A DNA stretch of 64,000 bases from Nageia nagi (lineage: Eukaryota > Plantae > Pinophyta), in NCBI GenBank assembly GCA_050084985.1, contig JBITNC010000002.1, positions 3,100,001 through 3,164,000 on the forward strand, read 5' to 3'. This document shows, in pieces, positions 1-64,000 of this stretch. The translations under genes were made by a program, and so were the position numbers. Under the pieces are notes generated by a model. The model ran no database searches and had not been told where the DNA came from. It was given only the letters and a program-made list of their open reading frames with translations. Within the stretch, counting starts at the first letter, position 1. Each line of letters starts with the position of its first letter.

Positions 1-864
1 TTATTTAGTGGCGTATCTTGTTCTTTGAATTCTCAATGAGGATTGTAGAGTTTTGGGATTTTAGAATTGTAATAGTTTGAAGGAAGACCAAGATTCATTC
101 CAGAATTCTTGTAGTTATGAAATTGTTTTCTTCATGCTATAGGAGGTTGCAGTAATTGTAGGAGATTGTATTGCCATTGTGTTGATGGTATTTCTCTATG
201 CATGTAATATTGTAATGTCCATAGACAATGACAAGAGAAGGCTCCAATTCTATGTTGGATTAGCCCACATTGGGTGAACCAAGGTAAATCATTGTGTTGA
301 TCTTGTTGTGTTTTTGAGATTGTAAGTTTGTGATTTACATTATGCGAATTTAAAATTTATATGCAATTTGTATGATCTCATAATGGTGAATGTATTTTCC
401 TTCGAATCTGTAAGTGAGGATCCGAGTATGCTATAAGCATCCGGTGATTACGGATCATTAAAACTCTAGATTTCTAAAGAAAATGCATCCAAGCATAAGG
501 ATCCCTGCAAGGAGATATCAAATTCAAGAATTCAGATCCACAATCTCATAGAATGAAATGTCTATGTGATTCTTAAAGTTGCCCAATTCAACAAGAAAGA
601 GTTCTCAATGTGTAAAAGTTTTATCTCCTTTTGAGAAAACTTAGTTGATCCTCCTCCAAAATGACCCCCTCTTGAGGTATTTGTTGTGCCTGCACTACAC
701 CCCCAAAAACTTGCATTTTGAGGACCCTCACAAAATGGCAAATAAAGACATGGAGGAAATTTGTTTTTCAAGGAAATGCATGCATCTTAGTCTAGCAAGA
801 AGAAATATGACAAAATCTGCATTTTCATGATGAAAACAAGTCAAAAAAATGTCATCCTGCCTTA

Positions 865-2213
865 GGCGCATGTTTTAAGGGACATGCTTTTGCATGTACC
901 CTAGAACGTGCGCCCTCCTTCATGCTGCATATTTTGCATTGAGTCTTGCATTTTCAGTCTTAAAACTACATTTTTCATGTCCATCATGCTACAAAAATTG
1001 CATCCCCTCCATTGCATTCCATTCTGATCAATTTTGAAGGAAAATCTGCATTTTGTCATTGAGCGCATGTTTTGAGGGACATGCTTTTTGCATGTCCCCA
1101 AAACGATGTGACCAAGATCAGTGAGGAATCCCTATACTTAGAAAATTCTCAAAGTTGCACAAAAAGGAAGAGAGCGCATGTTTTGAGGGACATGCAAAAC
1201 GGTGCGCATAGGCTAAAGAAGAATTTCGGTACTTAGTCCTTTTTTTTTAGAAAATTGTAAAGGAAGGCTAAGCGCATGTTTTGAGGGACATGCTTTTGCA
1301 CATCCCCAAAACGGTGCACCCAGCTTCAAGGCATAAAATTTGGCTAAGTGTTGGACCCAGGCATTGACAAGTGTGATCACATGCACTCAACCTTCATTTG
1401 TAATTTTGTACCAATCATATTGTGACACCTGTCCAGCCCTAGGAAACTTATAAAAGGAAGGTCAGCCTCAGTATTTAGTTTGGTTGGTCGAATTTGGAGC
1501 CTTTTGCAGAGCCAAGTCACGAAAGCACATCCCCTAAAACGTGCACCTTGTTTTGGATCATTAATTTCAAGTCATTTTCATAATCTTTTGCATTGGGAGG
1601 TGTGCCACAGACTAGGCACATGTTTTCTGGTGTGTTCTTAGGCACTCACCTAAATTGGTGCGCCCGTCTCCAAACGTCCTGGCCTAGGGTCAAATTTGCC
1701 TGAGTATAAAATCAAAGTGAAGGGCTAGGCACATGCTTTTGCACCCCTCTCAAAAGGTGCGACCAAGATATGAAGGCTTTCAAGTTTGATGAAAAGTGAC
1801 TAAGTCCTTTTGTAGAACACAAGGTGGCTAGCGTATGCATTTTGGTACATGCTTTTGCATGTCCTCAAAACGGTACGCCCATTACTCTGGCTCCGCTATT
1901 TGACCTTACTTTCAGCCAACCAAAGGGTGACACTGGTAATTTTGAAGACTATATATATTAAGTCACCCCTTTTGTCATTTTTCCAGTTCATTTCATTTTG
2001 CGTTAAGCCCCCCCAGTCGCACCATTTCTGGAACATGCTTGAGGACTCATCAAAATTGGTGCGCCAAGGAGGAATAAGGGATAAAGGACATGTCTATGCT
2101 ACCAGTCAGCCATTCTTGGTAGATGCATTCCATTTTCCTTTCCAGTTGTACATGAAGGCTTTAGGCGCATGTTTTGCAACACATGTTTTAGCACTTATCC
2201 AAATCCATGCGCC
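865..2213. repeat. Dispersed array of ~10 degenerate ~48-bp palindromic (hairpin) repeats
   Basis: Consensus GCGCATGTTTTGAGGGACATGC-TTTT-GCATGTCCCCAAAACGGTGCGC, with copies near 865, 1063, 1173, 1272, 1525 (half), 1615, 1727, 1831, 2018 and 2164. Confidence 0.85.
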
Positions 2214-2635
2214 CTAGTGTGAAGAAATAAATTGACCTTCCCAAGTGGTAATTGTGACCCTAAAATTGACTAAGTAACCAAGGAACCCAGTTGCATGTTC
2301 TCCAGATAGTGAAAAAGCACACATCCAAATACATGCGCTTTGGAATCCAAGAGCCAAAAATTGTCTAAGTGTGAGAAGCTAGGAGTTGAAAAGTCAAGAA
2401 GACAAGTGGCAAACATGCATCATGCCATGCATGAACCCGCCATGCATCTCCTATAAAAGAGGGAAGCCCTAGTCCATTTTTGCAAGATGTTTTGCATCCC
2501 AAAAATGCACATCTAGCCATTTTTGCTACACCCTTTGAAACAAGTCCAACTTGATACTTAGTCATTTCTGGGGTATTCCTAGCCAGTTTTCAAGTCCTTT
2601 TCTGCAAATTCTTGCATCTTTTTCAGAATTTTAAG

Positions 2636-5600
2636 ATGAATTCCAAAGTGAGGCCTCCCCAATCCAAGGCCAAAAAAGTCCAGAGACAACTTTTTGAAAG
2701 ACATGTCACGAGAGACCAGATGGAAAGGCTCTTGAGGGAGAGCTGAATTGAATTCCAATAGAGAGAAAAGCTAGAGCTACCTGAAGCCAAGTTCAAGGAG
2801 AGATACGTCTTCGTTGGAGACACAGACTGGGGAAATGTTGACCCCATCCAGACTATAGCCTCCACTGTCTCCATCAGCAAGGACTTATCAGATGAACTCA
2901 TCCATTCTTGTGGATTGTTCAACACCACTATGATGCCTTTTATAGTTCCATTTCCTGACTTGTGCTACAAGGTAGCCAAGCGATGCAGATATGACAAAAG
3001 AGTCCTCTTGGACACCAAAGGAAATGTAATCATTGACTTCTCTAAGGATGGGATTGAAGCAACCTTTGGCTGGAAAAGATATGGAGATGACTACACATTG
3101 ACCAATTTAGAGGAATTTCATGATTCTACTGCTTGACCTAGAGATTACATTAGAAGATGGTTGTATGAGGACTACCAGAGCATCTAGGGCCAAAGATTGA
3201 TTAGTGGCCGTAGGGAGGAATTCTTGCCTACAATTGCTAAGTTGATTACTTTGTTGTCTAGAGTCACAGGTCGAGAATGAATCCAAGTATAGGAAGGAGT
3301 TCACCAAGTTTATTGCAGTAATCAGCTCCAGGAGAACCATCAGATGGAGCAAGTTAATCAGTGATGCCTTGTACCACCAGCTAGCCTACTTTGGCTCCTC
3401 CAAGAGATTTTACATGAACTCCTATCTTGTATACCTGTTGTTGCATGGAAAGCTCAGAGCAAGGGAGCTTGCAGATTAAAGATATTTGGGTCAGAAAGGC
3501 ACTCCAGTGTGGCGGATCTATCCAAAGTGGTGGTACCACAACAAGTTCAAGCATTTCTATGAGAAGAACGACCGGTGGGAGTATGCTATTTATAAAGATA
3601 TCAAAGGAGAATCGGTGGTCAAGAGAATTTCTGATGCTGCTATTCAGGCCATCAGTGTACATGCAGATTTCTATTTGCAGTATGCTGATCATACTTACAT
3701 CAAGGTTTATGGCTTCGAAGAACAATCCTTGCTCCTACCTAGATATGCCAGTGATAGACTCATGCTCATGGAATTTACTAGACAATTATTATTTTTGAAG
3801 GAACGAGTATGGAGAAAGAAGGACGCAACCATTAAGTTGCCCATCTTAATCACAAGATATTTTTTTCCAAACGTGGGTTGAGGCCAACAGTATGAAGGAG
3901 GAGTTGTAGGAGTACGTCTTCTTCAAGGAGATGGCAGCCAAGAATTATGATCCAAAGGTGTAATCACTCATTTCTACAACACTGCATTCCAGAAACCTAT
4001 CGCTTATCAACATAAATCTTTAGGGAATGCGGAGAAGTACCGAAACGTGCAGGATGAGGAGGAGATAGCAAGGATAAATGCTCTTTTGAGCCAAAATAAG
4101 GCTCCCCTCCAGGCACAAAGGAAACCTCAAAGACCAAGACTATGAAAGAAAGACCTAGAGAGGTCCCATTGAGGATCGGAACGTCTCCTCTGAGTTTTGC
4201 AACTCCACATAGCAAGACATCCTTGCTTCCCATTGGCAAAAGATAAGGAGATTCAAGGGAGTATACCTCAGGAGCTAGCAAACACAGTGTGGTGATGGCC
4301 AACCTGAGAGATGCTGGCTATCGCACTATCCCCTTGAGCATTCTAGAGGAAGCATGTGTCAATGATTCACCCACATAAGAAATCCCTTCTAGACCCACTC
4401 GTCCTCCTAGATGTGAAGAGAAAGTTCGCTCGTTACAACCAAGTTCCAGTTCTTCCGAACATTCCACTTCTTTTGACAAAGAAAATGAACCCGACTGTAC
4501 AGTAGAAGACTCCGAGGAAGAGACAGAGAGTCAGAAAAATGATGAGGAGAGCCACGGTGAAGAAGAAGAAGATGGTGCAAATAATGTTGCTGCTGACGAA
4601 GAGTACCCTAGCCAAGAGAATGTAGCCATAGGTGCGTTTGCACCTAATGATATAGAGATTGACTCTCCTAGATGATGATGAGATTGTAGACGTTAGGACT
4701 TATGATGATGAAGTACAAATCGTCGGAGCGAAAGAGGTGGGTGCCTCCAAGCTCTCTCCTACTGAACACAGAAAGAGGTTACCCTCATCTTTCCAAAAGC
4801 CTTCTGTAAAGAGGACCAACCATGAGATATCCCCTCAGCCACAAAAGAAAGGCATATCAATCAGTGGCAATGGCAGAGATGAAGAAGGCGAAGGGGAGAC
4901 TAAAGAACAGAAGAAGAGAAAGCAGGACAAATAGCAGGGTAAGGAGATAGCCCTTGTACAGATCACTCTGACCAAAGAAGTCAAGAAGGTTAGTAGAGGC
5001 CAATTGCTGGTGCAGAGGTTCCCTCCCTAGCCAGCAACCAAACATCCGAACCTTGACTTAGATGCCTGCCTTAGAGCCCTGAGCATGAGTACGGCTCATG
5101 ATGAGGAGATAGATAAGGAATTGAGATCTAAGGATGAAGAAGAGGAGCTCTTCGATGGTGAGGAGGTTAGAAGGGTTGATACATTTCTTTCCACTACTTG
5201 GAAAGAGATCTCCATCAATCATTGTTATTCCAAGGAAAAACATCCTCAGAAGGCCAAGGACTGCATGATTGAGACATTCAAGATGCCTTTCAAGTTGGGT
5301 TTGACATCTCGTAAACATATTGTGACCTAGAATGTTGTTGTCATGGAATAGGAAGGTTATGAAGCCAAGAAAGAGGTGAGGAGGCTCCAAAGGGAACTCA
5401 CGACCAGCAGGAAGTTCATTAAGGAGTTCTAGACTATTAGCACCAGCTGCATCACCACTGTCGACCTGAAGAAGCAAGCCTCATTCCATGAAGGATGGGA
5501 GCTAATGAAGGACCAACTCAAGAAGGAGATGATAGAAACTATTGAGAAGCTATCTTCTCAAATATTTAGCCTCCTCGAAGAAACCCATCTACAGCAGATT

Positions 5601-6088
5601 TTTACTGATAGACCCGAAAAATTGGTCTACTGTGATGAATTTATCTATCTGCACAGTTGAAGCATGTACTTGAGAAGTTCAATGTTGTTTGTTTTGAAGG
5701 TAAGGATCCCCTTGAGAAAGGAGGTTGAGCAAATGAGCAGATATGTGTACCAGCTCAGATTCCAGGAAGAGGATAACAGTGTGTGAAGAAATAAGCAGTA
5801 TTGGCAAAGACCCAAAACTTAATCCAGGAGGGTCTAGATGTCAAAGACCTCAGTTTGTTGAAGGTAGGGCATCCTATCATCCATGAAAGGCAAATGGTCA
5901 TCTGGAGATATTAGATGCAGGCTACATCTAGGCAGATTGGGGACTATTTTCGATAGGATGACAACATCGTTGGCATGATCTCCAAGGGAATGCGAAAAAC
6001 CATGGCATTCTTGGAAGAGACTATTGAGTCGTACGGTCTCATTAGCGAGGAGTGGAACTTCGTCAATACTGGATCAAATCTGGCCTAA
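2636..6088 (+). pseudogene. Large decayed ORF (~1100 codons, stops and frameshifts), probably a retroelement accessory ORF
   Basis: ATG at 2636 (MNSKVRPPQSKAKKVQRQLFER...). ORF-track pieces 2915-3136, 3486-3881, 4659-4934 and 5085-5330 are collinear on +. Acidic E/D-rich middle and a coiled-coil-like end. No RT/INT motifs. Confidence 0.6.
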
Positions 6089-8459
6089 ATCTGATCCACT
6101 CGCAGATTCTGTCTATGATAATCTTTCTTTGTTTAATGCATCTTTGTGGTGGGACTTTATTTACTCGATTTGATTAGTGTAGGGATGAGGTTTTGCTCCT
6201 GCCAGATCAAATCTGTCAAACTCATTAATGATCCTAACCGGTGCAAAGATGAGGTTTTGCTCCCGTCGGTTCAGAATCCAAACATTTAGCGCATATCTAA
6301 TTTTCTTTTGCATAGGTTAGAGATAGATTAAATGCATTTCGACTATCGCATTTATATTTTGTTAGCTTTTAAGTGCCACTTGCATCATTTTTTGTGAACA
6401 ATCAGATTTTGTATCGGTATGTGTGTTGCATGTGTGCACAACATATCAGATTTGATGCCTTTAGGGAAACACTTCTGGTGGCCTATTTATACCCCATTTG
6501 GGCCATTTAGAAGGGGATTTTTGGCATTTGCATAATGTTGATTGCATGAGATTTTGCATTTGTAAGAACTGAGGAATTTTGCATTTTTAAAACTGAAGAA
6601 TATAGCATATGTGCCATTTCCACGTAACATTGTCTATTTGTGAAGATTTTGCATATATGTGAATTTGCATATGAAAGATTTCAGCATTCCACTCGATAGG
6701 AGTTTGCTGCATAAGGGATTCTATGCATGTTATAATTGCGTATGGTTACATCTCTACTACACTTTGAATATCATATTGAGGATATTGCAATCAAGTGAGG
6801 AATGTTCTTATTCATGTTATTGAATATCATTATGAATTGATTTCTTTCGGGAATAGTGTTATAAAGTAAATATTGTGGAGATTATCATTTGTGGGATCAT
6901 GCATATTACCTTGGTGGTTTGTATAGTTTTTCCGCTTAAAGTGCATTCTTTTGAAAGTTGTGAGTTTCAAGAGAAGATTATTTAATATTTGTTGAAGTGG
7001 TTTAAGCTATTCCTTGCATGTTTTGCACGTAATTAAATGTATTCTGGGGCACATAGCTTGTCTCTATGTCATTCGGTTAGACTTGTGTATTCACACCATC
7101 ATTTTCTTTTACCCCCACTCCATTGAGTCTTCCACCAAGACCCTACAACTTCCTGCTCTCGTCTGATAGTAACTTGAGCGCATATTGCTATTTGCTTCCT
7201 GGCTTGATAGTGAATACACTTTCTTAATGAATCCGGAGATGACCTACTGAGACACTGCATCACTGATGATGTTTTAATAAGTTCACTATTCATATTCCCA
7301 TGCATTTATCCCTGCATTTGTGATCTTTCTTCGCTTTCGTTCACATTTGCAATCTTTACTCTTTTTTGGAAAATGAACCCCGATGGTGTATTTCCCTTGT
7401 ATACGGTTAACAACATGCATCTCTGACTACTGTGCCCTAGACCATTTTCCATGTGAGCACTTGGGGTAACCATTCCTTTCAGGAGGAAACAAGTAACGTT
7501 GTTTCCTCCAAGTCTTGTGCATGTTTTGGTTGAGGAAAGAAAAACATACCAACAATATTTATAGCATAAAAGTTAGTATTTACTAAGCAATAAATGCCCA
7601 CCTCTTAGTGTTGCATTAACGTATGTGAAATGAAATTGAAATTGCAATGAAATGTCATTTGACCTTGTGAGAGCAAAAACTATTCCTCACAAGTCAATGT
7701 GCTAAGTAAATATCAAAGTCTTATAAAGCAAGTAGTTTTTGAAACACCTTGGCAAGAATAATAATCTTCCCTTTGAATCTCTTTTCACAAAAGCATGACC
7801 TTTTAAACCCAATTTTGAGCCCTTTGAGTCATAATGAAGAACCATCAAGGAGTCCTCTATAGCATTGATATTTCCTTCACTTGATAGCTTTTGGCAAGTC
7901 TCCAACCTGGAATATTGACAAATCCGTTAGTCAAATTTTCAAACTTTCCCTATGGTCATATTTTTGTCTTTTTTTCATCCTTTTGAGCACCTTCATTTTG
8001 GAGGAATTCGTCCTTGCTTTTCTCTCTCTTATTCAATTTTCTTTCATAAACCTTACCAATTGGTTTATTTGATTGGCTTTTAAAGACTTATTCTAGATCA
8101 ACAAGATTACCTATTTCAGTAAATAAAAAGGTTAGTTTGAAAGAATTTGGCTAAATTTGGCCAAGGAGGAAGGCTGCACTAAAATTTTGGATGACTTTGA
8201 GGGATTGGGAGACCAAAAGGAGACTGACTTGGCAAATACGCATCTTCAACAAATATAGAGATCCTGAACTTGAAAAACATGCAACTAAGGAAGGCAACCT
8301 TAACAAAAATCGCACTTTCATGACATATGGGGATGCAGACCTTGGAAAAGGTGCAACTAGAAAAGAACAAAATAGGCAAAATTTGCATGTTTGAGGAATA
8401 CGACGAAATTGATTTTGGAAAATGTTCAATTGAAGGGGGGATTGACAAGTTCGCACCTT

Positions 8460-8735
8460 GTGGGACTGTGGAGTTTCTAAACTTGAAAAACATGCGAAAT
8501 CTTCCTTCTAGGTCACATCATTTTGGATTTTGGCATTTCTAAACTTGAAAAACATGCAAAATCTTCCTTCTAGGTTGCATCATTTCTAACTTTGGAGTTT
8601 CTAAAATTGAAAAACATGCAAAATCTTCCCTTTTGGTCGCATGTTTTTAGATTTTGGCATTTTCAAACTAAAAAATCATGTGACTTTTCAAACTCAAAAA
8701 ACATACTACTTTCAAACTCAAAAATCATGTGACTT
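8460..8735. repeat. ~62-bp tandem repeat x3 followed by ~25-bp repeat x3, in probable retroelement non-coding DNA
   Basis: TTTCTAAACTTGAAAAACATGCAAAATCTTCCTTCTAGG recurs at ~8474, 8536 and 8598; TTTCAAACT(C/A)AAAAATCATGTGAC recurs at 8660-8733. Confidence 0.8.
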
Positions 8736-9523
8736 TGGGAAAACTTGGGTTTTGAAAGGGGATTTTATTTGAATTTGGACTTTTCATGCCTCTTCTAAAA
8801 TCTCCAATTTCCTCTAAGACCCGTAAAAACCCCTACTTGTTGCTCTCAAAACGATTTCCCCCACCACATCACGCTTGCAAAGTTCGGTTTCTAGCCCCTA
8901 CAACTAATAGTTCTTTCAGCAATGGATTTGATCGACGTCCTTCTAGATCCTTGGCTTTCTTTATGGATATAGCCTCATAGGGATGTAGAAGATGTTGGTT
9001 CTCTAGGCCTCACATAGGATCGATTACCTTTTCCTCAAGTAAATCCACATTCGACCCTAGTTAGGCACAAACAATGATATGGGAGGTGATTTACAAGGCC
9101 TACATCCAAACCACTTGGATTAATCCTTGGTAGCACCTCACGTCCAACCTATTGCACTACTCTTAGTGTTTGCTTCATATTGATAATAGTTTTATCCAAT
9201 TATCAAGTTACATCCGCTTGCACCTTCCTCTTGGTCTAAGGATGTTTCTCAACTAGTTTTGGGTTTGCTTGCACCAGCTATGGGTTGGGTCAAATGATCA
9301 TCTAGCCCAAGATCTTTGAGTTTATTGACAATGCTTTGTAGAGATTGAGTCAAAAGATCGCTTCCCTTGTATATTTATGTTTTTTGGCTTAGTACACATA
9401 TTTCAAGGTCTTTCCCTTACTTGCAATTTTGTTTGGTTTGCTTAGGCTTTATGTTTGGCCATTTTGTGTTTGCTTGGTACATTTGGCATTCATGTACTCT
9501 CTAGTACCATTTACCACTTTTTG

Positions 9524-10926
9524 TCACCCATGGAAAACGATATACTTTCTTTCTTTCTTTCTTTGTTCAAATTTAGGCAAGCCAAAAATTAATTCTTTAA
9601 TAGTCAATGCTTTCAAAATTTGAAAATTTAAATGACCATACCTCAAATGCCACAACCAACTTTTGCCTTTAACTACAACATTGCATAAGCTACTCCCTTC
9701 ACCTCTAAGCTTCAGAGGAAACATATAGTTCTTGACATGGAAACAATAGCCACAACTTTCCCATGGTTCTTATCATATTTAATATATTTCTTAGCATCAA
9801 AAACTTTATAATTCTTTTCACATAATTGCACAACAATTAACAAGTGATGTTTCAAAGTCGAAGTGTAATATTGATCATGAATTTTTTCTTACCATGCTTG
9901 GTGTCCATCTCCATCATTTCTTTTGCTGCTACCTCTAAAGATTTGTTGTCACTAAGCTTGATCTTGGTTTTGTACTTCTCATTCATGTTAGCAAACCACT
10001 CCTTATTCCCTCTCATGTGGTTGGAGCTGCCTAAATCTAGATACCAAGTTTCTTGAGAAGTCTTTTAAAGCATTTCATATGTTAAAAAATGTTTTCTTGA
10101 ATCTTCCTCATTCTCATTGGCATAGTTTTCCTTTTTCCATTCATTGGCAGCTTTTATTCTATGTTCTTTTTCAAAATGCTCATACCTTTTGCATTGGTAA
10201 CATTGGACATTTTTTTTATCAGATCTTTCTCTTCCTCTAACAGCATGGCTTCCTCTTCTTGAGAAGCTCAGATTTTGTCCTCTTTGTGCTTGTTTGCTTG
10301 AACCAACACCATCATTTGAGACTTTCACCTTTCAAGCAAAAACTCGCTCAACACTTTCACTAAAGATGTCTTTTAATCTTTTTTCATGTGACTTGAGAGA
10401 ACCCACAAGGTAATCAAATTCCATGGTTCCACCTAGGTGTTAAGAGTTCTCAAAATTTTCTTCCCAATAACTTTCTTTTCCAACCTTTCTCCTGGAGTGG
10501 CCTTTTTATTGACAACATCTTTAATACAATACTCACTCACATTCTTTGATTCTTGCATTCTCAAATTTTCAAACTTCTTTTTAATGTCTGGAACATAACA
10601 ATCTTTACTTGATCACTAACTTGGTAAGCCTCTTTTAGAGCCTTCTAAACATCCTTCACTAATTTTGCATCTGCAATTAGTGGAAAAAAACCCTTATCAA
10701 GAGCTGATTGAATGCAATACAGTGCCAAAGAGTTTTTTTTCTTGACCTTCTTTGCTTGTTTATCATTTTGTTGGATAGTATTTCAATCTGCCAGCTTATC
10801 ATAACCAAAATAAACAATATGGTATAAACCTTTACCAGTCAACAAGGTCCTCATTTTGATGCTCCAATAATCATTATTTTGTCCATTGAATTTTAGAATA
10901 GGAAGAGAGTTATTGTTGTTGGCCAT
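9524..10926 (-). mobile_element. Decayed, truncated Ty1/copia gag-protease-GAG-pre-integrase fragment
   Basis: Minus-strand ATG at 10926 gives MANNNNSLPILKFNGQNNDYWSIKM; zinc-knuckle relic CYQCKRYEHFEKEH; protease WYLDLGSSNHM; KSWLWHLRYGHLNF. Same family as the 26069-31123 element. Confidence 0.9.
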
Positions 10927-11802
10927 CACACCCAAATCAACAATAAATAAAGTCTTTCTTCAATGGACTTACAGCAAGACTAGATGAATGGTTACAAAGA
11001 TCAAGAACATAGGCTCTGTCCATTTCAATGCCAACAAGTTTCTAAGAACACTTGTTCATATTTATCTTTCAAAAACAATATCACTTACTTTCAACGTTCA
11101 CAAAACAACAAATCTAAAAGGATTCATCCATAAGCATTAGAGTTTTTGCAGAGCATCAATAAAAGCCTTCTATCAACTTTTACACAATAAAAGGAAAAAA
11201 CAAGCTTCACACATAAAACTACAAAAAAATCTCTACTACTAGCTAATACCATTCTATTATAAGAACTAAGAATGATTGTTTAGTTTTCCCTTTAATTACT
11301 TAGAGTAGAGAATATATGACTCATGAGCCACCAAACAACTGTAAATCACAGTTACAATTGGTTTTAGGAATATTTGTTTTATTAGACTATGCAATATTGA
11401 TTACTTTTTTTGACTTGACCCATCTGTCATCTGATTCAAAACAGGAATAACTACTGTTCACTGTTCTGAAGCGAGTAATCAAGTTGACACTTGTGGAACA
11501 TAAAATAGGGGCAAGGGAGGATTTCAAATTTATCTTGTTCTTTCTTCGTCAGCATCACCATTCCAACACTTACTCTCTTCCATTTTGTTGAATTTCATGA
11601 ACTCTGTTAATTAATACTCAATATACTTAAGATATTCATCCATTGATTAATTTATATTCTTGACAAGCATTGAGAAGTGTGAAGACAAAAGAATATCCTT
11701 CTGGGATGCAATTATTCACTTCATACTCAGTGGTTGGCTTCCTCTGAAATAGTGCTGATTATTAGTTTCAACAGTTTAAAATGCAACAGAACAGTAAATT
11801 AC

Positions 11803-13587
11803 CTGATGCTTGAAGCTCAGCAGCAATTTTCGAAGAAGGCTGGCCTACTGGATAGTAGTCATCATGAAATTCGATATTTTGTTTACCAGCTGTAAGATGT
11901 TTTTGTTTGAAAGACCATTTTCCGTTATTAGGACCACTATCACTGTTGCTCGCTTCCATAAAATCGTTTATTCTATGTGGCACGTTATCTTCTATAAGAG
12001 GATAAAAGAAGTCAAAAAGGAAACCAACAGCAACACTTTGCCTATAAGCAGCCTTGGTGGTACCTTCCACAGGCATGATGCAGAGTTTAAGCACTTCTAT
12101 TGCCTCTAGAAGAATAGCTGCTGACATAACTTTATCAACTAAGAAATCCTCTAAACTAGTAGCTCTTATAGCATGCCTCACCCCAAATGCACCAAAAGCA
12201 AGTCGAACACTCTTTATAACCAGATTTCCATGAGTTTTTTTGGGTGAAATTTGAGCCAGGAAGGAAGCATTTATATAAGACACTGCATTACCCAGTGGTC
12301 TAGGGGCTGCCCTATATGTTTTGAACAACAATTTTTCATGCGACCCAACATTATCATTTCTGCCACCGTCTTCAACTAAGTAACTCGGTTTATTCCAGTA
12401 CGGAATGGATATTGACAGCAACAGTGCCCCTGAATCAAGAAAAGGTTTATCAAGGAATTCTTCCATGGTTAATATGGATTCCACTCCTTCCGTTGAAATA
12501 ACTTTGACTGATGCACCAGTTCCAAGGAGTACGGTTGCAACATCTGAATCAAAGGACAATTTTTGGGCCATAATTAAGTTGCCACCAATACTAGCAGTAT
12601 TTCTAATGAATCCGGAAGCAACCTTTTTCAGGTGATTGGCAATCCCCTGAAAGACTAAGTTCTCACAATAAACTGTTTTCCCGTGATCCAAATCACCATT
12701 TGTAATGGGATTGCCATCCTCCAAGACTTCAATAACATTGGCAATTGTTACAGCAGCTCCAACTTCAATCCCAGATTCCATTCTTTTAATTATCTGTAGC
12801 TCTGGGATGTTGCTAATATCAATGAAAAGTGTAGGTCTCATATCTTTGTAGACTCCAGCACTTGTGTTACCTACAACCAGCTTAAGCTCAACATCTTTAC
12901 CAGCCATCCCTACTCTTAAAGTTCGCAAAACCTCTTCTAAGCTGGATGGTCTTATCCACAGGCATTCTTCTCCATCAAACTCTTTGTAAACAATCTTGAA
13001 AGTGGGTCTTCTTGATACTTCACCGTTTGGGCCACACAGTTGGGTACTTGCACAATCTCTGCTCATGAGAAAATCTGGGAATGTAGAGATAGCATCTGGA
13101 TAGTATTCAGGCAACTTTTTGGAGTCGGGGAGTTCATCTTTTCTCCAAAAGGAATTGAGACCCAAGTCCTCCAAATCAACGTCTCCCGCAAAACTCTTAC
13201 AAACATCAGCAAGGGGTCTGTACCCAGTACACCTGCACAAATTGCCTGCAATGGCTTTCTCTGCATCCAATACAGAAAGACCCGAACATCCAATTTTGAT
13301 ATTATTTTTCCCATGTTTTTCCTTGGCTTCAGCCCTAGCAAGAGCAGCATAAAGTGACATACACATTCCTGGGGTGCAATACCCACACTGTGACGCATGG
13401 AAGCCTGCAATCCTCTTATGAATCGCATGAAATCCATCTCTGCAATTCCCAAGTCCCTCTGTGGTTGTGATAGAACATCCATCTATGGAACCCAACAATG
13501 TCAAGCAAGAACTTACTGAGAATTCCTCTATCTCCTTTGTTTTAGTGTTGTACTTAGATAACAGCACCACACAAGCCCCACAACCAC
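11803..13587 (-). CDS. AAO: Aldehyde oxidase (plant AAO family molybdoflavoenzyme), exon 2: 2Fe-2S and FAD-binding domains
   Basis: Open frame with GCGACVVLLSKY, HASQCGYCTPGMC, GNLCRCTGYRP, LVVGNTSAGVYK, IRNTASIGGNL, YRAAPRPLGNA and ELQASG. Acceptor TTTGAAG| (13589-13588) and donor |GTAAT (11802). Motifs fit AAO better than XDH. Confidence 0.95.
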
Positions 13588-13948
13588 CTTCAAACAATAG
13601 AAACAATTTTAGTACTTCCTTCAAAGGGCTACTTTCTCCACAACAGAAACAATTATTCCAATTTACAAATTGTCAACCAATTTCATGAAGAAAAAAAATC
13701 ACACTCTAAATCAAAGCAGGCTACAAGTAGATTTTTTTACTAGGCCCGTCTTCACGCTACAAACATTTATTCCAAACCTATCACCTCCTATCCAAAATCA
13801 ATAACAAAAAGATAAAATGTTGTCCACAATCTAAACAGTTACACCCGGTCCTAAGGCAGCCTACTCAACAATATCGACAAACCAAAAACATGTTTGTCTA
13901 AAGTAAAGCCGGATCTACAGGATACAATTAGATTTGTCCAAGGCCTAC

Positions 13949-14108
13949 CTTCTCCACAGCCAAGTTTAGCTCCTTTGTACTGAGTGTGATAACGAAGATA
14001 ATTAAGCAGTGTAGTTGATGGGTTTATCTGACGTGCATCGAGTTCTTGTTTCTGCCCATTCAGAGTAAAAACCAGAGAGTGATTTCCTGTAGCATTAGCT
14101 GAATCCAT
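13949..14108 (-). CDS. AAO: Aldehyde oxidase exon 1
   Basis: ATG at 14108; MDSANATGNHSLVFTLNGQKQEL...PSTTLLNYLRYHTQYKGAKLGCGE plus 1 nt. A phase-1 GT-AG intron at 13588-13948 (361 bp) restores CGEGGCGAC. Confidence 0.92.
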
Positions 14109-14261
14109 TGTATGAATGTTCAATTTTCAGTAAGTGTAATCTAGTACTGCCATTCATCTAAATTCTGAATAAGACTGTCAAAGTTTTGTGGATGGAGAAA
14201 TTTTTGTAAGATATTGGTGGCAATGTCGAAGTGCTGATAAAGTGGTATGGCCCGTTTCCCA

Positions 14262-14316
14262 CCACGTCATGACGCCATGGACACGTGCTGTGGAATTCGG
14301 CTTCAGAAGGACGTGG
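14262..14316. promoter_or_regulatory. Cluster of ACGT-core (ABRE/G-box/bZIP-type) motifs upstream of AAO
   Basis: CCACGTCA (14262), CACGTG (14282) and ACGTGG (14311) lie 150-210 bp upstream of the ATG in a CpG-retaining island. Function is inferred. Confidence 0.55.
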
Positions 14317-14526
14317 GCTTGAATCGGTGGAGTTCGATGAATCGTTGAAACAGCCGTTTTTAAATTTGGCATGGATTAAATAATTTCATCCCTGCAAAGA
14401 TAGTCAAGATAACGTGATGCATTGAAAAGACAAAAATAAGTTTTTGTGAAGTTGCAGGTATAGGATTCCATCAAATATGTCATCCTGCTCGTCATTGTGG
14501 GGAGAGAATGATCCGATCGTTGAATC

Positions 14527-14638
14527 TTCAACGCATGAAGGGGATAAGAGAATGAAAATTAATATTCAACGCATGAAGGGGATAAGAGAATGAAAATTAA
14601 TATTCAACGCATGAAGGGGATAAGAGAATGAAAATTAA
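14527..14638. repeat. 38-bp tandem repeat x3 in the AAO upstream region
   Basis: TTCAACGCATGAAGGGGATAAGAGAATGAAAATTAATA at 14527, 14565 and 14603; only 2 copies in the duplicate (17082-17155). Confidence 0.95.
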
Positions 14639-15279
14639 GTGCGTGGTTGATCATCGTACTTCGTAGTAAACGATCTCAAATCGCACGATGCTCAAAGAAA
14701 ACTTTTAAGAATTTTCTTTTTAGAAGAAAAAGGTAATTTAATTAATAAAAAGTTTTTACAAATAAAAGAAAGTTTGTGGTTAGTTGAAGGTACATTTAAA
14801 AAATATTTATTAGGTAAAAATGTAAACATAAAATATTAAAATATCAAATTATTGTGTTAGAAAAGAATAAACATTAATTCTTTGTAATTATGCATTGTTA
14901 TTCATTAGTAGGATGGGATGCAGGTGCCAACTCTTATTAGTTTGGAAGGGACTATCTTCTTTGTTCTTCGCGTCTCTCCATCTGATAACTTGTTGGAAAA
15001 GAGACGAAATTTGAGACCATCCCCATTGTATTAGGAAAGTATTGTACTGATAATATATTCCAACATCCAACTGCTCCATCGGATCTATTGGGAGGATGAG
15101 AGGAATTCGCCCGTATCATTATATTGTCTCCTTGAGAAGATGCCTAAACCTAATTATGGGTAACTCATTTCAATACAAATGAGATAGAGGATGCCAACAT
15201 GAATGGGAGCACGATCGATCCTGTGAAAAGCTACTAGGAGACAATCTGCCAACTGCATAGGGAGCATTACCCCAATATA

Positions 15280-16663
15280 CTACAAAAGAGTGGGGAGATG
15301 TGAGAGCTCAAGATGAATCCCAGAGTCCATTCTTTTAATTATCTGTAGCTCTGGGATGTTGCTAATATCAATGAAAAGTGTAGGTCTCGTATCTTTGTAG
15401 ACTCCAGCACTTGGGTTACATACAACCAGCTTAAGCTCAACATCTTCTTGACCAACCACTCCTACTCTTAAAGTTCCCAAAACCTCCTCTAAGCTGGATG
15501 GCCTTATCCACACGCGTTCTTCTCCATCAAACTCATCTTTGTAAACAATCTTGAAAGTAGGTCTTCTTGATACTTCACCGTTTGGGCCACACAATTGGGT
15601 ACTTGCACAATCTCTGCTCATGAGAAAATCTGGGAATGTAGAGATAGCATCTGGATAGTATTCAGGCAACTTTTTGGAGTCGGGGAGTTCATCTTTTCTC
15701 CAAAAGGAATTGAAACCCAAGTCCTCCAAATCAACGTCGCCTGCAAAACTCTTACAAACATCAGCAAGGGGTCTGTACTCAGTACACCTGCACAAATTGC
15801 CTGCAATGGCTTTCTCTGCATCCAATACAGAAAGACCCGAACATCCAATTTTGATATCATTTTTCCCATGTTTTTCCTTGGCTTCAGCCCTAGCAAGAGC
15901 AGCATAAAGTGACATACACATTCCTGGGGTGCAATACCCACACTGTGACGCATGGAAGCCTGCAATCCTCTTATGAATCGCATGAAACCCATCTCTGTAA
16001 TTCCCAAGTCCCTCTGTGGTTGTGATAGAACATCCATCTATGGAACCCAACAATGTCAAGCAAGAACTTACTGAGAATTCCTCTATCTCCTTTGTTTTAG
16101 TGTTGTACTTAGATAACAGCACCACACAAGCCCCACAACCACCTTCAAACAATAGAAACAATTTTAGTACTTCCTTCAAAGGGCTACTTTCTCCACAACA
16201 GAAACAATTATTCCAATTTACAAATTGTCAACCAATTTCATGAAGAAAAAAAATCACACTCTAAATCAAAGCAGGCTACAAGTAGATTTTTTTACTAGGC
16301 CCGTCTTCACGCTACAAACATTTATTCCAAACCTATCACCTCCTATCCAAAATCAATAACAAAAAGATAAAATGTTGTCCACAATCTAAACAGTTACACC
16401 CGGTCCTAAGGCAGCCTACTCAACAATATCGACAAACCAAAAACATGTTTGTCTAAAGTAAAGCCGGATCTACAGGATACAATTAGATTTGTCCAAGGCC
16501 TACCTTCTCCACAGCCAAGTTTAGCTCCTTTGTACTGAGTGTGATAACGAAGATAATTAAGCAGTGTAGTTGATGGGTTTATCTGACGTGCATCGAGTTC
16601 TTGTTTCTGCCCATTCAGAGTAAAAACCAGAGAGTGATTTCCTGTAGCATTAGCTGAATCCAT
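15280..16663 (-). pseudogene. AAO: Truncated duplicate of aldehyde oxidase (exon 1 16504-16663, partial exon 2 16142-15316, stop at 15280 in LINE-derived sequence)
   Basis: Same splice sites; spliced frame is 340 aa ending ...MDSGIHLELSHLPTLL*. CRCTGY has become CRCTEY. Most of the FAD domain and all Moco domains are missing. Confidence 0.88.
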
Positions 16664-17229
16664 TGTATGAATGTTCAATTTTCAGTAAGTGTAATCTAGT
16701 ACTGCCATTCATCTAAATTCTGAATAAGACTGTCAAAGTTTTGTGGATGGAGAAATTTTTGTAAGATATTGGTGGCAATGTCGAAGTGCTGATAAAGTGG
16801 TATGGCCCGTTTCCCACCACGTCAAGACGCCATGGACATGTGCTGTGGAATTCGGCTTCACAAGGACGTGGGCTTGAATCGGTGGAGTTCGATGAATCGT
16901 TGAAACAGCCGTTTTTCAATTTGGCATGGATTAAATAATTTCATCACTGCAAAGATAGTCAAGATAACGTGATGCATTTAAAAGACAAAAATAAGTTTTG
17001 GTGAAGTTGCAGGTATAGGATTCCATCAAATATGTCATCCTGCTCGTCATTGTGGGGACAGAATGATCCGAGCGTTGAATCTTCAACGCATGAAGGGGAT
17101 AAGAGAATGAAAATTAATATTCAACGCATGAAGGGGATAAGAGAATGAAAATTAAGTGCGTGGTTGATCATCGTACTTCGTAGTAAACGATCTCAAATCG
17201 CACGATGCTCAAAGAAAACTTTTAAGAAT

Positions 17230-20200
17230 TTTCTTTTTAGAAGAAAAAGGTAATTTAATTAATAAAAAGTTTTATCAAATAAAAGAGAAAGTTTGTGGTT
17301 AGTTGAAGGTATATTTAAAAAAATATTTATTAGGTAAAAATTATCAAATTAACTTTAGAGAAGGGTTAAGAGTCGTAAATACAAAATATTAAAATATCAA
17401 ATTGTTGTGTTAGAAAAGAATAAACATTAATTCACATCATGTGAGGAGTCTATAACCATGCATTGCCATTCATTAAAAGGGATGGGATGCAAGTCCCAAC
17501 TCTTATTAGCTTGGAAGGGACTATCTTCTTTGTTCTTCGTGTCTCCTCATCCGATAACCTGTTGGGAAGGAGACAAAAGTTGAGACCATCCCCATTGTGT
17601 TAGGAAAGTAGTGTACTGATGATATATTCCAACATGTAATTGGTCCATTAGGAGGTGGTGTAGCCTATCTATTAGGAGGACGAGAGGAACTTGCCCTTGT
17701 ATCAACATATTGTCTCTTTGGAGAAGATGCCTGAGCCCAAGTGTGGGTAGCTCATTTCAATCGCGAATGAGATAGAGGATGCCAACATGAGTGGGAGCAT
17801 GATCGATCATGTGAAGAGCTACTAGGAGACAACCTACTAACTACATAGGGAGCATTGCCCCAATACTACAAGAGAGTGCGGAGGTGTGAGAGCTCAAGAT
17901 CAACCTTATGTGCTTAATCCATAATATGTAGCCAGACATTAAAGAAAATCTCTATTTTGTTAGATAAAGCAAATTCTATGGACAAAGTAGCATTTTGAAA
18001 GATAATTTTATTCCTAGACTTCCATATATGAAAAAGCAAAGTTGTACGAAAAATTTGCCACACAACTCGTAAGGGTAAAGTAAGGGTGAAAGAATCCCCC
18101 AAAAGGGCATGATGCTAAGAAACATAATAGGCATGTAGGGAGCAAAAAAGGAAGACACCTACTCCCATGTAGACATAGACCTTTTGCACAACCAAAAATT
18201 ATGCATACATGACTCAAGTTCATTATAGAAAGCACAACGAGGGTCAGGAAATCCTAAATACTTAAGTTAAGTGCTTAATGAGAGACCCTAATTCATAAGG
18301 CTCCAAACAAAAATAAAAAAAGATTTTTTGGCTCAAGATAAGAGGTTTGCATTATTGCAAAGTGTTGTTTCCAACGAGTATGTCTGGAAACAAGATCTCA
18401 TTTCTCATTTAGCCATGGCACTGTAGGTGATATTGGGGAAAGCTAATTGTAGCCAAAAGACACTTTGTAATTGAGTAAGGAGGTATCAACATGCCATTGT
18501 AATGTCCCCAATTTGGGACATTTAGATGCCATCCCTCATACCTCTTCATTGTGATTTTTAGTACTTAGATTAGGAATACTTTCTTTGTCAATATTTGTGC
18601 TTTAAAGGTAAGTGCCCAAATAAGGGTAATATGTAATTTGTTTTGGCTAAGTCAAGGGGGCCACTTTAATGTATTTAACCCCTCACACCTAGTCAACCAA
18701 CTCAAGGAGATATTGGGCCACTTAATAATATTTTATATCGTCCTACTTGGTCAACCAACTTGAGGAAAGTTATGATGTGGTTTGAGATTATATAAAGGCA
18801 AGTTAGAGCATCACTTGAAAGATCACCTTGTGAATTCGATCTTGGATCATTCAGAGCTTAAGGATTCTTCCCTTCTCTACCTTCTGGGGCTTAGGGCTAC
18901 TCCCTAGCCTAGAAATGGCTCATCTACACTTCTACATCTCTTGGAGAGATTGCACCTACCATTCTTGCCACTTGGGAGCTTGCGCCAACCATTAGGAGCC
19001 ATCTTGAAACTTACGCTAAGCTTGTGAGACTTCTTGGGACTTGTGCCATCCTTGTGGAGTGTAGTTTGAGCATTTTGAAGTCTTGGGCTTTGCTCTAGAA
19101 CTTGTTACAGGCTTGTTATATACTTACACTTATTCTTGGTTGATTATTAATGATATTAGCTCTCATATTGCATCTCTAATATGAATGAATATTCCTATAT
19201 ATTTATGCTATGCTACTATATTCATTATGCATGGGAATGTATGTGAATTAGCATGTTTTGGAGCTATAATGGTGCACTTAATATTAGATTTGGCTACTAT
19301 TGTTATATTCCAATTTGAGTGCATGTTTTGGATGGTTAATGAACATGTTCATTGATTCCCTAATTTGTGAATGAATGGGGAATTGAATTCTTAATTGGTT
19401 AAACAAGATATAATCCTTCATAAGGTTTTTAAGAATGCACGCCCATTTTATGAACAATAGAATAAGGTGTAAGCTCTAGAACAATGTCGTAAGTAGCCTT
19501 GTTAGATGGATTCAAGAGAAAAATATGCTTGAATTTATCCCAAGGGATCTAGTTCCTAGTATGCATGTTAAAGAAGTCAACAATGGTAGCAATGCCTCTC
19601 TTAAAGAACTTACAAGCATGGACCCCTTGAACTTGGACAAGAGGCATGCCCTGATAGTGAAAAAGAGAGGACCATCAAACATTGAGCTTGTTAATAGAAA
19701 GGCCTTTGTGGAAATCATTCTCTTTCCATTTAATCTAGGGCACCAACTGCTACTAAGCTTTTCAAATGCTCTTTAATACAAATAAGCCTAGAATTTTAGC
19801 AAACATCAGAGACATAATAAGGGAAGGGAAAGCCATACCCTTCCAAGCTTTTATGTTTAAAGGAAACCCAACAGAAATAAAATGTCAAATTAAAATTTTC
19901 CATGCTTATAAACCTTTAAGGGATCAAATAATCCATTTGGCACAAAGATCCATCCTCTATCGCATGTGATCTAATAGGCCCATGCCACCCAACTCCCTAG
20001 GGAGGCAACAAGTATGTCAGGCAACTTGATGAAATATTTTTTTCTCAGTGTTACTGTTCCATAGGAAGTCTCATAGAAGTTTTTCTAGTTTGTTGTAACA
20101 AGCTTGCGATGGAACCTAATAAGAAGAATAACATACATGGGTGGAGGCAAGAACTTTAGAATAGATATGAAAATTTCCATCCAAGGAAACTTTCTTAGAA

Positions 20201-21960
20201 TTTTAGTAGTCTAGCTTTTTCCTACCTTGCTTATCACATAATTCCACAATTGGGAGGGTGACCCATGAAATGCAAAAAAAAATTCAAGGAATTTGAAAAC
20301 TTCTCCAGGGAGAATCCAATTCCATTGGAATTGAGAAATCCATATTGACATGGTCAAGGGAGATTGCCTATAACAAAAGGTCTTCTTCTATTGGATGTTA
20401 GAGTTGGAAGCTTTATAAAATGTTTTGATGCAATCAATTGCCTTAGAGACAAATTGCTCATCTTCTTGAATGGTTAGAAATTAATCATCTACAAAATGAC
20501 TATTGATGAGTTGCCTTTGGTTATTGGGCAAAATAATCACTTAGATTTTGTCGTCAAAGGAATGTCTAGCTAGGAGGTAACCAAATGCTTCTGCTACTAA
20601 CACATAGAGTGAGGGTGTTAAAGGAAAAACTTGTCTGCATGAGCGATGAAGCCCAATAACTTTTGTTTGAATGTTGTTCAAGGAAAGAACCATAGAAGCA
20701 TCTTGAAAGATCATTCAAACTATGCAAACAAACTAGGGACCAAACCCCATGGCCTCCAACATAGAAAGAATGAACACCCATTCGATCTACTCATGATTTC
20801 TCAAAATCTAGCTTAATGAAGATAGTACGTTGATAAGAGGATTGAACCCATTCTATGCCTTCCCATACTGTTATTACATTATCCATCATGTAACAATGTT
20901 AGGAAGGATGTGTCAAAGGCATAAGGTGAGTGCTTTGGCAATAATCTTATAACTAACATTCAAAAGAGTGATAGGCTGCCAATTGGTAATCAACTCAGGA
21001 TCCCCTTGTTTAGGGATGAACTTGATGTTACCTTTGTTGATGATAGAACCTAGAGAGCCTATGTGTAAGGTTTCGAGGTATACCTTGTGTAAATTTGGAC
21101 CAATAAACTCCTAATAGAATTTGTAAAATTTACAGGGGAAGCCTTCTTTTCTAAGGGCTTTGCCATCCTCCATATCAGAGAGGGCTTTCTCCATCTCTTT
21201 AAGTGAAGATTTTGTCGAATACAGTTTGAAGAAAAGGTGAGAGATGAGATGGCACCACATATTTGCAATATTGTAATACTCGACCTCTATCTCAGGTGTA
21301 TGGTTAAGCTGTAAAAACTTACGTATAGTGACAAGTAAAAGAGTTGGTTATCTTAGGAAGAGACATCAACCAAATTCCATCATCATATAAGGATTTGAAT
21401 TGGGTAGATTTCCTCAGAGATCTTAACCTATGAAATAATTTTTTGGAGTCTTTGTTCCCAATATTAAGCCAATGCAATTAAGCCTTAATTTGAACTCCTT
21501 TGGCTTTGTATAACTCCACCAACTTGAGCTCATATTTGATTTGTGCAACATGGGTTTGTAAGTAAGAACTAAAAGGATTGGATTCTAACAAAAAAAAAAT
21601 CTTTAGCGATCTCATATCGAAGAGCTAAAGTGGAGTGATCATGAAATTGCATAACTTTCTTACCAAACCTACGTAGAAGGGCAAACATCATCATTCCACC
21701 ATGCAATCCATCTCATCTCACTTGAAGGTCTAGGGACCAAATTTTACACATAGTGAATGTGATAGAGCATAACATCACTATGGAGGAAGGAAGTGCTAAG
21801 AAAGAATTGGGATATATAGTGTTATTATGGAAGAGAAGTAATCTCGACTTTGAAAGTGATGGGGGAATGATCAGAGGAGATGAGGCCTAAAATAATACCC
21901 ACAAAGGGATCAAAAGTCAATCGTCGAGAGGAGAATTCTTGATGATCAGAAAGCATTGCA
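17230..21960 (-). mobile_element. Decayed L1-type LINE ORF2 (endonuclease end, RT, C-terminal region)
   Basis: Minus-strand motifs SDHSPI (~21860), INKGNIKFIPKQGDPELITNWQPITLLNVSYKIIAK (~20940-21045), IKLDFEKS (~20800) and LINSHFVDD (~20490), with many stops. Its 3' part is duplicated at ~14710-15315. Confidence 0.85.
18498..19398 (+). mobile_element. LTR-like insertion (truncated gypsy-type LTR) interrupting the LINE
   Basis: Starts TGTAATGTCCCC; TATATAAAGG at ~18789; LINE-like coding sequence resumes on both sides. No terminal CA or TSD found. Confidence 0.5.
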
Positions 21961-22223
21961 CAGTCAAAGCATTTGAGTACTCTCTCATGGAAAACTTGGG
22001 GAAATTTCATTGCTCCCCTCCATTTTACAATGAAGATCACAATATATTCATGAAATTATTTGGTTAAACACAATTTGAAAAAAACTCGGTTGCATATTTA
22101 CAACTCTAATATTCATAATGGCTTCACGAATATGCAAACATGGAAAATATTGGTAAAGGATTCATAAAGCTATTCAAGAAGATTAATTTCATGAATATAC
22201 AAAAATAAATTTTTTAAAATAAC

Positions 22224-22787
22224 TCAGTTGCCTATTTGCAAAACTAATATATCATTTTTTAAATTAATTTTGCCAATATGATTTGCTAACAACTTCTCAT
22301 CCCCTAACTCATTCTCCATTTCCATAATTAAATTAGTGAGGAATTCCCTTAAATTTAAAACATTCACAATTTGTTCCACCTTAAACCCTATTTTATTGAC
22401 CTTTTTGGTGATAACGTCAATCTCCCTCCGCCTTTCATTAATCCATGTTTCCAAATCATCTTCCTATTCTGAAAACCATTCATATATGTTGACAATATCC
22501 TTGATAGTGGTCATTAAGCCATCATATTTATGTACGGGTGAATCTCTTATTTCAAAATAATGTTCACAAACTTGCATATAGGAGCTTCCAAATGTTCTAC
22601 ATTTCTCTTTTTATTTTCTAAATCTATTTTGTAAATTTGTCATACAATATGTAACTTCTCCAAAATCTACAAAGAAATCTACCAAATGAGGTAATTTACA
22701 ATCGAATTTCCTTAATGCCATATCCTTAGCCTGCCTTAGGGCTACTTGGCACGAAGAGGTAGCCAAATTCTCAACAATTAACCTCAT
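22224..22787 (-). pseudogene. Unidentified decayed ORF of ~187 codons with two in-frame stops
   Basis: ATG at 22787 (MRLIVENLATSSCQVALRQAKDMALRKFDCKLPHLVDFF...) is in frame with ORF 22224-22454, interrupted only by one TAA and one TAG. Confidence 0.45.
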
Positions 22788-23807
22788 TTTGGCTTCCTTT
22801 CCATTACAATATATTGAAAATAGTTCAAAGGATTTAATAAAAAATAACCTTGCATGATATACTTAGTAGTTATCATGCAATTGACTCCCTAAAATATCTA
22901 CCTAAAGATAAAGAGCCTTTTATTTTACCACAATATTGTAGTCATATTTTTCTATCTAGGTGTATTGGATGAGAAAATATGGTTTTTAATTAATTGTGAT
23001 CCTAGATGAAAGCATATTGTACATCCTACTGATGATGAAGGCGATAATAAAAATTAAATGATTAATAAAGTGAAATTGAAACATTTCATATTTTGATTTA
23101 TATTTTTATGGATGTTATGTATTTGATTACATATGCATTTTAAATGCTTATCTTTAATTAATGAAGCTTTTTGGAAAGCGGATCTAAGCACCTAAGATTA
23201 ATTGAAGTGGTTTTTCAGTTAAAATTAGCATCATAATTAATATCATGAAATTGAAGAAAAATTCACTAATTATGTCATGCTAAACATTAAAATATCAAAT
23301 AAAATGGCATTAGATTTAACATTAAAATTTGCATCAAGAAATGGAGCATACAAAGAATAAACCCTGCATTGATGTATGTTGATGTTAATGGTATCATAAA
23401 TTATTTTTTTGCATGTTATAACATGCACATTGATGTTAGACACGCTTTTTGTAGTAGTGATATAAGCCCTATTGGAAATCTACTAATTTGGTGCATGCTT
23501 TGTGGATGTTGGGAAAGATTACTCGAACTCTTGCTATTTATTGTATTTTTGAAATAATATCGATGTCTTTTAAGGAAAGCCATGTATTTCATAATTTAAA
23601 ATTATCATATTCCATAAGAAGATGTCTTATTATTCTTCAATGGATGTTAAAGTCCTTTTCGAGAGACATTGAGCTAGTACATATTAGAAGGAAACTTGTA
23701 AAGATGAAATCATTGATTTGGACACCACTCTAATTTTATTTCATTTGGTGAAATAAATTCAATGCTTTCTTAAACAACCCTTATTTTTTATAAGTTGCAA
23801 TCGTGAA

Positions 23808-24205
23808 ATTATAAGAAAATACATCTCTCTCAATCATTCTGTTGAAAATACCATAAGCATCAACAAGATTATTGCATTCAACATACATATGGATAAAGAT
23901 ATTGTGTAAAAATATGTCTACCTTAAATCTCAACTTATTTCAATTAATAATAATATGCTTATCATGGTATAAGGTTTTCCTTTAAATGCAACACTATACA
24001 ATTGAGACATAATGTACAACCTCATTAATACAAACATGTTTATAGAGTGCAATGATGATGGTGGGAATGTGGTCTTAAACCAATTAATTGTATTTTCTAA
24101 AAATGGTTGAGGGCCTCCACACCTTACCCATTCTATGTACATCCATCCAAAACCATTGTGTGCATATCTTGCAATCATTGTAGTCTATGAGATGGTATCT
24201 CTATG
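23808..24205 (-). pseudogene. Two isolated PLS-class PPR motif fragments
   Basis: Minus-strand NIFIHMYVECNNLVDAYGIFNRMIERDVFSYN (~23808-23905) and RDTIS*TTMIARYAHNGFG (~24145-24202). Confidence 0.7.
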
Positions 24206-24439
24206 TTGCATTATAGTTTTTTAATCAATAAAAATAAAAAGATGGTTGTTTAAAACCAAGGAAAATTTTAAGGATAGGACCTATTTTTTTTATATAAATT
24301 CCAAGGTAATATCTATAAAAAAAACTATCAAAAATAGGGCAATACATGAAAAAACATGTTAATTTTTATGGTTATAAAATTTTACAATTCTCAAAAAATT
24401 TCAAAATAAGGTGAATTTTTGTAATGGCAATCAAAGTTA

Positions 24440-24845
24440 CATCGATAAAATGGCATACAAAATTCGATGTGATGACAAATAAAATTCGACAAATCGTCGA
24501 ATAAAATTTGGCATGTCGTTGAAGTAAACTTGGTGTATTATCGAATATGGGGGAAACCTTGGAGTTGGCATGATAACGAAGAAACCCTACTGTAACGATG
24601 AAGAAATCTTATAATACTAGAAACACAACCTTGATGTGATAGTGAAGAAATCCTAACATGATGATGAAGAAATCTTGTTGTGTCAACAAAGCAACCACAA
24701 CATGCCAATGAAGCAACCTAACATGCTGATGAAATAACCTCGATGTGTTAACGAAGTAAATCAGACATGCAAATGAAGCAAGCTCGACATGCTGATGAAG
24801 GAAATTTGGTGTACTGATGAAGAAACCCTAATATGCCGATGAAAT
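24440..24845. repeat. Degenerate ~21-22-bp minisatellite
   Basis: Recurring units like TGATGAAGAAACCCTAACATGC, roughly 18 copies. Confidence 0.75.
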
Positions 24846-26068
24846 AGCAATGTGTTTCATCAAGATGATAGTAGAGGTTGGCCTTTGCATCCAACTCTAA
24901 GATAGGAAAAATATCATTGTGACATCAAAACAACTGAAATTATACGTAACAACATACAATATGAGACAAATCCCAAATATGCAAGATGATATTCACATAT
25001 GAAATTATATAGAATAATATACAATCTTCAAATCCCATTCCATAAATTTGAAAGATGATATTCACAAATCAATTACTATTTTTTCATTAACTTGGTAACT
25101 TCTTTACTACAGGATATTCGTAACAGATATCGACTATTTCACCTTATAAACATTACATAATTCCCATAATTACTTTTTTGCTCTTCAAAAAGGCATTGAA
25201 AGTCACAAAATATGTGCAATAAAAAATAATTGTTTCATTAAAAGTCATCTGCAATTACTGAGAACCTAATAAGCTCCTAAAAACCCTAACAAAAACATAA
25301 TCCCTAAGAACAACTAAAAACCCTAACATGAGCTTATCACTTACAAAATAATCGATTAGATAAATATGAGATGTCCTACAAAGAGTTTGATCCTAATGAT
25401 GCTTGTAAGTGGCTCCACTAGCGTCAAACTCTACAATAATTTTAATTTCTAGCACCTTTGTCAGAAGTCCCCCTCCATGTTTAAAAACATTATGGTTTAG
25501 TTACCTGAATTTTTATCCCACCTGATAGCTAATTGCAAGAGATAGTTAAATCAATCTACTAAGATATCTATAGCCATGGTGATGATTCAGGAAATGCATA
25601 ATGCACAATAACAAGTATGGTACAAATTAGATTGAGTATCCATCAAAATAGCACTATCCCACATATTATCATAATACCACACAAGTAATATTAATGAGAC
25701 CTCCATTCCTTACCATACTTCCACATAAATCTTGGATCTTAGAAGTACAAACCATTATTATTAAAATAAATGTCTCATTATTATTATAAGATACCTTATC
25801 TTCATTATCACAAAATTTGATGGAATGAAAATCTTTATCTGATGGGACAACGAACCAAATTTGATGGAATGATAAAATATGCATGACAAGACAATGGTCA
25901 AATTTTGATAAGATGACAGTAAAGAAATTACGAAATGATACAAAAATTTGATAAAATGATAGTAAAAAGGGTAGGTAATAGGTATATATATGTAGGTAGG
26001 GCTATAATATTAGGTTAGATATTTTTTTCCAAATCTATATCGAGTAAAACCCTTTTCTAAATATAGAC

Positions 26069-26485
26069 TGTTGAAGTACCTTACGCATTTCTGACCTGAC
26101 CTTGTGTGATTCTGATTTGCACATTTTTAACCTTACGTATTTCTGATCTTGCATGAGTCTGACCTGCATGTTTCTGACCTACACATTTTCACTCCTAAAA
26201 TGTGACTACATTTCACAGGAGGCTAGGTATTTTATCAGTATGCCCAGAATAGTCCATTAGCTTAGTTTGGCAATCTGTTCTGATCTGTTCCAGTTCGTAA
26301 GAGTTCTGTTTGACTGTCTAGAATAGGTTTGAACTACATTTAGAGCATATTTGATGATTTTGGATATGAGTATAATAAATGTTGAGTTTATCTACTCAAC
26401 TATCATATGTCTATATTGAGCTCAGTCCAAGCTCTATAAAAGCTTTATAAATTCATGAATCAAATATTGTGTGATTTTTCTCACA
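26069..26485 (+). repeat. 5' LTR of copia element
   Basis: TGTTGAAGTACC...TTTTTCTCACA; about 90% identical to the 3' LTR by manual comparison. Confidence 0.97.
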
Positions 26486-26581
26486 TTGTGGTATTAGAGC
26501 CTCTTGGTCTTTTGGGTTAGAAGAGATTACATTGCAAGCATTCTTGCAAGTGTACAGTCCAGTCCTGTCATTTTTTGAAAA

Positions 26582-27500
26582 ATGGCCAACAACAACAATT
26601 CACTCCCATTACCAGAGTTCCATGGAGATGACTATGAGTACTGGTCTATCAAAATGAAGACCTTGCTCATAAGAAAGGGATTATGGGACATTGTTGAGGA
26701 TGGATACACTGATCCAACCAATTGGTCTACTTTGGGAGATCAAGCCAACAAAGACATGAAGCAAAATCAAAGGAACAATTCCTTTGCTCTCTACCATCTT
26801 CAAGCTTCAATGGGGAATGCAATTTTTCCTAGGATTGCATCATGCACATCAGCAAAGAGTGCTTGGGAAGCACTCAAGCAAGGTTTCCAAGGGAATGCTC
26901 AAATCAAGCAAGTGAGACTCCAAACCTTGAAGAGGGATTTTGAAAATCTCAAAATGAGGGATGATGAGTTTGTTGGTGACTATTGTCTCTTATGTTGACA
27001 AGATGAAAACCCTTGGAGAAACAATCACCAATGAAGTAGTGGTGAAGAAGGTGCTTAGATCACTTCTCCCCAAGTGGTACCATGTAGCAATTATCATAGA
27101 GGAAAGCAAAGACTTGGTTGCACTTCCCTATGATACTCTCATTGGTTCCTTGATGAGTCATGAAGAGAGGCTCAAAGACCTCACTCCTTCAATTGATCAA
27201 GCTGATGACAAAGCCTTTGCAAGCAAGGAAGGTGAATCCAATTCTTCAAGAGGAGGAAGAAGAGAAAGAGGGAAAGCCAAAAGAGGGAGATTCCAAGGAA
27301 GAGGAAGAGGTAGAGGAAGGACAAGTGGTGACAAGAGTGAAAAACAATGTTACTACTGTAACAAGTTTGGTCATTTTGAGAGTGAGTGTAGATTGAAAGC
27401 CTCACAAGAAGGAAATAGTGGAGGTGCCCACTATAGAGAGGAAGAGAATTCCTCTCACTTGTTCATGTCCATGGAAATTCAAGATGAAAAGGTGAAATAA
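26582..27500 (+). pseudogene. gag: Copia gag (frameshift near 26990, premature TAA at 27498-27500)
   Basis: MANNNNSLPLPEFHGDDYEYWSIKMK, retrotransposon gag-like region, zinc knuckle CYYCNKFGHFESEC; split over two frames. Confidence 0.92.
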
Positions 27501-27509
27501 GAGACTTGG

Positions 27510-30500
27510 TTGCTAGATACGGGAGCATCAAACCATATGACCAGCAAGTGGGAGTTGTTTTCTTCTTTGAACAACTCATACAAGTCTAAGATCAGACTTG
27601 GAGATGACAATCCATTGCAAGTTGAAGGCATGGGAGCCATGGAGGTAAGCACCATTGAAGGTCCCAAGAAGGTAAAAGACATCTACTATACTCCAAATTT
27701 AAAACACAATTTGTTGAGTGTAGGCCAAATAATGGAGAGAAATTATAAGCTTGTATTTGAGAATTCAAAATGTAAGATTTATGATAAAAATCATGGTAAT
27801 AGGCTGGTCACTTCAGTCCCTATGACCAAAAATCGCTTATTTCCTCTCCAATTTGGTAAAAATAATGGTTCTTCAATTGCAAATGTAGTCATTGACAACA
27901 AGAGTTGGCTTTGGCATCTAAGATATGGTCATCTAAATTTTGTAAATTTGAGATTACTAACATCTCAAACTATGGTCTATGGGCTGCCCAAAGTTGAAGA
28001 TAATAAAAATGAAGTGTGCCAAGGATGTGCTTTTGGAAAGCACTCAAGAAGTAAATTTCCAAGAGGAGAAGCATGGAGGGCCTCTAAACTCCTACAATTG
28101 GTGCATAGTGATCTTTGTGGACCTATGCAAACTCTAAGTATGGGTAAAAATTCTTACTTACTCACTTTTATTGATGATTTCTCTAGATATTGTTGGATAT
28201 ATTTCTTAAAATCAAAAGATGAAGTCTTCAAGCACTTTCAAGATTTTAAGAACCATGTAGAGAATCAAAGTGAATGTAAAGTAAAATGCCTAAGAAGTGA
28301 TAATGGAGGAGAGTATTGCTCTAATGAATTTTTGAAGTTTTACAAGGATTGTGGAATAAAAAGGCAATTCACATCACCTTATACTCCACAACAAAATGGT
28401 GTTTCCGAAAGGAAAAACTGCACTATTGTAGAAATGGCAAGGTGCATGCTACAAACAAAAGAATTGAGCAATCAATATTGGGCTAAAGCATCAAGTACAG
28501 CGGTGTATATTCTCAATAGGAGTCCAACCTCAAGCTTGGAAGGTGTCACTCCTTATGAAGCATGGTTTTTGAAAAAACCCAATGTAAGGCATTTTAGAGT
28601 TTTTGGATGTTTAGCTTATGTACATGTACCAAATGAGCTTAGAAAAAAACTTGATGCAAAAAGTGAGTCATGTATTTTCATAGGCTATAGTGAGTCTTCA
28701 AAGGCTTATAAATTGTATAATCCAAAAATTAGAAAGATTATTGTCTCAAGAGATGTAATTTTTTATGAAGGGGGAGCATGGAGTCATAAAAAACTCTATG
28801 TAAATAATCCTCCTCATGATGTAAATGCCTCTAATATGCAGCCAAATCAGTCCAAGATCAACCCTCCTACAAGGCCTCCAAGTCCTCCAAAGGATTCAAG
28901 CACTTCTTCAAGCACACCATCTCCTTCACCATCTCCAATGGATGAAGACTCTCCAAATCTTGTGAGCAAAGGAAAAAGAATTCTTGCCAATCATCCACCA
29001 CAACAAATGTTAGACAAAAATTTCTCAAGAAGATACACTAGAAGTCAAGCAAATGAACTTCAAGATGTTGTTAGAAGACTTGAGAATTTAAAAATGTATG
29101 GTGATGAAGATGATCAAGCCCCTAAAGGTGATGTGATCAATTATGCTTTGATAACTAGTGTAGAGGTTGAACCTTCTAGTTATGAACAAGCATGTACTAA
29201 TGATGTTTGGGTGAAGGCCATGGAAGATGAAATCTCTTCCATAAAAAGGAATGATACTTGGGAGCTTGTGGAGCTTCCCAAAGGTAAGAAAATTGTTAAT
29301 TGTAAATGGGTCTACAAGACCAAATACAATAGCAATGGCACCATAGAGAGGCACAAAGCAAGGCTTGTGGCCAAAGGCTTTCTCCAAAGGTATGGCATTG
29401 ATTATGAAGAGACCTTTGCACCAGTAGCAAGGCAAGAAACCATTAGATTGGTTCTTTCACTAGCTATCCAAAAAGGTTGGAAAGTAATGCACATGGATGT
29501 AAAAAGTGCATTCTTGAATGGGTATTTGGATGAAGAGGTTTTTGTTGAACAACCTCAAGGCTTTGTAATCCAAGGAAAGGAACATCTTGTATATAATCTA
29601 AAGAAGGCCTTGTATGGCCTCAAACAAGCTCCAAGAGCTTGGTACTCAAGGATTGATGGGTTCTTCCATCAATATGGATTCACTAGGACCAAAAGTGAAC
29701 CTACTCTCTACACCATGAAGCAAGGTAATGATCTCCTACTTGTTTGCTTGTATGTTGATGATCTTATCTTTATGGGGAGTAACTTGAGCATGAATGATAA
29801 CTTTAAGAGTTCCATGATGAAAGAATTTGAAATGAAGGACCTTGGACTCATGCAATACTTCCTAGGCATGGAAGTACTCCAAAAAGATGATGAAAGCTTC
29901 ATTTGCCAATCCAAATATGCCCAAGACATGTTGAAGAAATTTGGTATGATTGATTGCAAATCAGTACCAACACCAATGGCTCATGGAGAGATACTTTGCA
30001 GAGATGATAGCACACCAAAGGCTAATGGGACCAATTTCAGAAGCATTGTGGGAAGCTTGATGTTTCTCACCAACACAAGACTGGATATTGCACATGTAGT
30101 CTCACTTGTTTCAAGGTTCATGAGTGATCCTTCAGAAGCTCATTTAAAAGCCACCAAGAGAATTCTTAGATATGTAAAAGGTACTACCAAATTTGGAATC
30201 TATTACTCAAAAATGGATATTATAAAGCTTGAAGGCTTTAGTGATAGTGATTGGGGTAGTAACATTGATGATAGGAAGTCTACATCAAGGAATTGTTTCA
30301 CTCTTGGGTCTGGTTTTGTAACATGGAGCTCTAAAAAACAAACTATAGTGGCTCTATCCTCTACTAAAGTTGAATACATAGCACTCACAAGTGCTAGTAC
30401 TCAAGCCTTGTGGCTTAGAAAAGTTCTAGAAGAACTTGGAGAAAAGCAAATTGGTCTTACTACATTGTATTGTGACAGCCAAAGTGCCATTCAATTGGCA

Positions 30501-30737
30501 CTTAATCCAGTCCACCATAGTAGATCCAAGCACTTTGACATGAAGTACCACTTCATCAGAGATATGGTGGAGAAAGGAGTAATTGAGCTCAAGTATTGCA
30601 ACACTTTGGACAACATTGCTGATTCTTTCACCAAAGGAGTTGCTAAAGCTCAATTTCTACTGCTGAGGAGCTTTCTAGTAAGTCCCCTCAGCATTAAGGG
30701 GGAGAATGTTGAAGTACCTTGCATGTTTTTGACCTAA
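27510..30737 (+). CDS. pol: Copia pol polyprotein (protease, GAG-pre-integrase, integrase, RT, RNase H), open for 1075 aa
   Basis: LDTGASNHM, LWHLRYGHLN, LVHSDLCGP, LRSDNGGEY, TPQQNGVSERKN, LYGLKQAPRAW, LYVDDL, FSDSDW and LYCDSQSAI in copia order (INT before RT). Confidence 0.96.
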   Translation: MLDTGASNHMTSKWELFSSLNNSYKSKIRLGDDNPLQVEGMGAMEVSTIEGPKKVKDIYYTPNLKHNLLSVGQIMERNYKLVFENSKCKIYDKNHGNRLVTSVPMTKNRLFPLQFGKNNGSSIANVVIDNKSWLWHLRYGHLNFVNLRLLTSQTMVYGLPKVEDNKNEVCQGCAFGKHSRSKFPRGEAWRASKLLQLVHSDLCGPMQTLSMGKNSYLLTFIDDFSRYCWIYFLKSKDEVFKHFQDFKNHVENQSECKVKCLRSDNGGEYCSNEFLKFYKDCGIKRQFTSPYTPQQNGVSERKNCTIVEMARCMLQTKELSNQYWAKASSTAVYILNRSPTSSLEGVTPYEAWFLKKPNVRHFRVFGCLAYVHVPNELRKKLDAKSESCIFIGYSESSKAYKLYNPKIRKIIVSRDVIFYEGGAWSHKKLYVNNPPHDVNASNMQPNQSKINPPTRPPSPPKDSSTSSSTPSPSPSPMDEDSPNLVSKGKRILANHPPQQMLDKNFSRRYTRSQANELQDVVRRLENLKMYGDEDDQAPKGDVINYALITSVEVEPSSYEQACTNDVWVKAMEDEISSIKRNDTWELVELPKGKKIVNCKWVYKTKYNSNGTIERHKARLVAKGFLQRYGIDYEETFAPVARQETIRLVLSLAIQKGWKVMHMDVKSAFLNGYLDEEVFVEQPQGFVIQGKEHLVYNLKKALYGLKQAPRAWYSRIDGFFHQYGFTRTKSEPTLYTMKQGNDLLLVCLYVDDLIFMGSNLSMNDNFKSSMMKEFEMKDLGLMQYFLGMEVLQKDDESFICQSKYAQDMLKKFGMIDCKSVPTPMAHGEILCRDDSTPKANGTNFRSIVGSLMFLTNTRLDIAHVVSLVSRFMSDPSEAHLKATKRILRYVKGTTKFGIYYSKMDIIKLEGFSDSDWGSNIDDRKSTSRNCFTLGSGFVTWSSKKQTIVALSSTKVEYIALTSASTQALWLRKVLEELGEKQIGLTTLYCDSQSAIQLALNPVHHSRSKHFDMKYHFIRDMVEKGVIELKYCNTLDNIADSFTKGVAKAQFLLLRSFLVSPLSIKGENVEVPCMFLT

Positions 30738-31123
30738 CCTTACGCGATTCTAATTTGCGCATTTCTAACCTTGTGTATTTCTGATCTTGCACGAGTCTAA
30801 CCTACACGTTTCTAACTTGTGCATTTTCACTCCTAAAATGTGACCACATTTCACGAGAGGCTAGGTGTTTTGTCATTATGCCCAGAATAGTCCAGTAGCT
30901 TAGTTTGGTGATCTGTTCTGATCTGTTCCAATTCGTAGGAGTTTTGTTTGACTATCTAGAATAGGTTTGAACTACATTTAGAGCATATTTGATGGTTTTG
31001 GATATGAGTATAATAAATGTTGAGTTTATCTACTCAACTATCATTTATCTATATTGAGCTCAGTCCAAGCTCTATAAAAGCTTTGTAAATTCATGAATTA
31101 AATATTGTGTGATTTTTCTCACA
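30707..31123 (+). repeat. 3' LTR of copia element
   Basis: Follows the PPT, ends TCTCACA, then TSD TAGAC. Confidence 0.97.
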
Positions 31124-31599
31124 TAGACTATATATTTAAAATATCAAAATAATCAAAATAATGGGTAGACTATTCCCCTACAAAATAAAAAAATAATATA
31201 AAATTGGGGCAATATTGTCGAGCCCGGGACCTTTCAAAAATAACCAAATCTGGATTTTTAACTTTGAATTTTAGCCATTTTGCTATGGATTCGCCATTAA
31301 CATTTTCCTTGTTTAAAACTACTCTTAAAAAGGGTGGTTTTAACCTATAATTTTAGGTAAAATTATTTAATTATGTTGGCATTTTTCAACTCCTAGGATG
31401 ATGATTTTAATCATTAAAATGGTGATTTTAGATTGTTGCCAAAGATATAAATGATAACATTTTGATAAGGCAATTTTAAACAATCATTATAGGTTCATGA
31501 CCTTTTACCGATTCTCATATAGTTGATAGTGTAAAAATCATTATTAAAGATCATTGAGGTTGGTTTTAAACCATCTTTAATATCCTTTTTGGTGTACTG

Positions 31600-33070
31600 T
31601 GATAACATCAACATACAAGCAAATGATGATAAAGTTAGATCCATCTACCTTATTCTACAATGTGCATTATGCTAAGCATATGATATCCATTTTGATGCAT
31701 GTAGATGTCAACTCTAGAGTGTTAAGCTCTAGGTGCTTGTTTAAGCTTATAAAGATATTTCTTCAATCTATACACCTCATGTTCATAACCTGCAACTACA
31801 AATCATTCTAGTTAATTCACATAAACTTCTTCAAAAATACCATTTGGGAAGGTTGATTTTACATCCATTTGATAGATGAAAAGACCAAAATAGGAGGCTA
31901 AAGCAAGTACATATATTACTATCTCTAATCTAGTAACTAGTACAAAAGTTTCTTCATAGTCCATTCCTTCACACTAAACAAAACCTTTTACCACTAAGCA
32001 AGCTTTATGTTTGGTAATATTGTCATCAAAATTATACTTTTACCTGTATAGCCATTTATCATCGATATGATTGTTGTTTGGAGGAGGGACAAGCATCCAA
32101 GTATTATTCTTCTCAATTTATTCCATCTCTTCTTCCATGCCCTTTATTCAATTCTCATTTTAAATGGCTTATGTAAAGTTGGAGGCTTTAATGAAGGAAG
32201 ATGATATCAAGGTATAATTGATAACATGATCACCTTACCTTGATTGTTGCCTTATTACTCTCCTTGTAAAATCCTCATCCAACATTTGAGATCATGGATG
32301 ATCCTTATTGATTATTTTCTTCTTAGATTTTCCTCTTGAAGGTGAATTCACTATAGGAGTTTTGGTCTATTGAGGTTGTAATAACTCAACAAGCTCATTA
32401 GAATTTAGATCATCAAACTCAAACTTGGTACCAACTTCATCATACTCCTTCATATATGATCCCCTTTCATTGAAGATCACATCTTGACTAATATAGAACT
32501 TGTTAACAATAGAATCATACTACCTATAGGGTTTTGATTCATTTGAGTATCCAATAAAGGTACACTTGATGAATTTAAATTTGATGGATTTATCATCCAA
32601 TTAATTCATATTATTGTTATAGATATGAACATAATTAGTAGAACCAAATATCCTCAAGTGCACAATGCTTGGTTTCTTATCAAACCAAGCTTTGTAGGTA
32701 GTATAATATTGTATTACTATTGTTGTGTAGTGATTCAAAATATAAATAATTGTATGAAAAAAGTCTTCTCATAGTTTTTGGGATATCTCCATTTATTTTA
32801 ATATGCAATTAACCTTCTCCACCACTATTTTGTTCTTTCTCCTAACCACTCCATTTTGTTGTGTGTATGTTGTTGTATATAGCCTTTTGATTCCATGTAT
32901 GATACAAAAGTTTTTGAATTCATTAGAAGTGAGTTCATCAACATGATCAATTATGAATCTCTTCATACTAAACCTAGATTATTTCTCAACCAATGCTTTG
33001 AATTTGACAAAGAAATTACTTGCAACAAATATAACTAACTCATTCTTGAATGCTCAATGATAAACATTAA
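31600..33070 (-). mobile_element. Heavily decayed Ty1/copia integrase-RT fragment
   Basis: Minus-strand TYTQQNGVVRRKNKIVVE (~32820-32870), KPSIVHLRIFGS, KCTFIGYSNESK and FYISQDVIFNE. Confidence 0.8.
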
Positions 33071-33544
33071 CATGTATATGCACTTAACAATACTTGGAGG
33101 TGAGAGATTGGAGGTGGTTTGGTGTGATAATTTGTAATTACCTCATTTTTGGGTTTTAGTGGTAGTTTTAAAATGCCTCCTTAAATCATAAAGAGATGGG
33201 TGAAAATACCCTAAACATAAACAAAAAATAATAAAAAAATCTCATGCAGGAACTTAGGTGGTCACTTGTAACATTTCAAGTTTTTTGGGAAGAATAATCG
33301 AGCAACTAGAGGACTTACCTTGTACCTTTTCAAGTCTAGGGGATTAGAGCACTTGGAGAGAGTCGATTCGAGTTGAGGTGATTGAGAAGAGCCGAGTCAA
33401 GGTGGTTGTAGAAGAGAGAGTCAAGCTGAGAGGGTTGAGTAGAGTCGAGATGAGAGGGTTTTGGAGAGAGAGTCGAGTCGAGGGGGTTGAGTAGAGACAA
33501 GTAGAGGTTGAGAGAACTCAGGAGGTATTCTTCTATAGATCTTG

Positions 33545-34900
33545 TCAAGAAATTACCATGATTCTAGAATAAAAATATCTATGTTCTTTTTCATAAAATC
33601 GATTTTGTATGTATCCTACAATCATTACATACCATGAAATTGTATTTGCATCATGCATCTTGTCAAACACTTCTTGGGCCTTATGTATTCTTCCACATTT
33701 TACATAAATATATATTAGTGCATTCAAAATCATAATATTTGATTTTCAAGCACCAAGTAGATACATCCATATACCCAATTTAATTTTTATGGGTATTTTT
33801 GCAATTAAGTTCAATTCTCCCTCATGATAGCTTGCATGACCAAGATAGTCAACAATGCATGTATAATGATTCATCCGAGGAATAATGCAATAAGATTACC
33901 TCATTTTGTAAGGGTTTATTCTACATTTTGCATGCATGTCTATTAGGGAATTCAAAACCACAACATTCAATTTACAAGCACCAAGTAGACACATCCACAC
34001 ACCCAATTCAAGTTTTATGGGTATTTTAGCAATGAAGTTCAAATCTCCCTCATGATAGCTCGCACGACCAAGAAGGTCAATAATGCATGTATAATGATTC
34101 ATCCCATAAATAATACAATAAGAGTCCCTCATGTTGTAATGGTTTATTATGCATTTTGCATACATGTCTAGTAGGGTATTCAAAACCACAACAATCAATT
34201 TACAAGCACCAAGTAGACACATCCATATACCCAATTCAAGTTTTATGGGTATTTGGGAAATGAATTTTAAAGATCCCTTAGGATAGTTTCCATGACTAAG
34301 AAGGTCAAAAATGCATGTATAATGATTCATCCTATTAATAATGCAATAAGAGTCCCTCATATTGTAAGGGTTTATACCACATTTTGCATACAAGTTTATC
34401 AGGGCATTCAAAACCATAACATTCAATTTACAAGTACCAAGTAGACACACCCACACACCCAAATTAGGTTTCATGGGTATTTTGGAAATAAAGTTCAACT
34501 CTCCCTTAATATATAATGCACAACCAAGAAGGTAGGGTCAACAATGTATGTATAATGATTCATCCCAAAGAATAATTCATAAGAGTCACTTATGCTATTA
34601 AAGTCTTTATAGCCCTCATCCATTAGACCTACATGGTTGTATGCAAGTAGAACACATACAAAGTTATGTTGTTAGGGTTGGTTCCCACGTACTTTATTAT
34701 ATCAAGGAGTTTGAAAGAATAACATAAGATGCAACTTATTTAGTACATATCCTACAATCATTGTAGTCAATGAAACTATGTTAAATCATGTTAGAGTCTT
34801 TTCAGAAATCCCATTTTGTGCATATCTTACAATCATTGCAGTCCATGAAACTATGTTTGCATCATGCATTTTTTCAATCAATTTTTGGTCCATATGTATT
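33545..34900 (-). pseudogene. Chimeric PLS-class PPR fragments with a 228-bp (76-codon) tandem repeat x4
   Basis: VLNALI(D/N)(M/L)YAKC, MNHYTCIIDLLGRA, GVWMCLLGACK, FDKMHDANTISW and PNNITFVCVLLAYNHVGLMDEG. Anchor CAAG(C/T)ACCAAGTAGA at 33747, 33975, 34203 and 34431. Confidence 0.9.
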
Positions 34901-35519
34901 TAAATTAATCCTTGCAACATTTAACATCTTGTTATATTGAATACATGTTATACTTCTATACTAATTTCTCAATGTTGATATGTGCTCGTAGTTAGAAATT
35001 ACTAGCTTGACAATATGCAAAGTGGCACTATTTTCAAAAAAGAAAAAAAACCAATTGATGATGTCATAATAAATAAGGAGCCAAAAATATATAAGTTTCA
35101 CACCAATATGTATTTGAAATTTAATAGTGTTTCTCAATAATGGTTGACCTGGCCATATTAGAATTGATTATGGTTTTGTTGGTGACTATGGTGTATTGTA
35201 GCAACTTCGAACACTAGATTCATGCGAAAATGTTTAGTGAATAAGTTAGTTGGAAAATATGCAAGTCATTAAAATATTACCAAATTTAATCGCAAGAGTG
35301 CTCTACATTTGTTTAAGAATTTTTTTTCTAATGAGGCTGAAGTTACATTGGTCAATGAGATTGATAGTGCTTTGGTTGAAGAAGATACATGAATTGCATA
35401 AGAAATTTACCCTTGATGTTGGTTACTAATAGTTATTGTTATACATTTCATAATGATGTTTTGATGGTGCCTAGTATATAGGTGTTGATACTAGGTCATC
35501 AAACAATTCAAACTCTCCA

Positions 35520-36430
35520 AAATGAAAAATGAGATATCCAACAAAATTATCAATAAATTTAAGCAACACAAATAAGGTGGAGATAAAAACCCACCTACAA
35601 GGAGAACCCATTAGAGAAATGCCATGACTTTTTCATCTCATTTGGGGATAATAGAAAAGAAGCTTATCACTATCACCTACAAAGATTGGAAAGCAGTCCT
35701 ACATGAACTTAAAAATGATTGTTGGACAATGGTTAAGGTAACTTAGTAGCTAATATATTTCATAATATTCATTTCAATTACTTATGCAAATGTTGCATCT
35801 AGTAATATATTTTTTGCTATAGAAAAAAATTATCATTTTGTACATAACAAAGAAATGAGTGATGATGACCATGTGAAAACTATGAAAAGATATTAAGCCT
35901 AAACATTTGACAAACTATTGTGATATGTATGATAATGACATAGATAAAATTGCTAATACCCTACCTTCTATACAAGTAGAACAATGGGAAGCCTTTATGA
36001 ATAATAGGAATAACATTGACTTTGAGGCAAGTAATGGCAATTCTATTATGGTAGTTCATATAATTGTTATGTGCATGTGAATTTTGCGAACCACCTTACT
36101 CTTCCTAATGAATTTATATATTATTTTGTTCATTGCATTGTAGGCATTAAGGAAAAGGAACAAACAAAATAGATCTTATCAATTTGTCATGCACATTATT
36201 AGTAAAAAAATATATGCTCAATTGGAGCACAAAATGGTATTCTATCATATTCATCCACTGTATGCGATAACATAACCATATTATTTTGTTGTATGACTAA
36301 TCCTCATGTCTCTCATCTATATATCTTGCAAAGGAAGAGCCAATTAAATGTAAACAGTCCACTACCAAGGACACGTGTATGGATGCTAGCTCATAATATA
36401 AAGGATGGGTATTTTGTCACTAGTTATGGT
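35520..36430 (+). pseudogene. CACTA TnpA-like (Ptta/En/Spm transposase family) intron-containing relic
   Basis: Exons read FSSHLGII...YKDWKAVLHELKNDCWTMVK|gt (35737), QWEAFMNNR, ALRKRNKQNRSYQFVMHIISKKIYAQLEHKM (36144-36236, ag/gt bounded) and RTRVWMLAHNIKDG. Confidence 0.8.
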
Positions 36431-37950
36431 AAACTGAGCTTGAGGTAAGTTTCCTCACCCCAAAAGGAAATATGAGCCTGTTAAGGCACTCAAATGATCT
36501 TGTGGTGAGCTCCAATTTGATCCCCTTAAGGCACTCAAATGAGCTTGAGGTGCGTTTCCTCATCCTAAAATGCAATGTGAGTCCCTTACCCCCAAATCAA
36601 TGGAGGGAAATAATGTAATTATGCCTATGATGTAGTTTACAAATGCTTATTTGTGATTTCAAACAATTTTGATGATACAATATAACACTTTGAATGAAAA
36701 CTCAAATCTCTTGGATCCTAGAGATTCAAGGATACCAAATTGATCTAAATTAACTTGTGACCATAAATCTATCAAATGAATGGATAAACAATGTAATTTA
36801 GTATGAAATTATGATGAGCTAAATAGGGTTCTCTCCTCAAATGTGCCCTAAGAGAGGGAAGTTTGGCTCCAAGCTTCGAAATTGGTCCAAAAAGTTCAAA
36901 AATGAACAAATATTCTAACAACTTGTTAGAAATGCAAAATATGATTTCAAAATTGCAAAAATATCTCCAAACTCTAACATCTAGCTATGATGAGTAAATG
37001 CAAAAATAACATAAGCAAATTCCTCTAGTATTCCAACGACTCAATCAGGGAGCAAAAATAGGAAATAAATAATGCAAATACCACTCCAGATCCAAGGTCC
37101 AAGAATAAAATAACATTCATATCAAAATGATAGCAAAGATGTAATTGTATTGATATAATAATGGCAGAAGCATAATTACAATATTCTTTTCTACCTAAGG
37201 AGCTTGTACCAAGACTACCTCCAATAGGATTATGTTAGATGGCTCCAGGGCCTCACCAATCATAGGAGTAGTAAGGTGCATTCCAGGTCTCCTTTGCAAT
37301 AACTATGATGGAACCAATAGCGTTCCTCTTAAGATGGCTAAAGTGATTTTTAAGTTAGCCTCCTCTCACATTAATACCTCAAATGTAGGCTTCCCTACAT
37401 GAGGTAAAGAAAGAGTTCTCACAATTAATCCGAAAAGGGGTTTTAACATCAATAATCAACATCCATCATAATGACCATGAGTCCTCCTTTTATAGGCAAG
37501 GGTGATCATGTTCTAATATTTCATTAAGAGGATCTAACAATGGACAGATCTAATCCATGTGCTCATATTTGCAAAGTCCAATATAGGGGAGCCTTGGTAT
37601 GAATGAAATCATATCTTGATCCAAAATGGATTTTCAGAGTCGTAAAAAAAGGTGATTTTTTAAGTTCTTATTTTTTTGAATTTATTATATAATATTGAAT
37701 AGCTCTCTTTCACGATTTCGATGCTTCAAATGATGAAGAAAACGGAGCTATGGTTTGCAAGTTATGGCTCTTCAAAGTTTGGAGTTAAATATAAAAAATG
37801 CAAAATATGCATGGAAGGCTCTATTAACGGACTCACTAGGAGTAGCTTGGATTGACTAAAAGATTCAAATTTGGATAATTGGTAACTTGTATTATGATGA
37901 ACATATGGTTAAAATTTGAAAATATTTAGATAAAATGCTTGAAATTTATG
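36430..37950. mobile_element. LTR-like retroelement-derived non-coding segment truncating the CACTA relic
   Basis: Short internal repeats (TTAAGGCACTCAAATGA x2, GAGCTTGAGGT x2), minus-strand CCTATAAAAGG (~37490), no coding signal. Identity is inferred. Confidence 0.35.
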
Positions 37951-37959
37951 GTGCTTATA

Positions 37960-40900
37960 AAATGGTAAATTCTCATGATGTGAAATTCATTTGGGATGAA
38001 AAATGTTAGCAATGTTTTAAAGAAATCAAAAGGTATAACTTGAATCCTCCTATTTTAGCTTCTATTGATTATTCAAGACCTTCGTAATTATATATTAAGC
38101 TACATTGAAGGCCTTTGGGGAAATGTTGGATCAAAATGGTGAAGACAAGAAAGAAAGAGAAATATATTACATTAACAATTGGTGGATTGTGAGATAAGGT
38201 ACAATCCCATTGAAAATCTTTATTTTTCTACTATCTTTTATTTCTAAAAAATTAAGGCATTGAATGCTCAACAACACCGCATATGTAATTGCCTAAGTTG
38301 ATCCATTAAGGTACTTTCTCTCTAAGCCTCATTTATCATGAAGAGTTTCCAAATAGGTTATGTTGTTACAATAATCAGATCTAATTTTCATCTATCCGAA
38401 AGCAATTAAAGGTCAAGTGATACTAAATTTTAAGGTTGAGTCTCCATGTGAGGATACATCCCCACTTAATGAGAAATTTTCAAATGAATTTGTATCTTTT
38501 TTTTCAATAATAAGACACTTTGACAATTTATTTTAATGGTTCAAAGTCCATTATGGTATTTGATGTAGGTATTATACTAATATCTCCTAAGGTGGTATCA
38601 TCCCCTTGGCATACAAACTTACTTTTGATTACACAAACAATATGGTTGAGTATGAGGTATTTATATTTGGAGTTATGGCTATAATTTTATTGAAGGTAAA
38701 GAAAATTAAGATTCGTGTTGATTCTTAATTGGTCATAAATCATTTTAATGGCATTTACAACACCAAAGATGATAAACTAGTCCCCTACAAAAGCCTAGTT
38801 GATTATTTCCTAATAAGGCATTTTAAAGAAGTGATAATTGAGAATATTCAAAGGAATAATAATATTTGTGTTGATGCATCGGCCAATGAAAACCATTTAT
38901 CCCCCATTCCAAAATGAAGAAACAATTGTGAAAACTAAAAAATTTTGTAAACCCTCTCATATGACAAATGAATGGTGTTTTCCTTCCTTATGATGTGAGA
39001 TATAAAGACATATATGCTTTCATCAAAGATGGAATAATCCTCTAAGAGTTTGAGAGAATCCAAATAATAAGATTAAGAAATATAGTTGCAAAATATGTGC
39101 TTTTTGGATATGTATTATATAGAATATCATTTCAGGGTACTTCTATCAAATGTTTATTCATTGATGATGGTAGAAACATAATGGAACAAGTTCATGAAGG
39201 TGCAAGAGTTGGTCATTTCAATGGTAAGATAATATATCATAATCTTTTGATATTGGATTAGTATTATTCATTTATATAAAAATATTATGCTTATTATTTC
39301 AAGGAGTGTGTAGGATATCAAAAGCATGCAAATCTCTAGGTCACTCCTTTTCAAGAACTCTACATAATGGTCTCTCCATGGCCATTCTCTATTTGTACAA
39401 TAGATTTGATAGGAGTGATTAATTGAAGATCAAAAGAGGGTCATAAGTTCATAATAATGGTAATATAATATTCCACAAATTCGATGGAAGCTTCTCCTCT
39501 AATATCATCAAAAGGAACTTAGATTATCAAATTCCTCATTGAACATGTCATAACTAGATTTGGAGTTCCATCTAAAATCCTCGAGAGCAATGTCCCAAAT
39601 ATGGGAAGTAAAGTGGTGAATGATTTCTATGAAATATTTCATATTCAACAAAAGTTATCTTCTCCATATTATCTATAAGGAAATGGTCAAAATGAAGTAA
39701 CCAATAAGACCATTGTAAATATTCTTTACAAAATAATTAAAAAGCATGGAAAATATTGAAATGAGAAATTGTCATATGATCTATGGGCATATAGGAAAAT
39801 TTGTGGTCAACCACAACATGCACTCAATATTCTCTCATTTATGGAGATGAAGAATCCCTTCCTTTGGAGATTGATATTCCATCACTAAGAATATCTCTTG
39901 AAGGAATCATTAATGAAGAAGATATAAGAGTAACATAGTTAAGGCGTTTAGAAGCTCTTGATAAGAAAAGGAAAAATACTCAAGTATCTTAGGGTATATT
40001 AAGGTAGAATCAAAAGAGACTAAAATAATAAAATAAAGACAAATGAGTTCAAGGTTGGAGATCTTATCCTCAAAGATAATCATCATAAGCCTAAGGTTAA
40101 AAAAAATAAGAAAAGATGAGTAAGTTTGAGTTCAATTGGATTAGACCTTTTGTGGTAGGTGCGGAGTATGGTAAGCATGCTTATAAATTTTAAACATTTA
40201 AGGAAAGGAGGATAATTATCCTACTAATGTTAATCACTTGAATCTCTTTCAAATTTGATCATTATTAGAGGGAACCAATTTAAGTTTTGAAGTGCAAATT
40301 TTGCTTAATAATTACTAATGAATATATTTTCTAGTCTTCAAGTTTCATTTTCTCTCTAATATCAAGTACTTATTTTTGAAAATGTTTGAACACAACCTAT
40401 TTTGAACCATAATTGACTATAAGATTAAGTTCTTCAACCTTGTTTGCAATTTTTTCCACAAAAGTACATTAGTTTTTGTCATAATGGAAAGTTGCCACGC
40501 AAATATGGTTACTCCTAGTAGATCAATTTCTAGGAATTGTAGGCCTATTTTGAAGATTAGAATAGGTGAAAATATGACCATTCCATCATAAAGATCCTAT
40601 ATTAGAAATTTTAAGTTAAGATAGATTGGTTATTGAGCACCAACTCTTCAAGATCAATCTAAGGACCTACACTCGAATCTTAGGAAAAGTTTCAAAATTC
40701 TTAAGAATCTCAAGTTCATTGCCAACAGGAAGTCTAGGTATCATTTTCTATAACTTTAAGAGCTATTGTTTTTTGAATAAAATTTTATATTGTATTTAAG
40801 TTTCTTTAGCACCTAATTTTGATCTTTGGGATAAAATAAGATCCTTCATAGTAACCCCATGATGATGTGGATCCTTGACTCATTTTGGTACTTTGGAATA

Positions 40901-41720
40901 AATAAGTACCCATAATGGCAATCTCATTGTAAAGATCATGGTTCTAGCATACTCCATAAGAGGTGTTTAGTTCTGATATCACTTTTATGGTTATGGTATT
41001 AACCATCGTCATACACCCTTTTATGGTCGAGGCATTAACCATCTATGTTCTATCCCATTGGTTCTTTAACCATGAAGTATCATCATATGTTATGATTTAT
41101 AATTCATATTATGTTTATCTCAAATTATGATAATATTTCATGATATAATTCATCATAATATATAATTTTATAAATGACTTATTAGCTAAATCAAAGAAAA
41201 AGAAAAACCATATACAAGACTTAAAGGTAAAATTTTGAAGGTTGAGACAATATAAGTTAAGGCTAACACCTTTAAAATATGCATTTTGGGTAATATTAGG
41301 AAATTTTTTGGTATTTATTATTTCTAGAAGAGGAACTGAGGTATATCCAAAGAAAGCAAAAAAAAAAATTCATTTCCTTCAAATCACAAATAATTAAGAA
41401 GTTTTTTAAGGAAACAAATTTTCTTTAACGAATGACCCATACTTAGGAGATATATATGTTTCTCTTTTAGAGGTATTTTTTTTATTATCTTTTCACAAGT
41501 TCTTTACCTTGATGTCATCCATTTGATGAAGCTTATACTACAAAAATAAAGGCATAGAGATGGCATAAAATGACCATTCAAAATGGACAATCTAATATTA
41601 TTGTTATGATTAATTCTTAGATTATTCAGTTACTCTTTATATCTTCCATATTATGCTTTTTATTCTTTTTAATGTGTAATTGTATGGTGAATACCATCAC
41701 TCTTTAAAATGGGGGAAACC
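37960..41720 (+). mobile_element. Decayed Ty3/gypsy (Tat/Ogre-type) pol 3' half: RNase H, additional RNase H, integrase, 3' UTR
   Basis: KFIWDEKC, NPPIL, KEREIYY, TNNMVEYE, SPWPFS, TRFGVPSKI and GNGQNE. A displaced RT fragment (RLRQYKLRLTP...IISRRGTEVYPKK) sits at ~41220-41360, and a PPT-like tract at ~41706-41718. Confidence 0.85.
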
Positions 41721-41780
41721 ATTCACATCTAATATATAAACATATTTCTTTTTAATATATCTTAAAAATAAGTGTTAATA

Positions 41781-42900
41781 CACTACAAGAAAATTGAGCT
41801 TTGATGTTGGCTAATTTATAGAAGTTCTCTGATAGTGGTTTATAACCATCATTATTATATATATTAAAGGTAGAATTTAACGAGGGCTTTAAACCACCAT
41901 CACAAAATATATTATATGGTGGATTTTAATGATATTATTATAGCCACCCTCATATAAACTACTCTGGTAGATAAAAACTATCATAAAAGTTTACACATAA
42001 AAATAAAAAAGCTCCACATGGGCATGCATCACTTCAAAATTTTAAGGTCTACTGCCAAACCAAAGAAAATGAGGTGAGAGGAGAATAGAAGAGGTGAGAA
42101 ATAACACATGAGTAAACTTGGTGAGGAGGGCAAGACCATAACCAAGAAACACATATTACGAGCAAACAAGATGAGGAGGGTGAGATATTGGTTTACTTAG
42201 GGTTTGGGCATCACTAAACTTTTCAAGGTACCAAGTAGAGAGAAGAGAAACAAGTAGAGGTTAGGGTTTCATATGGAATAACTCCATCACCATTACTTAC
42301 AAATTGGTCAATTTACGAAGCAAATCACTCCATATTATAGAAATTAGAGTTTATTAGTATGTTATTTATCTTTTACGATCAAGAAGATCAACCATACATG
42401 TATTGTGTAATTTCATTCATTATGGGTATAATAAACATTCATGAATTGGAAGAAAACCCAACAAATACAAGCAAATGAAGGGAGGAAGGTGAGAAACATG
42501 AGGCAAATGATTCCATCACCATTACCTACAAACTGGTCAAGGTATTAAGTAAACAACTCTACACTACAATATTTTTCTACTGTTGGCATGCATTTTGGTG
42601 TTATTAGCATTTTGCATACATGTCTATCAAGATTTTATCATAGTATCATGTGAAAGAAACCCACATCTAGTTATTTTTCCATGCCCCATTTTTTTCAAAT
42701 AAAACATTTTTCATCTTCTCCCACATTTTGCATACATGTCTATCAAGGTTGTTATCATAATTTCATATGAAAGAAATCCACATCTTGTTATTTGTATATG
42801 AACCATTTTGTTCAAACAAAAACCTTGCCATTTTAATGCTCCCACATTTTGCATACATGTCTATCCGGATTGTTATGCATGGATCATTGCCTATTTGTAA
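41781..42900 (+). mobile_element. CACTA 5' end with subterminal repeats and captured antisense PPR fragments (Pack-CACTA-like), truncated
   Basis: Canonical TIR CACTACAAGAAAA at 41781; subterminal ACCATCA/CCACCATCA motifs in both orientations; three GCATACATGTCTAT motifs (minus IDMYAKC) at ~42615, 42730 and 42851. Confidence 0.8.
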
Positions 42901-44277
42901 TACAACTACAAAATCATGGTAGTCAAAGACTTTGCTAAAATAAATCATTTGCTAGAAAAGGTTTTATTCCATTTCTATAACAAACATCCTTTAGTCAATC
43001 ACTAGTAATCACCACATGAACATTTTCCATTCTTGAAGTGGTGAAAATAGTTGGAATCTCTTGTAACAATTTCTCACACAGCAATTTTGGATAGAAACTT
43101 TTTTGCAGAGCAAAAATTAACATATACCTGAAGGTTCTTTACAACTTAAATGTTCATGCAAGAGGATGTGCTTAATAAACAAAAAGAAATTGTTATTTTT
43201 CTCAATATGGTAGTGAAGAATTTATTCCTTCTCTTCCTCCTTGACATCTTGTAGAAAAAATATGTCCATACAAGGTATGGTAGCAAAATGTCAAATGTAA
43301 GAGAAAAGTACAATTAAGATTTTCTTTACTCTCTTAATACCATAGTACCAGGTTACTTGTAAGCCCTTCTTTAGCATTTATTATTCATCCACATAGAGAA
43401 GAATCAATCCTAAACCTTTTCTTTCCTTGAGCACATATAAATATGAATTTTTGTGGTACTTAGAGATCCAATAGCTTCAAAGTACCTTGAAATATTATCA
43501 TACCAACCATTAGGTGCTTGCTTAAGTCCATACAAGGACATCATCTATATTCATCCTCATTCTTTAACCATGAAGTATCATCATATGTTATGATTTATAA
43601 TTCATATTATGTTTATCTCAAATTATGATAATATTTCATGATATAATTCATCATAATATATAAGTTTATAAATGACTTGTTAGCTAAATCAAAGAAAAAG
43701 AAAAACCATATACAAGACTTAAAGGTAAAATTTGGAAGGTTGAGACAATATAAGTTAAGGCTAACACCTTTAAAATATGCATGTTGGGTAATATTAGGAA
43801 ATTTTTTGGTATTTATTATTTCTAGAAGAGGAACTGAGGTATATCCAAAGAAAGCAAAAAAAAATGTCATCTCCTTCAAATCACAAATAATTAAGAAGTT
43901 TTTTAAGGAAACAAATTTCCTTTAACGAATGACCCATACTTAGGAGATATATATGTTGCTCTTTTAGAGGTGGTTTTTTTATTATCTTTTCACAAGTTCT
44001 TTGCCTTGATGTCATCCATTTAATGAAGCTTATACTACAAAAATAAAGGCATAGAGATGGCATAAAATGACCATTCAAAATGGGCAATCTAATATTATTG
44101 TTATGATTAATTCTTAGATTATTCTGTTACTCTTTATATCTTCCATATTATGCTTTTTATTCTTTTTAATGTGTAATTGTATGGTGCATACCATCACAAT
44201 TTAAAAGGGGGGAAACCATTCACATCTAATATATAAACATATTTCTTTTTTGTATATATTAAAAATAAGTGTTGATA

Positions 44278-45410
44278 CACTACAAGAAAATCGAGCTTTG
44301 ATGTTAGCTAATTTATAGAAGTTCTCTGATAGTGGTTTATAACCATCATTATTATATATATTAAAGGTAGAATTTAACGAGGGCTTTAAACCACCATCAC
44401 AAAATATATTATATGGTGGATTTTAATGATAGTATTATATCCACCCTCATATAAACTACTCTGGTAGATAAAAACTATCATAAAAGTTTACACATAAAAA
44501 TAAAAAAGCTCCACATGGGCATGCATCACTTCAAAATTTTAAGGTCTACTGCCAAACCAAAGAAAATGAGGTGAGAGGAGAAGAGAAGAGGTGAGAAATA
44601 ACACATGAGTAAACTTGGTGAGGAGGGCAAGAACATAACCAAGAAACACATATTACGAGCAAACAAGATGAGGAGGGTGAGATATTGGTTTACTTAGGGT
44701 TTGGACATCACTAAACTTTTCAAGGTACCAAGTAGAGAGGAGAGAGAGGAGAGAAACAAGTAGAGGTTAGGGTTTCATATGGAATAACTCCATCACCATT
44801 ACTTACAAATTGGTCAATGTACGAAGCAAACCACTCCATATTATAGAAATTAGAGTTTATTAGTATGTTATTTATCTTTTACGATCAAGAAGATCAACCA
44901 TACATGTATTGTGTAATTTCATTCATTATGGGTATAATAAACATTCGTGAATTAGAAGAAAACCCAACAAATACGAGCAAATGAAGGGAGGAAGGTGAGA
45001 AACATGAGGCAAATGATTCCATCACCATTACCTACAAACTGGTCAAGGTATTAAGTAAACAACTCTACACTACAATATTTTTCTATTGTTGGCATGCATT
45101 TTGGTGTTATTAGCATTTTGCATACATGTCTATCAAAATTTTATCATAGTATCATGTGAAAGAAACCCACATCTAGTTATTTTTCCATGCCCCATTTTTT
45201 TCAAATAAAACATTTTTCATCTTCTCCCACATTTTGCATACATGTCTATCAAGGTTGTTATCATAATTTCATATGAAAGAAATCCACATCTTGTTATTTG
45301 TATACGAACCATTTTGTTCAAACAAAAACCTTACCATTTTAATGCTCCCACATTTTGCATACATGTCTATTCGGATTGTTATGCATGGATCATTGCCTAT
45401 TTGTAATACA
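44278..45410 (+). mobile_element. Duplicate copy of the CACTA 5' end with PPR fragments
   Basis: CACTACAAGAAAA at 44278; PPR piece IDMYAKCGSIKMVRFLFEQ in ORF 45269-45454. Confidence 0.8.
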
Positions 45411-45419
45411 ACTACAAAA

Positions 45420-47678
45420 TCATGGTAGTCAAAGACTTTGCTAAAATAAATCATTTGCTAGAAAAGGTTTTATTCCATTTCTATAACAAACATCCTTTAG
45501 TCAATCACTAGTAATCACCACATGAACATTTTCCATTCTTGAAGTGGTGAAAATAGTTGAAATCTCTTGTAACAATTTCTCATACAACAATTTTGGATAG
45601 AAACTTTTTTGCAGAGCAAAAATTAACATATACTTGAAGGTTCTTTATGACTTAAATGTTCATGCAAGAGGATGTGCTTGATAAACAAAAAGAAATTGTT
45701 ATTTTTCTCAATATGGTAGTGAAGAATTTATTCCTTCTCTTCCTCCTTGACATCTTGTAGAAAAAATATGTTCATACAAGGTATGGTAGCAAAATGACAA
45801 ATGTAAGAGAAAAGTACAATTAAGATTTTCTTTACTCTCTTAATACCATAGTACTAGGTTACTTGTAAGCCCTTTTTTAGCATTTATTATTCATCCACAT
45901 AGAGAAGAATTAATCCCAAACCTTTTATTTCCTTGAGCACATATAAATATGAATTTTTGTGGTACTTAGAGAATCCAATAGCTTCAAAGTACCTTGAAAT
46001 ATTCTCATACCAACCATTAGGTGCTTGCTTAAGTCCATACAAGGACAACATCATAAGATTGATCTTTATACTCAAGTAGATAACTAAAGGTCATCATACT
46101 AAAGTCATATATGAAGGTAAGGACATAAGATGCTCCTCTAAGTGACTTAGATTTAAATGGATCCATCAAATCTGAATGAATCAATCGAAGAAGTTGATTT
46201 TCCCTTGTTGCCTTATCCTTCTCAATTTTTTTCCTTTTCATCTTCTGTAAGATGCAACTTTCACAAAGGCCAATGGTAGGTGAGATTGTTGGCAATCCTC
46301 CACAAGATTTTGATTCTTCACAAGTTGAATATTTTTATGGTTGATGTGGCCTAATCTTTGGTTCTAAAGGTTACCCTTAGAATAAATATTTATAGTTATC
46401 CACATTTTAGTATACTCCTCATCAATTATGTAGAGGTCATTCTTAATAGATTATTTTATCAAGGTGGTCAATCCTTTCCTTATGCTCCAAGAGCTTGAGT
46501 TAAACTCAAAGGAATATCCTTTTCTTACTACTTCAATGATCTATATAATATTCATCATCAACTTAGGCATATAAAACATATTCTCAATCACTTTACCATG
46601 CATCAAAATGCTTCCAACTCATTGACTTCAAGCATTGAGTTGTCACAAATCACTACTGCATCTTCTTTATGATTATGAAAATTTTGAAACTTATCCTTTT
46701 CAAAACATGTGATTAGTGCAACCTGTATCAAATATCCAATCATGTGAAAGTGAACGAGACTTGGAGTAAAGACCATAAACATAAGCACTTTTATTATTAT
46801 TCTTTCCATTAAAATTATTTAGCTTTCCTTTTTCTTTATTATTTTCCTCTTTCTTCTTGAAGCAATGGGTCTCTTTGTGACCATAAATGCCATAAAAGTT
46901 ATAATTACCATCAAATTTATCTTTTCCATTAGAAGTATTTAACTTTCTTTTTCCTTCATGATGTTTTTACACTTTTTCCTACATTACTCTTAGGATGAGC
47001 ATTAGAAGATTTCTTATGATCCTTAAACTTCTTTGTGAAGTGAAGCTTGGTTTCTCTTAAGGCAAGGTTGTGATCTTTTAAAGTATGCACTAACATCTTT
47101 TTGTTGAGGGTTTCTTCATGCTTTAAGAGGAGCCTAAAGAGATTATCCAAGCAGAAGGCTTCCTCTTCATCATCAAGTCTTATCTCAATAACAATCACAA
47201 AATGACTAAACTTGATCAAAAGGCTTTATAGGATGATGAACACCATGAATTCTTCATTAATCTAATTACATTCACAACCCATGAGTTGAATCCTTAGATT
47301 GATAATTTTGGTCAAATAAATTACCACACTCTCATCCTCCCCTTAACAAGTTTGCAAGAGCTTTTAGAGGATGGTGAACCTTATAGATAATTTTAACCCA
47401 AGGTAAATCTCCTTAAGTTGATCTCAAGATTCTTTTGTGAAAGTTGAACTTGAGATCATTAGAAGGAATTCATATGAAATTGCTTGAAAAATTATTAAGG
47501 TTTCCAACTCATTCTTATTATTATAAGTCTCTAAGGCCTTAGGTTTTGTAGGAGCAACTTGATCTTCATTTATTATTTTCCAAAGCTTTTATGCTTAAAG
47601 CTTTGCTTTTATTCTTGGTTCCCAAATACCATAATTAGAATCATTAAGGATGTATTTTGGTGCAAAGGAGTCTCCCAT
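45420..47678 (-). mobile_element. Decayed Ty1/copia with an internal deletion (RT part duplicated at ~42910-43540)
   Basis: gag start MGDSFAPKYILNDSNYGIWE at 47678; LIHSDLMDPFKSKSLRGASYVLTFIYDFS (integrase) joined at ~46047 directly to SLYGLKQAPNGWY...LLYVDE (RT). Confidence 0.88.
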
Positions 47679-49320
47679 TTTTTATAAAATAAGATCAATT
47701 TTAGATTAAGATATAAGAAGTACATTAAGAGAGTATGAAATCAATATTACACTTTTTAAGAAAATTGCAAATTGTTAATCGAATTGATAATCAACTTTAA
47801 CCATTATAGTCCAAGAATTTAAACAAATTAACCAACCAACATTGTTAAATTATCAATTGTTAACCAAAATTAGCCAATATCGTTGCAAAGGAAACTCATA
47901 TAAATTTGAAAATAAATTGTAAATTGCAGGTTGTAAATTGTAAATTGTAAGTTGTGTTAGTAGCTTTATAATGTAAGTTTCTTTATGTAGAGTTGTAAGT
48001 CATGTTAGTGCACTTAATTTTAATACCGAATAAATTGTAGGTTAGTAAGACCTTATCTACAATTTTAGGTTAGTATTTATTATCAATTGTATTGAACCAT
48101 TAGGAAAGGAGAAGACCGAACAACAAGGGTTAGTAGTTTTTCTTAGAGTTAGTAGTTAGTTACATGACAATGGTCTAAGAAATTTTACAACATGATCTTG
48201 TCATTCAAACATAAGAGTCTTATCATAGAACAAAGATCAATTTGCATAATTATTGCTAAGAAAGAGGAAGATTCATTTAATAATCCATAGCAGACTAATC
48301 ATTTAAAACGCATTGAGCGCACAAGCCTGGGAAGTTATAAAAATGCTTAAGAATCATATTCTTTTTACTCTGAAGCATTACCTTTTTTCATGTATTTATG
48401 TCCTTTCTTTCACCTTAACCTTCCTTCAAATTTATTCTTTCTTCTTTTCAATTGCTTTCATTTTTACAATAGGATTCCTCCATTTCCTATGCTTAGAAGA
48501 CATCACAAAAGATCCTCTTTGTATTTTTGAAGGACAAGGTTAGTTCAAAGAGAAGGAAAAGAAAATCAACAACTTGCTCAAAAAATTAATACCTTGCTAA
48601 AAAGTTAACTTCTCCCCTTAATTTTTGATAAAGAAAGATAATGCCCCTTACTTAGGAGCAAAATATTCCCTTTATTTAATGTCTTAAAAACTCCACTTTT
48701 AAAAAGTTTAAAAAAAAAACTCCTTTTTTAAAAAAATAGAGTTTACAAAAATGTAACTCCTCCTTCCTTTATTTTTTTTTTAAATAGAGTTAGAAAAAAA
48801 TACTCTTCTTAAAAACAAATTGAACTCCAATTAAAAAATTTGAGTTAATAAAACATCCCCTTTCATGAATATATATATATATAATTTAAAAACATATGTG
48901 AAGGAATAATGAAATAAGGAATATGTTATTAATGAATTGCAGTGGCCATGTACTCGATCTATAACGACAACTGCCAGGTCAGAGATCAAGGTTCCTCATT
49001 CACTCATCAATCCCATCCATCTTGGAGCAGACAGGGAAATAGTTTCACCACAAGGGTAAAAGAAAAGAAGCAGTTAATGCAGGAAGCACAATTTCCTCAA
49101 AGCATGCACTAGTTCCTTGGATTTATACATACATCAAGACCTACTAATGGAGATGGAATAGGGGTCCGTGAAGTGTTGGCTGGGAGGTGGGCATCGTCGA
49201 AAAAGGAGAACCAACAGGGGCGATGAGGTGAAGTCATTGGGCAGGGTAGGATGCGGAGGTTCGAGGGGCGAGAGGGAGGAGGTGGGTGGCAGCGCCGCCC
49301 AAGTCCAGCCGCATGATACC

Positions 49321-50079
49321 AAAAAAATTTTAATGCTTGTAAATTTATTTGTCCATCAGCCACATGACATAAATGAGTTTTTTTATTAAAAAAAAAATGT
49401 TTCAAGCAATGATTAAATATTTATTTTTAACTGACATTGTTCTCCTAAAAAAATCTTTTTCAACAACTATTTGGTGGATGTCCATACCTTCTTCTATGGC
49501 TTCCATTAAAAAATGTAAATGCCCCTTTTACAATAGTATTTGTAAAAAACTAATGTCCATTTATAGCTTTCATAAAAATTATTTTTCCTTCCCCTCTAAA
49601 ACAAAAATGATTTATATATATATATATAACAATTTTGTAACAAAGTTGTAAAATTACAAATTTCTCAGTATTTCTACATAAAAGATTTTAGTGTAAAAAA
49701 ATTTTAATGCTTGTAAATTTATTTGTCCCATCAGCCACATGACATAAATGAGTTTTTTTATTAAAAAAAAAATGTTTCAAGCAATGATTAAATATTTATT
49801 TTTAACTGACATTGTTCTCCTAAAAAAATCTTTTTCAACAACTATTTGGTGGATGTCTATACCTTCTTCTATGGCTTCCATTAAAAAATGTAAATGCCCC
49901 TTTTACAATAGTATTTGTAAAAAACTAATGTCCATTTATAGCTTTCATAAAAATTATTTTTCCTTCCCCTCTAAAACAAAAATGATTTATATATATATAT
50001 ATAACAATTTTGTAACAAAGTTGTAAAATTACAAATTTCTCAGTATTTCTACATAAAAGATTTTAGTGTAAAAAAATTT
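49321..50079. repeat. ~375-bp near-perfect tandem duplication
   Basis: Units start at 49321 and 49695; one substitution and one 1-bp indel seen; bounded by AAAAAAATTT. Confidence 0.95.
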
Positions 50080-50937
50080 GCAAGTTTATACTACCACAAA
50101 CTTCATGATAAGTGTTCAGAGTAAATGCTCACAACAATATATTATTGCTCAATGTTAAGCAATATTGACTAAAAATAATTGCAACTAACATAAAAGATTA
50201 GTATGTAAAAGAAATTATAACAATAATATATTGTTATATTAAGCAATTTTTTTCAAAAAAAATTACAATTAACACACAAAAAAAATGTTAGTATCATAAA
50301 GTAAAAAAGATAGGAGGTTATACCTTTAGATGGTTTTACCTCACAAATGAATTAGGAAGAACCTTCAAGTAGGCTATGGTCCTAATTGAAAGGAGACTAA
50401 GTCTACTACATCCAAGATCATCGTGGAGTAATCTTCTTCCTCTAAACTACAACTCAAGAATAATCTCAATAACACAATCTTATACACACAAAAGTGACAT
50501 AAGATATATAGTGGTTCCTCTCAATAAGAGAGTACTCCACTCTAATATAGATCTTATTACTTCTCAAGAGCATACTCTTATAATGCAATACTAGAACTCT
50601 TTCCTCCTATCCTTCTACATATTAAGAGCATTATAATGCTCTCTATAAGAGTGAAGAATGCTTGAGGGGAGCCCTCAATTTATAGGAAAAAATCTCACTT
50701 TGGCTCACCCTTTTATCTAACAAGAACACCAAAGATCAAAGAATAAACATATCCTCAAGTGGGATGAGTGTAGGCCAACTTTCAATATTTAATTCACTAA
50801 ATACTTAAAAGGTATTTAAGAATACTTTTAAGTATCAAATGGATTAAATAGATATTTACATAAAGAGAAGAGATATTATTCTTTAGATACTACCTAAAGA
50901 AAAATTAATACAATAATGCATTATTTGTTCTAACAAT

Positions 50938-51156
50938 TTGGATATTAGATACATTAGGTATCTACATTAGATATATAAATAATAAATACATTAGTATTCA
51001 CACTAATGTATAATAATAAATTTAAGGTTTCATATGGTGGTTATTCAAATCCATTATTTGTATGGGAATGTAACTCTTGATACTCAATGTATTTATTCAT
51101 ACTCTCATTAATACAATATTAACTCTCTTGAATCATTTCTAATATGGTATCAGAGC
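50938..51156 (+). mobile_element. Short LTR remnant followed by a perfect tRNA-iMet primer-binding site
   Basis: TGGTATCAGAGC at 51145-51156 right after ...TTCTAATA (likely a decayed ...CTAACA LTR end). No gag follows. Confidence 0.65.
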
Positions 51157-52209
51157 TTGCCTTGTGATATTTTTTCCTTCTTGCCAAAAGTTTGAGAAAA
51201 AATGTGCTTTCCTTGGGAAGATTTTTTCTTTGTTACATATAATCTACCTTATGAAGTTATGGTTTCTATCCATGACCAAGGGATGATTATTGTTAAGCAT
51301 ATAAGCTTGTAGATCACAACCAACCATTCTAGTATGAAAGAGACTAAGAATGAGAGAAAAAATTAATGAAAAGAGCTTGGTGAATAGTGTGTACTTCTGT
51401 TTGTAAAATATCCCATGCATGTCCTATGTAACTTGTTTTCAATGAAACTTTATTTACAGCCCACTCCTTGTCTACAACAACCCAACGCCCATACATAAAT
51501 GGAGATGAAAACATGTTGAATAGCATAAAGAATAGTTTGTACTTGTATTTGGAGAAAGAAAATTGCACATCATAATGCAATTATCAGGGTCTCAGTTTCA
51601 CACATGCAGTCATCTACCACCACCCAATATGAAGAATTATAAATGCAACCCTTACATCCTCCACATCACCTCCTCTCTCTCATCGATAGTCCATGCATCT
51701 CTCCTTGTCTCTTGCATGCAAATTCCAATCCATTACCCTATGTTTGTAGTATGTGATATTGTATGTCTTATGCCCATAACTATTGAAGGATTTGTTTACC
51801 TCCTAATGTCTCATTGATTATGTTTCTCCCTCATCAATAACCATATTCATTAATATTTAATTTAATATTTGTGTTGACCAAAAATAATGCATAAGTGATA
51901 AAATAAGGCACTATTTGTCTACAATATAATATTGAGGTAATAATTAGAAATATGGCATCAAACAAACATGATATTCAATGTACCTTCATTGCATTTGCAT
52001 CAACATAAAATAATAAAGATCATACATCAATAATCATAGTGCACCATAAGAAACGCACACTGACAACGACTTAGAAGTACATCACTAGCTACGAGAAAGA
52101 AGCAGATCTACAAATACAAGTAAAGATGTGTGAAAGTAAGATGAAAGGTTTAATAGATCTACGTAAAGGTGGTGTTACAAAATACCATTGTTGGTTAGAT
52201 AAAATGATA

Positions 52210-52480
<271 letters not shown>

Positions 52481-53311
52481 TCGATTATCGATTGTGTTTC
52501 TTTCGATATTCTTTGCAAAGGTGGTGTTACAAAATTCCATTGTTGGTTATATCGAATGATATTGCATATTTTTCTCTCTCTCGATTATCAATTGTGTTTC
52601 CTTTGATATTCTTTTATAGAAACATATTGATCCTCTTTGATTCTTGGAATCATTACACATTACATTATTTGTGGTGTATTTCTTGATATTTGAAATCTTT
52701 TACATTGTAACATGTTCCATTATATTTATTACATTTCCTTAGGGTATATTTTAACCCTCTTTACAATAAATATTCTTTAATGCTATAAAATGAATTATTT
52801 AATAAATAATAATTCATTTTTAATCATCTACAATTTGCTTACCATCATCAAGTAAAAATTACCTGACCTTTAAAACTTGAAGTTGTAACATATTATATGA
52901 ACTTCTTACCCGACCAATTATTTGAGAATCAAACATTACATTCTTGAATTTCCTAAAAAGCTAGTACACATATTCTTTGTATGAAAGAATTCAAGCCAAA
53001 TAAAAAAAACATATAGAGAACTTAATAATATTTTACCAACATATATTAAAATATTTGGAGGAGATAAAATGTTCTAGCTACATTACAATATTTATTATCT
53101 TCCCATAAAAATAAAGCCTTTGAGTTGAAGTTCTCAAATTTGACAAATAAAACCAACTCAAGTGGTTATTTGGTCAAGTAAGAGCCCTTTGGTCCATTAG
53201 CAACACATCAAAGTTATCATAAAGTGGTCATAAGTTCAAATCTCTATTAAAATTTATTTTTGATATATGTAAATTTAAACAATAATCATATGTTTCAATT
53301 TTAAAGGTATT

Positions 53312-56300
53312 TGTTAACACCTAAAAAGGAATTTTAATTTAATTAAAATACCCTTTTAGGTATTCTAAATTATTTATTTATTTTATCAAACAAATGCTCT
53401 TATCATTATGCAATCTCATATAGCTTTTATGTCTTATGATAACATATTAGATCGACATCACAATAAGCCTAAGGAGGAGCTTTGCATAAGCAATTATGGC
53501 ATGATCATAAATCCTTGATAGGTTCTTAATGCCACCTATCATATATGGATTTTGTTATACTTTGAGCTCTGCATTGCTACGATCTTTTCCATCCATTCGC
53601 ATGCAATAGCATGAGCATCGAAGGTGGGATGACAATATCAAGTGAAAGGGTGAGGCAATTTGAAAAGATAATCAGGTGGCACCATTGGGATCCTAACATT
53701 GGCACTGGGTTGAGGTTGGATTTATGGCTCCATTCTTTGAAGAAGCTCATCATTCATCCTCTTTTGATCAAATATTACCTTCATTCATTATGAAAGGTAA
53801 AGTACATGTTTGTATCTTTCATAAATCCAATTTGATAGGTCAAAGTCAATTAGGTCATTATCATCTTTCATGTCATCATTTACTATTATTTCATAATTAA
53901 TTGGTTAAATTGAATATGTTGTAAATAATCCTAATTATTATTATTTCAGTTATAACAATCAATGAACGTGAATTCTTTTTGACACATCACTTTATCTTTC
54001 ACTAGTTACACCAAAAACCTTAGGGTTTTTGGATAAGACTAATCTTGCATTTCAAGTATTTTATAAATGGAACTTGCTGAGTTTCTTGCCATGGTGAATA
54101 GCTTTGATGAGGCAAAAAAAGCTAATTTGAAAAGATGCTTTATGGAAATGAGGATAAAAGTGAAGGCTCTAATATTGTGGGAAATAGTCATTCTATTGTT
54201 TCCACTCCTCTCATTTTTAGGGATTCAAATCCACTATGTGATGAAATCTACAATACTAGGGTATCAAATCTATAGGTGGAGCCTATCTTCGATTCATATA
54301 ATGGTGAGGGAGATCTTATAGCTCATATGAAGGCTTTCAAAATGAATTTTGAATTGAAATTCAAAATGAATGATAATTTGATAGAAAAATACTTCCCTAC
54401 TATATTCCAAGATGATGAACTCAATTAGTACTTCTCTTTACCTACCCACTAAGTCAATTAATTGTTATGCACAACTTATCTCATAATTCAATATCCATTT
54501 CAAATATCATGATCCTAGATAAATGATAGTTTTAGATTTAGTTAGTGCTATCCAATGTCCAAATGAAAGATTTGATAAGTTTGCATAAAGATTTCAAAAG
54601 ATATGGAGCATGATTCATGATCCATTATTTGAGTCCCATGTCACATCCATGTTTGTTCACAACATCCACCCTAAATTGAAATTCATCACTTTGGATTACA
54701 TGATACTACCATTTACAAAAATTATGCATAGGCTTACCCAAAAGGACAAGTGCTTAGTTGATATGGATGATTTAAAGTATGGGATCCTCTTAAGGAGACA
54801 AAGGGGGGAAGATATTAGAAAAAGTATGAAAAGAGGTTCATGCCATAGAACAATCCCTATCCAAAGAGTAACAAAAGAATGAAGAAAAATAAATTTTTAA
54901 TAAGAACACTAGGTTACCTTTAGATTTTACCATTATGTTCAAGGATTTTCTCTAAAAGGAATTGCTCAAACCTAATCCAAAATAAGAACTTGATCCCCAT
55001 GATGATAAATCTAGTTGGTACAATGAGGTAGAATTTTATGAATATCATAAGGTTAAATGTCAAAAAATGAATGCTTGTATGATCCTAAGAGAATAATTAC
55101 AAAAATTGTTAGATGATGGAAAGTTATAGTATGAGGCCCATGTAGTTTATTTAGAATAAGTTGAACCACTTACGATGAATATCATATTCAATTAGGAATT
55201 ATGTGATGCTGCTAGAAGAGGATGGCATAAAGGGAATGTCAATCTAGCCATGACTGAAAGAACAGAAGTCCTTTGAAATTATGGTAGAAATAACTCCTTA
55301 AGCAATTAAATATAACTCATGCCAAGATAAGTATTTTTAAACTTTTGCAATTTTTAGTTGATCATAGAAATGCTCTATTTGATGCACTTAAAAAGAATGA
55401 AGTTGATGCACATATTCTTATTGTTAAATTTTAGAAATTAGTAACTAATCTTAATACAGATCTAGTTTGTAACATGCTTTGCTTTCAAGATAGTGAATTT
55501 CCTAGTGAAGATGTTATAGAAAAGAATCTAGGATTGTATATCTGTGTTAATGTTGATGAAGTTCCTATTAAAAATCTTTGATTGATACTAGTTATAATGT
55601 ATATGTTTATTTAGTTGAATTATTGCAAAAATATTCTCCTTTGATTTATGCAAAAATGAAGAGAACTATGATTAGCATAAAAGGGTTTGATAATACTAAA
55701 AAGGAATGCATTAGATACGTAACTATGTCTATTGCAGTAGGAGGTATAATTGTTCATCAAAAAGTTTATATTTTTCAAGTTAAATTACCATATAACTTGT
55801 TGCTTGATAGATCATGGATCCATAAGCTTAGGGTTGTTACTTCCACATTACAAAAATCAATTAAATTTATGCACAAAGGTAAGTAGGTCACTATTCATGC
55901 AGAAGATAACTCTATAGATGTATATCAAGTAGTTGAGAGATTTTGGATCCCCCACAATTTGGTTGAAAGTGAGGAGGATACATCAACACCTATCAATGAC
56001 ATCAATTCGTAAGAGGTAAGTTTGGGTATATACAAAATCCTAAAGATTAACATCTAGAAAAACTTTAGAGAGCTTGGACAACCCAAGTCTATTCCTAGAA
56101 CCTAGCATTGCCACCCATATGAAGAAAAAATTAAGCATCCTCTCTCCATTGCTGAGAAGGATAAAGATGTTTTTGAAGATTTCAATATGTTGTATCAGGA
56201 ACACAAGGAAAAAATTGCATCAAAAAATTAAGATACTACCTTTGTCTCGTAAATTTTGTTAGGCCAGGTAAGTATGCATTTCAATAGTATTGATTTTGCT

Positions 56301-59300
56301 TTCACTAACCAATACATGCATACATGTTAATATGGTGGAAAAGAATTAAGTAAAAATAAGCAAGTTATCATAGATCTAATACCAAATGAAGGATAATTGG
56401 CATTGGAATTGATGAGTCCACACCTAGCACACCATCATTAGCTCCAACCATTCAGTATGTTGATAGCAATGATCAGGATAGCACCAGAGACATCTTTGAT
56501 AAGTGGTTGCATTATTGTATGATGTAGGTTCCTATGGACGAATTACAAGCTTACTATGCATATCTATTCTTACCACATATTACTTTGGTTCGAGTGTACA
56601 TATTCCAAAATTATGATGTTATTATTGAGAAATTAGAGGCACGATGTGAGTTCCCCAAATCCATTGAAAAGAGACTCGCATTTTGGTTCATGCGACATCA
56701 GACCTATTTCGATAAGGAGTTTTGTACATATGATGCAAATATTATATTTTAATTTATTTCTCATTTTTTTTCTTTCATTCATTTTTTATTGATTCAATCC
56801 TAGGTTTAGGTAGTTGAACTTTAAATCATCAATCTTCCTCTTCCTTAATGGATTGATATCATTAGGATCTTAGTGTCATAACTCTATTTTTTATGAATCT
56901 TATGACTAATTTTAGATGTAGGATTGGAAGGATTTCCTATGCTTTCCCAATTCAATGATGAAATATCATATCTTAGTGAAGAAATAGTAGAAGTAAACAC
57001 TGGTACCCAAGAGGACCCAAAGTTCATCAAAATAGGAGCTTGGTTAATCTTGGAAGAAAGGGAAAGGTACCGCCAATTGTTACAAGAATTTTTTGATATA
57101 TTTGCTTGGTATTATTCTAATATGTCTTTTCTTTATCCTAATTTTATCATTCATAACCTAGTTTTCAATGAAAATGTTAAACTCGTCAACAAAACAGAAA
57201 AATGCATCTGGAGCTTTGCAAAAAAATAATCAAAGACCATTTATGTTTTAGTATTCTAATAATTATTCTCATGGACTTTAACATTGTTTTATTACTAATC
57301 CTATGGTGAAATATGATTTTGTATAGATTTTAGGGTATCACAAGCATATCCAAAAGATACTTCCTTTTCTATATTGATATGTTGTAGATTCAATAGCAGT
57401 ATAAAATTGTTTCTTTCATGGATGATTTTTTTAGTACAATAAATAAAGGATCATTAAAAATTGTTTACTTCTGGGATATTTTGTTGAGGTCATAAGCTTA
57501 GTCTAAAAATGCATTATAAGTGAAGGCAACTTATCAAAGAGCAATGGTGAGTATGTTCTATGATATGATCCATGAAAGTGTTGAGGTGAATGTTGATGAT
57601 ATCTTAGCAAAATCTACATCCAAAGATGATCACATTTTATATTTGAGAAACATATTCCAAATAATAAGAGATTACAAGTTGAAATTGAAGCCTTAAAAGT
57701 ATGCATTTACAGTCTTATTAGGTAAATTGCTTGGTTTTATTATTTCCAGAAGAGGTATTGAGGTGAATCCTAAAGAATTTTTAGCCATTGTTAAATTTCC
57801 ATCTCCTAAGAATTTAAAATATTTTAGAAGCCTTCAAGATAAGGTTCAAGTTGTTAGAACGTTCATTGCTCAATTAGTAGATATGACTTCTCCCTTTTCT
57901 CATTTGCTAAAAAAAGGTGAGAAAATAGTTTGGGATGACAAGTATTAAAAGGCTTTGGATAAGATAAAAAGGTACCTTAATAATGCTCCAATTTTATCCC
58001 CTTATGATTTAGATAATATTTTGTTACTTTATATCTCAACAACATTAAGTGTACTAGGGAAAATGTTAGCTTAAAAAGATGATAACGATAAGGAAAGAGC
58101 AATTTATTATATCAGAAAAACTTTACTTGATTATGAGACAAGGTACACACTAATAGAAAATATGTGTTTTGCAATTATCTTCTCAATTGAAAATTTAATA
58201 CATTACATGCTTGGAAATAAAATATATAACATAGCTCAAGCTAATCCTCTCAAATATCTCATGTCCAAATCCTACCTATTCGAAAGAGCTACAAAATGGG
58301 TAATATTACTTCAAGAGTTTGATTTGCTCTCTATCACCTAGAAATAAATTAAGGGACATGTTATACCAAATTTCATTACAAATCACCCAAGAAAAGAATT
58401 AGCAAATACTTAGGAGGAGTTCCCAAATGAAGTGGATGATCAAATAGTTCATGACCCTAGTATCATTACTACACTCCAGGGTTGTCATTTCATTACAGAG
58501 CCTAATTATCCTCAATATATTGTTGGTTTTATGGAACATGATGAATGGACCCTATTCTTTGATAGTTCTAAATGCATTCACGGAGCAGGGCTAGGAATTA
58601 TCTTAATCAATACTCATAGTGATGTTATCCATATGTCTTAACATTTAAGTTTTGATTGCACTAACAACATGGCATAATATGAAGCTCTTATTTTAGGTAT
58701 AAAGGATGCAATACCCCTGAAGGTTAAAAGGGTAAAAATATTGGTGATTTTCAACTAATTGTGAAATAAGTTTCTAACATCTATAATACAAAGTACATTA
58801 AGTTGCAATCATACAAAAAAATGGTCACAAGTCTCCTCATATACTTCAATGAGTATGAAATTGACAACATTCTAAGAGACAACAATAGGTATGCTAATGT
58901 TATGGCTAGTGTTGCTTCCCTTTATCCTATTAGCATAAAAGATGAAAAAATTATTCTTACAATAAAAAATATAGGTAAGCCATATCATGAGCATGTTGTT
59001 TAAGATTTTGTTGAAGATCAATGTTCTACAACTACTAGTATTAATGTGTGTGAATGGTATCAAAATATTTTTTATTATCTTAAAGATGTAGTAGTTCTTA
59101 TTTCCTTTTATCACAATGCTATAATTAGACTTAATAAGCTAGCTACAAAATATGTCATCATTAGTGATTTGTTATATAGAAGGTATTTTGATGGTGTTCT
59201 TCTTAGATGTTTAATGAGACATGAAGTAGAAATGGTCCATCATCAAGCTCATGATGGTGAATGTGGTGGACACTTTAATGCTAAATTTGTTTATCAAAGG

Positions 59301-61938
59301 TTGACTAAACTACGTTATTATTGTTCTATTATGCTTTAATATGGTGAATTGCATATTAACAAATGTGAGAAATATCAAAAGTATGCTAAGCTTCAACCTT
59401 CTCCTTCTCATAGATTGCAGTCTATTATTTCTCCTTAACCTTTTTCTATTTGGGCACTTGATTTTATTGGTAAAATCAACCCTCTTTCAAGATATGTCCA
59501 TAATTTTATCATTACAACTATAAAATACTCCACAAAATGGGTGGACACTATCCCCATGAAGTCAACAAAAAGAGATTAGATTGTTGAATTTCTTATTGAA
59601 TTTATCATTTCTAGATATGGTGTACCTTATAAATTGGTCATGGACAATGGTACAAGCTTTAGAGATAATTAAGTTAAAACATTTTGTGATAAGTATCATA
59701 TTGAAATAAAATCATCTACACCTTATTATCCCCAAGGTAATGATCAAGATGAAGCTTCTAACAAAATCATAAAGAGTATCTTATCCAAAACTATTGTACA
59801 ACATGGTAAATATTTGCATGAACAACTCCCTAATGATTTGTGGGCCTATATAATAGGTATAATCAGTTTTGAAGGGGCAAACCCTTTCTTCTTAATGTAT
59901 GGTGATGAAGTTGTAGTTCCATTAGAAGTAAAGATCTCATCCTTACATGTGTCACTAAATGGTCTCATTCTTGATGAAGATAAAAGAAAAGCTAGATTAG
60001 CCCAACTAGAAGTCCTAGATGAAAAATGGGTTAATGCTCTAAAAAACCTCATGTCTATCTTTTCAGAATCCAAAAATCCTATAGAAAAAAGATCAACCCT
60101 AAAGAGTTCAAGGTTGGTGACTTAGTCGTAAAAGAAAATCTTGCTAGCATAAAAGATTTAGAAAATAAAAAGAAAGGTAAGTTCGAACCTAATTGGATAG
60201 GTCCTTACATTATCATTGCAAATTATGAAAAAGGTGCATATAAATTATCCACAATCAAAGGTAAAGAACATAATCCAATTAATGTTATGTATTTGAAAAA
60301 GTTTTATATCGATCTTTTTCGTAAAAATGTGTATTTCTTCATTTTTAAGTACTAGCATTTTAGGAAAACAAAGCAATAACCCAACAATGTTGTTTGTTCC
60401 TGAAGATGTTATTGCATTACAAAAGTCAAAAAAATCAAAATGTTTTATATTTCCTTATTAATCATGATAAAATGGTGAAAAAGATAATTGGTTTTTCATA
60501 AAAATTACTTATCATAAATAAGGCTTATTAGATATTTTTGTGAAAAATTGCTTGTCATATCAAAACATATCACATGTCAAAAATATTTTTGTATTATGTT
60601 ATTGCTCTTATCATTGGACACCTCTGTAATGGAGGGGAACTCTTATAAGAAAATTCATAGAAACATGGTGTCTTGGGAAACCAAGTTAATCATTCTTATC
60701 ATTTAACACCTTTGTAAGGAAGGCTCAATCTTATCATTTGACACCTTTGTAAGGAAGGATCATTCTTATCATTTAACACCTTGTAAGGAAGGGTAGATCT
60801 TATCATTTGGCATCTTTGTAAGGAAGTGCCATCCATATCAAAAATTCATGGTAGCATGGTGGCATGGGAAACCAAGTTGATCAGTTAAATTGGCAATTTA
60901 TCTTCATAATTCTTTGTGGGTAAGTCATCAAGAATAGGTTTGATATCTTATCATACTTTATATATCATCATGTTTAATGTCTATATTTGATATATATTGC
61001 ACAAAAATATTTCTTGTAAAAATTTCTTTTTAGGTTCTTTGCCTTTGCCTTAGATTGCTCCTATTATTAGAGGTCCATCATGTTACAACCAAGCCAAAGA
61101 GGGGGCATAATATAAGTGAAAAATTGGGGCATCCAAAGCTACCACAATGAGATAATTTTTCAGGAAGTACTTTCTTATTTTTCTTGTTCTACTTTGAAAT
61201 TATGTTTTGATTATATTTTATCCCAAAAGCATCAAACCACCTAAAATGGAATTTTAATTTAATTAAAAAACACTTTTAGGTATTTGAAATGATTTATTTA
61301 TTTTATCAAATAAATGTTCTTATTATTATGCAATCTCATATACCTTTATGCTTTATAATAATAGGTTAGCCCAACATCATAATAAGCCTAAGGAGGAGTC
61401 TTAGCACTATACCTATTACTTATAAAGGTGGAGGTATTTTGCATAAGCAATTATGGCATGATCTTGAATCCTTGATAGGTGGCAATATACTTGTGAATGA
61501 TGTTTCTTAACGCCACCTATCATCTCTTGATTTTATTATACTTTGAGATCTGCATTATTATGATGTTCTCCATCTATTCAAGCGTGATATTATGAGCATT
61601 GAAGGTTTGATGATGACATTGAGCAAAAGGATGAGGCAATTTATAAAGGTAACTAGGTGGCATCATTGGGATCCTAGCATTGGCGCTAGGTTGAAGTTGG
61701 ATTTATGGCTCCATTATTCTGGGAAGCTCATCATTCATCCTCTTTTAATTGAATATTTCCTTTTTTCATCGTGATAGGTAAAGTACAATTTTATATCTTT
61801 CATAAATCCATTTTGATAGGTCAAGTTCAATTAGGTCATTATCATCTTTCATGTCATAATTTATTGTTATTTTGTGGTTAATTGGTTAAATTGAATATGT
61901 TGTAAATAACTCTAATTATTATTATTTCGATTATAACA
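53312..61938 (+). mobile_element. Full-length but decayed Ty3/gypsy LTR retrotransposon, Tat/Ogre type with additional RNase H
   Basis: LTRs at 53312-53957 and ~61111-61938 (both end TTATAACA); near-TSD GTATT/GTATC; PPT AAAGAGGGGG at ~61096. gag YNGEGDLIAH, protease LIDTS...YNLLLDRSWIH, RT LLGFIISRRGIEVNP, second RNase H WTLFFDSS...GAGLG...CTNNMA, integrase HDGECGGH and YYPQGN. Many stops. Confidence 0.92.
60694..60826. repeat. ~35-bp tandem repeat x4 in the gypsy 3' UTR
   Basis: TCTTATCATTTAACACCTTTGTAAGGAAGG variants at 60694, 60729, 60764 and 60798. Confidence 0.9.
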
Positions 61939-62091
61939 GTATCTAATATTTTTTGAAATAAACTCATTAAATTAATGCCTTAGAGATTAAAAGAACCTTT
62001 GAAGCTTATAAATAATTTTGCAAACTTTAGAGAGAGTGTAATTTCTTTTTTGCAAATTAGTGATTGAATACTGAATCTTATAGAGATAATC

Positions 62092-64000
62092 ATGGCCTAG
62101 ATAATCCCAAAAAACTTTATTGCCTAATTCCCAAATTTTGAAGGGTAGTAACTATGCCTCTTGGAAAATGAAAATTCAAATAATCTTAGAGTTCAAATAA
62201 GTGTGGGACATTATAACTTAAAAAGAAACTTGTCCAACGATAATCGATGAAGATTAAACTAAGTTTCATCAAAGAAGTAGGAAAGCTTGCATAATCATTT
62301 TCCTTGGAATTTTAGATGATATGCAACCTTATACTCAAGACTCCAAATATTTTTCATAAGCATGGAAGAAATTGTAGCAGGTATTTTCATCAAAGACTCA
62401 AAATCAAATTCTACATTTGCAAGGATAGTTACAAACTATGAAATTGAAAATTGGTGAATAAAATGAATCCTTTATTCATAGAGTTTTCAACCTCCATTTC
62501 TCCCTACTAGATTTGTATGAGATGATGGATGATAAGATACTTGTACCCATTATCTTTAGAACACTCTTGAAGATATATTGTACCTTTGTGAGAACCTTGA
62601 ACACCCTGAAGCAAACACCTAACTTTGAAGAGTTGGTATGAATGTTACAAGAAGAATAAATTTTACATAAATATCCCCATGAAGAGGAACAAGCCATGAT
62701 ATCCAATCAAAGAGGCAATAAGTGCTTCCATCATAAAGATAAAGATCAAAAATTCTCGCAATCCAGTGACAAGTAGAAGAAGAGTTGTATGATTTATGGT
62801 AAGAAAAGGCATGAATTACAAGATTATTGGTATAATTATTTTGCTAAAGGATATTTAAGAAATAAGAATAAAAAGGACCAAATCATCAAAATCAAGGGGA
62901 CTGGAAAGAAATAATACCACGACCACAAAAATGATAACAAGAAAATGTTACCAGTGATGTTGAAGAAGCAACTAATAAATTTAATAATCTCACTCTTGTT
63001 CATTAAGATAAATATTTAGTTTCATCCAATTGGTGTGTTGATTCTAGTGCTTCCAAGAATATGATTGGTCAAAAGGATTGGTTTATTTATTTGTATGAAA
63101 ACTCCAATCCTAGTCAAGTACATTTGGGCAATGATACACCCCATGATATTGAAGGCAAGGGTGATATTCAAGTTCAACTTGGAAAGAATAATTTTGAAAT
63201 CAAATAGGTATTATATGTGATAGGGCTCATAAAGAACCTCTTATTAGTTAGTTAGATGCAGGATAAACTTTGAAGGTGGAGTTTAATACTATGAAAGGTG
63301 AGAAGGTTTGTTTCATTCAAAAAAATTTGAGATTATCGAATTATAGAGAAAGCTCAAGGAATTGGGAAGATATTTTTTCTTGATATTATATCTTTCAACA
63401 ACTAAGCTCTCAATGTTTGTGTTGTGGATGTCGGCATCCATTAGCACTAATGATTTGGATACATGAATCTAAACTACCTAATCACTCTACAAAATAAGGA
63501 TATGGTCTACCATCCCTTTCTTCTCCTACTAATGTTTGTTCTACTTACATCATAACAAAACAACATAAAATTTCATTTGATGCTAGCACACATCGTACTA
63601 CAATACCTCTTGATGTGATTTACATTTATCTATGCAGACCTATGAGAGCTAGAAACACTTACTTCATATACTTCCTCATGTTTTTTGATGATTACTTCAA
63701 GAAAATGTTGGTGTACTTGTTAAAAATAAAGGATGAAATCTTTCACTATGTCAAAGAGTTCAAATATCGTGTGGAGAATGCCATTAGTCATCACATCCAT
63801 GTTCTCTACTCAGATTGAGATGGAGAATATACTTATCAAATAAGTTTTTTACATTATTTAAGCAACATGGAATTCAACAATAGTTGATCACACCTTGCAT
63901 ACCACAACAAAATGGGGTTTGTGAAAGGCAAAAATATGACCATAGTTGAAATGGTGAGAACTATGTTGAAAGATGCAAATATGGACAAAAGGATTCAGAC
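62092..64000 (+). mobile_element. Decayed Ty1/copia gag-protease-integrase running off the window end
   Basis: NYASWKMKIQIILE, WCVDSSASKNMIG, YFLMFFDDYFKK and PQQNGVCER, with many stops. Confidence 0.88.

What the first reader, a model, noticed from the sequence alone, without database searches (positions are those of the whole stretch)
33081..45410. CACTA elements carrying antisense, tandemly amplified PPR fragments: candidate Pack-CACTA small-RNA system against PLS-PPR genes
Seen: two distinct CACTA-related segments (33081-36430 with a TnpA relic; 41781-42900 with a perfect CACTACAA TIR, duplicated at 44278) share a layout of element end, purine-rich tract (common ACAAGTAGAGGTT), then PPR pieces antisense to the element direction. 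In both, the PPR piece is chimeric and tandemly iterated (228-bp vs ~115-120-bp period), and both units contain the IDMYAKC-coding stretch. Known: CACTA elements capture host gene fragments; this motif is highly conserved across PLS-class PPR RNA-editing factors; PPR families are common phasiRNA/tasiRNA targets. Inference: a mobile family spreading antisense copies of a widely shared PPR motif could produce trans-acting small RNAs against many PPR genes. It could equally be inert captured debris.
Basis: partly seen in the sequence, partly recalled or inferred. Interest (0 to 1): 0.78.

Follow-up and report, generated by a model that had tools for sequence, protein, structure and literature searches.

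The report
Conifer transposons carrying scrambled PPR cargo
Two decayed DNA-transposon segments in a conifer genome (one with a CACTA end, one likely CACTA) carry scrambled, tandemly repeated pieces of RNA-editing (PPR/DYW) genes; the same pieces recur in great numbers in DNA of related plants, and they are likely silenced passenger DNA rather than a tuned small-RNA regulator.

Summary
Mostly real, with corrections.

Confirmed: both segments hold minus-strand PLS-PPR pieces in tandem arrays (228 bp, 117 bp) that are not collinear with a gene. 41781 is a true CACTACAAGAAAA end.

Corrected:
- 33081 is Copia coding sequence, so segment 1 has no TIR.
- 44278 is part of a 2.5-kb local duplication.

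It is a family. Two independent contigs share segment 1's flank and cargo. The chimeric E1-to-S1 junction occurs in 6 of 21 short ORFs and 0 of 129 long PPR proteins. In four DNA runs of relatives, summed contig depth over the cargo is 54-176 times that over the TnpA-like flank.

The small-RNA reading gets no support from sequence. Only 3 of 8 arrays hold the IDMYAKC stretch, it is more diverged than the rest of the unit, the frame drifts neutrally and CHG sites are depleted as in methylated TEs. No small-RNA data could be tested.

Best reading: Pack-CACTA-like capture of a conifer PLS-DYW clade, amplified, scrambled and silenced. siRNA cross-talk with PPR genes is possible but unshown.

The parts
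31683..33097 (-). Decayed Copia integrase/RT relic that abuts segment 1; contains the 'CACTT' at 33081 that was read as an element end
   Evidence: tblastn with the window's intact Copia ORF, E 1e-74; frame continues across 33081
33097..33560 (+). Segment 1: 5'-truncated subterminal region and purine-rich tract; putative splice donor AG|GTATT at 33525 (inferred)
   Evidence: Aligns with L001 and L002 flanks, z 15 and 21 against shuffles; L002 continues about 250 bp further left
33560..34962 (-). Segment 1 cargo: P2-L2-S2-part of E1, then 76-codon units (S1 first half, L2 tail, S2, part of E1), ending in S1-P; array 33691-34587, period 228
   Evidence: (PF01535 E 3e-9); pN/pS 1.10 and CHG o/e 0.13; motif names assigned from recalled PLS nomenclature
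34963..35563 (+). Spacer between cargo and TnpA-like exons; part (35060-35201) is shared with L002 2853-2992 next to a PPR array
   Evidence: blastn, tblastx E 8e-9; X2 contig bridges 34880-35189
35564..36430 (+). Four-exon relic (35564-35737, 35823-36026, 36144-36236, 36334-about 36430), likely CACTA TnpA; broken
   Evidence: Splice sites; PF03004 E 0.046 on exon 3 only; no homologue found
41781..42010 (+). Segment 2: CACTACAAGAAAA terminus and subterminal inverted motifs (AACCACC-type)
   Evidence: depth step at the end; weak homology to L002 subterminal region, z 5.5
42070..42265 (+). Segment 2 purine-rich tract ending in ACAAGTAGAGGTT
   Evidence: Sequence; shared 13-mer P about 0.03
42373..42414 (-). 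Short S2-motif fragment
   Evidence: Translation; depth peak in bin 42372-42438
42590..42945 (-). Segment 2 array of L-tail + S1 units, period about 117 bp, frameshifted
43005..43290 (-). DYW deaminase C-terminal fragment, placed upstream of the PPR motifs in PPR sense (out of order); broken
   Evidence: PF14432 E 9.7e-19; 60% identity over 65 aa to Cryptomeria P0128; junction bridged by contigs in X1, X2, X3
43542..46052 (+). Second copy of a 2.5-kb local tandem duplication (first copy 41040-43545); holds the TIR at 44278 and the same cargo
   Evidence: blastn 97% over 2516 columns

Best explanation
These are decayed pieces of what are likely non-autonomous CACTA (Pack-type) transposons, which likely captured parts of conifer PLS-DYW RNA-editing genes, spread with them, and are now likely methylated passenger DNA. 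Shown: the cargo is scrambled PPR/DYW sequence; the same flank-plus-cargo layout and the same artificial junctions occur in other contigs; different copies hold different tandem units (98-395 bp); the reading frame drifts neutrally; CG and CHG sites are depleted. Inferred steps: (1) an ancestral element took up the 3' part of a PLS-DYW gene, antisense, between its 5' end and its TnpA exons, probably within the first intron; (2) transposition multiplied it; (3) slippage or unequal exchange between similar PPR motifs built a different array in each sub-lineage; (4) host silencing froze it, and later Copia/Gypsy insertion and local duplication broke both copies here. Any siRNAs made while silencing such copies would partly match PPR genes, as a by-product rather than a selected function (untested).
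For: Family: 2 of 13 metagenome loci carry chimeric arrays, and both have segment-1-type flanks. L001 is 72% identical and collinear with segment 1 over about 740 bp, including the E1-to-S1 junction. Junction in 6 of 21 short ORFs and 0 of 129 long proteins. Abundance: 13,912-55,994 contigs laid on 4 kb in 4 of 4 runs; cargo depth 54-176 times the TnpA-like flank. Donor: closest intact proteins are Cryptomeria and Ginkgo PLS(-DYW) proteins; host is a conifer by its aldehyde oxidase (Taxus 68%, Ginkgo 62%). Decay: pN/pS 1.10 against a neutral null of 0.96-1.07; CHG o/e 0.13 and 0.29 in the cargoes against 1.19 in the window's gene exon. Eight arrays with eight periods. TE gene capture is common in gymnosperms (PMC13477047, section 12); silent CACTA elements in Wollemia are methylated and make 21/24-nt siRNA (PMC10473749 passages).
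Against: No element with both TIRs and a 3-bp TSD was seen in the window, L001 or L002, and no contig spans TIR to cargo. Segment 1 has no TIR, and its TnpA call is weak (E 0.046; no homologue; no match to L002 frames, P 0.84-0.99). The cargo is far more abundant than the flanks, so most PPR-like copies in relatives are not shown to sit in CACTA elements. Depth is not a copy number and includes true genes and pseudogenes. L001 and L002 were picked by similarity to segment 1. No genome assembly was available.
Confidence: 0.68

Rival explanations
1. A selected trans-acting small-RNA system: the elements act like TAS loci and make siRNAs aimed at the conserved IDMYAKC codons of many PPR mRNAs.
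For: The 27-mer at 42720 is 2 mismatches from intact PLS genes in 4 of 11 ordinary loci. 18 of 461 and 12 of 227 sampled 21-mers of the two cargoes are within 3 mismatches of those loci, against 1 of 304 for the TnpA control. PPR genes are phasiRNA sources and miRNA targets in spruce (PMC4651229 passages) and TAS/miR7122 targets in eudicots (PMC5902766 passages).
Against: 3 of 8 arrays hold the motif; it is among the most diverged parts of the 228-bp unit (0.22 against 0.13; 93% of 27-nt windows are as conserved or more). No inverted repeat in the arrays and no Rfam match. Both copies are truncated and show TE-like methylation decay.
Confidence: 0.1
2. The PPR pieces are an abundant repeat spread mainly by something else (Helitrons, LTR elements, retroposition or satellite-like growth), and only a minority ride in CACTA elements.
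For: Cargo depth exceeds flank depth 54-176-fold. Two more PPR pieces in the window (23514-24229, 49450-49506) show no segment-1-type flank. PPR expansion by retroposition is reported in early land plants (PMC13386178 passages).
Against: Flanks of related copies align only with many gaps and mismatches, so they would tend to fall under the 80% cut-off while PPR motifs cross-match. All 3 array clusters in L001 and L002 have a segment-1-type flank on at least one side.
Confidence: 0.14
3. Each segment is one decayed PPR pseudogene into or beside which a CACTA element inserted by chance.
For: Conifer genomes hold many pseudogenes; the window is a nest of broken elements.
Against: Motif order is scrambled (E1 to S1; DYW before PPR motifs). 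The same junctions and non-PPR flanks recur in other contigs and runs.
Confidence: 0.05
4. The in-frame 76-codon repeat encodes a new chimeric repeat protein.
For: 228 bp is a multiple of 3, and a 213-codon stop-free stretch exists.
Against: pN/pS 1.10, and 2 stops in 3 units against about 1.8 expected under drift. Related copies are frameshifted and no long protein has the junction.
Confidence: 0.03

Closest known systems
Pack-CACTA elements (Arabidopsis Pack-CACTA1a, PMC6379663 passages; soybean and morning-glory elements cited there)
   Same: CACTACAA terminus; host gene fragments inside; terminal deletion derivatives
   Different: Cargo here is one gene family (PLS-PPR/DYW) rebuilt into tandem arrays of many periods; apparent abundance is far above the ten Col-0 members; segment 1 keeps TnpA-like exons; paired TIRs and TSD not seen
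TE gene capture and epigenetic conflict (maize, bioRxiv 10.1101/777037 abstract; gymnosperms, PMC13477047 section 12)
   Same: Captured exon fragments in silenced TEs can share siRNAs and methylation with donor genes; capture is very common in conifers
   Different: The gymnosperm paper does not mention PPR in its main text or two supplements; the maize abstract reports no copy-number gain for TEs with captured fragments; cross-talk is untested here
TAS1/TAS2 and miR7122/miR1509 noncoding PHAS loci that target PPR genes (PMC5902766 passages); spruce PPR PHAS loci (PMC4651229 passages)
   Same: Noncoding sequence complementary to many PPR mRNAs
   Different: No trigger site, transcript or phasing shown; no conservation of the would-be guide; TE context with methylation decay
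Conifer PLS-DYW genes (Cryptomeria XP_057854690.2, XP_059067676.1, XP_059067789.1)
   Same: Closest intact proteins; shared S2/E1 signatures; 60% identity over 65 aa of DYW
   Different: Window pieces are partial, out of order, broken and antisense to the element

Membership tests
CACTA (En/Spm) / Pack-CACTA | Terminus starting CACTA (CACTACAA) | tested here: met
   Segment 2 at 41781. Not met for segment 1, whose end is lost.
CACTA (En/Spm) / Pack-CACTA | Paired TIRs with a 3-bp target-site duplication | tested here: inconclusive
   No matching second end in the window, L001 or L002; copies are broken and no genome was held.
CACTA (En/Spm) / Pack-CACTA | Subterminal direct and inverted motifs (recalled feature) | tested here: met
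   AACCACC-type motifs at 41781-42010; homology to L002 6170-6540, z 5.5.
CACTA (En/Spm) / Pack-CACTA | TnpA (PF03004) or TnpD remnant | tested here: inconclusive
   Exon 3 PF03004 E 0.046, 14.3 bits against cut-off 28.7; 3 other exons no hit; splice sites intact; no homologue.
CACTA (En/Spm) / Pack-CACTA | Internal host-gene fragments carried by several dispersed copies | tested here: met
   PPR/DYW cargo with shared flank and junctions in L001, L002 and runs X1-X3; these come from related organisms, not this genome.
TAS-like / PHAS locus | Transcript cut by a 22-nt trigger, giving 21-nt phased siRNAs | not testable with these tools
   No small-RNA data; no RNA holder listed.
TAS-like / PHAS locus | Guide sequence conserved above its neighbours | tested here: not met
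   Motif in 3 of 8 arrays; 0.22 against 0.13 divergence in three units; small sample.
TAS-like / PHAS locus | Cleavage of target mRNAs at paired sites | not testable with these tools
   No degradome data.
Functional PLS-DYW gene | Intact collinear (PLS)n-P2L2S2-E1E2-DYW frame under purifying selection | tested here: not met
   Scrambled order, stops, frameshifts, pN/pS 1.10.

The most novel reading that the evidence does not exclude
Conifer genomes of this lineage hold on the order of ten thousand or more CACTA-borne copies of scrambled PLS-PPR/DYW sequence. Silencing this reservoir yields siRNAs that methylate or cut the real editing-factor genes, so a DNA transposon family sets the expression and turnover of a whole RNA-editing gene clade, and may itself have moved and shuffled that clade.
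Probability: 0.2. Interest if true: 0.78.

Novelty: new variant of a known kind. Interest (0 to 1): 0.47.

Why it matters
Gene capture by CACTA elements is known. A single gene family captured, rebuilt into many different tandem arrays and apparently amplified to very high copy was not found in the papers searched. It would inflate PPR gene and pseudogene counts in conifer annotations. It also offers an unusually strong test of the epigenetic-conflict model: one donor clade of organelle RNA-editing factors facing a large pool of silenced look-alikes. If no cross-talk is found, it is a large but inert class of conifer repeat.

Tried and rejected
Searches that gave nothing:
- No genome held, so no in-genome copy count or TSD search.
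- No RNA holder listed; this says nothing on expression.
- Run X21 (RNA is a guess) laid 70 contigs on 41300-43300, none over 41568-42371. They cannot be told from ordinary PPR mRNAs or DNA, so they were not used.
- Viral contigs: 57 pattern hits, none confirmed.
- Rfam: 0 matches in 32500-46100.
- Pfam on whole intron-containing frames of the TnpA-like relic and of segment 2: 0 hits in 6 of 6 frames.
- Homologue search for exons 2-3 among longer proteins: 51 candidates, none scored.
- TnpA-like exons did not match the L002 left end (P 0.84-0.99), so a TnpA relic there is not claimed.
- A language-model look-alike search of exon 1 and a six-frame Pfam scan of 17200-26500 and 46300-55500 gave no result, so the TnpA identity and the vehicles of the other PPR pieces stay open.
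- Three look-ups of earlier findings: two empty, one with 8 unrelated PPR notes.

Readings rejected:
- 33081 as a TIR.
- 44278 as an independent insertion.
- The shared 13-mer as a family signature.
- The 76-codon repeat as protein-coding.
- Antisense orientation as evidence of function.

Rows left out:
- 11 of 13 loci were ordinary PLS genes, used only as references.
- The first, partial unit of the 228-bp array was left out of the pN/pS and motif tests (3 of 4 units used).
- A stricter junction pattern found 3 short ORFs; the looser one found 6.
Full report
Setting. No assembly was held. The window is a nest of broken elements beside aldehyde oxidase exons whose best relatives are Taxus (68%) and Ginkgo (62%), with listed angiosperm proteins near 50% or lower. 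The host is therefore inferred to be a conifer.

Observation, confirmed parts. Six-frame translation shows PPR motifs on the minus strand at 33560-34962 and 42590-42945 (PF01535 E 3e-9). TRF gives periods of 228 (3.9 copies) and 117 (2.3 copies). The 228-bp unit joins part of E1 to the first half of S1, then to the tail of L2 and S2. The 117-bp unit is an L tail plus S1 (motif names from recalled PLS nomenclature; alignments). CACTACAAGAAAA stands at 41781, and contig depth steps up there (9 to 216 in X1).

Observation, corrections. (1) 33081 lies inside Copia integrase codons, so segment 1 has no TIR and begins about 33097. (2) 44278 belongs to a 97% identical 2.5-kb tandem duplication. (3) Segment 2 also holds an S2 piece near 42373-42414 and a DYW fragment at 43005-43254 (E 1e-18), which lies before the PPR motifs in PPR sense, the reverse of a real gene. 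(4) The shared 13-mer is marginal (P about 0.03). (5) The TnpA call is plausible, with four exons and intact splice sites, but it rests on one weak Pfam hit (E 0.046) and recalled motif likeness; searches added no support.

Is it a family? A homologue search returned 6 short ORFs with the same unit among 392 candidates. A metagenome scan gave 13 loci, 11 ordinary PLS genes and 2 with chimeric arrays. L001 is about 72% identical and collinear with segment 1 and keeps the E1-to-S1 junction. Its non-PPR flank, and that of the right-hand cluster in L002, align with 33097-33590 (z 15 and 21). The left-hand cluster of L002 is followed by the same spacer as segment 1 (E 8e-9). The junction pattern occurs in 6 of 21 short proteins and 0 of 129 long ones among the 150 HMM hits. 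Contigs in X1, X2 and X3 bridge the DYW-to-S1 junction of segment 2, and one in X2 bridges cargo to spacer in segment 1. No contig spans TIR to cargo, and no element with two TIRs and a TSD was seen. The closest intact proteins are Cryptomeria and Ginkgo PLS or PLS-DYW proteins.

Abundance. On 32800-36800, 52,630, 55,994, 29,348 and 13,912 contigs were laid in 4 of 4 runs. Mean summed depth over the cargo was 54-176 times that over the TnpA-like exons. The tool warns that this is no copy number, and the sum includes true genes, pseudogenes and other subfamilies. If the longest contigs (depth about 5-8 in X1) stand for single loci, the top bins would imply on the order of ten thousand PPR-like copies; that is a rough inference. 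Two further PPR pieces elsewhere in this 64-kb window fit high density.

Is there selection? Among three full 228-bp units pN/pS is 1.10 (neutral null 0.96-1.07), with 2 stops against about 1.8 expected. CHG o/e is 0.13 (segment 1) and 0.29 (segment 2) against 1.19 in the gene exon, as in the Copia ORF (0.27). The window, L001 and L002 give 8 PPR arrays with periods 228, 117, 114, 395, 236, 133, 98 and 295 (the duplicate counted once). Only 3 of 8 hold the IDMYAKC 27-mer within 9 mismatches, though a heavily decayed copy would be missed. Within the 228-bp unit the motif differs at 18 of 81 pairwise sites against 78 of 603 elsewhere. That follows from the conservation of the motif in genes and does not show use.

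Mechanism. Most likely (0.68) a Pack-CACTA-like lineage captured the 3' part of PLS-DYW genes, spread, grew a different array in each branch by exchange between similar motifs, and was silenced. A GTATT donor-like site follows the purine tract in segment 1, L001 and L002, which suggests the cargo sits in the first intron and is spliced out; this is inferred. Rivals: another main vehicle (0.14), a selected tasiRNA-like system (0.10), chance insertion in a pseudogene (0.05), a coding repeat (0.03).

Literature seen. PMC6379663, passages: Pack-CACTA with CACTACAA TIRs, 3-bp TSD and terminal deletions. PMC13477047, abstract, section 12, passages and a search of 2 supplements: about 400,000 captured fragments per gymnosperm genome, donors more methylated, 'PPR' 0 hits. 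10.1101/777037, abstract only. PMC10473749, PMC4651229, PMC5902766, PMC13386178 and PMC13317346, passages only. Searches for CACTA with pentatricopeptide in conifers or gymnosperms gave 0, 11 (none on point by listing) and 0 papers. Searches showed no description of this family by listing. Subscription journals are mostly not searched.

Verdict. A real, corrected feature and a new variant of a known kind. The surprise is the apparent scale and the single-family, self-scrambling cargo, not a demonstrated regulatory system. Interest 0.47.

Noticed in passing
window 23514-24229 (-): Third PPR fragment (N-terminal S-P-L region, Pfam PPR_2 E 2e-10), starting 55 bp outside a different CACTA end (CACTACTACAAAAA read leftwards from 23459); no segment-1-type flank found.
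   Followed up: partly
window 49450-49506 and 49825-49881 (-): Short L-motif-like PPR piece inside a 375-bp, 99% identical tandem duplication (49321-50079); matches L001 and L002 cargo.
   Followed up: partly
L002 3100-5950 and 6880-9635: Two PPR-array clusters in opposite orientation, head to head; read-through would give a long imperfect inverted arrangement of PPR sequence.
   Followed up: no
window 11768-16681 (-): Aldehyde oxidase 5' exons present twice about 2555 bp apart, the second copy cut short; another local duplication of about 2.5 kb, like 41040-46052.
   Followed up: partly
window 27501-30737 (+): Copia pol frame open for 1078 codons, preceded by gag-like ORFs at 26579-27500, with CpG o/e only 0.04.
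   Followed up: no
window 17300-22000 (-): Frames hold endonuclease- and RT-like stretches that look like a decayed LINE (recalled motifs; not scanned).
   Followed up: no
window 36430-40280 and 54600-60400 (+): Two decayed, mutually similar elements with RNase H/integrase-like frames, likely Gypsy; the first cuts off the TnpA-like relic.
   Followed up: no
window 52215-52462: A (TC)n microsatellite of about 128 units.
   Followed up: no
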